Position numbers and translations under genes: made by a program
Source: Phycisphaerales bacterium
GTDB taxonomy: Bacteria; Planctomycetota; Phycisphaerae; Phycisphaerales; SM1A02
Assembly: GCA_044352505.1 (NCBI GenBank)
Contig: JBILDS010000001.1
Span: 1-38,962 of the forward strand
Direction: 5' to 3'
Length of the DNA: 38,962 nt
Shown here: one piece after another, positions 1 through 38,962 of the stretch
Layout of the letters: every line of letters starts with the position of its first letter
Position numbering within the stretch: the first letter of the stretch is position 1
Notes under the pieces: generated by a model
Seen by the model: the letters and a program-made list of their open reading frames with translations, nothing else
Told to the model about the DNA's origin: nothing
Database searches by the model: none

Positions 1-65
1 GCCAAAGAGGGGCTCGTGCGGCTGCGGCGGGCAATCGGCTGCGTCCATTTCCGGCACTGTACGAC

Positions 66-3000
66 ATGCACCCGCACACGGCAGTCGAGCTACCATCGCC
101 GCCAGTGCTGCGGTTCGAACGACCGGAGTTCTTCTGGCTCCTGCTGATGCTCGTTCCTGTGTGCGCGCTCGCCTGGCGCGGGCGCGCCTTCGAGGGTTCG
201 GCGCGGTGGTTCGCGTCGCTCGCGTTTCGGGTGTTGGTAGTGCTTGCAATGGTGACCGCGCTCGCTGAACCTGCGGTGGAACGCCGGAGCGACGCCGTGG
301 CCACGGCCTTCATACTCGATCGCAGTGGCTCGATTCCTGCGCCGCTTCGTGCGGAGTCGCAGCGCTTCGTTGAAGCGCTGATCGAAGCGAAATCGCAGCC
401 GGACGATCTCTACGCACTCGTACACGTGGGGCGCGAAGCTGAGATTGCGACCACGCCTCGGCGGACAGGACCACTTGTTTTTGCGGAGTACAGCGGTGCA
501 CGGGATGGCACGAACTTGGCCGCCGGAATCCAGCGGGCAATCTCGATTTTGCCGCCCAATGCAACCAAGCGCGTGGTGCTCCTCTCGGACGGAAACGAGA
601 ACATTGGAAGCGTGTTGGCGGAGGCCGACGCCGCCGCCGCGCGCGGTGTTCCAATCGACGTGGTTCCGCTCGACTTCACGGCTGAGAATGAAGTCGTCAT
701 CGAGTCGCTGCGCGCTCCAGCTCGCGCGCGGCCGGGCCAACCGATCGATCTCCGACTCACGATTCGCAGCCAGCGCGAAGCGACCGGCACGGTCTTCCTT
801 CGCGAAGGAGGCGCGCTTGTTGATCTTGATCCCGATGCAGATGGGTACGGATTGTCGGTTTCGCTTCGATCCGGCGTCGACACGCTCATCCTTCCGTTCC
901 CGCTTGCCGACGGAGGCACCCATCGCTTCGAAGCAATCTTCGAGCCAGACGATCCGGCCATGGATCGTCTGGCTGAGAACAACCGCGGAACCGCCGTGAC
1001 AACCGTCGATGGCCCCGGACGCGTGTTGGTGGTCGACCCGAGTGGTGGAGCTGAAAGCGCGCCATTGATCGCTGCGCTCCAACAGGCATCGATTGCGGCA
1101 ATCGCGGTGCACCCAGACAACCTGACTCCAGACGGGGCGTTCTTCTCGGGGTTCGATTGCATCATTCTCGTGAACCTTCCGCGCTGGCAGATTGATGGTG
1201 AAATCGACCGATTGCTCCGCGCGTACGTGCATGACGTCGGTGGCGGACTTCTCGTGGTCGGAGGTCCGAGCGCACTCGGAGCTGGCGGCTGGATCGGCTC
1301 CGAGGTCGCCGAAGTGCTTCCGGTCGAACTGGATCCGCCTGCGACTCGGTCGTATCTCCGCGGCTCGATTGCGATCGTGCTTGATGCGTCGGGTTCGATG
1401 AGCGCACACGCCGCCGGAGGCATGATTCGCAAACAAATGCTCGCCAATGAGGCGGCTGCGGCTGGTGTACGGTCGATGAGCCCGCTTGACGAGATTTGTG
1501 TGATTGCGTTCACCAGCACGCCGAATGTGCTTGTTCCGCGGCAAGCGCTCGGGACGGATCTGTCGATCGAGCGGATGATTCGCGGGATTGCGTCAGGTGG
1601 CGGCACCGATCTTCACGCCGCGATGGATGCGGCGATTCGTCAACTCGATGGCTCAACCGCCGGCACCAAGCACATGATTGTGTTGACCGATGGAATCACC
1701 GCGGGCGCGCCCCAGCGTGGACTTGATCTTGCGGAAGCGGCTCGTCGGCGCGGAATCACCGTGTCGGCAATTGGAATTGACGAAGGCGCGCAAGACGCGG
1801 ATTTGCGTCGCATCACCGAGATCGCTGGCGGACGCTTTCATCCCGTGGTCGACCTTGAGGGCGCACGAGAACTCCCCGAAATCTTCATCCGCGAGTTTCA
1901 CGACTTCGGTCGGCGAATGACCCTCGAGGGTTCGTTCCAACCAACAGTTCTCACAAGTGCCGGCGGCCCCCTGCGTGGCCTCACGGCCGTTCCTGCTCTT
2001 GGCGGATACGTTGTCACGGTGCCGCGTTCTGGTCTGGCCGAACTCCACATTGTGCAACCGACCTCGGAGGCAACCGATCCGATCTTTGCGTCGTGGAATC
2101 ACGGATTGGGTCGCGCAGCGGTCTTCACATCAGACGCCGGCGCGCGATGGGCCAATGCGTGGACGACGTGGAGCGAGTATCGCGCGTTCTGGGAGCAAAC
2201 CACCCGCTGGCTCATGCGACCAACGACACCTGCATACGCATCGACGCGCACGCGTATCGATGGCGACACCGCAATTGTGGAGCTCGAGTTGACTCGTCCT
2301 GATGGCGGGTTCGATCTCACCACACAACCCGTGGGAACGCTCCTTGCACCCGACGGAACGTTGCGCACCCTTGCGCTCAGCCAAGTTGGTCCTGGTCGAT
2401 GGCGCGGCGAGTTCAACATGGACGCGCGCGGCACGTATCTCACAAGTCTCGCGCTTGCCAATGATTCCTCCGGCCGTCGCACGAGTGTGACGAGCGCCGT
2501 GAGCACTCCCTATGCGCGTGAGTACAGGGCGACTGAGGGGAATCGCGCGCTCCTTGAAGAGATTGCATCCCGCACTGGTGGGCGCGTTCTTGAGTTGGAC
2601 GCGGCGCCGAGCATGATCGATGCGTTCGCTCCACCGGGAGTTGCGCCCCCCGCCACGGCGCGCGGTTTGTGGGACATTCTTGCGGTTCTCGCTGCAGTGC
2701 TGTTTCTTGGCGATATGGCGTTCCGGCGAGTGATCTTCGATTGGCGCGACTTGGGAATTGCAACGCGCGCGGGTGGCGGCGTCCGCACACCTGGCCAAGC
2801 GGCGCTCGCCGCGATGGCCAGCGTTCGCAGCGGGCGGCGCGACCGCGCGGTTGCGCCAGATGCGGAACCAGATCTTTCGCGAGCGACTGCTGCTGCGAGT
2901 GTGCAGATGACACCGGCATCTGTACAGACGGCGACATCTTCTCCCGCGCCTGTTACGTCGAGCATCGACGCTTCGCAAACCGCAGCCAACAACTCTCCTG

Positions 3001-3074
3001 CGGACGACGAAAGCACGGCCTCACGCCTTCTCCGCGCGAAGCGACGAGTGGAGCAGGATCGCCAGGATCCGTAA
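66..3074 (+). CDS. Large membrane-anchored double von Willebrand factor A (vWA) domain protein, BatA/BatB-like
   Basis: 1002-aa ORF with ATG at 66. N-terminal hydrophobic segments (FFWLLLMLVPVCALA, VLVVLAMVTALA) resemble BatA-type proteins. Two MIDAS-type vWA signatures (FILDRSGS...VVLLSDGNEN and IVLDASGSMS...MIVLTDGITAG). C-terminal TM helix (ILAVLAAVLFLG) followed by a low-complexity Ala/Ser/Thr tail. Confidence 0.8.
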   Translation: MHPHTAVELPSPPVLRFERPEFFWLLLMLVPVCALAWRGRAFEGSARWFASLAFRVLVVLAMVTALAEPAVERRSDAVATAFILDRSGSIPAPLRAESQRFVEALIEAKSQPDDLYALVHVGREAEIATTPRRTGPLVFAEYSGARDGTNLAAGIQRAISILPPNATKRVVLLSDGNENIGSVLAEADAAAARGVPIDVVPLDFTAENEVVIESLRAPARARPGQPIDLRLTIRSQREATGTVFLREGGALVDLDPDADGYGLSVSLRSGVDTLILPFPLADGGTHRFEAIFEPDDPAMDRLAENNRGTAVTTVDGPGRVLVVDPSGGAESAPLIAALQQASIAAIAVHPDNLTPDGAFFSGFDCIILVNLPRWQIDGEIDRLLRAYVHDVGGGLLVVGGPSALGAGGWIGSEVAEVLPVELDPPATRSYLRGSIAIVLDASGSMSAHAAGGMIRKQMLANEAAAAGVRSMSPLDEICVIAFTSTPNVLVPRQALGTDLSIERMIRGIASGGGTDLHAAMDAAIRQLDGSTAGTKHMIVLTDGITAGAPQRGLDLAEAARRRGITVSAIGIDEGAQDADLRRITEIAGGRFHPVVDLEGARELPEIFIREFHDFGRRMTLEGSFQPTVLTSAGGPLRGLTAVPALGGYVVTVPRSGLAELHIVQPTSEATDPIFASWNHGLGRAAVFTSDAGARWANAWTTWSEYRAFWEQTTRWLMRPTTPAYASTRTRIDGDTAIVELELTRPDGGFDLTTQPVGTLLAPDGTLRTLALSQVGPGRWRGEFNMDARGTYLTSLALANDSSGRRTSVTSAVSTPYAREYRATEGNRALLEEIASRTGGRVLELDAAPSMIDAFAPPGVAPPATARGLWDILAVLAAVLFLGDMAFRRVIFDWRDLGIATRAGGGVRTPGQAALAAMASVRSGRRDRAVAPDAEPDLSRATAAASVQMTPASVQTATSSPAPVTSSIDASQTAANNSPADDESTASRLLRAKRRVEQDRQDP

Positions 3075-3182
3075 GTCGGAATTCCTAAGCCGGAATTCTT
3101 GCCGCGGCGGAGTCGTTCGTGCGACCAACGCGGAACGCCAATTCCCACGCTTTGCAGATTTCGGTCGCGCCGCGCGCGAAGC

Positions 3183-3770
3183 TCAGATCGAACCCGACCG
3201 CCGCCTGCGCTGCCGCAGAAGCGTGCCCGCAAGACCAAAGAGCGCAACCGCTCCCGGCGCGGGAATCACGCCCCATGCCTGCACTTCGCTCAGCGAGTAC
3301 GCGCCATCGCCACCGATCGCACCCACGCGAATGGAGTCGGTCAGCACCGAATTGCCGAGGTAGAAAATCTCCCCGTTATTGGATTGGTTTGGCCGCGTCC
3401 GCATGCCTGCGCCGCCGACCGGACCCGCGGTCCACAACTCAAGATAGCTGCCAGTGGTGAGATCGCGGTACCACATCCGGTACGTGTCATTGTTGTCGGC
3501 TTGCAGCACAGCACCGACCACTTCAACTGTTCCGCCGAGGTCGATCTGAAGCACGGTGGAAGTTCCGCTCCACCACACGGTGCCACTCTGCCAGGACGTG
3601 CCCGCGGGCACAAACAGCCCATCGGTCAGCGTCGACAGCGCGGCGCCGTTCGCGCTTCCAGCTGCAACCGACACATCGCGCCCGAGCGCAAGATTTTGGA
3701 TTCCTGCGCCGGCGAAAACCTGCGAGGAAACCGCAATTGCCAGAGCGAACGCCGCAAACGAGTGCTTCAT
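3183..3770 (-). CDS. PEP-CTERM-anchored secreted protein with discoidin (F5/8 type C)-like domain
   Basis: I take the internal ATG at 3770 (MKHSFAAFALAIAVSSQVFA signal peptide), preceded by GGGAGAAG, rather than the ORF-track start at 3890. The C-terminus VIPAPGAVALFGLAGTLLRQRRRR is a PEP-CTERM sorting signal. The body has a discoidin-like ending (GDGAYSLSEVQAWG). Confidence 0.75.
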   Translation of the reverse strand: MKHSFAAFALAIAVSSQVFAGAGIQNLALGRDVSVAAGSANGAALSTLTDGLFVPAGTSWQSGTVWWSGTSTVLQIDLGGTVEVVGAVLQADNNDTYRMWYRDLTTGSYLELWTAGPVGGAGMRTRPNQSNNGEIFYLGNSVLTDSIRVGAIGGDGAYSLSEVQAWGVIPAPGAVALFGLAGTLLRQRRRRSGSI

Positions 3771-4050
3771 GTTTCTTCTCCCTACTTCGACGGTGGAGCG
3801 GACCAATCTGCGCGATTCCGCGCGAGTGCCGCGGTGCAAACTGACGGGCTGCCCTGACTTCGGGCAGTCAGCGGGCTGTATTCGAGGCAAACTCTAGAGG
3901 TCGCCACGCGAAGGCTCTCCCCGCATGTTTCCGCGATTCGAAAGGCCTCTGACGTCGCCGGGTGCGTTGGAAGCGAAAAAGTCGCTGCGTTGCTGAGAGT
4001 CGCTTGACCCTCGTGCGGAAGGCTTGTGAAGACGGTCACTCGATCGTCCA

Positions 4051-4085
4051 AGGTTCTGTCTGCGGGGATCCGTCAGACAGAACCT
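4051..4085. repeat. Perfect 12-N11-12 palindrome AGGTTCTGTCTG-cggggatccgt-CAGACAGAACCT; founding copy of a recurrent intergenic motif (candidate operator or leader hairpin)
   Basis: Read directly from the sequence, 36 nt upstream of the ATG at 4121. The same 12-mer recurs at 24129-24140, with single-mismatch copies at 24607-24618 and 25179-25190. Confidence 0.6.
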
Positions 4086-4120
4086 CAACCGCCCTCCCCT
4101 TCCACCTCGGAGATCGAACC

Positions 4121-4831
4121 ATGACACGCAACACACTCGCCCTCGCGTCTCGCCCGCTTCGCACCACCAACCGCCGCGCGCTGGTTGCAGCACTCAGCCT
4201 CCCGTTCGCGGTTGCAGGCGCTGCACACGCCAACGTTCTCTCGAACTCTGGCTTCGAGACACCAACCACGACTTCCGCAGCGAATGTGCTCAACAACTTC
4301 CCAGGATTTCAAGGCGTGTGGGGACCCGAAGTTGGCACAATCACCACCGCCGCGCTTGGCGTGACGCCCGCAGCCGGAAGTCGGATGTTGGGCATGACCA
4401 CAGACGGCCTCAGCTACACCCAGACGTTCCAATCGGTTGATGTTTCAAGCTTCAGCGGCCTGATCAACGCTGGTCAAGCACAGTTGACCGCAGGTGCGCT
4501 CATGAACACCAACGGCGGATACGCCGGCGCCTTCGCCGTGGTGACCGTGCAGTTCTTCACCGGAGCGAACTACGCCTCGCTCATTGGAAGCTCTGGCAAC
4601 GGCACGCTGACGCTCGACTCGAATCCAACAACATGGGAAAGCATCTCGGTTTCCTCCGCGATTCCTGTGGGTACCACGTGGCTTGTCTACCAAGTCGCGT
4701 ACCAGAACGCCTCGATTGGAAACAACACGGGGTTTGTTGATGACGCGTATCTGAACATCACGCAGGTGCCAGCACCGGGCGCATTGGCGCTCCTCGGACT
4801 TGCCGGACTCGCAGGCCGACGACGACGCTGA
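4121..4831 (+). CDS. PEP-CTERM-anchored secreted protein, CBM/jelly-roll-like body
   Basis: Internal ATG at 4121 preceded by GGAGA. Signal-like N-terminus ends AVAGAAHA. The NSGFE motif is typical of CBM4/9-type lectin folds. C-terminus VPAPGALALLGLAGLAGRRRR is a PEP-CTERM signal. Confidence 0.75.
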   Translation: MTRNTLALASRPLRTTNRRALVAALSLPFAVAGAAHANVLSNSGFETPTTTSAANVLNNFPGFQGVWGPEVGTITTAALGVTPAAGSRMLGMTTDGLSYTQTFQSVDVSSFSGLINAGQAQLTAGALMNTNGGYAGAFAVVTVQFFTGANYASLIGSSGNGTLTLDSNPTTWESISVSSAIPVGTTWLVYQVAYQNASIGNNTGFVDDAYLNITQVPAPGALALLGLAGLAGRRRR

Positions 4832-4920
4832 GCTCGACGCGTCACAAGAACGCGCACTTCCCGGCTTCCGCCGGACTCTCTCGAAACTCATTCCCGCGAC
4901 TCTCTCTCCTTCGGAACACG

Positions 4921-4950
4921 ACAACGCCTCCGCCTGTGCGGGGGCGTTGT
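4921..4950 (+). terminator. Putative intrinsic terminator hairpin downstream of the PEP-CTERM gene
   Basis: 13-bp stem (acaacgcctccgc / gcgggggcgttgt, one G-U pair) with loop ctgt, 90 nt after the stop at 4831. The following T-tract is weak (tgtct). Confidence 0.45.
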
Positions 4951-5003
4951 TGTCTCGACGAGCACCGAGATTCGCGCATGCCGTGTTTTCGTTAAACTGA
5001 GGT

Positions 5004-6806
5004 ATGGCTCACATTGGATCGCCAATCCTTGCGGTGGGGGTCGAAAACCTACCGCTCCTCACCACGCTCGCGTTTGGATTCGCGGCAGCATGGGTTCTTG
5101 GCCTCATCACCCATCGCCTTGGGCTCTCGCCCATCGTCGGATACTTGCTTGCGGGGGTTGCAATTGGCCCGCACACGCCGGGATTCAAGGGCGATGTGGC
5201 AGTCGCGCAGCAACTCGCAGAGATTGGCGTGATCTTGCTGATGTTCGGCGTTGGGCTTCACTTCCGCCTCAAAGATCTTTGGGCCGTGCGCGGCGTTGCC
5301 ATTCCAGGGGCGATCGGGCAGAGTGTCGTCGCCACCCTCATCACGATGGGCGCGCTGCACCTCATGGGCTGGCCGCTTCGCTCGGGGCTTGTGCTCGGAA
5401 TGGCGATGGCGGTCGCAAGTACGGTGGTGTTGCTGCGAGTACTGATCGATCGCCACATGCTGAAAACCATCCATGGGCATGTCGCCGTGGGATGGCTCAT
5501 CATGGAGGACATCCTGACGGTGCTTCTCCTTGTGATGGTGCCACTCTTTGCACTCGACGAGACAGGAAGTCCAACAGCAGCCGCAGCCGATTCTGCGCTT
5601 GCAACGGCCGGCTGGGCCATCGCGAAACTGATCGCACTGGTTGCGATTGTGCTGCTCGCAGGATCGCGCGTCGTTCCATGGACTTTGAACCAAGTCGCGA
5701 AGTTGCGTTCACCGGAACTCTTCACGCTGACGGTGCTCGTTCTCTCGATCACCATCGCAGTGGGTTCGGCCGCGCTGTTCGGCGCATCGGTGGCACTCGG
5801 CGCATTCCTCGCTGGCCTTGTCGTCGCACAGTCGCCAGTCAGTCACCACGCGGCCGCCGACGCGCTGCCAATGAGCGATGCGTTTGCAGTGCTCTTCTTC
5901 GTCTCCGTCGGAATGCTGTTCGATCCCTTCTTCATTCTTGATCGACCAGATCTTGTACTCATGGGTCTTAGCGTGGTGCTCATCGCGAAGCCCGTGGCTG
6001 CCCTCGCGATCGTTGCGATATGCGGTTATACCGTGCGCACTGCACTGACCGTCGCGATTGGCCTTGCACAGATCGGCGAGTTTTCGTTCATCCTCGGGCA
6101 GGTGGCGCGACAGCACGGACTGATGCCTGACGACGGAATGAACATGTTGGTCGCAACGGCGATGATCTCGATCACGATCAACCCACTGCTCTTCCGTTCT
6201 ATCGACCGAATCGAACGCGCAGTCGAACGTGTGCCATGGCTCTGGTGGATTCTCAGCGCTCGCCATGCCCGGCGAGCACAGGGTCTTGATGCCGACGCGA
6301 CGATGAACCTATCCGCTCGCACAAAGCCGTTGGCAATCGTCGTTGGATACGGCCCCGTTGGTCGCCTCGTAGACGCACTACTCCGCGATGCTGGACTTGA
6401 AACCGCAATCATCGACATGAACATCGATACCGTGCGTCAACTGCAGTCGAGGGGACGCATCGCTGTCTACGGCGACGCTGCACGAAGAGAAGTTCTTGAG
6501 CACGCCGGGATTCGGGATGCGGTGCATCTTGTCCTGAGTCTGCCAAACAGTGAAGAGCGCGGCTCGCTCGTCATGCTTGCACGTGAACTCAACGCCACCG
6601 TCGAGATTACAGCGCGCGCCCGCTACCTTGCGGAACGTGAAGTACTGCTGCGTGCGGGCGCAAACACGGTTGTGAGCGAAGAAGGCGAGGCAGGAATCGC
6701 GCTTGCACAGCATGTGCTTGAGCGGCGCGGAATTGCCCCGGCACAAGTCGACAAACTTCTCGCAGCGATGCGACAGCTTTGGAGTACGCAACGGGAGCAC
6801 GCATGA
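5004..6806 (+). CDS. CPA2-family monovalent cation:proton antiporter with C-terminal TrkA-N/RCK domain (Kef/YbaL-like K+ efflux system)
   Basis: 600-aa ORF with ATG at 5004. About 12 hydrophobic helices typical of Kef/YbaL, followed by a Rossmann motif IVVGYGPVGR and an RCK-like tail. Confidence 0.85.
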   Translation: MAHIGSPILAVGVENLPLLTTLAFGFAAAWVLGLITHRLGLSPIVGYLLAGVAIGPHTPGFKGDVAVAQQLAEIGVILLMFGVGLHFRLKDLWAVRGVAIPGAIGQSVVATLITMGALHLMGWPLRSGLVLGMAMAVASTVVLLRVLIDRHMLKTIHGHVAVGWLIMEDILTVLLLVMVPLFALDETGSPTAAAADSALATAGWAIAKLIALVAIVLLAGSRVVPWTLNQVAKLRSPELFTLTVLVLSITIAVGSAALFGASVALGAFLAGLVVAQSPVSHHAAADALPMSDAFAVLFFVSVGMLFDPFFILDRPDLVLMGLSVVLIAKPVAALAIVAICGYTVRTALTVAIGLAQIGEFSFILGQVARQHGLMPDDGMNMLVATAMISITINPLLFRSIDRIERAVERVPWLWWILSARHARRAQGLDADATMNLSARTKPLAIVVGYGPVGRLVDALLRDAGLETAIIDMNIDTVRQLQSRGRIAVYGDAARREVLEHAGIRDAVHLVLSLPNSEERGSLVMLARELNATVEITARARYLAEREVLLRAGANTVVSEEGEAGIALAQHVLERRGIAPAQVDKLLAAMRQLWSTQREHA

Positions 6807-8263
6807 TTCCATTTGCAGCGTTTCTCATCGCAGTGCTTCCGCACGCGGACGCCTGCGCGACCAAGGGGTCCACCTTCGTCGACCGCTCGACGGATCTTGA
6901 CATCGCCCCCGTTGGCCAACATGCGGCGTGGTGCGATGTCAATGATGACGGTTGGCCCGATCTTCGCACCAATGGCGCGCTGTGGATCAATCGCGCAGGC
7001 AAGAGCTTCACACGCGTAGATGCGCCTGGAGACGGCGTGATTGCTGATCTCGACAACGACGGCGTGGGCGATCTTGTGTCGTTCGCGCCCATTGCGATTG
7101 CGCGCGGTGTTCGAGAAGGCGACGTGATCCGCTTTGAGCCACTTTCGTTGCCCGAACTTCCAACGACCGTGTCACGCGGAGTCGCGGTCGGCGACTTCAA
7201 CAACGACGGGTTCCTCGACGCACTTTTCGGCGGGTACGAGCACTGGCCCACACAGACGACCTATCCGACGCTTCTCCTTCTCAACGAAAGAGGTCGCTCG
7301 TTTCGACTTGCCTGGACGTGCGCCGAACACCGAACCCGCGGCGTCACCGCGTGCGACTTCGATGAAGACGGCGACCTCGATCTCTATCGTTCGAACTACC
7401 GGCTGCAGCCGAATGCGCTTCTTGTGAACGACGGCAAGGCAACCTTCCGCGACGAAGCGGGGATCCGCGGCGCGCAGGCAACAAGCGAGGGCTTCGCGGG
7501 AGGCCACTCTATCGGCGCATGCTTCGCCGACTTCGACAATGACGGACGCATCGATATCTTTGCTGGAAACTTCGCGCACGTTGACCAGCGAGGCGACCAG
7601 CCCAAGAGTCGGTTGCTCCGCAATCTCGGTGCTGCAGCGCAGTGGACCTTCGAAGATCTCGGCGAATCGGGCGTGTGGTACCAGGAGAGTTACGCCTCTC
7701 CCGCCGCAGGTGATTTCGATAACGATGGCGACCTCGATCTCTTCTTCACCACGGTCTATGCAACGGCCAGTTTCAAGAAGCCAAACTTCCCCGCTCTCTT
7801 TCGAAACGAACCCGCGACCGACGGGGCGAAGCGCATCTTCCAGGATGGAACACAAGGTTCTGGGCTTGAGTCGCTGCCGCCGACCTATCAAGCGGCGTGG
7901 GCCGATTTCAACCGAGATGGACGACTTGATCTTGTGACGGCGGGCAGGCTCTTCCTGAACCAAGGCACACGCGATGCCCACTGGCTTGGCCTTCGCCTCC
8001 GCGGCGACGGCGTCCGCGTAAACAAAGACGCCATCGGCACACAGGTGCGCATCAAGCTTTCGGATGGCCGTGTGCTCACACGGCACGTTGAGATTGGAAC
8101 GGGTGAGGGCAACTCCAACAGCCCGCTCCTTCACGTTGGACTTGGTGCCGAGAAGGGACCGCTGACCATCGAGATTCGCTGGCCCGACGGCACGCGAACC
8201 AGTACGACCGCAGCCGATGTTGACCGGGTGCTTGAGATTGCCTATCAGCCCAGTACGCGCTGA
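6803..8263 (+). CDS. CRTAC1-family FG-GAP/VCBS-repeat protein with ASPIC/UnbV C-terminal domain
   Basis: Repeated DxDxDGxxD Ca-binding loops (DVNDDGWPD, DLDNDGVGD, DFNNDGFLD, DFDEDGDLD, DFDNDGRID, DFDNDGDLD, DFNRDGRLD), then an UnbV-like segment (WLGLRLRG...AIGTQVRI...GEGNSNSPLLHVGLG). I take the ATG at 6803 (MIPFAAFLIAVLP), which forms an ATGA overlap with the antiporter stop. The ORF-track start at 6779 is the alternative. Confidence 0.8.
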   Translation: MIPFAAFLIAVLPHADACATKGSTFVDRSTDLDIAPVGQHAAWCDVNDDGWPDLRTNGALWINRAGKSFTRVDAPGDGVIADLDNDGVGDLVSFAPIAIARGVREGDVIRFEPLSLPELPTTVSRGVAVGDFNNDGFLDALFGGYEHWPTQTTYPTLLLLNERGRSFRLAWTCAEHRTRGVTACDFDEDGDLDLYRSNYRLQPNALLVNDGKATFRDEAGIRGAQATSEGFAGGHSIGACFADFDNDGRIDIFAGNFAHVDQRGDQPKSRLLRNLGAAAQWTFEDLGESGVWYQESYASPAAGDFDNDGDLDLFFTTVYATASFKKPNFPALFRNEPATDGAKRIFQDGTQGSGLESLPPTYQAAWADFNRDGRLDLVTAGRLFLNQGTRDAHWLGLRLRGDGVRVNKDAIGTQVRIKLSDGRVLTRHVEIGTGEGNSNSPLLHVGLGAEKGPLTIEIRWPDGTRTSTTAADVDRVLEIAYQPSTR

Positions 8264-8279
8264 AACCGCGGCTCCAGAC

Positions 8280-10133
8280 TCAACCGCCCCACGCGCTCAG
8301 AAGCGTCGCGAGATCGCTTGCGGCCACAGCGCCGTCAAGATCCAAATCGGCCGGGGAGTTCTGTGCGCCCCACGCACTCAGCATGGTCGCGAGATCGGCC
8401 GCGTCGACTGCGCCGTTTGCGTCTAGGTCGCCGCGCACAAACGTCGCACGACTCCAAAAGCTGGTGAGATCCGCGTCATCGATGTCGCCATCGCCATCAA
8501 AGTCCATCATCTCCCGGCCCGGTACAAGCGGCCCAAGCCCCCACTGCGCAAACTGTGCCCAATCACTGATCCCAACGACACCGTCGCCGTCGACATCTCC
8601 CAAACGCGACGGCGGAAAGGCCGTCCACGTCGAGTTCATTGCGAGACCCGTGAAGATTCGAACCGGACCACCAGTTGGCCAACGCACCTCAATCGACGCG
8701 ACGCCGAGCGCGTCTCCGAGGCCGAAATGCAGGGTGGTTTCGTTCTGTGCCAAGAATGCGTTTCCTCCGCAAAGAACCTCGCACCATTGCGGAGCAAGCG
8801 CGTGACCCTTGGCGCCGAGTGCCGCCAACGTTGCCGACGCGCCAATCGCATCGCGCACACGACCCTCACCTGCAACCCGCAGTCGCAGCCAGTTGCGCTG
8901 TGAGCCCTCTTGATTCATGAAGAGCCGTACTGGACCGCCGTAGTTGTTCACCACAAGGTCGAGATCGCCGTCGTTGTCAAGATCACCAACCGCTGAGGCA
9001 AACGAGAGGTTGGCGCTGCCGGTGACAGCAGCTGTAGTGGCCACGTCCGCCATCGGGGGTGCGCCCGGGTTCCGGAAGAGCGCGTTCGGCTGAGTCTCGT
9101 TGTTCACGTAGAGATCAAGATCGCGATCATTGTCAAAGTCCCAGAAGATTGCCCCCCAACTCATCTTCAGGTTCGTGACACCCCACTGCTCCTCTCCGCG
9201 GGCGTACACACCCTTCGATGTACTCAAAAGAAGCGGATTCACGCCAAAAAGAGGTGGTGCAGGGTCGGGCAAGTTTGTGAAGTAGAAGTCGGGTCGCGCG
9301 TCGCCATTGAGATCGCCGCACGCGACGCCCATAGAACACAGCGAAACGTGCATCCCGGTTGTTGCCGAGACATCGATGAATGCCCCTTCCGCGTTGCGCC
9401 AGAGTTGATTCGGAACATTTCCGAGGCCTCGATCATTACTCACGCAGAGATCCGGCCACGAATCACGGTCATAGTCGCTCCAGACCGATTGGTAACTCAA
9501 GCCCGTCGACGCGACGCCGAGTGTCGGCGCCATATCCTCGAATGCGCCGTCGCCTTTGTTGCGAAGAAGCATGTTGGGAACGATGGCTGAGTACGTACAA
9601 AGTGCAACGTCGAGCCATCCGTCGCCGTCGAAGTCGGCCACGCTCACCCCGGTGGCCGGCACGATGAATCCGAGTCCTGCGGACTCTGAGACATCGCTGA
9701 ACACGAGTCCACCGTTGTTTCGATAGAGCCGAGTGGGGTGATACTTCTGCGCAATCAGGAGATCGAGATCGCCATCGCGGTCGTAATCGAAAGCTGCAAC
9801 CCCAGCACCAGAGGGTGAGATTGCAAGACCACTTGCTGCGCTGCGGTTGGTGAAGTTTCCAGTACCGTTGTTCTCGTACACCCCAACAAGTCCATCGGGG
9901 CGGCCGAGGAACACGAGATCAAGATCCCCATCGCCATCGAGATCTGCCAGCGCCATTCCGTAACCATCCTGCGGCGCCGTGATCGGCGGGGCGAAACTCA
10001 TGTTGTAGATCACGCCGCGCGCTGAGTGCTCGCTGGTGAAGGGCACGACAGACTGAGCCCCTGCGTGGGATCCGAAGAATCCGCCCGCGAAGACTGGGAC
10101 GATTGAGAAAACCCGGAAACTGCTCGTACACAT
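8280..10133 (-). CDS. CRTAC1-family FG-GAP/VCBS + ASPIC/UnbV protein with C-terminal dockerin/EF-hand-like repeats
   Basis: 617-aa ORF with ATG at 10133 and a signal-like N-terminus. Multiple DxDGDGxxD loops and an UnbV-like block (WLRLRVAG...AIGASATL). The C-terminal repeats DVDGDGVVGISDW, DFDGDGDIDDADLTSF, DLDANGAVDAADLATMLSAWG and DLDLDGAVAASDLATLLSAWGG resemble dockerin type I. Confidence 0.8.
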   Translation of the reverse strand: MCTSSFRVFSIVPVFAGGFFGSHAGAQSVVPFTSEHSARGVIYNMSFAPPITAPQDGYGMALADLDGDGDLDLVFLGRPDGLVGVYENNGTGNFTNRSAASGLAISPSGAGVAAFDYDRDGDLDLLIAQKYHPTRLYRNNGGLVFSDVSESAGLGFIVPATGVSVADFDGDGWLDVALCTYSAIVPNMLLRNKGDGAFEDMAPTLGVASTGLSYQSVWSDYDRDSWPDLCVSNDRGLGNVPNQLWRNAEGAFIDVSATTGMHVSLCSMGVACGDLNGDARPDFYFTNLPDPAPPLFGVNPLLLSTSKGVYARGEEQWGVTNLKMSWGAIFWDFDNDRDLDLYVNNETQPNALFRNPGAPPMADVATTAAVTGSANLSFASAVGDLDNDGDLDLVVNNYGGPVRLFMNQEGSQRNWLRLRVAGEGRVRDAIGASATLAALGAKGHALAPQWCEVLCGGNAFLAQNETTLHFGLGDALGVASIEVRWPTGGPVRIFTGLAMNSTWTAFPPSRLGDVDGDGVVGISDWAQFAQWGLGPLVPGREMMDFDGDGDIDDADLTSFWSRATFVRGDLDANGAVDAADLATMLSAWGAQNSPADLDLDGAVAASDLATLLSAWGG

Positions 10134-10196
10134 ACAGCCGCGTAAGTTTCGCGCGGCGCCGCGGCAAAATCAAGACTCCTTGCGCGTTTCGCCGAC

Positions 10197-12455
<2,259 letters not shown>

Positions 12456-12656
12456 TCATTTCGAAACAGAACGTGCGGCCAAGCCAAAGGTCGCTGTCTC
12501 CGCGACAACGCCGCGACTTTTGGCCGATTCGCACCGAATCTCCAGTGTACGCGGAGACGACCTTCGCAGGGAACCCCCCCTGATCAACCGAAACCGAACC
12601 AGTTCCCGCGCCCGCCACGCGCGTCTCAACCAACCATTGGACTGGAGGGTTCCTCG

Positions 12657-13187
12657 ATGCAGCAAGAACACAACGATTCGACCGCCGCGATCTCTACCGA
12701 AAACGGCACACGCACGCGGCCAATTCACCGTGGTCTTCAAGCGGTTGCGCTTCTCGCCGCGGTCGCGCTCGCCGCCGGATTGATCGCGTCACCACCCCTC
12801 GCAAGCATGTCCGCGGTGGTTCTCGCAAGCACGTGCACTTTCCTCGTTTTGCTCAACCTTGGTCGTTCGCGCGAACGAACCGTCGCGCGTGCGCTTCACC
12901 ACAAGATGACCATCGGTGACGCTGCCCGACGAGCTGGGACCCGCGCTGCACTTCGTATCGGAATTGCATTGATGTTGGCAACAGCGGTCGTCGCCGCGAT
13001 CTCCCTCGATCGCACAACGGTCGCAGCGGGAGTTGCATTCGTACTCGCTGCGTTCACCGTGCTTGGAGCTCCAGCGTGGATTGCCGCTGTCGGAGATGAA
13101 GAAGAGGCAACAACGACCGCCCTCACGCGATCAGGTTCAACACCACCGGCAATCGGTCGGCGTGAGGCTGAGGAGCGGAACCCGTAA
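12657..13187 (+). CDS. Hypothetical small integral membrane protein (about 4 TM helices)
   Basis: Internal ATG at 12657 preceded by GGAGGG. Four hydrophobic stretches. No recognisable family. The ORF-track start at 12411 would overlap icd. Confidence 0.5.
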   Translation: MQQEHNDSTAAISTENGTRTRPIHRGLQAVALLAAVALAAGLIASPPLASMSAVVLASTCTFLVLLNLGRSRERTVARALHHKMTIGDAARRAGTRAALRIGIALMLATAVVAAISLDRTTVAAGVAFVLAAFTVLGAPAWIAAVGDEEEATTTALTRSGSTPPAIGRREAEERNP

Positions 13188-13226
13188 GTTGGCGCCGCTT
13201 CTGCGTGTACTTCACCACCGGCGTTC

Positions 13227-13262
13227 GTGACAGCGCCGGGCACAAGTGCCCAGCGCTGTCAC
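13227..13262. terminator. Strong GC-rich hairpin between convergent genes (putative bidirectional terminator, no T-tract)
   Basis: gtgacagcgc-c-gggcac-aa-gtgccc-a-gcgctgtcac: 10 + 6 bp of perfect pairing, located between the stops at 13187 (+) and 13297 (-). Confidence 0.5.
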
Positions 13263-13296
13263 ATGATTGCCGCACCACTTGCGCTCAAACGCGCGT

Positions 13297-14304
13297 TCAG
13301 TCCGTCGACTCCGAGGCTGCTTCAGCCGCGGTCGTCACAGCAGGTGCGGTCGGTACTGCGCACGCCTTCGCAAGCGCAAGAAGGCACTCTCGTGCAAGGA
13401 CAAGCCGCCCCGCGTCCGTGAGATCATGCGCGCCACGCCCATACTCAGGTGCGAGTGCCGGCCAACGCTCGTCTTGCACCACCACGATTTCCTCGCTTCC
13501 ATCGAGTCGGACACTCTCAGCGGCTGCGACATCGAAGATGGTCTCATTCGCAAACCGCTTCCGCAGCAACGCATTGAAGCGTCCGCGCGTCGCGTTGGCG
13601 GCATCAGGACCGATGCGTGCAATCTTCTTGATCGCGGCCTTCGCACCATGATCTGGTTCGCGAAGTGGCGCAGTGCAGTGCACGATCCGCAGCGTTGGAC
13701 GCTCACGACGAATTGTCTCGATCGCGTGCACGTACCGTTCGAGCACACGATTGACATCGGTCGAGCGACCGATGTCGGCGCAGGAAAACTTGAGAAGCGC
13801 GACGTCGATCGTTGCGGCCTCATCTGAAAGGAGGAACGCTTCAAACGCGTCGATCTTGTCCTCTGGTTCGCCATTGTGACCGACCGAAACGCTGAAAATG
13901 CCGGGGCGATCAAACGACTGCGCTGTCTCGTCTTCGCTCCTATCTCGCGCGCGGCGCTCACCTCGATAGACGCGCACGGCATACGCAAGCTCAGGCTTCC
14001 GCGACGCGATCGTCCGCAAGCCAGCGGCGATCTCCGAGCCCAAGGCGTCGTGGACGAAGCAGATTCGTTGGACTCGTACCGCGGCCCACTGCGTTTCACC
14101 AATCCGGTCGAGCGCCGAGAGATCGACCTCTGTCGCCGCGCGCGTTCGAGTCCGCGTCTCTCCATCTTGTGGCGGCGCTGCCGCGTGGGAGACCCCCGCC
14201 GTCACGCGGAGGGTGTCGGCCGCGCATACCGCGGACACTGAGGCGAACAGCGCCAGAGGCGCTGAAAACGCGGCAACCGCCGCACGACGTCTTGAATATC
14301 GCAT
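13297..14304 (-). CDS. Secreted hypothetical protein, weakly SGNH/GDSL-hydrolase-like
   Basis: 335-aa ORF with ATG at 14304 preceded by GGGGAGA. RR-containing signal peptide (MRYSRRRAAVAAFSAPLALFASVSAVCA). Weak resemblance to SGNH blocks (FVHDALG, VGHNGE, GAHDLTDAGRLVLA), but the block-I serine position holds Ala. The functional call is low confidence. Confidence 0.6.
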   Translation of the reverse strand: MRYSRRRAAVAAFSAPLALFASVSAVCAADTLRVTAGVSHAAAPPQDGETRTRTRAATEVDLSALDRIGETQWAAVRVQRICFVHDALGSEIAAGLRTIASRKPELAYAVRVYRGERRARDRSEDETAQSFDRPGIFSVSVGHNGEPEDKIDAFEAFLLSDEAATIDVALLKFSCADIGRSTDVNRVLERYVHAIETIRRERPTLRIVHCTAPLREPDHGAKAAIKKIARIGPDAANATRGRFNALLRKRFANETIFDVAAAESVRLDGSEEIVVVQDERWPALAPEYGRGAHDLTDAGRLVLARECLLALAKACAVPTAPAVTTAAEAASESTD

Positions 14305-14555
14305 CGAGATCTTCTCCCCTTCTCTTCTACCCGGTTCTTGTCCCGTTGGCGGGGCGGCGCGCGACGTTCACAGCCGATCGCGTCACCCCGCCAACGTGTG
14401 CGCTGGTCTTGGGTTTCGAACCATGCACCGCGCGTGGGCGATGCTATCGCTCGACGCCCGCAACTCTGCACGGAAGCTTCCCAAGTGCGTGCAACGTGTC
14501 GAATGCAGGATGGATTCCTCCGTGCGACTCCCATACGCGTAGCCGCCAGAACCAC

Positions 14556-15383
14556 TCATGCCTGCGCAAGTCCCTCGCGAATCGCGAAGCGCATAAGCTC
14601 GGCGCGCGTGAAGACCCGCAACTTCTTCATGATGCGCTCTTGGTGTCCATCGACCGTCTTTGGGCTGCGCGCAAGCTCGTTCCCAATCTCGCCGCGCGAC
14701 ATCCCCTTTCCGATGAGACGAAGCACCTCAAGTTCGCGCTGTGTGAGCGACTCGAGAAGTGTTGCGGGCGGACCCGACGGCGCAGTACCTCGTGGCTGCT
14801 GCTTGCCGACAACTCGGCCGTTGCGAATCTTCGGTGGTTGGCAGCGCGCGCGCACCTTGGAACCCATGATGAATGTGCCCTCTGCACATCGCGCGATCCG
14901 CTTCAGACCATCGACGATCTCTTCGAGATCGTCGCCCTTCGCAAAGTAGCCGGACGCGCCGCAGCGGAAGGCGCTTGCAAGAAAGCCATCACGAATGTGT
15001 GCGCTCAGAAACGCGAAGCGTGCCAACGGATGCAGATGGTGAAGTCGATCGGCAACTTCGAAGACGTCCGGCCCCGGCATCTCGATATCAAGTAGCACCA
15101 CGTCAGGCTGATGCTCCACGACTGCGTCGATGAGGTGTTCCGCAGATTCAAGGCTCGCCACGCAACGGATCTGCCCGTCGGCCGCGAACTGCGCCTTCAA
15201 ACCTTCTACAAGCACCACATGGTCGTCAACGCAGATCACCCGAACGAGCGCACGCTGCTGCTCTCTTGGTGCTGCGCCGTTCGAGACGCCATCGGCCAAG
15301 CGGCGTTTCGCAACCGCACGCGGCATGTCTGTCTCTGTCGTCCCGATGTCGCTGCGTCCGATCATTGTCACTGATTCACCCAT
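14556..15383 (-). CDS. Two-component response regulator, NarL/FixJ (LuxR-type HTH) family
   Basis: Receiver motifs (VICVDDHVVLVEG, DVVLLDIEMPG, YFAKG). C-terminal LuxR HTH (LTQRELEVLRLIGKGMSRGEIGNELARSPKTVDGHQERIMKKL). I take the ATG at 15383, which overlaps the kinase stop by 8 nt. An ATG at 15365 is an alternative start. Confidence 0.85.
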   Translation of the reverse strand: MGESVTMIGRSDIGTTETDMPRAVAKRRLADGVSNGAAPREQQRALVRVICVDDHVVLVEGLKAQFAADGQIRCVASLESAEHLIDAVVEHQPDVVLLDIEMPGPDVFEVADRLHHLHPLARFAFLSAHIRDGFLASAFRCGASGYFAKGDDLEEIVDGLKRIARCAEGTFIMGSKVRARCQPPKIRNGRVVGKQQPRGTAPSGPPATLLESLTQRELEVLRLIGKGMSRGEIGNELARSPKTVDGHQERIMKKLRVFTRAELMRFAIREGLAQA

Positions 15384-17586
15384 GATGTCGCTCCTCTGGT
15401 TTCGCCACGCGACTCGCCAACACTTGGCGAATCGCAGTGTCGATGTTGGAAATTTCAATCGGCGATGCCACAAAGGTCACGCCGAAATCTGCAAGCGCTG
15501 GCCGGCTGGTGTCCGCCCCCGATCCGATCACGATCAAATCACGCGCCGGACGACGATCGCACCAGCGCTTGACACGTGCAAGCTCCAAGCTCGAATCGGA
15601 TGCAACGCATACGTCGGCGCAATCCGGATCGTTCGCTTCAACCGGGTCAACTCCGTAGGTCCGCAGCAGCGAAAAGATGACGTCGAGTAATCGACCATCC
15701 GATGGAACAACCGCGACGGCAAGCGGCGCATCGACGAAGACATCGGGTCGCGCGATCGGCATCAGGATTCGCACTGTGGTTCCGACTCCAGGCTGCGAGT
15801 TCAGCTCAATCCGTGCGCCCACTCGATCCACGATGGAGCGAACGATCGGCAATCCGAGCCCTGTTCCGATGCCGCGCGGCTTCGTCGTGAAATAGGCATC
15901 AAATGCACGGCGGCGCGCGTCATCGCCCATTCCAATTCCGTTGTCTGCAAACTCAAACGTGACGTGCTCCGAATCGAAGACTGTGCCCCGCAACAAGACG
16001 CGTGAAAGTTCACGCGGGCGTTCCACGGGCATCGCCTCCGCTGCGTTGATGAGAAGCGCCAACGCGACACGGGTCAGAGACTGCTCGTCGATCGCGACAC
16101 GCGGGAGCGCAGGGTCAATTGCAACATCAAGCGTCGCACGTTCGTGAAGTGCCTTGGCAAGAAGCGGCGCTGCACTCCCCCACCACGCAGCGGGATCGAC
16201 GGATGCAGTTGTAGACCGCTCATCCTCGGTCGCGAGAAGGTGTAGCCCGTCGGCAAGCGATTGCAACGCTGCGAAACCACGCCGAATCGAGCGAAAGTGC
16301 ATTCGCCGCGACACACGATCGCGTCGAACACGGCCATTTTCCAATGCGCGCACGTGAGCCCGTAATGGCAGCAACGCATTGTTCAGGTCATGCCCAAGAC
16401 CCGCGACGAGCGTTCCCATCGATGCCAAACGCTCACATTGGCGAGTTCTCGCATCAGCGTCTCGCCGCGCGCTCGCGTCGCGAACGAGAAGTGTTCTGCC
16501 ACGCTGCTGCGCACCCGCGCCCGCCACGACCTCCGCCGCAAACTCCGATCCGTCGCGTCGGCGCGCGCGCACCTCAGATACGTTGCCGAGGTGTTCACCC
16601 GCCGCGAGAGCAAACGGATCGCTCGGAAACAGCATCGAAAGCGGCATGCCACGAGCTTCCTCCTGCGAGAAGCCGAACACGAGCGACGCCGCATGGTTTG
16701 TGTCCACAACTCGGCCATCCACTCCAACCGTGAGAATTGCATCGCCTGCACCTTCGAGAATGGCATGGAGCCTCGACTCGGCCACGTGAAGCCGGCGCTC
16801 CAAGCAGTGCGTCACGAGTGCTGACGCGAATCGATCTGCAAGTAACAACGCGATGCATTCACGCTGTGGACCAAAACGCACAACCGAATCAAAGATGAAC
16901 CGCGCATTCCATGCAAACCGGCCTGGCCGCTTCACTTCCATCGTGATCACAGAGCGAACTCCCGCGTCCTCGAGCAGATGCCGAACCAAATGGCCATCGA
17001 GATGCACATCGAGGCGCACATCAGAAAGAACGCTGATCATCACCTCAAGGCCGCCGGGCGTCGTCGACAATCCATCGCGCGGCTGACTCAACGCACACCC
17101 CGAGTGGTGGAGAGACATCACCGCGTTCGCGACATGCTCCTCGGTGTCCACCACCGCGCGGAGCGTCTCTGTCGCCGGCGCAGAGGAGGACTCCGAGTGC
17201 ATTCTAAGTTCAGAGACGGCACCATGCGCGCCAAGCGACTCTGACGCAACGCGCAGCCAGTGCGCGAGCGCGTGTGATGGATCGGCACACTCCGCAAGGA
17301 CATGCAGCCGGGCACTCGTGCTCCGCCACTGAGCAACAAGTGCGGCGACGGCTTCAAGATGACCTTCTTCAAAGCCGTCTTCCCCAAGACGGTCTTCCCC
17401 AAGACGGTCTTCCCCATCTCGCGACATATCGAGCAATCGAGACGACTTCGTGTTCTCCGCACCCAAACGTACGAGCAGTCCGTCCGGACGCAAGGCAGAC
17501 GACGCAGTTTCGACGACCACCGCAAGAGAACTGCTGAAACCTGCGCTGTGTGCAGTTGACATGCAAGCAGAGTACCGGTCTCGCAT
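15376..17586 (-). CDS. Cytoplasmic sensor histidine kinase (unassigned N-terminal region, PAS, HisKA, HATPase_c, degenerate receiver-like tail)
   Basis: 736-aa ORF. PAS-like segment (ILEGAGDAILTVGVDGRVVDTNHAASLVFGF). H-box (GLGHDLNNALLPL). N, G1 and G2 boxes (LLINAAEA, DNGIGM, GTGLGLPIV). No hydrophobic TM segment. The last ~115 aa are receiver-like but lack the acidic pocket and the Lys. Confidence 0.85.
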   Translation of the reverse strand: MRDRYSACMSTAHSAGFSSSLAVVVETASSALRPDGLLVRLGAENTKSSRLLDMSRDGEDRLGEDRLGEDGFEEGHLEAVAALVAQWRSTSARLHVLAECADPSHALAHWLRVASESLGAHGAVSELRMHSESSSAPATETLRAVVDTEEHVANAVMSLHHSGCALSQPRDGLSTTPGGLEVMISVLSDVRLDVHLDGHLVRHLLEDAGVRSVITMEVKRPGRFAWNARFIFDSVVRFGPQRECIALLLADRFASALVTHCLERRLHVAESRLHAILEGAGDAILTVGVDGRVVDTNHAASLVFGFSQEEARGMPLSMLFPSDPFALAAGEHLGNVSEVRARRRDGSEFAAEVVAGAGAQQRGRTLLVRDASARRDADARTRQCERLASMGTLVAGLGHDLNNALLPLRAHVRALENGRVRRDRVSRRMHFRSIRRGFAALQSLADGLHLLATEDERSTTASVDPAAWWGSAAPLLAKALHERATLDVAIDPALPRVAIDEQSLTRVALALLINAAEAMPVERPRELSRVLLRGTVFDSEHVTFEFADNGIGMGDDARRRAFDAYFTTKPRGIGTGLGLPIVRSIVDRVGARIELNSQPGVGTTVRILMPIARPDVFVDAPLAVAVVPSDGRLLDVIFSLLRTYGVDPVEANDPDCADVCVASDSSLELARVKRWCDRRPARDLIVIGSGADTSRPALADFGVTFVASPIEISNIDTAIRQVLASRVAKPEERHHG
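17375..17415. repeat. In-frame 15-bp tandem repeat (about 2.7 copies of cggtcttccccaaga) encoding (GEDRL)n in the kinase N-terminal region
   Basis: Read directly from the sequence. Translates on the minus strand to DGEDRLGEDRLGEDGF. Confidence 0.9.
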
Positions 17587-18087
17587 CGCGTGCCAAGCGA
17601 AGACAGCGCAGGAGAATTCCCCGGTTTTCTGTTTCGTCGCATGCCACTCGAGTGAAAGAAACCCACGCCGAGAGCATTATCGACGTCCCGCGCACGTATC
17701 CCTGTGGATTCGGGCGGACTCAGCGTCATGATTCCAACGTGGCGACCAGCGTCACACATCGCCCATCGCGGATGTCGCGGTGGCAACGGTTTATATCGCA
17801 TCAGCTTGCGAGACACGACATGCGATTTCTCATCCGTCCGCTTCATGATCCCGATGCCATGCTCGATCTCACCGACGCTGTGGTGGATGCCATCGCGCGC
17901 CGCTTGGCAAGTACGTGCGGCGGCAACGACGTGCTCAACCGACTTGAGGCAGCATCGCATCTTGAGTCTCTGCTGCGTCGTTCCAAGGGTCAACAAGGCC
18001 TGACTTCGCACCACGAATCCATCCGAGGCGTTGAGGCAACGATCGGAGGTGCCTCTCCTGCTCCTACTGCATCTGGGGGGTTACTCG

Positions 18088-18612
18088 ATGACCGAAACGA
18101 TTCCAATCCAAGTGTTCGTCAGCGACAGCCGAAAAGCCATGCTTTACAAGGGGCAGATGCATAGGGGGCTGATGCACACACGCACGGCATCCAACGGCTC
18201 GTCGGACTCCCTGCCGCGCGTGCGACTTGAGCTTGTCGAGCGACTCGAAAGTCCATGGGTCGAGTTTCACGAGCACGGACGGCCTTGCGCGCTCGGGCAA
18301 GGGCCGAGCGCCAACGCAGCACAGCATTTTGCTGGTCAAGGACACGAGCGCGAGGAGATGGAGAAGCGCTTCGCAGGTCAAGTTGCAACGTGGATTGCGG
18401 CCCAGACGCGTTCGGCTCCGGAAGCTGCGGTGGTTGCGTGCGCGGATCCGCGTTTCCTTGGTTCGCTGCGCACAGCATGTGCGGCGGCGCGTGTTGAGAT
18501 TGAATTGACGCGCGGCGACTTCACCTGGATGCGACCTGCAGAACTTGGCGCACATCCGACGATTCGCTCCGCGCTCGACTCGGCCCGCGCCCGCGTGGTG
18601 ACCACCCGCTAA
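18088..18612 (+). CDS. Host-attachment-protein family protein
   Basis: Internal ATG at 18088 preceded by GGGGGG. The layout resembles the 'protein required for attachment to host cells' family: N-terminal IQVFVSDSRKAMLY strand, central FAGQVATWIA, C-terminal VVACADPRFLGSLRTA...ELTRGDFTWMRPAEL. The match is motif-level only. Confidence 0.6.
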   Translation: MTETIPIQVFVSDSRKAMLYKGQMHRGLMHTRTASNGSSDSLPRVRLELVERLESPWVEFHEHGRPCALGQGPSANAAQHFAGQGHEREEMEKRFAGQVATWIAAQTRSAPEAAVVACADPRFLGSLRTACAAARVEIELTRGDFTWMRPAELGAHPTIRSALDSARARVVTTR

Positions 18613-18667
18613 CCGCGAGGCCACAGGAATCGCAGCAATCGTGGGCAAAGCAAACAAGGAGATCAGG

Positions 18668-20689
18668 ATGACGACCCTTCTGGATCGCAGAAGTGCGATG
18701 GTCGAGAAACAACTCAAGGCCCGCGGCATCAAGGATTCCCGGGTTCTTGCTGCCTTCGCATCGGTTCCGCGTGAGCGCTTCGTCTCTGCGCGATACCACG
18801 ATTTGGCCTATGAAGATGCACCGCTTCCGATTGAGGAAGGCCAGACGATCTCGCAGCCATACATCGTTGCACTCATGCTTGAAGCCGCCGGAATCCGGGA
18901 GACGGATCGGGTCCTCGAGGTGGGTGCCGGAAGCGGATACGCCTCAGCGCTGCTCGGAAGGCTTGCACAGAGTGTCTACGCGATCGAATGGCACGAATCG
19001 CTCGCAGCGCTCGCACGGGCACGAATCAAAGCAACAGGGAGCGGCAACGTCGAGTTGCGTTGCGGAGACGGCACCCTTGGTTGGCCTGATGCAGCACCAT
19101 TTGATGTGATCATCGTCTCTGCAGGTGGGCCCGAAGCGCCGAAGAGCCTACTCGATCAACTCCGCATTGGTGGCCGACTTGTGATTCCTGTCGGCAGCGA
19201 ACTGAAGTCGCAGGAACTTCTTCTGATCGAACGAACCGGCGCGCATAACTACGAACGAACCTCACTCGGACGCGTCCAATTCGTTCCGCTTGTGGGATCC
19301 GAGGGCTGGGCCAGCGACGGTGCGCCCCTTTCGGCGCACCGCGCCGAGAGGCCGATTCGCGTGGGTACCGGCGAAGGGGAACGGATTGCGACGCTGATCG
19401 CACAGAACTGCGAACCGTTTGAATCCATTGAGCACGCGAACCTTGATGCACTTGTCTCTCGGATCGGACGGGCGCGCGTGGTTCTCATTGGTGAGTCGAC
19501 CCACGGAACCAGCGAGTTTTACCGTCTCCGCGCCCGGATCACCCAGGCACTCATCGCACGCGCGGGTTTCAATATTGTCGCGCTTGAAGCCGACTGGCCT
19601 GACACCGCTGCCGTGGATCGCGTTGTGCGGAAGCGACCCGCAAGTCCTCTTCGTGAACCCATGTTCTCCCGCTTCCCAACATGGATGTGGCGCAACACCG
19701 ACATGCAGCGCTTTGTCGAGTGGCTCACCCGACACAACGCCTCAACGCCCACAGACACCGCACAAACGAGTTTGCACGGCCTCGATATCTACAGCCTCAA
19801 CAACTCGATCGGTGCGGTGCTCGACTACCTCGATCGTGTGGATCCAACCGCCGCGTTCACCGCGCGCGAAATGTATGCCTGCTTTACACCGTGGGAGCGC
19901 GACCCAGCCACCTACGGTCGCGCCGCAGCCAGCGGTGCGTTGGCCACGTGCGAGCATCAGGCGCTCTCGACGCTCCGGTCGTTGCTCGAGGAACGCCTCC
20001 GATACTCGAAGTTCGATGGAGACTCCTTCTTTGACGCGGCCCGCAATGCCACGGTTGTCCATGAAGCAGAGAAGTACTATCGCGCCATGTATCGCGGCGC
20101 AAGAGAGTCGTGGAACATCCGCGATCGTCACATGTTCGAAACCCTGCTTGCGCTACTCGAACACAGAGGCCCGAACGCGAAGGCCGTTGTTTGGGCGCAC
20201 AATTCGCACGTTGGAAACGCTGCCGCGACGGAACTCGGCATGCACGGCGAAGTGAACATCGGACAGCTCGCACGCGAGCGCTTTGGGGACAGCTGCTACA
20301 GCATCGGATTTGGAACCGATCGCGGAACCGTCGCAGCAGCCACAAACTGGGACGTGCCCATGCAGATCATGGCGGTGCGACCATCGCATCCCGACAGCTA
20401 CGAGCGGCTCTGTCATGATGCCGCGAAGAAAGCCTCTGCATCCAACTTCATGCTACCGCTCCGTGCAGCGCACTCGCTCGGACTGCGCAGTGCGCTGCTC
20501 CAACCACGGCTTGAGCGAGCAATCGGCGTGATCTACCGACCCGACACTGAGCTTGTCAGTCACTACTTTCAGGCCACACTGCCTGCACAGTTCGATGAGT
20601 ACGTGTGGATCGACGAGACGAGCGCGGTCGAGCCGATTGCAACCACAGCGACCGCAGGTGACCCAGAGACGTTCCCGTTCGGACTGTAA
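18668..20689 (+). CDS. Fusion protein: N-terminal protein-L-isoaspartate O-methyltransferase (Pcm) + C-terminal erythromycin-esterase (EreA/ChaN superfamily) domain
   Basis: ATG at 18668 with AAGGAG 6 nt upstream. Pcm motifs: TISQPYIVALMLEAA, VLEVGAGSGYASALL, FDVIIVSAGGPEAP, GGRLVIPVG. From about aa 240, erythromycin-esterase motifs: VVLIGESTHGTSEFY, NIVALEADWPD, FPTWMWRN, LHGLDIYSL, VVWAHNSHVGNA. Confidence 0.85.
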   Translation: MTTLLDRRSAMVEKQLKARGIKDSRVLAAFASVPRERFVSARYHDLAYEDAPLPIEEGQTISQPYIVALMLEAAGIRETDRVLEVGAGSGYASALLGRLAQSVYAIEWHESLAALARARIKATGSGNVELRCGDGTLGWPDAAPFDVIIVSAGGPEAPKSLLDQLRIGGRLVIPVGSELKSQELLLIERTGAHNYERTSLGRVQFVPLVGSEGWASDGAPLSAHRAERPIRVGTGEGERIATLIAQNCEPFESIEHANLDALVSRIGRARVVLIGESTHGTSEFYRLRARITQALIARAGFNIVALEADWPDTAAVDRVVRKRPASPLREPMFSRFPTWMWRNTDMQRFVEWLTRHNASTPTDTAQTSLHGLDIYSLNNSIGAVLDYLDRVDPTAAFTAREMYACFTPWERDPATYGRAAASGALATCEHQALSTLRSLLEERLRYSKFDGDSFFDAARNATVVHEAEKYYRAMYRGARESWNIRDRHMFETLLALLEHRGPNAKAVVWAHNSHVGNAAATELGMHGEVNIGQLARERFGDSCYSIGFGTDRGTVAAATNWDVPMQIMAVRPSHPDSYERLCHDAAKKASASNFMLPLRAAHSLGLRSALLQPRLERAIGVIYRPDTELVSHYFQATLPAQFDEYVWIDETSAVEPIATTATAGDPETFPFGL

Positions 20690-20805
20690 TCATGGGCGAC
20701 GTCCACATCGTGCATGCCACACCATGACCAAATCACGGGCGAATGCGCGGAGGGAGAGCCGCCACACAACATGAGTCCAAGTCCAAGACGCGGGAACGCA
20801 ACGCG

Positions 20806-20860
20806 CAAAAGAGAAAGAGCGCGCGCGGAGCGATTCAAACGCTCCGCGTGCGCTGTTTTC
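20806..20860. terminator. Bidirectional intrinsic terminator between convergent genes
   Basis: Hairpin at 20818-20854 (about 15 bp, one G-U pair, loop attcaaa). It is flanked by ttttc on the plus strand and, on the minus strand, by ctttctctttt. Lies between the stops at 20689 (+) and 20900 (-). Confidence 0.7.
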
Positions 20861-20899
20861 ACATCACAACGATTCCCGCAACAACGCCGCAGTGGCCTC

Positions 20900-21427
20900 T
20901 CAGCGCGCAGCGCCAACCGGCTCAAGTGCCGCCTTGTTCAGTGACTCCGCAATCCGGCTGAGGTTCTCGTCGAAACGCCGCTCTTCCGTCAGCGTCTTGA
21001 GGAGTTCCGCGGCGGCACTGGTGTGACCAAGCAAACTCGCCCACGTGCGTGCGCAGCCGTACCCTGCCATCTCATCGTGCTCTAGGCGTTGCACCACGGC
21101 GATGATCGCTGCATCACGCACGTGCGCATCGATCTTGGTTCGCCCAGCGATCTCGGTGCAGTCTTCGAGCAGCCCCTTTGAGCCATGCGTCTCGAGTTTC
21201 TTTGGCTTGCCACCCAACTCGCCAAAGACGCGATCGAGCCGAGCCACGTGCTGCTTGGTCTCCTCCAGGTGGGCGCGAATTGCTTCTACCAGCTTCGGTG
21301 AAGATGCTGCAGTTGCAAGCTTCGACAGAATCGACTGCGAGTGGGACTCCGCTGCGTGTAGCTCATGCAACTGCTCGAGGAGAAGATCCTTGAGCGAATG
21401 CATGCTAGAGGATGCGATTGGTGCCAT
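20900..21427 (-). CDS. Ferritin-like DUF892 protein (YciE/YciF family stress protein)
   Basis: I take the ATG at 21427 (MAPIASSSMHSLKDLLLEQLHELHAAE). DUF892 hallmarks: LxxLxDLYxAE-type N-terminus, AIRAHLEETKQHVARLDRVF, EHDEMAGYGCARTWA, TLTEE. Confidence 0.8.
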   Translation of the reverse strand: MAPIASSSMHSLKDLLLEQLHELHAAESHSQSILSKLATAASSPKLVEAIRAHLEETKQHVARLDRVFGELGGKPKKLETHGSKGLLEDCTEIAGRTKIDAHVRDAAIIAVVQRLEHDEMAGYGCARTWASLLGHTSAAAELLKTLTEERRFDENLSRIAESLNKAALEPVGAAR

Positions 21428-21591
21428 GATGTTTAGTCCTTTCGAATGGTTCCCTGACAAACACTCCGCCACGCTGACGAACGTGATTGCCGTAGAAGTC
21501 AGGTGTCGACGTTCGTGGTCGTGAAGCAGCCGCTGTCAGAGATGCACACGAAGCGTGCCTTGCGCGGCGCAAACGATGCCGTGCAACCCGA

Positions 21592-22080
21592 TCAGCCTGG
21601 AAGTGGCACGCGCCGCGTCGTGGCCTTCACCTCGACTCGCTTTGCGCGCTGTCCAGGCCTTTTCGCAACGTGGATGGTGACAAGTCCGTTGTCACTCTCC
21701 GCCGAGACTCGTTCAGAGTCGACAGACTCCGGAAGCTCCACGATTCGTCGGAACCCACCGAAGCGACGTTCGCACCGGTAGAAGTCTTCCTGTTCCGTCT
21801 CTTCCTTTTCTTCCTTCTTTCCGGCAATCGAGAGGGTGTTGCCCGTGATGGTGATCTCAAGATCACGCACGGCGATTCCGGGAAGTTCGGTGCGAACCAG
21901 AATTTCATCATCGGTTTCGCTGACATCAATCGGCGGAATCCAACCGTCGATGCGTGCGGCGCCGAGTTCTGTCGACGGCATGTTCGACCCGAAGGTACGG
22001 GAGAGGAGTCGATCCATCTCATCGCGCATGCGGGTGAACTCATCAAGGACTGGGGTTCTTCGGAATAGGCTCATGTTCAT
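21592..22080 (-). CDS. Small heat-shock protein, Hsp20/alpha-crystallin family
   Basis: 162-aa ORF with ATG at 22080 preceded by GGGAGA. Alpha-crystallin core: PPIDVSETDDEILVRTELPGIAVRDLEITITGNTLSIAGKK...ERRFGGFRRIVELP...AESDNGLVTIHV. Confidence 0.9.
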   Translation of the reverse strand: MNMSLFRRTPVLDEFTRMRDEMDRLLSRTFGSNMPSTELGAARIDGWIPPIDVSETDDEILVRTELPGIAVRDLEITITGNTLSIAGKKEEKEETEQEDFYRCERRFGGFRRIVELPESVDSERVSAESDNGLVTIHVAKRPGQRAKRVEVKATTRRVPLPG

Positions 22081-22113
22081 GTTTCTCCCTTTCGTGTCTT
22101 GTGTGTGTGGCTC

Positions 22114-22134
22114 GCGAATCGCAGGTTGATTCGC
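22114..22134. promoter_or_regulatory. 7-N7-7 inverted repeat (GCGAATC-N7-GATTCGC) in the hsp20 leader/promoter region
   Basis: Read directly from the sequence, 34-54 nt upstream of the hsp20 ATG. Function unknown. Confidence 0.3.
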
Positions 22135-22228
22135 AATTGGTTTCGGTCACGTGCGTGCGTCAAGCACGGAACGTTGATGCGGCACACGAATGCCGTCATA
22201 CCGATCGTTTCGTGAGAGATGTTCGGAA

Positions 22229-22906
22229 TCAGGTGTACGGATCGACAACGAGTCGGTCATCCACGCGGCGTACGCCGGTGGCGAAGCCAACCACGCGATC
22301 AATGGTGTCCTTCTCGACCCACGATCGCACGCGACCCGTGAGCATCACAACGCCGTCTTTGACTTGGACGCCGATGCGGCGCGCCTCACGCTCGGCCTGG
22401 CGCTCAAGTGCCTCTTCAATGTCGGCCTTGATGCGACTTGAGTCGACCGCTTTGGCCATGACGGAGATCTGATTGATCACGCCCCGAACGCCCGTGAGTC
22501 CACGAACAACACGCTCTGCGTCGGCGCGCTGTGACCAAGTTGGTACCACGCCTTCCAACGTGACGATACCGAGCGAAACAGTCGATGTGATCTTCTCGTC
22601 GGGAACAAAGGCGTCCCACTCGAGCGCGTCACGCACTCCGCGCGCGATATCAATATCGGTGGGCGCGCCCACGCCGGCGACCTTGACTTGCAGTTCATCC
22701 ACGACATCGAGCACACCATGCACGCGATGCGCGGCTTCACGCGAGGCGATCTTCTTCGCGTAGACGTCAACGCTCCCGACGAGGGTCACGATGCCATCCT
22801 TGATCTGTACGCCGACATCCGTCTCGTCGACGCGGGAATCCCACTTGAGTTCATTCAACACATCGGTCTTGATCTGTGAATCGCTCTTGATGATTGCCGT
22901 TGTCAT
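22229..22906 (-). CDS. Triple BON-domain protein (OsmY-like)
   Basis: 225-aa ORF with ATG at 22906 preceded by AAGGAGG. Three repeats of the BON pattern (DVGVQIKDGIVTLVGSV...A..V.GV..V.N.L, SLGIVTLEGVV..., GVQVKDGVVMLTGRV...). Confidence 0.85.
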   Translation of the reverse strand: MTTAIIKSDSQIKTDVLNELKWDSRVDETDVGVQIKDGIVTLVGSVDVYAKKIASREAAHRVHGVLDVVDELQVKVAGVGAPTDIDIARGVRDALEWDAFVPDEKITSTVSLGIVTLEGVVPTWSQRADAERVVRGLTGVRGVINQISVMAKAVDSSRIKADIEEALERQAEREARRIGVQVKDGVVMLTGRVRSWVEKDTIDRVVGFATGVRRVDDRLVVDPYT

Positions 22907-23022
22907 GCTCTTCCTCCTTCTTTGGCATTTGAACTCTGGAGCCGCGCTCCAGACACTTCATTTGGGCAGATCGACGCACCCGCGACTACGGGGAGTGTTC
23001 CGCATTCATGGAGCAGCACAGA

Positions 23023-23967
23023 TCACGTGATGATGGCTGCGCGCACACGCTTCTCAGGAGCGACTGGTACCGCCCGTGCGGTCAGCACCGCGCACCGTGC
23101 GCGATGGAGCACTCGCTCCGCGGTCGATCCAAGCAAGAGACGCTCGAGAATCGAGACGCCATGTCGCCCAAGCGCAACCATGTCGGCGTGGAGCAGATCC
23201 GCGCGCTCCGCAACCGCGCGAAAGACATCCCCGCGCGCAATCTCTGCAGTCGTTTCTGCGCCGAGACGCCGAAACTCGGCAGCGATCGGCTCAAGTTGCT
23301 CGCGCGCGTCGTCCTCTTCGGCAACAAGCTGATCTCTTGGAATCACGGGCGACTCAACCGCTTCGATCACGTGAGGCGGAAGCACCACATGGAGCAGCGC
23401 CACGCGCGGCTGCTCACGCGAGCGGAGCGCAACCACGCGCGCTGCGGCCACAGCGGCTTCGGCATCGTGGGCAAAGTCCGTCGCCACCAAGATCCGCGGT
23501 CGTGCAGGCGGCTCATCGTTCTCTCGCACCACGAGTACAGGACACTCTGCGTGCCGCAGCACGCGATCTGCGACACTTCCCAGAAGAACACGACGAAGCG
23601 GACCGAGGCCACGGTTCCCCATCACGATGAATGGGTTCGGCGTGCGCTGCGCAACATCCTCAATCACCATGGATGGCTCACCAATACGACACTCGCGCAC
23701 CACCTCGATTCCGGCAGAGACCGCCCGCGCACACGCGCCGTGGAGTCGCTCGAGTCCGCGCGCCTCAAGCATGGCCACCAATTCCGAGCTTTCACCCAGT
23801 GGTGTGGGCTCAACGGCATGAACCGCAATCAGACGACCCGGTCCACGCGCAGCAAGTTCCTCTGCCCAACGCAACGCAGCCAACGCGGGCTTTGAGAAGT
23901 CGATTGGAACGATAAAGTTGACGGTGTGATGCTCACCGACCGCCGTGGGTGGCTCTTGTTCCCGCAT
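23023..23967 (-). CDS. Tandem universal stress protein (two UspA domains)
   Basis: I take the ATG at 23967 preceded by GGAGA. Two Usp modules, each ending in the ATP-binding-type motif (MGNRGLGPLRRVLLGSVADRVLRHAECPVLVV and LGRHGVSILERLLLGSTAERVLHRARCAVLT). Confidence 0.85.
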   Translation of the reverse strand: MREQEPPTAVGEHHTVNFIVPIDFSKPALAALRWAEELAARGPGRLIAVHAVEPTPLGESSELVAMLEARGLERLHGACARAVSAGIEVVRECRIGEPSMVIEDVAQRTPNPFIVMGNRGLGPLRRVLLGSVADRVLRHAECPVLVVRENDEPPARPRILVATDFAHDAEAAVAAARVVALRSREQPRVALLHVVLPPHVIEAVESPVIPRDQLVAEEDDAREQLEPIAAEFRRLGAETTAEIARGDVFRAVAERADLLHADMVALGRHGVSILERLLLGSTAERVLHRARCAVLTARAVPVAPEKRVRAAIIT

Positions 23968-24117
23968 GCAATTCTCCAAACAATGACGCTTGACGCCGGT
24001 GCGCGCGAGGATGCCTGAACACCAGCTGTGTCCTGCGACCATTGATAGTTTCGCACCTGCGAGAGAGGCATGACTACGGGAACTTGCCTCAATCGGGTGT
24101 GCAAGATCGACGCGCCT

Positions 24118-24146
24118 CGGGGATCTATCAGACAGAACCTAGGTTC
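24118..24146. repeat. Second copy of the recurrent motif (cggggatctatCAGACAGAACCT), abutting the palindrome GAACCTAGGTTC
   Basis: 21/23 identity to 4063-4085. Lies in the divergent usp / DUF883 intergenic region. Confidence 0.6.
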
Positions 24147-24317
24147 GCCACGCGCTTCTGTCACGCCAACTGCGAATACTTCCCTCTGGCAACAGCGCAT
24201 GTGACCGCCATTGATTGGTTGCATGCCGGCTGGGCAACCATCGAATGCTGAACGAAGCGCACGGCGCGCTTCGCACCGCGACTGACCACGTGCCCAGCGT
24301 GCAATGGGAGAACCGAC

Positions 24318-24608
24318 ATGGATCGCAACAGTCAAATCGGAATGGAAGATTCACTTGACCTCCAACGAGAGCTCGACCGGCTGCGCGCCGATCTCCGGCA
24401 ATTGCGCAACGACCTCTCCGGTCTCGGAATCGATGGCGTGAGAGCCGCCCGTGCAGGGCTACAAGAGACTGCGCGAACCGCTGCCGCAAAGGGCAAAGCG
24501 GCAGCGGAAGTCGCCGAGAAGCAGATTGCAGCACATCCCTTTCTGACCGTCGCGTCGTGCCTCGCCATCGGTGTGCTGCTTGGCCTTCGGATGAACCGGC
24601 GCGATTAG
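24318..24608 (+). CDS. DUF883 family protein (YqjD/ElaB-like membrane-anchored stress protein)
   Basis: 96-aa ORF with ATG at 24318 preceded by GGGAGA. Coiled-coil N-terminus (LQRELDRLRADLRQLRNDL) and a C-terminal anchor (HPFLTVASCLAIGVLLGL), as in YqjD/ElaB. Confidence 0.75.
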   Translation: MDRNSQIGMEDSLDLQRELDRLRADLRQLRNDLSGLGIDGVRAARAGLQETARTAAAKGKAAAEVAEKQIAAHPFLTVASCLAIGVLLGLRMNRRD

Positions 24609-24623
24609 GTCCTGTCTGACGGA
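24607..24623. repeat. Third copy of the recurrent motif (AGGTCCTGTCTGACGGA)
   Basis: 16/17 identity to the reverse complement of 4069-4085. Overlaps the DUF883 stop codon and the Shine-Dalgarno region of the next gene. Confidence 0.5.
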
Positions 24624-24630
24624 GACTCGA

Positions 24631-24909
24631 ATGGGAATCATGCAGCAACTGCTTGCCGATATCACCGCGGCACTTGATTGGGAGTTCCGCGCCCTTCGTA
24701 TGCGCGCACTTCGGATTGCATGGGGAGCCGCGCTTGCCGTGGTTTCTGCAATGCTCGTTCTCACTTCGGTGCTTCTCTTCTTGGGGGCGGTGTACCTACA
24801 GGTTGAGACCGCCATGGGCGCTGTGGCGGGACTTCTGGCCACCGCAGCCTTCGCCGTGCTCTGCGCACTTGGGGCAGGACTGGCGGCGAAGACCCTAGCG
24901 GAGCGGTAG
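24631..24909 (+). CDS. Small two-TM membrane protein, YqjE/DUF1469-like ('phage holin family' annotation class)
   Basis: 92-aa ORF with ATG at 24631 preceded by GGAGA. Two hydrophobic helices after an amphipathic N-terminus. Sits directly after a YqjD-like gene, mirroring E. coli yqjD-yqjE. Family assignment rests on size, topology and synteny only. Confidence 0.55.
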   Translation: MGIMQQLLADITAALDWEFRALRMRALRIAWGAALAVVSAMLVLTSVLLFLGAVYLQVETAMGAVAGLLATAAFAVLCALGAGLAAKTLAER

Positions 24910-24930
24910 CGAACGAGGGTTGGATGCCGG

Positions 24931-25100
24931 GATTCGGACTTCCGCCCTCGATTCAAACTCTCGATTCAAACTCTCGATTCAAACTCTCGATTCAAGCCCT
25001 CGATTCAGGCTCTCGATTCAAGCCCTGAATTCAAGCCCTGAATTCAAGCCCTGAATTCAAGCCCTGAATTCAAGCCCTGGATTCGGATCCCGGATCCGGG
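24931..25100. repeat. 13-bp-period tandem repeat array, about 12 units in three sub-variants
   Basis: gattcaaactctc x3 (24950-24988); then gattcaagccctc, gattcaggctctc and gattcaagccct (24989-25026); then gaattcaagccct x4 (25027-25078). Degenerate ggattcgga-type units flank both ends. Non-coding period (13 is not a multiple of 3). Confidence 0.95.
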
Positions 25101-25177
25101 CAAAGGACCGCCAATCTCCGTCACAGTCCCTTGGGGGCGACGAGGGGGTCAGGACTGGCATCTCCCACCCCCGGGAC

Positions 25178-25200
25178 GAGGTTCTGTCAGGCGGAACCTC
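25178..25200. repeat. Degenerate palindromic copy of the recurrent motif (GAGGTTCtgtcaggcgGAACCTC)
   Basis: AGGTTCTGTCAG differs at one position from the 12-mer. 7-N9-7 palindrome located 146 nt upstream of the SET gene ATG. Confidence 0.45.
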
Positions 25201-25345
25201 GTGCTCGGATTGTCGAACGCGACACCTGCACATTCGAAGTGCGATCGCGTACGCTGCCGCGCTGCCATGGGCCGACCCATGGCGGCGACGCGGATCTCCG
25301 ACACCGATCCCGAACGTCGCGAGTCGTCCTGCGTCTCCCCCATCC

Positions 25346-25837
25346 ATGCCTGCCACAACTCAATCGTTTCCCTGCGCCGTGCGCCAAACAACCACGGGCG
25401 TTGGCGTCTTCGCAACACACGACATCATCGAAGGCGGAATCGTGCTCGAAATCAACGGCACGATCCAGCAGCATCCAACGCGCTACTCGATTCAGATCAG
25501 TCTCAACGAGCACATTGAGTGCCATGAGGTACTCAGCGTTGACGAGATGCGCGTGCGCTTCCCGTGGCGGTTCTTGAATCACTGCTGCGAACCAAACGCT
25601 GCGATTGTCGGGCGCACACTTGTCGCGCGCCGACTCATCCGTGCAGGCGAGCAGGTCACCTTCGACTACACCACAACCGAAGCTGCCATGGCGGAACCAT
25701 TCCGCTGCGGCTGCGGAGCCGAGCGATGCCTCGGCGAGGTTCGCGGGTTCCTTGCGCTCTCTCCCGCCGAGCAGCGGGCGCGCGCTGAGATTGTTGCGCC
25801 GCACATCAAGTCGTTCCTTCCAAAGACGAACGCGTGA
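25346..25837 (+). CDS. SET-domain protein (putative lysine N-methyltransferase)
   Basis: 163-aa ORF. SET signatures: GVGVFA, RFLNHCCEPN, EQVTFDY. Post-SET-like Cys cluster FRCGCGAERC. Its TGA stop overlaps the GTG start of the downstream synthetase. Confidence 0.85.
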   Translation: MPATTQSFPCAVRQTTTGVGVFATHDIIEGGIVLEINGTIQQHPTRYSIQISLNEHIECHEVLSVDEMRVRFPWRFLNHCCEPNAAIVGRTLVARRLIRAGEQVTFDYTTTEAAMAEPFRCGCGAERCLGEVRGFLALSPAEQRARAEIVAPHIKSFLPKTNA

Positions 25838-28800
25838 ACTCCGCCGCGAATGCGCGGCTGGTTGTGATGCTCGCCGCCCCCCCAGTCACCGTGCTCGACC
25901 TCTTCGACCGCGCCTGTGCGGCCGAACGCGATGCATGTGCGCTTGATGTGCCCGGCGTTGCGCAGCTTTCCTACCGAGAACTCGACGAGCGCGCGCAGCG
26001 CGTCGCGACCTGCGTGGCGCCGCATGCAGCGCGCGATGCTGTTGTCGCGATCGCACTTCCACGCACCGATCCATGGCTCTATGCCGCGATTCTCGGTGTG
26101 ATGCGTTCGGGCGCAGCGTATGTCGCCATCGACCCCGCGTTTCCCTCGCGACAAGCCGTAGCGATTCTGAGAGATGCAGGCGCAGTTGCACTGATTGCGA
26201 ATCCCGCGCGCGCCGCAGAACTTGCTGCGGAAGGCGCACGCGTTGCACTTCTGTCGCCTGAGCACATTGCAACATCGAACGTGCACAACGCCGTCGCAGT
26301 GCGAAATGCTCCATCGCCCGACGACCTCGCCTATGTGATCTACACGTCAGGTACAACGGGAAAGCCCAAGGGTGTAGAGATCGAGCACCGCTCGCTCCTC
26401 AACCTCGTCGAGGGTGATCTTGCCGAATTCGGCCTTGCAGCCGGCGACCGCGTGGCGCAGGGTTCGAGCGCAAGCTACGACTCGAGCGTCGAGGAGATGT
26501 GGCTTGCGTGGGCGGCGGGTGCCGCCGTTGTCGTGATGGACGATGAGACGGCACGACTTGGGCCAGACCTGCTGCCATGGCTTGTGCGCGAGCGCATCAG
26601 CGTGCTCTGCCCACCGCCAACCTTGCTGCGCACGCTCGGCTGTAGCGACCCCGAACGCGCGTTGCCTGCGATTCGTCTCCTCTATGTGGGCGGAGAGGCG
26701 CTCGCGCCCGACGTTGCGTCGCTTTGGTCGCGCGGTCGTAGACTCGAGAACGGTTACGGCCCGACCGAATGCACCGTGACTTGTCTGCGCGCCACGGTGC
26801 GCGCGGGTGAAGCGGTCACGATTGGTCGCGCAATTCCAGGTTCGTTCGCAGCGGTCGTCGACCCGGACGACGCGAACCTGCGCGAGATCATCGACGAAAC
26901 CCAGGGCGAGCTCGTGGTCGGCGGCGCGTCGCTTGCGCGCGGCTATCGCGGCCAGCCCGAGACCACCGCTGCGCGCTTCGTCGAGCACCCGACGCTTGGC
27001 CGCGTGTATCGCACGGGCGATCTCGTCCACCGCGATTCTCGCGGCGAGTTCCACTACCACGGTCGCATCGACGCGCAGGTGAAGCTGCGCGGCTATCGCA
27101 TCGAACTCGGCGCGGTCGAAGCAGCGCTGGCGGCGCAGCCCGGCGTACTTGACGCGGCCTGTACGGTGGAAGGCGAAGGAGCGCAGCGAAGGCTTGTGGC
27201 GCACGTGGTGGCGCACGCAGGGCACGCGCTCAACAGAGATGTGCTGCGCGCAGCACTCGCGCGGGAGCTGCCGCCCTATATGGTTCCGTCGGCGATCGCA
27301 GCAATCGAGCGCATCCCACGCACGGTCGGCGGAAAGATCGACCGGCGCGCGCTTCCTGCAATCGACACGCGGCGCGAGCCCGACCATGCCACAGCGCATG
27401 CACACCCATCGACCGAGACAGAGCTCCAACTGGCGCGCGCGTTCGCGGCTGCGCTTGGGAGAGATGACACTGTTTCGATCGACGCGGATCTATTCGACGA
27501 CCTCGGCTTCGACTCGCTCACGATCGCGATCGCGATCTCGCGCCTCCGCGCCGCGCACGCGGAGTCTGCCGCGACCGTGCGCACGGCCTACGAGCACCGC
27601 ACGGTACGCGCGCTGGCGGCTGCACTCGACGCGGCGCGCGCCGTCGCCACGCACACGGCACCAGACCGCGCTCACGCCCACCCCGTGACGGGCACTTCGC
27701 GGCCGATCCTTGTCACCACGCTTCAAGCCGCATTCCTCGCGGCGGCCCTTGTCGTCGTGTCGCAGTTCCTGTGGATTCCCGCTGCTGTCGACGCACTGGA
27801 AAGCGCATTCGACAGCGGCATCCACAGCGCACTGCTGCTTGCTCTCTCCGCCGCGGTCGTCACCGCCGGATACCCGCTCGTCGCGGTCGCCTTCGGCGTC
27901 GCAGCGAAGTGGATCGTCCTCGGTCGTGTGAAACCGGGCCGTGTCCGCGCATGGAGCCTCACGCACCTTCGACAGTGGATCGCGGTGCGCTGCGTGGCAC
28001 CGATTCCGTGGGAGACACTGAAGGTCCTCGACCTCGCGCCTACGGTGCTCAGGCTTCTCGGGGCACAGGTTGGCCGCGGCGTCCACATCCATCGCGGCGC
28101 CCGCTTCAACGACGGCGGTTGGGATCTGATCACGCTCGAAAGTGGCGCGACCGTCGGACAGGACGCGTGCCTTCGCGCCGTAGAACTGACAGCGGGCACG
28201 CTGGTCTTCGATCGCGTGACGGTGCGCAGAAACGCCACGCTCGAAACACGCGCCGGCATGTCGCCCGGCGCGGAACTTGGCGAAGGCAGCATCCTGCGCG
28301 CACTCTCGAGCCTTGGGCACGGTGAGGTGCACGAGCACGCGATCCTCGACGGCGTACCCGCACGGCGCATTGCACGCGCACCTGAGCCGCCCACGGTCGC
28401 AGCCCCGCCGCACGCCGCGCTGCGACTTATCGCGGCGCTCGCGCTCATTGCGTTGCTCGCCACGGCGCTCGTCATTCCGTGGACCGCGGCGCTCTGGCTC
28501 TTCGGCGTGTCGCCCGATGCACTGGATCTCTCGCCCGCCAACCTCGCGCGCCTCGCTGGTGCCACCATCGCAGCCGCTGCTGGCGCAGTGCTCATACAAG
28601 CAGCTCTCGTGCGCGCGCTCGGGCCAGCGCCGCGCGGAGCGTTTTCGCTGCACGGCCTCGCGCCGCTGCGGCTTTCACTTCAATCGATGCTCGTCGAAGG
28701 CGCGGGCAAATGGCTCTCGGGCACCATCATGTGGCCGATGTGGCTCAACCTCGCGGGCGCCCGCATCGGAAAATGCTGCGAGATTTCCACCGTCACCGAT

Positions 28801-29802
28801 GTGGTGCCATCGACAGTCGCGATCGACGAAGACACCTTCTTCGCGGATGGAATCTATCTCGGCGGACCCGCGCTCCACGCCGGAACAGCCACGATCGAGC
28901 CGGTCGAGCTCGGGCGCTCCTGCTTCGTCGGCAACCACGCGGTTCTCCCCTCTGGCTCACGGCTCGCGCCCGAGACGCTTGTTGGCATCTCGACGCGCGG
29001 AAGTGGCCTTCCCGACGAAGCGGGCGCGTCGTGGTTCGGCCACCCCGTGTTTCGCCTGCCGCGACGCGAGGTCGTCGACGCCCCGCGCGAACTCACGCAC
29101 GATCCGTCGCTTGTTCGCCGCATCAACCGCTGGGTGTGGGAGCTTGCGCGCTTCGCACTGCCGCTCGGCCCGATCATTGTGGCGCTCCTCTGGTTCCGCG
29201 CGATGGAAGCCGCAAGCGCCACGCAGACGCCCGCGCTCTTCCGCCTCGTCACGCTTCCTCTCGGCGTCCTCGCGGCGCTCGCCTCGCTCGCGGCAGCCCT
29301 CCTCGCGATGAAGTGGATCCTCGTCGGGCGCGTCAAGCCGGGCACGCATCCCCTGTGGAGTTGCTGGTGCAGCCGTTGGGACTTCCTCTACGTCGCGTGG
29401 GGCATGTGGGCCGCGAAACCGCTCGCAGCGCTCGAAGGCACGCTCCTCCTCGTTGTCTATCTGCGCGCGATGGGGTGCCGCATCGGACGGCGCGCACTTC
29501 TCGGCGCAGGCTTCTCGCATGTGGTCGACCCGGACATGCTGCGATTCGGCAACGATGTCACGGTGCAGGCGCTCTTTCAGGCCCATACCTTTGAGGATCG
29601 CGTGCTCAAGATCGACCATGTCCACATCCGTGACGGCGCGACGGTGGGCGCGAACACGGTGATCCTCTATGGCGCGGACATTGGTACTGGTGCCGTCGTC
29701 GCACCGCACTCCGTGGTGATGAAGCGGGAGTTGCTCCTTCCCCGCACGCGCTACGAAGGTGTACCGACCGAACCTGTCGGCACGGTCACACCCGCACACT
29801 GA
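25834..29802 (+). CDS. Pls-type single-module non-ribosomal peptide synthetase (A-PCP, six TM helices, three tandem soluble domains); predicted homopoly(amino acid) synthetase
   Basis: 1322-aa ORF with GTG start at 25834. A-domain motifs: YVIYTSGTTGKPKG, NGYGPTE, YRTGDL, GRIDAQVKLRGYRIELGAVE, GGKIDRRAL. PCP motif LGFDSL (Ser561, nt 27514-27516). Three pairs of hydrophobic helices each precede a soluble ~150-aa segment, and the motif KWIVLGRVKPG / KWILVGRVKPG repeats. No HHxxxDG condensation motif and no thioesterase motif seen. Confidence 0.85.
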   Translation: MNSAANARLVVMLAAPPVTVLDLFDRACAAERDACALDVPGVAQLSYRELDERAQRVATCVAPHAARDAVVAIALPRTDPWLYAAILGVMRSGAAYVAIDPAFPSRQAVAILRDAGAVALIANPARAAELAAEGARVALLSPEHIATSNVHNAVAVRNAPSPDDLAYVIYTSGTTGKPKGVEIEHRSLLNLVEGDLAEFGLAAGDRVAQGSSASYDSSVEEMWLAWAAGAAVVVMDDETARLGPDLLPWLVRERISVLCPPPTLLRTLGCSDPERALPAIRLLYVGGEALAPDVASLWSRGRRLENGYGPTECTVTCLRATVRAGEAVTIGRAIPGSFAAVVDPDDANLREIIDETQGELVVGGASLARGYRGQPETTAARFVEHPTLGRVYRTGDLVHRDSRGEFHYHGRIDAQVKLRGYRIELGAVEAALAAQPGVLDAACTVEGEGAQRRLVAHVVAHAGHALNRDVLRAALARELPPYMVPSAIAAIERIPRTVGGKIDRRALPAIDTRREPDHATAHAHPSTETELQLARAFAAALGRDDTVSIDADLFDDLGFDSLTIAIAISRLRAAHAESAATVRTAYEHRTVRALAAALDAARAVATHTAPDRAHAHPVTGTSRPILVTTLQAAFLAAALVVVSQFLWIPAAVDALESAFDSGIHSALLLALSAAVVTAGYPLVAVAFGVAAKWIVLGRVKPGRVRAWSLTHLRQWIAVRCVAPIPWETLKVLDLAPTVLRLLGAQVGRGVHIHRGARFNDGGWDLITLESGATVGQDACLRAVELTAGTLVFDRVTVRRNATLETRAGMSPGAELGEGSILRALSSLGHGEVHEHAILDGVPARRIARAPEPPTVAAPPHAALRLIAALALIALLATALVIPWTAALWLFGVSPDALDLSPANLARLAGATIAAAAGAVLIQAALVRALGPAPRGAFSLHGLAPLRLSLQSMLVEGAGKWLSGTIMWPMWLNLAGARIGKCCEISTVTDVVPSTVAIDEDTFFADGIYLGGPALHAGTATIEPVELGRSCFVGNHAVLPSGSRLAPETLVGISTRGSGLPDEAGASWFGHPVFRLPRREVVDAPRELTHDPSLVRRINRWVWELARFALPLGPIIVALLWFRAMEAASATQTPALFRLVTLPLGVLAALASLAAALLAMKWILVGRVKPGTHPLWSCWCSRWDFLYVAWGMWAAKPLAALEGTLLLVVYLRAMGCRIGRRALLGAGFSHVVDPDMLRFGNDVTVQALFQAHTFEDRVLKIDHVHIRDGATVGANTVILYGADIGTGAVVAPHSVVMKRELLLPRTRYEGVPTEPVGTVTPAH

Positions 29803-32029
29803 ACGCGCCGCTGCGCAGCCGCAGGCTGTTCGCCACCACGCTCACGCTCGAGAGCGCCATCGCGGCGCTCGCAGCGATCGGCGGAAGCATCCAGCCCGTC
29901 CACGGGTAGAGCGCACCCGCCGCGAGCGGAATGAGGACGAGGTTGTAGCCGAACGCCCACGCGAGGTTCTGGCGAATCACGCGTAGCGTGGCGCGAGAGA
30001 GCGCGATCACCTCGGGAACGCGCCGAAGGTCGTCGGAGACGAGCAGAATGTCGGCGCTTGTCTTCGCGAAATCGGTGCCGCTCGCCATTGCGATCCCGGG
30101 CCGCGCTGCGGCGAGCGCGGCCGCGTCGTTGATGCCGTCGCCGACGAACGCCGCGCCGCGCGGCTCTTCGACGAGTCGCGAGACGAGTTCGGCCTTGCCC
30201 GCAGGCGTCATCGACGCATGCACGGAAGCCGCGTCGATGCGAAGCGCCTCCGCCACCGCCGCGGCAGGGCGCTCCGCGTCGCCCGTCACGAGCAACGGCT
30301 CGACGCAGAGCGCGCGCAGCGCGTCGACCGCCTCCCGCGCATCGGCACGCACGCGGTCCTCGAGCGCGATCGAGCCGACGAACGCGCCGTCGGCCGCGAC
30401 GAAGACGCGCGTGGCGTTCGATGCGCCGGCGTGCGCACCCACCGTCACGCCGCATTCGCGTATCCATGCCGCGTTTCCCACCTCGACTGAATGTGAAAGC
30501 ACGGTTGCATGCACGCCCTTCCCGGCGAACGCTGTGAACGACGATGGCTCCTCGACATGGATCCCGCGCGCGCGCGCAGCGTCAACGATGCCGCGCGCGA
30601 CCGCGTGCTCGCTGCGGATCTCGGCGGCCGCCGCCAGCCCGAGCAACGCCTCCTCGCTCCAGCCATGCGCGGGCGCGACGGCGGTCACCGCGGGGCGCCC
30701 TTCCGTGAGTGTGCCCGTCTTGTCGAACGCAATACGCCCGACCCGCGCGAGGAGCTCGAACGCGTTTGCGCGGCGGAAGAGGACGCCGAGCGCGGCCGCG
30801 CGCCCCGACGCGACCATGATCGCCACGGGTGTCGCGAGGCCGAGCGCGCACGGGCACGCGACCACGAGCACGCTGACGAGCGCTTCGACGGCGCGCGCGT
30901 GGCGAATGTCGGCGGGCGCAAGCAGCAGCCACGCCGCGAACGCGCCGAGCGCGACCACAAGCACGACGGGAACGAACACGGCGGCAACGCGGTCCGCCGT
31001 GCGCGCGATCGACGCCTTGGTCGACTGCGCCTCATCGACGAGCCCCGCGATCCGAGCGAGCATCGTCTCGTCTGCGCCACAGCCCGCCTCGATTTCGAGC
31101 GCGCCGACCGTGTTCAGCGACCCTGCGAAGACGCGGTCGCCCGTTCGGCGCAGGCGCGGCATCGGCTCGCCCGTCAGAAGCGACTCGTCGACCTCGCTCT
31201 CGCCGCGTATCACGGTGCCGTCGATCGGAATGCGCTCGCCCGGCCGCACGACGACATGCATGCCAACCGTGATCTCGGCGGCCGTGATCTCCCGTTCGGC
31301 GCCATCGGCGCGAATACGCGCCATCGGAACGGCCGCAGTCGACAGCGCGCGCAACGCGTCGCCTGCGCGTGCCGTCGCGCGCGCCTCGAGTAGGCGGCCG
31401 AATAAGACGAACACGAGGATCACGGCCGCGGCCTCGAAGGTGAGGGCGTGTCCCGCGTGTTGCGAGTGCCCCGCGAAGAGCGCCCACGTGCTCGATGCGA
31501 AGGCCACGCTCGTTCCGAGCGAGACAAGCGTGTTCATGTCGGCGTCGAAGGTCTTCAGCCGCGCGAGCGCCGCCGCGTGGATCGGCCAGCCGCACCAGAG
31601 ATAGACGGGCGTGGCGAGCGCAAGCTGCACCCACGGCATCGCGGGGCCATCGAGCGCGGGAATGGCGCCGTGCGACATGGCGATTACAACCAGCGGAAGC
31701 GACAGCACGGCGCCGACCACCACGCGCAGCCGAAGCAACCGCGCCTCGGCCACCTCGCGTGCGGCGCGCACCGCGGGGTCGCGCGTGATGTCGAGTGCGA
31801 ATCCCGCGCGCTCAACCGCCCGCGCAAGGCCGGCGAGGTCGACCGCACTGCGGTCGAAGTCGATGCGCGCACGCTTCGTCGCAAACGACACGCTCGCCGC
31901 GCGCACACCCTCGACCGCGCACAGCGCGCGCTCGACCTTCGACGCGCACGCGGCGCAATGCATGCGGTCGACAGGCAGCACGCGCACGGTGGCGTCGTGA
32001 ATCTTCGCAGCTGCCGCCGCGCTCGCCAT
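29786..32029 (-). CDS. copA: Copper-translocating P1B-type ATPase
   Basis: HMA domain (MHCAACASKVERAL), TGE, CPC motif (VACPCALGLATP), DKTGTLT, GDGINDA. I take the ATG at 32029, 5 nt after the thioredoxin stop. The ORF-track start at 32107 would overlap that gene. Confidence 0.9.
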   Translation of the reverse strand: MASAAAAAKIHDATVRVLPVDRMHCAACASKVERALCAVEGVRAASVSFATKRARIDFDRSAVDLAGLARAVERAGFALDITRDPAVRAAREVAEARLLRLRVVVGAVLSLPLVVIAMSHGAIPALDGPAMPWVQLALATPVYLWCGWPIHAAALARLKTFDADMNTLVSLGTSVAFASSTWALFAGHSQHAGHALTFEAAAVILVFVLFGRLLEARATARAGDALRALSTAAVPMARIRADGAEREITAAEITVGMHVVVRPGERIPIDGTVIRGESEVDESLLTGEPMPRLRRTGDRVFAGSLNTVGALEIEAGCGADETMLARIAGLVDEAQSTKASIARTADRVAAVFVPVVLVVALGAFAAWLLLAPADIRHARAVEALVSVLVVACPCALGLATPVAIMVASGRAAALGVLFRRANAFELLARVGRIAFDKTGTLTEGRPAVTAVAPAHGWSEEALLGLAAAAEIRSEHAVARGIVDAARARGIHVEEPSSFTAFAGKGVHATVLSHSVEVGNAAWIRECGVTVGAHAGASNATRVFVAADGAFVGSIALEDRVRADAREAVDALRALCVEPLLVTGDAERPAAAVAEALRIDAASVHASMTPAGKAELVSRLVEEPRGAAFVGDGINDAAALAAARPGIAMASGTDFAKTSADILLVSDDLRRVPEVIALSRATLRVIRQNLAWAFGYNLVLIPLAAGALYPWTGWMLPPIAASAAMALSSVSVVANSLRLRSGAFSVRV

Positions 32030-32034
32030 CGCGC

Positions 32035-32382
32035 TCAGCCGCCGATCTTTCCGACATGCTGCTCGAGCCGTGCCTTCACGGCGGCGCGCGGCATGAAGCC
32101 CGTCCACGAGTCGATCACCTCGCCGTTCTTCATCAAGAAGAGCGCTGGAATGCCGCGCACGCCGAACGCAGCGGCGACCTCGCCCTCAGCGTCGACATCG
32201 CAGAACGCCACGCGCACTTTGCCCTCGAGCTCGGGTGCAAGCGCCGCGAGCTCTGGCTTGAGCATGCGGCACGGTGGGCACCACGACGCCCAGAAGTCGA
32301 CAAGGACAGGCACGGACGATTGGGCGACTTCCTTGTCGAAGTTCGCGCTGGTGGCATGGAACGTGTTGGGAGCGTCAGACAT
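32035..32382 (-). CDS. Thioredoxin with non-canonical WCPPC active site
   Basis: Internal ATG at 32382 gives 115 aa: NFDKEV...VPVLVDFWASWCPPCRML...VRGIPALFLMKNGEV. Typical thioredoxin fold length. The ORF-track upstream extension is not thioredoxin-like. Confidence 0.85.
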   Translation of the reverse strand: MSDAPNTFHATSANFDKEVAQSSVPVLVDFWASWCPPCRMLKPELAALAPELEGKVRVAFCDVDAEGEVAAAFGVRGIPALFLMKNGEVIDSWTGFMPRAAVKARLEQHVGKIGG

Positions 32383-32714
32383 GGAGCCTCGCTTTGGGTG
32401 GTTGTCGCAAGTGCATGCGGCAGGTGGACGCCGCAGGTTGGAGCCGCACGGTACGCGCACGGCGCAGGTTGCGCGGCCTTTGAGGGGTCGCAGGTGGCCT
32501 CGCGTTCCCAATTCCGGCGTCCGAGAAGTCAAGGGGACGGGGAGTTCCACGCGCAAATCGAACCGACAACGCTGTTTGCATGCGCTGTGGGGAACGGTAC
32601 ACTCCCCGATCTTTCGCCAATTCTCTTCGCCCTCGGTTGCCGCGCGCTGCGGAACACTCGGGCGGGGCATTCCCCGGGCAACCAGGCCGGGAAAATAGGA
32701 AGGTCAGGTCGAGC

Positions 32715-32942
32715 ATGAAGAAGGACACCCATCCGAAGTACTACCCCGACTGCAAGGTCATGTTCCGCGGGGAAGTTGTCATGACTGTCGGCGCCACGGT
32801 GCCCGAGATGAATGTCGAAATCTGGTCAGGCTCGCACCCGTTCTTCACGGGTCAGAAGACCTTCGTCGACACCCTCGGCCGCGTCGAGCGCTTCCAGAAG
32901 AAGTTCGCGGGCAACTACTTCGACAAGAACAAGAAGAAGTAA
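32715..32942 (+). CDS. rpmE: 50S ribosomal protein L31
   Basis: Internal ATG at 32715. 75 aa: MKKDTHPKYY...VEIWSGSHPFFTGQKTFVDTLGRVERFQKKF. Confidence 0.9.
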   Translation: MKKDTHPKYYPDCKVMFRGEVVMTVGATVPEMNVEIWSGSHPFFTGQKTFVDTLGRVERFQKKFAGNYFDKNKKK

Positions 32943-32978
32943 TCCCAAGAAGAAGGGGTTCATTGAATCGATTTCGCC

Positions 32979-33013
32979 AAGCAGCCGTCGGAAAGACGGC
33001 TGCTTGTCTTTTT
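32979..33013 (+). terminator. Rho-independent terminator after rpmE
   Basis: Stem aagcagccgtc / gacggctgctt with loop ggaaa, followed by gtcttttt. Confidence 0.85.
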
Positions 33014-33055
33014 GTCTCGCCCGGCCACCCGCCCCACCCGCTACCCCGACATCGC

Positions 33056-33075
33056 TGCACGGCACGTGCCGTGCA
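33056..33075. promoter_or_regulatory. Perfect 20-bp palindrome TGCACGGCAC|GTGCCGTGCA in the prfA leader/promoter region
   Basis: Read directly from the sequence, 17-23 nt upstream of the candidate GTG starts of prfA. Function unknown. Confidence 0.35.
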
Positions 33076-33097
33076 CCGGTCTTACCATGGGGTGACT

Positions 33098-34210
33098 GTG
33101 TCTGCCTCGCCTGCTGCAACTGCTTTCGTTGACGCGCTTCTCCCCGAGAACCTGCGCCGCATCCTCGCGGCACAGCGCGCCGAGGACGACGGCGTCGCAG
33201 CGCAGCTCGAGGATGTCGCCGTCGCCGCCGACCACCGCAAGTCGACAGCGCTCTCGCGGCGCCGCGCGGTGCTCGCCCGCACGCTCGAGCCCCACGCCGA
33301 CCTCGCGCGCGCCGCCACCGAAGTCGCCGGCCTCGACGAACTCATCGCCTCGGGCGACCCCGAGATGGCAGCGCTTGCGAAGACCGAGCGCCCCGCCCTC
33401 GACGCGCGCTGCCGCGAGCTCGCGCAGGAAATCGTCAAGGCGCTCGTCACGAGCGACGAGGCAGCGATCCCGAGCTTCGTGCTCGAGGTCCGCATGGGCG
33501 TCGGCGGCGACGAGGCCGCGCTCTGGGCGGGTGAAGTCTTCGAGATGTACCGCGCCTACGCCGCGCGCCGAGGGTGGCGCTTCGAGGTGGTCGAGACGAA
33601 GCCGGGCGACGCGGGCGGCCTCACCCACGCGATCGCCACGGTCGAGGGCGCGGGCGCGTTCGCAGCGCTCCAGTTCGAGGGCGGCACCCATCAGGTGAAG
33701 CGCGTGCCCGCGACCGAAGCGCAAGGCCGCATCCACACCTCGACCGCGACCGTCGCCGTGATGCCGGAGCCCGAAGAGGTCGACACGGCGCTCGACCCGG
33801 CGGAAGTGAAGGAGATGATGACGACCGCGCAGGGCCCGGGCGGGCAGAATGTGAACAAGGTCGCCACCGCGGTGCACCTCATCCACCTGCCGACGGGCCT
33901 CGAGGTCCGCATGCAGGAGACGCGTTCGCAGGGCCAGAACCGCGAGAAGGCGTGGCGCCTGCTGCGCGCGCGCGTCTACGAGCAGCGCAAGCGCGAGGCC
34001 GACCTGAAGCGCGCCACCGAGCGTCGCTCGATGATCGGCTCCGGCGACCGGGCCGAGAAGATCCGCACCTACCGCTTCAAGGAATCGGTCGCGGTCGACC
34101 ACCGCGTCGAGCAGAGCTTCGCGCTGCCGAAGCTGCTCGCGGGCGAACTCGACCCGCTCATCGACGCGCTCGCCGCGAAGGATGTCGCAGAGCGCCTCGC
34201 TGCGCTGTGA
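33098..34210 (+). CDS. prfA: Peptide chain release factor 1
   Basis: RF1 signatures: LEVRMGVGGDEAALWAGEVFEMY, the PAT tripeptide in VKRVPATEAQGRIHTS, GGQ motif (GPGGQNVNK), and SGDRAEKIRTYRF. The start is uncertain: in-frame GTG at 33098 (preceded by GGGGTGA) or GTG at 33092. The ORF-track TTG at 32963 lies upstream of the rpmE terminator and is rejected. Confidence 0.85.
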   Translation: MSASPAATAFVDALLPENLRRILAAQRAEDDGVAAQLEDVAVAADHRKSTALSRRRAVLARTLEPHADLARAATEVAGLDELIASGDPEMAALAKTERPALDARCRELAQEIVKALVTSDEAAIPSFVLEVRMGVGGDEAALWAGEVFEMYRAYAARRGWRFEVVETKPGDAGGLTHAIATVEGAGAFAALQFEGGTHQVKRVPATEAQGRIHTSTATVAVMPEPEEVDTALDPAEVKEMMTTAQGPGGQNVNKVATAVHLIHLPTGLEVRMQETRSQGQNREKAWRLLRARVYEQRKREADLKRATERRSMIGSGDRAEKIRTYRFKESVAVDHRVEQSFALPKLLAGELDPLIDALAAKDVAERLAAL

Positions 34211-34237
34211 CGCACGCCCGCCCTGGCCCCGCGCCGC

Positions 34238-35074
34238 TCACGCGGCCTTGAGGCGCGTGCTGAGTTCGGTACGGCTGTGGACTCCAAGCTTGCGGTAGAT
34301 GCGCTTCGAGAGCGTGACGATCGTGTGCTCGCTCAGCCCGAGTTCGCGCGCGATCTGCGGGCGCGACTTGCCCGTGTCGAGCGCGCGCGCGACCTCGAGC
34401 TCGCGCGGCGACAGCACCACGCTCGCCGCGTTGCAGAACAGGTTCCTGTGCTCCTCGAAGATCGCCTCCTCGACCATGAACACCTCGGCCATCGGGAGCT
34501 CGGGCTGGTTGAGTTCGCGCATCTCGAACGTCAGGTGGTAGCCCGTCGATCCGGCCGCATCCGCAGATTCCCGTGCGCGGCGCTCGGCATCGACGAGCAG
34601 CGCGTAGGCGCCGCGGAATGCGTCGCGCACGGCGCGCGCATCCTCTTTCGTGAGCACGACGGAGGTCACGCCATGGATCGAGACCCGGTCCTTCCCTTCC
34701 GCCCGTCGGATCGAACTGCATCCTTCGATCACGCGCCGGCTGTAGTCGCGCATCCCCTGCTCAAGTTCCATCATGAGCGCGCGATCGAGCTCGGCCGCCT
34801 TGTCGTACGAAACCACCAGCCGCTCCATCGCGGCGCGGTAGACGACCTGCCTCGTCCTCGCGGACGCACGCTGCTTCGCGACGAGGCCCACCACCTCGAG
34901 GCGGTCGAGCGCCTCCTGCGTCTCCGCAAGCGACGAGCGTGACTCGGCCGCAAGTTGCGCGACGGTATGGCCTTGTTGGCTGCGACGGAGAATCTCCCAG
35001 CGCTGCATCGTGCGGATGTCGCGGAGCACATGCACGAGGCCTGGGGCGGAGATTGAGAGCGACTGGGACTTCAT
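34238..35074 (-). CDS. Transcriptional regulator with N-terminal winged-helix (ArsR/MarR-like) and C-terminal LuxR-type HTH
   Basis: I take the ATG at 35074 (MKSQSLSISAPG...). N-terminal wHTH-like segment (WEILRRSQQGHTVAQLAAESRSSLAETQEALDRLEVVGLV). C-terminal LuxR HTH (LSPRELEVARALDTGKSRPQIARELGLSEHTIVTLSKRIYRKLGV). Confidence 0.75.
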   Translation of the reverse strand: MKSQSLSISAPGLVHVLRDIRTMQRWEILRRSQQGHTVAQLAAESRSSLAETQEALDRLEVVGLVAKQRASARTRQVVYRAAMERLVVSYDKAAELDRALMMELEQGMRDYSRRVIEGCSSIRRAEGKDRVSIHGVTSVVLTKEDARAVRDAFRGAYALLVDAERRARESADAAGSTGYHLTFEMRELNQPELPMAEVFMVEEAIFEEHRNLFCNAASVVLSPRELEVARALDTGKSRPQIARELGLSEHTIVTLSKRIYRKLGVHSRTELSTRLKAA

Positions 35075-35700
35075 GGCGAATCCGATTGGTTTCGTGGAGC
35101 TTGCTGTACGCGGCCGACCGGCACAACGACTGTGCCGCGATTCATGCCGTGCAAGCCATCTCACTCCAAACCATGGCGGCACCCGCGCACATTCCAAATC
35201 AAGACTTATGGCGGAGAGTACGACAGGGTAGACCTGCGCGGGATGTCCGATGTGTGCACGAGCATTCGACTTTGGCTCGCGCTTCATCCATGCCCACGAT
35301 CTCCCGCGGCTGCGTCTTCGCGACCCTTCCCCGATCGTGGCACATCTCTATCGCAACTCGATGCATCATGGCGCCGGAAGCGAGCGGTTTGCTCCGACGC
35401 GACCGAAAACGCGCGCGAAGATCGCAGCATGACGCAGCGCTCGTGCCATCAGCGAGGCACACGGATACATGAGAGTCACCGAATCGCGACAGACACCGTT
35501 GATTGCTGAGCAATTCAATCGCACGCTTACGCTGTAGCCCTCGGAAGCGGCGTTCGGATGTCGAAAGTCGATCCAGTTCTCTCCCTCTCTGCCCGCGAGT
35601 CGCACGCGGCCTGGAAATCCCAGCGCCGTGGACGACTCACCCAACCAAGTCGGGGCCGCTCGGAACGGCGTGCCTCGAAGAGAAGAAAAAGGAACAGCAC

Positions 35701-36381
35701 ATGAAGCATGCAACCCTCGTCGCCCTCTCGCTCGCCCTCGCCACCACCGCGCACGGCGAACTCATCGCCGGCTGGAACATCAGCGCAGCTCCAGGCGGCG
35801 ACCCGCTCCTCGCCCCGACCGCCGCCGCGGGCAGCGTGACCGGCATGAACCTCACCCGTGGCACCGGCCTCACGGCGGTCAACGCGCAGTCGGGCAACTT
35901 CGCTGCCCGAGGCTGGAACCAGCAGGCCTCCGACTACCTGAGCTTCGGCTTCACCGTCGCAAGCGGCTCCTCGGTCAACCTCTCGTCGCTGCAGATCGGC
36001 ACGCGATCGGAGGGCGGCGCCCCTGGAATCCTCGCGCTTCGCTCGAGCGTCGACGGCTTCGGTTCAGACCTCTTCACCTTCAACCAGGCCGCGACCGACG
36101 GCGGCGAATGGGGCCCGGGCGCCGGCTTCATCTTCAGCGTCATCGACCTCAGCGCGCTCACGAACCTCACTGGCACCGTCGAGTTCCGCATCTACCAGGT
36201 CGGCAACACCGCCGCGAACGGCGGCACGCCGGACGCGAACCGCCACTTCCGCCTCACCAACTACTTCCTCGGCGGCGTCGACCAGGGCGACATGAGCTTC
36301 TCGGGCGCGGTCGTCCCCGCCCCCGGCGCGCTCGCGCTCCTCGGCCTCGGCGGACTCGTCGGAGGTCGCCGCCGCCGCTGA
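35701..36381 (+). CDS. PEP-CTERM-anchored secreted protein
   Basis: Internal ATG at 35701. Signal peptide MKHATLVALSLALATTAHG. C-terminus VVPAPGALALLGLGGLVGGRRRR. Confidence 0.75.
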   Translation: MKHATLVALSLALATTAHGELIAGWNISAAPGGDPLLAPTAAAGSVTGMNLTRGTGLTAVNAQSGNFAARGWNQQASDYLSFGFTVASGSSVNLSSLQIGTRSEGGAPGILALRSSVDGFGSDLFTFNQAATDGGEWGPGAGFIFSVIDLSALTNLTGTVEFRIYQVGNTAANGGTPDANRHFRLTNYFLGGVDQGDMSFSGAVVPAPGALALLGLGGLVGGRRRR

Positions 36382-36705
36382 ATGCAGGCCGCAGACAGTT
36401 CTCGTGAAGGCAATGCACCTACGCCAGGCGCGCGGCACGACCGCGCGCCTGGCCATTTTTGGCGAAACCCGTGCACTGCACGCGCCGTTCGCAGGCTGCG
36501 CGCAGGGCGTCCGCCCCGCCGTCCGTTGGCCCGTCCCATCTCTGGGTCTCCGCAGGCGAGGCCCGACGGCGGAATCTCAAGGACTCCCTCCGAGGTGTCG
36601 CCCTGCCTTTCCTGTCTTCAGCGGAGCGTCGGTCCGTTGAGCGCCCGTGGTGCATTCGCGCCACGAGGTCTCCACAGGCATTCGCGTCAAAGGACGGCTA
36701 GAGAG

Positions 36706-38962
36706 ATGAACGACAAGAGCCCCGCCCTCCGCTGGCACCGTCGGCTGCGCCTCGCCTCGATCGCAGCCGTGTTCGCTCCGTGCCGCGCGCGATCGACCTC
36801 CTTCTCCGGACTGCTCGCGCTTGCGTTCGCGGCGCCCGCGTTTGCCGGGGGCGATCTCTCGCCCGTCTCGGTGACCTCGCCCACGACGGCGAACGAAGGC
36901 GCCACGGTCAACGTGAACTGGACCGTCACCAACTCCGGCGACGCGACCATCAGCGGGACCTGGACCGACAAGATCCTCCTCTCGCCCGATGCGACCGCGG
37001 GCGACGACCTCCTCATCGCGAACGTCAACATCTCGGCGACGCTTGCCCCGGGCGAAAGCTACAGCCGCACGCAGAGCGTCGTCCTGCCGCAGGGATCGGT
37101 CGGCGTCCAGCGATTCGTCGTGCAGGCCGACACCGCGAACGTCGTCGCCGAGGACAACGAGACCAACAACACGCGCGTCGACCCGACCGGCACGACGGTC
37201 GCGCCCGCGTTCCCCGATCTCGTGGTGACGAATCTCAGCGTTCCTGCGAGCGCGAACTCCGGCGACTCGATCACGATCAGCTACAGCATCCAGAATCAGG
37301 GCACCGTGGCGGGCGGCGGACGCTTCGACCAGTTCATCGTCTCGGTCGACGGCACGCCCGGCAACTCGGACGACCGCGACATACGCAGCTGGGTCTGGCA
37401 GAGCGGCACCATCGCTCCCGGCGAGACGCGCAACTACTCGACCACCTTCCGCATCCCGTCCTACACGGCCTCGTCCGTGCGGATGGGCGTCCGCGTCGAT
37501 GCGGGCAACAACATCAACGAAGGCCCGTCGGGAGAGGCGAACAACGCGATACTCGGCAGCCTGATGGCCGTCGCCCCCGCCGACATCTCGATCGCGGTGG
37601 CCACGCCCGCGAACGGATTCCCGTCGGGGCCCTTCTCCCTCACCTACACCTACTCGAACAGCGGACTCGGAAGCGTCTACCCCCAGATCGACGGCAGCTC
37701 GCAGCTGTCCGTCAATTCCCGCTACTACCTCTCGACCGACGCCGTCCTCGGCGCGGGCGACATCCAGATCGGCAGCCGCGGCGACCAGTCGGACCTCCTC
37801 AACAGCGGCAGCACCCCGGGCCTCCAGCCCGGCGAGACGCGCGCCGTCACATGGTCGGGCACGCTCTCGTCGTCGGTGCCGCTCGGCACCTACCGCCTCA
37901 TCGTCGCCAACGACTACGAGGACAACTGCTGCAGCGGATCGGACAGCATCTTCGAGGCGCCCGGCACGGAGGTCGAGCTCTTCGTCAGCGAGCCATTCGA
38001 GATCGGCTCCTTCCAGCCCGACCTCGTGGTCACGAACGTCTCGGCGCCAGCGACCGCAAGCTCCGGCGACTCGATCACCGTCAACTACAGCGTGACCAAC
38101 CAGGGCCCGAACCCGAACGCGGGCGGACGCTGGGACCTCGTCATCGCATCCGTCGACGCCACGGTCGGCAACGCGGACGACCGCGACATGCGCAGCTGGG
38201 TCTGGCAGAGCGACACCATCGCCCCCGGCGAGACGCGCGACTACTCGACCACCTTCCGCATCCCGTCGTACACCCCCTCGTCGGTGCGCTTCGGCGTCCG
38301 CGTCGACATCGGCAACAACATCAACGAAGGCCCGTCGGGAGAGTCGAACAACGCGACACTCGGCAACCTGATGGCCGTCGTCCCTGCGGATGTCGTGGTC
38401 GTCGTGACGGCACCGTCGTCGGTGACGGCAGGCGCGTCGCTGGCCATTCAGTACTCGTACACGAACATCGGCCAAGGTTCCGTCTATCCCGTCGTCGATG
38501 GCGTCAGCAACCTGACGCTCACGACGCGCTTCTATCTCTCGACCGATGCAGTGCTTGGAACGGGCGACATCGAGCTCGGAAGCCGCGACGACGCCGAACT
38601 GCTGCGCGCGTCGGGCGGCGTGCCCGGACTCCAGCCGGGAGAGACGATCCCGACCACGGCGACCTACACGGTTCCCTCGTCGACTCCGACGGGCGTGTAC
38701 CGCGTGATCGTGCGGATCGACAACTCCGACCAGTGCTGCGGCGGCGGCGACGCGATCTTTGAAGCCCCGGGTACCGACGGCGAGATCTTCGTGAGCCCGT
38801 CGCCGCTCGCAGGCGACCTCCTCGTCGACGCACTGACCGTCCCCGGCACGATCCAGGTCGGCCAGCCGGCGACCGTGAACTGGACCGTGCGCAACGGCGG
38901 CATCGACTCGCTCGACGGCGCGTGGTTCGACGAGGTGCTCCTCTCCTCCGACAACGCGGTCG
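36706..38962 (+). CDS. Giant CARDB-repeat surface protein, 5' partial (runs off the window)
   Basis: Not in the ORF track because it is open at the 3' end. My hand translation from the ATG at 36706 is stop-free to 38962. It gives a signal peptide (LLALAFAAPAFAG) and repeated CARDB-type modules (PDLVVTNLSVPASANSGDSITISYSIQNQG..., ...NEGPSGEANNA...). Both long ORFs listed here (36780..38762 + and 36577..38475 -) are Arg-rich shadow frames. Confidence 0.8.
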   Translation, partial: MNDKSPALRWHRRLRLASIAAVFAPCRARSTSFSGLLALAFAAPAFAGGDLSPVSVTSPTTANEGATVNVNWTVTNSGDATISGTWTDKILLSPDATAGDDLLIANVNISATLAPGESYSRTQSVVLPQGSVGVQRFVVQADTANVVAEDNETNNTRVDPTGTTVAPAFPDLVVTNLSVPASANSGDSITISYSIQNQGTVAGGGRFDQFIVSVDGTPGNSDDRDIRSWVWQSGTIAPGETRNYSTTFRIPSYTASSVRMGVRVDAGNNINEGPSGEANNAILGSLMAVAPADISIAVATPANGFPSGPFSLTYTYSNSGLGSVYPQIDGSSQLSVNSRYYLSTDAVLGAGDIQIGSRGDQSDLLNSGSTPGLQPGETRAVTWSGTLSSSVPLGTYRLIVANDYEDNCCSGSDSIFEAPGTEVELFVSEPFEIGSFQPDLVVTNVSAPATASSGDSITVNYSVTNQGPNPNAGGRWDLVIASVDATVGNADDRDMRSWVWQSDTIAPGETRDYSTTFRIPSYTPSSVRFGVRVDIGNNINEGPSGESNNATLGNLMAVVPADVVVVVTAPSSVTAGASLAIQYSYTNIGQGSVYPVVDGVSNLTLTTRFYLSTDAVLGTGDIELGSRDDAELLRASGGVPGLQPGETIPTTATYTVPSSTPTGVYRVIVRIDNSDQCCGGGDAIFEAPGTDGEIFVSPSPLAGDLLVDALTVPGTIQVGQPATVNWTVRNGGIDSLDGAWFDEVLLSSDNAV
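37213..38814 (+). repeat. Tandem duplication of a ~804-bp two-CARDB-domain module inside the surface-protein gene
   Basis: Module 1 starts at CCC GAT CTC GTG GTG (37213) and module 2 at CCC GAC CTC GTG GTC (38017). Stretches such as 37375-37580 and 38179-38384 are roughly nine-in-ten identical by eye. Confidence 0.8.

What the first reader, a model, noticed from the sequence alone, without database searches (positions are those of the whole stretch)
25834..29802. Pls-type membrane NRPS: a predicted template-independent homopoly(amino acid) synthetase in an unusual genomic background
Seen:
- A 1322-aa ORF with a complete adenylation domain (YVIYTSGTTGKPKG, NGYGPTE, YRTGDL, GRIDAQVKLRGYRIELGAVE, GGKIDRRAL).
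- One PCP (LGFDSL, Ser561 at nt 27514-27516).
- No recognisable condensation (HHxxxDG) or thioesterase domain.
- Instead, aa ~625-1322 form three units, each of two hydrophobic helices plus a ~150-aa soluble segment.
- The first and third soluble segments open with nearly the same motif (KWIVLGRVKPG / KWILVGRVKPG). The middle one opens KWLSGTIMWPMW.

Established: this A-T-(TM2-C)x3 layout and size match what was described for epsilon-poly-L-lysine synthetase Pls of Streptomyces albulus (Yamanaka et al. 2008) and its relatives that make other cationic homopolymers (poly-Dap, poly-Dab).

Inference:
- The product is likely a secreted cationic homopolymer.
- My hand alignment to the GrsA specificity positions gives D216 S217 E220 C259 Y284 G286 G307 V315 T316 K501 (DSECYGGVTK).
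- The alpha-amino-binding Asp is kept and the 239-equivalent is acidic, as in Lys-type codes I recall (DAE...).
- The remainder matches no code I know, so the monomer is open.
- No PPTase, MbtH or polymer hydrolase gene is in the window.
Basis: partly seen in the sequence, partly recalled or inferred. Interest (0 to 1): 0.8.

Follow-up and report, generated by a model that had tools for sequence, protein, structure and literature searches.

The report
Pls-like membrane synthetase with methyltransferase partner
This gene encodes a membrane-bound enzyme built like the bacterial polylysine synthetases, but it belongs to a widespread untested branch that is paired with a small methyltransferase gene, so it probably makes an unknown, possibly methylated, positively charged amino-acid chain.

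Summary
ORF 25834-29802 (+) encodes 1322 aa: a complete adenylation domain, one carrier domain (Ser561), and no C or TE domain. Three homologous units follow, each two membrane helices plus a left-handed beta-helix segment.

It is also published. Patel & Gulick 2023 tested a same-code A domain, which ignored Dap, Dab, Orn and Lys and weakly activated L-Arg.

The protein belongs to a discrete clade:
- At least 405 species genomes carry it, and the 80 loci fetched come from about five phyla.
- The pocket is nearly invariant.
- The C-terminal domain scores below the curated Pls/PosA cut-off (330-384 bits against 423). Lys-, beta-Lys-, Orn- and Dap-type relatives score 555-643.

It is a 163-aa SET methyltransferase overlapping the synthetase start by 4 nt.
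- This pairing recurs in Planctomycetota, Actinomycetota and Verrucomicrobiota, and it is the only neighbour shared across phyla.
- Its closest solved relative, by sequence and by fold, is BurB, which methylates free methionine to feed a thiotemplate line.
- Some loci carry two or three methyltransferase genes.

Likely product: a cationic oligomer or polymer whose monomer or chain is methylated. This is unproven. I rate it a new variant of a known kind, moderately interesting.

The parts
25346..25837 (+). SET-domain SAM methyltransferase gene (163 aa), first gene of the operon. Its TGA stop overlaps the GTG start of the synthetase by 4 nt.
   Evidence: Pfam SET, 41.6 bits. The NH.C.PN motif, the FDY tyrosine and the post-SET C.C....C cysteines are invariant. 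AF2 pLDDT 92. The best PDB match by sequence (E 7.9e-8) and by fold (E 3.4e-10, TM 0.65) is BurB. The junction was read directly.
25834..29802 (+). Pls/PosA-type single-module membrane NRPS-like synthetase, 1322 aa, DSECYGGVTK clade.
25903..27336 (+). Adenylation domain (aa 24-501), including K501 of motif A10.
   Evidence: Pfam AMP-binding and AMP-binding_C. TIGR01733 scores 367 bits, above its cut-off.
26479..26781 (+). Stretch holding specificity-pocket residues D216 S217 E220 C259 Y284 G286 G307 V315 T316. Code DSECYGGVTK with K501.
   Evidence: Positions verified. Alignments to GrsA, Pls and PosA. The code is found in 77 of 79 loci and in 30 of 32 clade representatives.
27430..27627 (+). 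Carrier (PCP) domain, aa 533-598. Ser561 (nt 27514-27516) in LGFDSL is the phosphopantetheine attachment site.
   Evidence: Pfam PP-binding, 39 bits
27700..27906 (+). Membrane helix pair 1 (aa about 623-691).
   Evidence: Hydropathy. AF2 helices 4-26 and 43-76 of the model. The loop is acidic and the post-TM2 stretch is K/R-rich.
27907..28398 (+). Soluble unit 1 (C1): short helices plus a left-handed beta-helix.
   Evidence: AF2, Foldseek to hexapeptide acyltransferases, internal repeat
28399..28623 (+). Membrane helix pair 2 (aa about 856-930).
28624..29133 (+). Soluble unit 2 (C2), the most divergent repeat.
   Evidence: weak LpxD-type matches at aa 988-1046
29134..29313 (+). Membrane helix pair 3 (aa about 1101-1160).
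29314..29799 (+). Soluble unit 3 (C3). It opens with the clade-specific HPLWSCWCSRWDFLYVAW motif and holds a Hexapep repeat at aa 1262-1295.
   Evidence: Pfam Hexapep, 44.9 bits. The motif served as the scan pattern and found 405 genomes.

Best explanation
What it is: an intact two-gene operon.

Gene 2 is a membrane-anchored, single-module NRPS-like enzyme with the Pls/PosA architecture. It belongs to a separate, widespread clade defined by the near-invariant A-domain pocket DSECYGGVTK.

Proposed mechanism for gene 2:
1. The A domain adenylates a cationic alpha-amino acid. Asp216 binds the alpha-amine and Glu220 binds the side-chain cation. The side chain is about the size of arginine's. This step is inferred from the pocket and from the published assay of a same-code A domain, which was weakly active on L-Arg and inactive on Dap, Dab, Orn and Lys.
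2. The aminoacyl group is thioesterified on the phosphopantetheine of Ser561 (inferred from the motifs).
3. The three cytoplasm-facing beta-helix units, sitting on six membrane helices, act as the acyltransferase. They pass the aminoacyl group repeatedly to a free monomer or oligomer, giving a short cationic chain that is released outside. This step is inferred only by analogy with Pls and PosA.

Gene 1 is a small BurB-like SET methyltransferase, translationally coupled to gene 2. I think it most likely methylates a free amino acid to supply the monomer. My favoured case is Lys to N-epsilon-methylated lysine, which is arginine-sized, cationic and poor in hydrogen-bond donors, like the pocket. 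Methylation of the finished chain is nearly as likely.

Shown here: the architecture, the clade, the operon and the SET-BurB similarity. Inferred: the substrate, polymerisation, and when methylation happens.
For: Architecture:
- Domains, TM pairs, repeats and fold.
- The positive-inside pattern puts the beta-helix units on the same side as the A and T domains.

Clade:
- The code is identical in 77 of 79 loci spanning Planctomycetota, Acidobacteriota, Actinomycetota, Verrucomicrobiota and sphingomonads.
- Among exhaustive-search representatives, the code switches to Lys, beta-Lys, Orn or Dap types as C-terminal similarity falls below about 330 bits, with one outlier, P0358.
- The published same-code A domain prefers L-Arg over the diamino acids.

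Operon:
- The stop and start codons overlap by 4 nt.
- SET lies directly upstream on the same strand in 50 loci from three or more phyla, within otherwise unrelated contexts.
- It is the only neighbour cluster shared across phyla.
- SET and synthetase identities co-vary (rho 0.83).
- In the reverse test, 47 of 61 metagenomic SET loci have the synthetase start immediately downstream. Four more have a further methyltransferase gene before the contig ends.
- Extra methyltransferases: a class-I MTase sits directly upstream of SET in 17 Planctomycetota loci and elsewhere in one more. Tandem SET genes occur in L022, L102, L103 and L105.

SET acting on a free amino acid:
- BurB is the top PDB hit by both sequence and fold.
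- BurB methylates free L-Met and feeds a thiotemplate assembly line.
Against: - No product has ever been shown for this clade. The only assay is of an isolated A domain from a different phylum and gave only modest activity.
- The A-domain pocket, including a shell of about 34 positions, is the same in 46 SET-linked and 25 SET-less loci. No A-T column discriminates the two groups.
- All Blastocatellia and sphingomonad loci lack an adjacent SET and have unrelated upstream genes. Either the monomer does not need SET, or SET is encoded elsewhere in those genomes.
- SET identity to BurB is only about 26%. Histone-lysine methyltransferases follow closely (E 1e-8 to 1e-6).
- The C-terminal domain falls below the curated family cut-off, so its chemistry may differ from Pls.
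- Di- or trimethyl-lysine could not form isopeptide bonds.
Confidence: 0.5

Rival explanations
1. The monomer is plain L-arginine, or another primary metabolite, in all lineages. The synthetase is self-sufficient, like pls and posA. SET, and the extra methyltransferases where present, are lineage-specific accessories that methylate the finished chain or act in immunity or regulation.
For: - The same-code A domain activates L-Arg.
- The pocket and its shell are identical in SET-linked and SET-less loci.
- SET is absent next to the gene in all Blastocatellia and sphingomonad loci, and was lost next to close relatives (L032-L034, L046, L081).
- Other lineages have different partners: a Beta-lactamase2 hydrolase in Blastocatellia, and an acyltransferase-3-type fusion in others.
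Against: - Activity on Arg was only modest. The authors themselves doubted that Arg is chemically suited to polymerisation and proposed a larger analogue.
- A SET enzyme has no obvious target on an arginine chain.
- Tight translational coupling with SET first, and up to three methyltransferase genes ahead of the synthetase, look more like precursor supply.
- Unlinked SET loci of this type exist, so SET-less loci may be served in trans.
Confidence: 0.28
2. SET is a true functional equivalent of BurB. It makes S-methylmethionine from methionine, and the synthetase loads this sulfonium amino acid.
For: - BurB is the nearest solved relative by sequence and by fold. The two share the DY-x-(S/T)TE...F.C.CG...C motif and the same loop length.
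- The pocket has an acidic residue and a tyrosine but lacks the hydrogen-bonding Thr and Ser seen in PosA, which would suit an onium cation.
Against: - The sulfonium sits only three atoms from C-alpha, as in Dab. Short-chain pockets in this family carry Phe at position 2, whereas this pocket has Ser and accepts the long Arg.
- Identity to BurB is only 26%. BurB has Met where this subfamily has an invariant Phe before the DY.
- S-methylmethionine has no side-chain nucleophile.
Confidence: 0.08
3. It is not a polymerase. The enzyme transfers a single cationic aminoacyl group from its carrier domain to a membrane or envelope acceptor (a lipid head group or a glycan), in the manner of the Dlt or MprF systems.
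For: - The whole clade scores below the curated Pls/PosA equivalog cut-off, while all characterised substrate types score above it.
- Four clade members are fused at the C-terminus to an HGSNAT_cat/DUF418/Acyl_transf_3 membrane domain. As I recall, that family transfers acyl groups across membranes to extracytoplasmic acceptors.
- The beta-helix fold is that of acyl-carrier-dependent acyltransferases such as LpxA and LpxD.
Against: - The full three-unit architecture, with end-to-end alignment to the Pls/PosA model, is retained.
- The fusion is present in a minority only.
- No acceptor-synthesis genes are conserved nearby.
Confidence: 0.1
4. It is an ordinary epsilon-poly-L-lysine synthetase (a Pls orthologue), or a decayed or non-functional gene.
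For: It has the same domain order and a similar length to Pls.
Against: - The pocket differs from the Lys code DAESIGTVVK at six of ten positions.
- C-terminal identity to Lys-type relatives is about 30%.
- The same-code A domain is inactive on Lys.
- The reading frame is intact and all clade-invariant residues are kept.
Confidence: 0.02

Closest known systems
Epsilon-poly-L-lysine synthetase Pls of Streptomyces albulus (Yamanaka et al. 2008; A-domain structure 7WEW)
   Same: - Same order of A domain, carrier domain, six membrane helices in three pairs and three tandem soluble units.
- No C or TE domain.
- The pocket segment is the best PDB match (E 3.7e-22).
- Asp at position 1 and Glu at position 3 of the code are kept.
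   Different: - The code is DSECYGGVTK against DAESIGTVVK.
- The C-terminal domain is about 30% identical to Lys-type relatives and falls below the curated family cut-off.
- It is paired with a SET methyltransferase, whereas PosA is described as a single-gene operon and I recall the same for pls.
- The same-code A domain does not activate Lys.
Delta-poly-L-ornithine synthetase PosA of Acinetobacter baumannii (Patel & Gulick 2023, PMC10522769)
   Same: - Same architecture.
- The published AlphaFold model shows three five-turn left-handed beta-helices packed on six bent helices, which matches my model.
   Different: - The PosA code is DMEHNGTVSK, with Thr and Ser hydrogen-bonding the amine. Here these positions are Gly and Thr, and position 5 is Tyr.
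- An Orn-type representative scores 643 bits on TIGR02353 against 330 here.
Uncharacterised homologs from a Bdellovibrionales bacterium (OFZ39577.1) and Novosphingobium sp. (WP_072382105.1), listed in the same paper
   Same: Identical specificity code DSECYGGVTK. These are the only members of this clade mentioned in the literature I could search.
   Different: - Different phyla.
- Only the isolated Bdellovibrionales A domain was assayed.
- No product, gene neighbourhood or SET partner was reported.
- I could not retrieve their loci.
BurB/BurA of Burkholderia thailandensis (Trottmann et al. 2020, PMC7496086; Zhang et al. 2025, PMC12542666; structures 9L4T and 9L4V)
   Same: - A small stand-alone bacterial SET methyltransferase (172 aa there, 163 aa here) encoded with a thiotemplate enzyme whose A domain takes a cationic building block.
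- BurB is the closest solved relative of this SET by sequence and by fold.
   Different: - About 26% identity.
- BurB S-methylates methionine. Its product is further processed to DMSP before loading on a PKS-NRPS whose A domain lacks Asp235.
- Here Asp is kept, so an alpha-amino acid is loaded, and the partner is a Pls-type membrane enzyme.

Membership tests
Pls/PosA family of cationic homopoly(amino acid) synthetases (NCBIfam TIGR02353) | A single N-terminal adenylation domain that keeps the alpha-amine-binding Asp and has an acidic residue at code position 3 | tested here: met
   D216 and E220. TIGR01733 scores 367 bits, above its cut-off.
Pls/PosA family of cationic homopoly(amino acid) synthetases (NCBIfam TIGR02353) | One carrier domain, and no condensation or thioesterase domain | tested here: met
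   PP-binding at aa 533-598 with Ser561. No Condensation or Thioesterase hit at E<=0.01.
Pls/PosA family of cationic homopoly(amino acid) synthetases (NCBIfam TIGR02353) | A C-terminal domain of about 700 aa with six membrane helices in three pairs, separating three mutually homologous soluble units | tested here: met
   Hydropathy; internal repeats with E from 9e-12 to 4e-3; AF2 pLDDT 84, pTM 0.87
Pls/PosA family of cationic homopoly(amino acid) synthetases (NCBIfam TIGR02353) | The soluble units adopt the left-handed beta-helix (hexapeptide acyltransferase) fold, as modelled for PosA | tested here: met
   Pfam Hexapep. PDB sequence hits. Foldseek hits only to CysE, maltose and galactoside acetyltransferases, AntD and gamma-carbonic anhydrases.
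Pls/PosA family of cationic homopoly(amino acid) synthetases (NCBIfam TIGR02353) | A score at or above the curated cut-off of the family model (423.1 bits) | tested here: not met
   The window protein scores 329.9 bits, with full-length alignment and E 3e-98. Clade members P0091, P0094 and P0075 score 369-384. Lys-, beta-Lys-, Orn- and Dap-type representatives score 555-643.
Pls/PosA family of cationic homopoly(amino acid) synthetases (NCBIfam TIGR02353) | Activates a diamino acid and releases an isopeptide-linked homopolymer | not testable with these tools
   The only data come from the literature. A same-code A domain was inactive on Dap, Dab, Orn and Lys and modestly active on L-Arg. No product is known.
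BurB-type SET methyltransferases acting on a free amino acid | A SET fold with the SAM-binding NH motif, the catalytic-site Tyr and the post-SET cysteine cluster | tested here: met
   H79, C81, Y108, C121, C123 and C128 are invariant. AF2 pLDDT 92.
BurB-type SET methyltransferases acting on a free amino acid | Closer to BurB than to protein-lysine methyltransferases | tested here: inconclusive
   BurB is the top hit by sequence (E 7.9e-8 against 4.5e-7 for the next) and by fold (3.4e-10 against 1.4e-8). Identity is only about 26% and the margins are small.
BurB-type SET methyltransferases acting on a free amino acid | Methylates free L-methionine, or another free amino acid | not testable with these tools
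   BurB binds its substrate through main-chain atoms, so the sequence gives no diagnostic residues.
Canonical modular NRPS | A condensation domain (HHxxxDG) for peptide-bond formation and a TE or R release domain | tested here: not met
   Neither was found by Pfam or NCBIfam.

The most novel reading that the evidence does not exclude
The SET enzyme, helped in some lineages by a second SET and a class-I methyltransferase, converts a free amino acid into a permanently or strongly cationic methylated monomer. N-epsilon-methylated lysine is the most likely candidate. The DSECYGGVTK-clade synthetase then polymerises this monomer specifically. The result would be a previously unknown class of natural methylated polycationic poly(amino acid), made across Planctomycetota, Actinomycetota and Verrucomicrobiota. 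It would also be only the second SET methyltransferase known to feed a thiotemplate enzyme.
Probability: 0.3. Interest if true: 0.8.

Novelty: new variant of a known kind. Interest (0 to 1): 0.6.

Why it matters
All characterised Pls-type enzymes make antimicrobial polycations from plain diamino acids, and PosA at least is a stand-alone gene. They are used as food preservatives and studied for delivery into cells.

This locus represents a large sister clade, found in hundreds of species that include cultivable Amycolatopsis and Lentzea. Its product is unknown, and its one tested A domain rejects every known monomer.

The conserved coupling to a BurB-like SET methyltransferase gives a concrete and cheap experimental handle. 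That handle is to test methylated lysines, S-methylmethionine and arginine analogues on the A domain, and to co-express the two genes.

If the methylation link holds, it would add a new polymer chemistry. It would also broaden the very short list of SET enzymes in secondary metabolism. If it does not hold, the clade remains an ordinary uncharacterised branch of a known family.

Tried and rejected
1. Comparing the window A domain with the codon-optimised Bdello_A DNA from the paper's supplement. The machine-read text has many indels, so tblastn and blastx gave only fragmented matches of 30-40% identity and no usable figure.
2. PDB entry 8WWW, the best stand-alone A-domain hit. No paper was found, and it is not close in the pocket segment. 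I dropped it.
3. A solved full-length Pls-type structure. None exists in the PDB copy, by sequence or by fold.
4. Literature linking SET domains to Pls-type or NAPAA clusters, or describing a poly-arginine-type synthetase. Nothing was found.
5. Other conserved partners such as a PPTase, MbtH, hydrolase or precursor enzymes. Neighbour clustering found only SET shared across phyla. Genes upstream of SET-less loci are unrelated to each other.
6. A-T residues that co-vary with SET presence. None exist.
7. More distant SET homologs, at 44% identity or less, and ten metagenomic SET loci at 39-48% identity. These lie in other contexts, so the link is specific to one SET subfamily.
8. Whether SET-less genomes carry the SET elsewhere. 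No Blastocatellia or Sphingomonas names appear in the top 120 of 1064 SET hits, which is inconclusive.
9. A class-I methyltransferase or DUF1275 remnant in the window. None was found.
Full report
**Observation.** The window holds an uninterrupted ORF at 25834..29802 (+), GTG start, 1322 aa.
- Pfam finds AMP-binding (aa 24-371), AMP-binding_C (428-501), PP-binding (533-598) and a Hexapep repeat (1262-1295). It finds no condensation or thioesterase domain.
- NCBIfam TIGR01733 (amino acid adenylation) scores 367 bits, above its cut-off.
- Hydropathy gives six hydrophobic segments in three pairs.
- The three units are detectably homologous: U1 vs U3 E 9e-12, U2 vs U3 2e-4, U1 vs U2 4e-3.
- An AlphaFold2 model of aa 621-1322, built on 42 sequences, is confident (pLDDT 84.2, pTM 0.87). 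It shows three repeats of two long helices, short helices and a beta-helix.
- Foldseek against the PDB returns only left-handed beta-helix acyltransferases and gamma-carbonic anhydrases. No full-length Pls-type structure is available.
- K/R-rich stretches after TM2 and TM6, and acidic TM1-2 and TM3-4 loops, place the beta-helix units on the cytoplasmic side with the A and T domains.

**Family placement.**
- The NCBIfam model 'Pls/PosA family non-ribosomal peptide synthetase' (TIGR02353) aligns over profile positions 11-694 of 695 with E 3e-98. The score of 329.9 bits is below the curated cut-off of 423.1.
- This is a property of the whole clade, not decay of this gene. Relatives from Gandjariella, a 3-Mb JGI metagenome contig (probably a sphingomonad) and Blastocatellia score 369-384. 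Representatives with Lys, beta-Lys, Orn and Dap-like pockets score 555, 558, 643 and 584.
- An exhaustive HMMER search of 1.84 billion representatives with the C-terminal domain gives 2570 hits at E<=1e-3 and 360 at E<=1e-30.
- I extracted the specificity code from the 71 full-length proteins in the top 150. Apart from P0358, every one whose C-terminal score is about 330 bits or more carries DSECYGGVTK (30 cases) or DSEMYGGV[TV]K (2 cases). A few truncated clade members score lower and also carry it. P0358 carries DFEALGTVTK.
- Below about 330 bits the codes are mostly DAESIGTVVK (identical to Pls 7WEW), DGESISVVNK (beta-Lys), DMEHNGTVTK (Orn type) or DFE... (Dap/Dab type).
- The pocket and the membrane domain have therefore diverged together. 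The window protein belongs to a discrete sister clade of all characterised members.

**Specificity code.**
- HMMER alignments of aa 195-338 to GrsA (1amu), Pls (7wew, the best hit, E 3.7e-22) and PosA (8g95-98) confirm DSECYGGVTK. Read the same way, they give DAESIGTVVK for Pls and the published DMEHNGTVSK for PosA.
In fact Patel & Gulick (Commun Biol 2023, PMC10522769) list exactly this code for a Bdellovibrionales bacterium (OFZ39577.1) and a Novosphingobium sp..
- They expressed the Bdellovibrionales A domain. It showed no preference for the four known diamino substrates and 'modest' activation of L-arginine. The authors suggested that the real substrate is a larger analogue suited to polymerisation.
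- I found no later work on this clade.

**Distribution.**
- The closest homologs, at 59-88% identity, come almost entirely from Planctomycetota and Phycisphaerales metagenome-assembled genomes, many from freshwater samples, judging by isolate names. Several carry implausible genus labels. The window therefore comes from a member of that group.
- A scan of one genome per species found 405 genomes with the clade motif H[PA]LWSCWC / WD[FY][LV]YVAW. Of these I fetched 80 loci.
- The fetched loci also include Blastocatellia, Amycolatopsis, Lentzea, Kutzneria, Actinoplanes, Streptomyces, Verrucomicrobiota and sphingomonads, at 43-48% identity.
- The code is DSECYGGVTK in 77 of 79 loci.
- The genomic background is therefore not unusual for this clade.

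**The missed partner.**
- Directly upstream, 25346..25837 (+), is a 163-aa SET-domain protein (Pfam 41.6 bits). Its TGA stop overlaps the GTG start of the synthetase (GTGA).
- The same arrangement is found in Planctomycetota relatives at 61-80% identity. It is also found in the actinomycete Gandjariella thermophila, where every other neighbour differs.
- An HMM search of all ORFs in the fetched loci found the SET gene in 50 loci, always on the same strand immediately upstream. This covers nearly all Planctomycetota, every actinomycete with upstream sequence, three of four Verrucomicrobiota, and L074.
- It is absent next to all Blastocatellia and sphingomonad genes, and next to L032-L034, L046 and L081. 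In those loci the upstream genes are unrelated to one another.
- Clustering of all flanking ORFs shows SET to be the only neighbour shared between phyla.
- SET and synthetase pairwise identities co-vary (Spearman 0.83).
- In the reverse direction, 61 SET loci from JGI metagenomes have at least 400 nt downstream, and 47 of them have the synthetase start right after SET. Four more have another methyltransferase gene before the contig ends: a second SET in L102, L103 and L105, and a class-I enzyme in L112. Ten, with SET at only 39-48% identity, have other genes.
- More distant SET proteins are not linked to the synthetase.
- Seventeen Planctomycetota loci carry an additional class-I SAM methyltransferase directly upstream of SET, and an eighteenth (L036) has it downstream on the opposite strand.
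- L022 reads methyltransferase-SET-SET'-synthetase on one strand, and both SET copies keep the catalytic motifs.
- The window and its closest relatives have only the one SET.

**What the SET resembles.**
- The subfamily keeps the NH.C.PN motif, the FDY tyrosine and the post-SET C.C....C cluster. It also has its own invariant TTE..MAEPF loop.
- Its AlphaFold2 model is very confident (pLDDT 92.3).
- The best PDB match is BurB of Burkholderia thailandensis, both by sequence (E 7.9e-8) and by fold (E 3.4e-10, TM 0.65). Histone-lysine methyltransferases follow closely.
- BurB is a 172-aa SET enzyme that S-methylates free L-methionine (PMC12542666). This is the first step toward a cationic starter unit that an A domain loads onto a thiotemplate assembly line. 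It was described as a rare prokaryotic SET enzyme in secondary metabolism (PMC7496086).
- There is thus one precedent for a small SET enzyme that prepares a charged building block for an adenylating enzyme.
- The profile search finds 1064 members of the subfamily. Named members include Amycolatopsis mediterranei, Lentzea, Actinoplanes, Kibdelosporangium, Planosporangium and Opitutus.
- I found no paper linking SET domains to Pls-type synthetases.

**Mechanism.** Three things are shown here:
- an intact A-T-membrane acyltransferase enzyme;
- a conserved pocket for a cationic alpha-amino acid;
- an operon with a methyltransferase.

The following points are inferred:
- The pocket keeps Asp and Glu but replaces the hydrogen-bonding Thr of PosA with Gly. 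It also has Tyr at position 5 and Ser at the chain-length position. This fits a long side chain ending in a bulky cation with few hydrogen-bond donors.
- Arginine fits partly. N-epsilon-methylated lysines fit as well, and they are what a SET enzyme classically makes.
- From my own recollection of the Phe/Tyr-switch literature, the invariant Phe106 before the DY would allow multiple methylations.
- I therefore favour SET supplying a methylated monomer, followed by Pls-like iterative aminoacyl transfer.

The main counter-evidence is that the pocket, including about 34 shell positions, is the same in 46 SET-linked and 25 SET-less loci, and no A-T column separates the two groups. So either SET-less genomes encode the enzyme elsewhere, or the monomer is a common metabolite such as arginine and SET tailors the product. 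I could not decide between these two readings.

A third reading is single aminoacyl transfer to an envelope acceptor. Two results keep it alive. The clade lies below the equivalog cut-off. Four clade members also carry a C-terminal HGSNAT_cat/DUF418/Acyl_transf_3 fusion, and one of them also has SET upstream.

**Verdict.** The finding is real and the architectural reading is right. It is not a member of the curated Pls/PosA equivalog. It is a representative of a large, previously noticed but uncharacterised sister clade. The new element is the conserved coupling to a BurB-like SET methyltransferase. I rate it a new variant of a known kind, interest 0.6.

Noticed in passing
window 18641-20689 (+): A 682-aa protein fuses a protein-L-isoaspartate O-methyltransferase domain (PCMT, 196 bits) to an erythromycin-esterase domain (418 bits). 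This is an unusual combination.
   Followed up: no
window 20900-24042 (- strand): A run of stress-type genes (DUF892, Hsp20, BON and a tandem Usp) lies upstream of the SET-synthetase operon. The run is syntenic in Planctomycetota relatives.
   Followed up: partly
window about 24042-25346: Relatives have a divergent DUF1275 gene between Usp and SET. The window's gap is about 900 nt shorter and has no tblastn match to it, so the gene appears to be deleted here. The overlapping minus-strand ORFs there have no Pfam hit.
   Followed up: partly
window 29786-32107 (- strand): A convergent copper-type P-type ATPase (HMA, E1-E2 ATPase, hydrolase) overlaps the synthetase 3' end by 17 nt and is followed by a thioredoxin. 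In sphingomonad loci a cation-efflux (CDF) gene sits upstream of the synthetase instead. The link to metal transporters may be coincidence.
   Followed up: no
window 1-25000 vs 26000-38962: G+C content steps from about 0.60-0.63 to 0.67-0.72 at about the start of the synthetase. Synteny with relatives argues against recent transfer.
   Followed up: no
L076 4658-5704, L045 5549-6481, and also L042, L065, L077, L039: In Blastocatellia a secreted class-A beta-lactamase-family protein (PF13354, about 200 bits) lies downstream of the SET-less synthetase in six loci, directly after it in five. It may be a product hydrolase or an immunity gene.
   Followed up: partly
P0316, P0327, P0337, P0343; L091 5001-10187: Clade members of about 1700 aa carry a C-terminal HGSNAT_cat/DUF418/Acyl_transf_3 membrane domain fused to the synthetase. 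The three I could code keep DSECYGGVTK, and P0327 has SET upstream.
   Followed up: partly
L022 2829-9118; L102, L103, L105, L112: Some Planctomycetota operons hold three methyltransferase genes (a class-I enzyme, SET and a paralogous SET') ahead of the synthetase.
   Followed up: partly
P0358: One representative has a clade-like C-terminal domain (434 bits) but a Dap-type pocket, DFEALGTVTK. This may reflect an A-domain swap.
   Followed up: no
L008, L021, L028, L033, L034, L055, L081 record titles: Several MAG records that carry Planctomycetota-, Blastocatellia- or Verrucomicrobia-like copies are titled Klebsiella, Limnohabitans, Kuenenia, Chitinophaga, Heliomicrobium or Akkermansia muciniphila. 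These are probably binning or naming errors.
   Followed up: no
L133 3774-4403, L137 421-1050, L145 1900-2529: A more distant SET branch (44-47% identity to the window SET) is followed by a 210-aa ORF of the same length at the same spacing in all three loci, instead of the synthetase. The L133 copy has no Pfam match.
   Followed up: no

What the first reader, a model, noticed from the sequence alone, without database searches (positions are those of the whole stretch)
25346..25837. SET-domain methyltransferase translationally coupled (GTGA overlap) to the Pls-like synthetase: candidate two-gene system for a methylated cationic polymer
Seen:
- A 163-aa ORF with the SET signatures GVGVFA, RFLNHCCEPN and VTFDY, plus a post-SET Cys cluster (FRCGCGAERC).
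- Its TGA stop (25835-25837) overlaps the GTG start (25834-25836) of the synthetase, implying co-transcription and coupled translation.

Established: SET domains are S-adenosylmethionine-dependent lysine N-methyltransferases. The bacterial examples known to me are mostly stand-alone or secreted effectors, not partners of NRPS-like enzymes. I know of no characterised poly-lysine-type cluster with a SET gene.

Inference (speculative), three alternatives:
- It N-methylates the free amino groups of the polymer or monomer, for example yielding a permanently charged, protease-resistant polycation.
- It modifies the synthetase itself.
- It provides self-protection.

The gene has no obvious Shine-Dalgarno sequence.
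Basis: partly seen in the sequence, partly recalled or inferred. Interest (0 to 1): 0.85.

Follow-up and report, generated by a model that had tools for sequence, protein, structure and literature searches.

The report
Methyltransferase partner of orphan polycation synthetase
A small SET-type methyltransferase gene overlaps the start of a membrane-bound poly-lysine-synthetase-like enzyme whose amino-acid substrate is unknown, and because this gene pair recurs in at least five bacterial phyla it probably makes an undescribed methylated cationic peptide polymer.

Summary
ORF 25346-25837 encodes a 163-aa SET-domain protein with all four quoted motifs, and its TGA overlaps the GTG start of a 1322-aa synthetase.

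The SET fold is confirmed by Pfam and by a confident AlphaFold model. The closest solved structure is BurB, a SET enzyme that methylates the free amino acid methionine, not a histone enzyme.

The synthetase has the full Pls/PosA layout. Its specificity code, DSECYGGVT(K), is the class that Patel et al. 2023 left as an orphan: inactive on Lys, Orn, Dab and Dap, weakly active on Arg.

The adjacency is conserved. 62 of 80 SET-seeded genome loci from five or more phyla have SET directly upstream of a DSEC-class synthetase, usually overlapping it. About 13 Pls-type loci of other specificity classes have no SET.

The pairing is facultative. Of 16 synthetase-seeded DSEC loci, 10 lack SET, and their enzymes are indistinguishable from SET-linked ones. 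Sister lineages add a class-I methyltransferase, a second SET or a fused membrane acyltransferase-like domain.

Best reading: an accessory tailoring methyltransferase acting on the amino-acid unit, giving a methylated polycation. The substrate, the atom methylated and the product are unknown. No prior description was found.

The parts
25346..25837 (+). SET-domain methyltransferase gene (163 aa), BurB-like and stand-alone. GxG SAM motif at aa 18-20 (nt 25397-25405). NHCCEPN at aa 78-84 (25577-25597). FDY at aa 106-108 (25661-25669). Post-SET CxCx4C at aa 121-128 (25706-25729).
   Evidence: ORF and translation. Pfam SET 41.6 bits. Family alignment with invariant H79, C81, N84, Y108, C121, C123 and C128. 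BurB is the best PDB match by profile, E 1e-16. AF2 pLDDT 92. Foldseek top hit BurB, E 3.4e-10.
25834..25837 (+). GTGA junction: the synthetase start codon GTG (25834-25836) overlaps the SET stop codon TGA (25835-25837).
   Evidence: Sequence. The same position is ATGA in the closest relatives. Of 64 SET/synthetase pairs, 40 overlap or abut and about 20 have the 4-nt NTGA overlap.
25834..29802 (+). Pls/PosA-type single-module NRPS (1322 aa) of the orphan DSECYGGVT(K) specificity class.
   Evidence: Pfam and NCBIfam domains. Stachelhaus code. Identical to the orphan code in PMC10522769.
25903..27336 (+). Adenylation domain (aa 24-501). Code: D235, S236, E239, C278, Y299, G301, G322, V330, T331, K517.
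   Evidence: AMP-binding and AMP-binding_C. TIGR01733 at 367 bits, above its cut-off. Code read against GrsA landmarks.
27430..27627 (+). Thiolation (carrier) domain, aa 533-598.
   Evidence: PP-binding 39 bits.
27700..29799 (+). Membrane-embedded polymerising region. Three pairs of transmembrane helices (aa 623-699, 855-930, 1101-1167), each followed by a soluble hexapeptide-repeat-type domain of about 155-170 aa (C1, C2, C3).
   Evidence: Hydropathy analysis. TIGR02353 over aa 638-1311 at 329.9 bits, below the 423.1 cut-off. Hexapep at aa 1262-1295. 27-34 % identity to the C-terminal regions of Lys- and Orn-type enzymes.
24910..25345 (+). Upstream non-coding region that must hold the promoter. 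It contains a 13-nt-period tandem array (24944-25084). In sister lineages a class-I methyltransferase gene lies directly upstream of SET.
   Evidence: Sequence. TRF. No sigma-70-like promoter or Rfam hit. Class-I MT in 14 related loci but not in the window.

Best explanation
Shown:
- The ORF encodes a cytosolic, stand-alone, BurB-like SET-domain protein with the features of a SAM-dependent methyltransferase.
- It is translated from the same mRNA as an orphan-specificity (DSECYGGVT) Pls/PosA-type synthetase, with its stop codon overlapping the synthetase start.

Inferred mechanism:
1. SET is a dedicated but accessory tailoring enzyme. It transfers one or more methyl groups to the cationic alpha-amino-acid unit that the synthetase handles. 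Most probably this happens at the level of the single unit, either the free amino acid (as BurB does with methionine) or the unit once loaded on the carrier domain.
2. The A domain adenylates that unit and the T domain carries it.
3. The three membrane-embedded C domains iteratively couple it to a diffusible acceptor and extrude a methylated cationic oligomer or polymer.
4. Lineages without SET make the unmethylated product. Lineages with an extra class-I methyltransferase, a second SET or a fused acyltransferase-like domain make further decorated versions.

Not determined: the identity of the amino acid, which atom is methylated, how many methyl groups are added, and whether the product is a polymer at all.
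For: Real SET enzyme:
- Pfam SET above cut-off.
- Invariant GxG, NHxCxPN, FDY and a four-Cys Zn site across 22 homologues.
- AF2 pLDDT 92, pTM 0.85.

Small-molecule type:
- BurB, a free-methionine S-methyltransferase of 172 aa, is the best PDB match by profile: E 1e-16 over residues 13-145, against 9e-14 for KMT2A.
- BurB is also the best match by fold: E 3.4e-10, TM 0.65.
- The two BurB segments whose main chain binds the amino-acid head group align with the family's most conserved motifs: R70-T73 with PTRYSIQ, and V130-M132 with TTTEAAMAEPF.

Functional coupling:
- 62 of 80 SET loci have the synthetase immediately downstream.
- 40 of 64 pairs overlap or abut, and none is more than 100 nt apart.
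- Mantel r = 0.81, with 0 of 999 permutations as high.
- The ATGA/GTGA junction is conserved.

Class specificity:
- All SET-linked synthetases with a readable A domain, and 119 of the top 120 homologues, carry DSEC[YLVI][GV]GV.
- None of about 13 Pls-type loci with Lys, Orn, beta-Lys or Dap/Dab codes has a SET.

Monomer likely unusual:
- A same-code A domain (Bdello_A) did not activate Lys, Orn, Dab or Dap and was only modestly active on Arg. The authors proposed 'a larger analog'.
- Relative to Lys and Orn codes, the pocket keeps Asp235 and Glu239. It replaces the amine-H-bonding Thr with Gly, loses the Ser at the final pocket position, and gains a Tyr. This is my inference.

Acts on amino-acid-level substrates:
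- Relatives of this SET are fused to a D-Ala-D-Ala-ligase-type ATP-grasp enzyme.
- Another relative abuts a MurF-like/PGA_cap/ATP-grasp giant.

Self-contained cassette:
- No conserved third gene and no monomer-biosynthesis genes.
Against: - SET is absent from 10 of 16 DSEC-class loci sampled through the synthetase.
- Those SET-less enzymes have the same code, and no alignment column separates them from SET-linked ones. The A domain therefore shows no adaptation to a SET-made monomer.
- None of the 78 SET-family clusters lists as its longest contig the large contig of a SET-less locus: 3.06 Mb, 504 kb or 247 kb. An unlinked copy on those contigs is therefore unlikely.
- BurB similarity is modest (26 % identity). 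Its margin over histone SETs is about 10 bits, and our family has an 11-residue insertion in the SET-I region.
- No biochemical data exist for any member.
- I could not establish whether the one assayed homologue (OFZ39577.1) has a SET neighbour.
Confidence: 0.5

Rival explanations
1. Polymer-level tailoring. The synthetase first makes an unmethylated cationic oligomer or polymer from an ordinary metabolite. SET, and the class-I MT where present, then methylates its free amino groups or its terminus before or during export.
For: - SET is facultative, and SET+ and SET- synthetases are indistinguishable, as expected for a post-assembly decoration.
- The partner set is variable, as is typical of tailoring modules: extra class-I MT, tandem SETs, fused DUF418/HGSNAT acyltransferase-like domain.
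- SET enzymes classically methylate lysine amines within polymers, namely proteins.
Against: - The nearest characterised relative binds a single free amino acid in a pocket that SAM binding seals.
- The SET protein is roughly charge-neutral by my count on the sequence: 17 acidic and 16 basic residues. It has no extra domain for gripping a polycation.
- Pls-type products are made in a membrane-embedded module and are secreted (established knowledge on Pls), which limits access for a cytosolic enzyme.
- SET relatives are fused to ATP-grasp ligases that use free amino acids.
Confidence: 0.22
2. Protein methylation. SET is a protein-lysine methyltransferase that modifies the synthetase itself or another cellular protein, for example to regulate activity or provide self-protection.
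For: - Most characterised SET domains methylate protein lysines. Histone KMT2, SETD2 and NSD enzymes follow BurB closely in both sequence and fold searches.
- Tight translational coupling would suit a 1:1 enzyme-substrate or complex relationship.
Against: - No residue, lysine or otherwise, is conserved in SET+ synthetases and missing in SET- ones.
- The same SET clade is coupled to three unrelated ligase types: Pls-NRPS, ATP-grasp and MurF-like. That points to a shared small-molecule chemistry rather than a shared protein target.
- The protein has no substrate-recognition domain beyond the minimal SET core.
Confidence: 0.1
3. BurB-like S-methylation. SET converts methionine to S-methylmethionine (a sulfonium amino acid), or methylates another non-nitrogen nucleophile. 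That cationic product is the monomer or a separate metabolite.
For: - BurB is the closest solved relative, and it feeds a thiotemplate assembly line in Burkholderia.
- A Glu239/Tyr299 pocket lacking H-bond partners would suit a sulfonium as well as a methylammonium. This is my inference.
Against: - Only 26 % identity to BurB, with a different SET-I insert.
- None of the DMSP-pathway partners (BurI, BurD, BurE) is nearby.
- S-methylmethionine has only its alpha-amine as a nucleophile. Ser at code position 2 suggests a long, Lys-length side chain by the chain-length rule in PMC10522769.
Confidence: 0.08

Closest known systems
BurB (Burkholderia thailandensis) and MSMT (Streptomyces mobaraensis): SET-domain methionine S-methyltransferases (PDB 9L4T, 9L4V; PMC12542666)
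   Same: - Small, stand-alone, single-domain SET protein: 163 aa here, 172 aa for BurB.
- Best match by both sequence profile and fold.
- Shared GxG, NHxCxPN and Y-x-[ST]-T-E...F-x-C-x-C motifs and the four-Cys site.
- Encoded next to a thiotemplate (carrier-protein) enzyme that uses an amino-acid-derived cationic building block.
   Different: - Only 26 % identity, with an 11-residue insertion in the SET-I region.
- BurB residues R133 and H138, which contact SAM, are E117 and G122 here.
- No BurI, BurD or BurE neighbours.
- The partner is a Pls-type polymerising NRPS, not a PKS-NRPS.
- Substrate and acceptor atom are unknown.
Pls (epsilon-poly-L-lysine synthetase) and PosA (delta-poly-L-ornithine synthetase): cationic homo-poly-amino-acid (CHPA) synthetases
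   Same: - A-T followed by six transmembrane helices interleaved with three tandem hexapeptide-repeat C domains.
- No classical C or TE domain.
- Asp235 and Glu239 of the specificity code are retained.
- Homologous C-terminal region at 27-34 % identity.
   Different: - The code is DSECYGGVT(K), against DAESIGTVV-type for Lys and DMEHNGTVSK for Orn.
- The same-code A domain was inactive on Lys, Orn, Dab and Dap.
- TIGR02353 scores below its curated cut-off.
- posA is described as a single-gene operon, and the Pls-type loci of other classes sampled here have no SET. This class often carries a translationally coupled SET.
- The product is unknown.
Orphan CHPA homologues with code DSECYGGVTK (Bdellovibrionales OFZ39577.1, Novosphingobium WP_072382105.1) in Patel et al. 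2023, PMC10522769
   Same: Identical specificity code. The same enzyme class, flagged there as substrate unknown.
   Different: That paper does not mention any methyltransferase neighbour: 'methyltransferase' occurs 0 times in it. Whether those two genes have a SET neighbour could not be determined here. Sphingomonas-type members sampled here do not.
Eukaryotic histone-lysine SET methyltransferases (KMT2/MLL, SETD2, NSD, ASH1L)
   Same: SET fold, SAM-binding motifs and post-SET zinc cluster.
   Different: No flanking AWS, pre-SET or reader domains. Lower-scoring than BurB. Bacterial, and operon-coupled to an amino-acid polymerase.

Membership tests
SET-domain (class V) SAM-dependent methyltransferases, Pfam PF00856 | Profile match above the curated threshold | tested here: met
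   41.6 bits against a cut-off of 22.4, aa 18-108.
SET-domain (class V) SAM-dependent methyltransferases, Pfam PF00856 | SAM-binding and pseudoknot motifs (GxG, NHxCxPN) and the active-site Tyr (FDY) | tested here: met
   G18-V-G20, N78-H79-C-C81-E-P83-N84 and F106-D-Y108. H79, C81, P83, N84 and Y108 are invariant in 22 homologues. They align to BurB G43-A-G45, H93 and Y124.
SET-domain (class V) SAM-dependent methyltransferases, Pfam PF00856 | Post-SET zinc site (Cys of NHxC plus CxCx4C) | tested here: met
   C81, C121, C123 and C128 are invariant.
SET-domain (class V) SAM-dependent methyltransferases, Pfam PF00856 | SET fold | tested here: met
   AF2 pLDDT 92, pTM 0.85. 311 PDB matches at E <= 0.001, and all 50 listed are SET-domain structures.
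SET-domain (class V) SAM-dependent methyltransferases, Pfam PF00856 | Methyl transfer from SAM | not testable with these tools
   Needs an enzyme assay.
BurB/MSMT-type free-amino-acid SET methyltransferases | Closest relationship by sequence and structure, with a minimal single-domain architecture | tested here: met
   BurB is top by profile (E 1e-16, 63.8 bits, residues 13-145) and by Foldseek (E 3.4e-10). The sizes are 163 and 172 aa. The margin over KMT2A is only about 10 bits.
BurB/MSMT-type free-amino-acid SET methyltransferases | Conserved segments that bind the amino-acid head group through main-chain atoms (BurB R70/T73, V130/M132) | tested here: inconclusive
   The segments align with the family's most conserved motifs, PTRYSIQ and TTTEAAMAEPF.
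BurB/MSMT-type free-amino-acid SET methyltransferases | Methionine S-methylation within a DMSP pathway (BurI, BurD, BurE or homologues nearby) | tested here: not met
   No aminotransferase, decarboxylase or dehydrogenase partners in the window or in the flank census of 44 downstream and 55 upstream genes. Substrate not tested.
Pls/PosA cationic homo-poly-amino-acid synthetases | A-T didomain without classical C or TE domains | tested here: met
   AMP-binding, AMP-binding_C and PP-binding only, with no PF00668 or PF00975.
Pls/PosA cationic homo-poly-amino-acid synthetases | Six transmembrane helices interleaved with three tandem soluble C domains | tested here: met
   Hydrophobic pairs at 623-699, 855-930 and 1101-1167, each followed by a soluble stretch of about 155-170 aa. 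Hexapep at 1262-1295.
Pls/PosA cationic homo-poly-amino-acid synthetases | NCBIfam TIGR02353 (Pls/PosA terminal domain) at or above the curated cut-off | tested here: not met
   329.9 bits against a cut-off of 423.1. Homologous, but a divergent subfamily.
Pls/PosA cationic homo-poly-amino-acid synthetases | Specificity code with Asp at position 1 and Glu at position 3 (cationic alpha-amino acid) | tested here: met
   D-S-E-C-Y-G-G-V-T. The rule comes from PMC10522769.
Pls/PosA cationic homo-poly-amino-acid synthetases | Activates a diamino acid and releases an isopeptide homopolymer | not testable with these tools
   Published assay of a same-code A domain: no activity on Lys, Orn, Dab or Dap, modest activity on Arg. 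Polymer formation has never been shown for this class.

The most novel reading that the evidence does not exclude
SET, alone or with the class-I methyltransferase of sister lineages, exhaustively methylates a free basic amino acid. The product carries a permanent charge, either a quaternary ammonium (such as N-epsilon-trimethyl-lysine) or a sulfonium. The Glu/Tyr pocket of the DSEC-class A domain is built to recognise that cation. The Pls-type module then polymerises it into a natural, permanently charged, protease-resistant 'polyquat' polymer. More broadly, this SET clade would be a general supplier of methylated amino-acid monomers to at least three unrelated families of amide-bond polymerases: Pls-NRPS, ATP-grasp and MurF/CapB-like.
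Probability: 0.12. Interest if true: 0.9.

Novelty: new variant of a known kind. Interest (0 to 1): 0.68.

Why it matters
**An orphan enzyme class.**
- Pls-type synthetases make the food preservative epsilon-poly-lysine and related antimicrobial polycations. Only a handful of monomers are known for them.
- The DSECYGGVT class is very large. More than 7,300 homologues were found, all 119 readable sequences among the top 120 carry this code, and it spans many phyla.
- Its substrate was explicitly left open in 2023.

**What the SET partner adds.**
- About a third of the members sampled through the synthetase carry a translationally coupled BurB-like SET methyltransferase, and some carry a second methyltransferase. 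That gives a concrete, testable lead: assay methylated basic or sulfonium amino acids, and co-express the pair.
- It predicts a new family of methylated cationic biopolymers.

**Wider implication for bacterial SET proteins.**
- It extends the newly recognised idea that bacterial SET proteins can be small-molecule enzymes.
- One SET clade is repeatedly wired to amide-bond-forming enzymes of unrelated folds.

Tried and rejected
1. **Native locus of the assayed homologue.** I tried to locate Bdello_A (OFZ39577.1) to see whether it has a SET neighbour. I rebuilt its protein from the OCR of the paper's supplementary gene sequence and searched with it. Generic A-domain words swamped the candidates and the best hit was only 39 % identical. 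Unresolved.
2. **Metagenome scan seeded on the synthetase N-terminus.** The tool chose generic A-domain motifs, so only 6 of 80 loci were DSEC-class. I used the rest as a control set.
3. **Riboswitch or RNA leader upstream of SET.** No Rfam family at gathering score in the window. In 24000-25400 there were only sub-threshold miRNA-like hits, which fall on or next to the tandem repeat. No sigma-70-like promoter was found either.
4. **A conserved third gene.** The flank census found only lineage-local synteny: P-type ATPase in 6 loci and DUF1275 in 5. The class-I MT was partly missed there, showing up in only 2 loci because my ORF caller mis-stranded it. It was recovered by tblastn.
5. **Residues distinguishing SET+ from SET- synthetases.** None found.
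6. **Function of the class-I MT.** Only generic Rossmann-MT similarity.
7. **Internal-repeat detection by self-BLASTP of the window's C-terminal region.** It returned nothing. Weak cross-hits between C domains do appear in tblastn against related loci.
8. **Literature.** Ten searches found no paper linking SET domains with Pls/CHPA synthetases. The library is limited to open-access PMC and bioRxiv, so absence is not proof.
9. **First attempts at PDB and Pfam searches with out-of-frame coordinates failed and were repeated.**
Full report
**1. The observation**

The window carries a 163-codon ORF from ATG 25346 to TGA 25835-25837. Bases 25834-25837 read GTGA, and GTG 25834 opens a 1322-codon ORF that ends at 29802. 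In the closest relatives the same junction is GCATGA, an ATG start overlapping the TGA stop. A public gene call identical to the window's protein is also 1322 aa long. The overlapping start is therefore very probably genuine. The sequence upstream of the SET ATG is C-rich and has no Shine-Dalgarno-like element.

**2. What the small protein is**

- Pfam SET scores 41.6 bits against a cut-off of 22.4.
- Twenty-two homologues share an invariant pseudoknot motif (NHxCEPN), the active-site Tyr (FDY) and a four-Cys post-SET zinc site: C81, C121, C123 and C128. The GxG SAM motif is present in the window (G18-V-G20) and kept in most homologues.
- An AlphaFold model built on that alignment is confident: pLDDT 92, pTM 0.85.
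- By family profile and by fold, the best solved relative is not a histone enzyme but BurB. The profile match is E 1e-16 over residues 13-145, and Foldseek gives E 3.4e-10, TM 0.65 and 26 % identity.
- BurB is a 172-aa stand-alone SET protein that S-methylates the free amino acid methionine. It feeds a thiotemplate pathway in Burkholderia (PMC12542666).
- The two BurB segments whose main chain holds the amino-acid head group (R70-T73 and V130-M132) align with the most conserved motifs of this family, PTRYSIQ and TTTEAAMAEPF.
- Caveats: the margin over KMT2-type enzymes is only about 10 bits, and this family has an 11-residue insertion in the SET-I region.

**3. What the large protein is**

- It has an A domain, a T domain and a C-terminal region of about 700 aa. 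That region contains three pairs of transmembrane helices, each followed by a soluble hexapeptide-repeat-type domain. This is the architecture of the Pls and PosA cationic homo-poly-amino-acid synthetases.
- NCBIfam's Pls/PosA model matches across the whole C-terminal region, but below its curated cut-off: 329.9 against 423.1 bits. It is a divergent subfamily.
- Its Stachelhaus code is D-S-E-C-Y-G-G-V-T(-K).
- Patel et al. 2023 (PMC10522769) singled out exactly this code as an orphan, in a Bdellovibrionales and a Novosphingobium homologue. The Bdellovibrionales A domain did not activate Lys, Orn, Dab or Dap and showed only modest activity with L-Arg. The authors proposed 'a larger analog' as the real substrate. 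That paper does not mention a methyltransferase.

**4. Is the adjacency conserved?**

*Starting from SET.*
- A scan of one genome per species found at least 551 relatives.
- Of the best 80 loci, 62 have the A-T-Cterm synthetase immediately downstream on the same strand.
- These come from Planctomycetota (mostly Phycisphaerales), Actinomycetota (Actinoplanes, Actinocrispum, Pseudonocardia and others), Armatimonadota, Acidobacteriota and Verrucomicrobiota.
- In 64 pairs, 40 overlap or abut and about 20 have the same 4-nt NTGA overlap. Another 18 are 1-30 nt apart, and none is more than 100 nt apart.
- SET and synthetase divergences are correlated: Mantel r = 0.81, with 0 of 999 permutations as high.
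- Nearly all linked synthetases with a readable A domain carry DSEC[Y/L/V/I][G/V]GV, as do 119 of the 120 best synthetase homologues out of more than 7,300.

*Control.* About 13 Pls-type loci with Lys-, Orn-, beta-Lys- or Dap/Dab-type codes have no SET nearby.

*Starting from the synthetase.* The picture is more nuanced.
- Six loci have SET: Gandjariella thermophila and L086, L087, L165, L166 and L167.
- Ten do not: three Sphingomonas-type loci, two Blastocatellia-type loci, and L088, L089, L090, L169 and L170.
- On a tree, the SET-less loci that could be placed form small clades nested among SET-positive ones.
- No alignment column separates 55 SET+ from 8 SET- full-length enzymes.
- None of the 78 SET-family clusters lists as its longest contig the large contig of a SET-less locus: 3.06 Mb, 504 kb or 247 kb. 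An unlinked copy on those contigs is therefore unlikely.

SET is thus a class-specific but facultative partner.

**5. The cassette is modular**

- There is no conserved third gene across phyla and no monomer-biosynthesis genes.
- Fourteen loci carry a class-I methyltransferase next to SET: directly upstream in 13, and downstream on the opposite strand in L017. On the tree they form the stem from which the window's own subclade arises, so the window's lineage seems to have lost this gene.
- One locus has two tandem SETs (L009).
- Five synthetases carry a fused C-terminal DUF418/HGSNAT/Acyl_transf_3 membrane domain.
- Where the Pls-type enzyme is absent, relatives of this SET are linked to other amide-forming enzymes. 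Some are fused to a D-Ala-D-Ala-ligase-type ATP-grasp enzyme, next to a GH3 amido synthetase (Rhodothermales). One runs into a MurF-like/PGA_cap/ATP-grasp giant (Mycobacterium).

**6. Mechanism**

*Shown:*
- a real SET-fold enzyme with intact SAM and catalytic motifs;
- operon and start/stop coupling to a Pls-architecture synthetase of one orphan specificity class;
- a self-contained cassette.

*Inferred:* SET is an accessory tailoring methyltransferase acting on the cationic amino-acid unit used by the synthetase. I think action on the single unit (free or carrier-bound) is most likely, at about 0.5, for four reasons:
- the BurB relationship;
- the minimal architecture;
- the cytosolic location set against a membrane-extruding polymerase;
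- the repeated fusion or linkage to ligases that use free amino acids.

The A-domain pocket keeps Asp235 and Glu239. It replaces the amine-H-bonding Thr of PosA with Gly, loses the Ser at the final pocket position, and gains a Tyr. That fits a bulkier cation that donates fewer hydrogen bonds, which is my inference.

The main counter-evidence is that SET-less enzymes have the same pocket. The A domain therefore shows no adaptation to a SET-made monomer.

Rivals are polymer-level methylation (about 0.22), protein methylation (about 0.10) and BurB-like S-methylation (about 0.08). The amino acid, the acceptor atom, the number of methyl groups and even polymer formation remain untested for this class.

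**7. Comparison and novelty**

- The system works like a Pls/PosA synthetase combined with a BurB-type precursor or tailoring methyltransferase. Both kinds are known, but the combination is not described in any paper I could search.
- As a family member, the synthetase meets the architectural criteria for Pls/PosA but fails the curated NCBIfam threshold and the known substrate range.
- The SET meets all SET criteria and resembles BurB, but lacks the DMSP-pathway context.
- I rate it a new variant of a known kind.
- It gives a concrete experimental handle on a very large orphan enzyme class. It also points to a SET clade repeatedly wired to amide-bond-forming enzymes.

**8. Origin**

The nearest loci are Phycisphaerales/Planctomycetota MAGs, many of them from freshwater lakes. 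Their synthetases are 73-88 % identical to the window's, so the window is very probably from such an organism.

Noticed in passing
window 24944-25084: Tandem-repeat array with a 13-nt period: CTCGATTCAAACT x5.8 grading into ATTCAAGCCCTGA x7.3, with 89-91 % matches. It lies about 260 nt upstream of the SET start. In sister lineages a class-I methyltransferase gene sits directly upstream of SET. It could be a deletion scar, a regulatory array or a contingency locus.
   Followed up: partly
L007-L017, L165-L167 (e.g. L167:1558-2391): A conserved 277-aa class-I (Methyltransf_11/25) methyltransferase lies directly upstream of SET, giving a three-gene operon of MT, SET and synthetase. In L017 it lies downstream on the opposite strand instead. 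It is absent from the window and from L001-L006. It has no informative characterised relative.
   Followed up: partly
L037:602-2645, L058:5289-7494, L071:8506-10507 (Rhodothermales MAGs): An ATP-grasp (D-Ala-D-Ala-ligase-type) enzyme is fused to a SET domain and followed by a second, stand-alone SET of this family. In L058 and L071 a GH3-family amido synthetase lies upstream. No Pls-type synthetase is present.
   Followed up: partly
L059:9917-15432 (Mycobacterium sp. PS03-16): A SET ORF of 178 aa runs into a 1707-aa ORF that combines a MurF-like Mur ligase, PGA_cap (CapA-like) and a TupA-like ATP-grasp domain. This is a third, unrelated type of amide-forming machinery coupled to this SET clade.
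   Followed up: partly
L018, L023, L024, L044, L075 (e.g. L023:14251-15510): Five SET-linked synthetases carry an extra C-terminal multi-pass membrane domain of about 340 aa. It matches DUF418, HGSNAT_cat and Acyl_transf_3, which are transmembrane acyltransferase-like families.
   Followed up: partly
L009:9230-10432: Two tandem SET genes lie upstream of the synthetase. The second is only 37 % identical to the window's SET.
   Followed up: no
window 18641-20689 (+): A 682-aa fusion of a protein-L-isoaspartate O-methyltransferase (PCMT) domain with an erythromycin-esterase-family domain.
   Followed up: no
window 20900-24909: A cluster of stress-type genes lies upstream of the SET operon. Four are on the opposite strand: DUF892, Hsp20, a triple-BON protein and a tandem Usp. 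Two small + strand ORFs follow: 24318-24608, which looks ElaB/DUF883-like by eye, and 24631-24909, a membrane protein. Neither small ORF was profiled.
   Followed up: partly
window 29786-32107 (-): A convergent heavy-metal P-type ATPase (HMA + E1-E2 + HAD). Its ORF, as listed from its first start codon, overlaps the 3' end of the synthetase by 17 nt. The same synteny, together with DUF1275 upstream, is kept in related Planctomycetota loci, so it reflects lineage synteny and not a functional link.
   Followed up: partly
L005 (CAYMSD010000096.1) and L041 (CALQCP020000130.1): The public record titles label these MAG contigs 'uncultured Klebsiella sp.' and 'Chitinophaga pinensis'. Their SET-synthetase genes nonetheless cluster tightly with Phycisphaerales/Planctomycetota loci, which suggests a mislabelled taxon or a binning error.
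   Followed up: no
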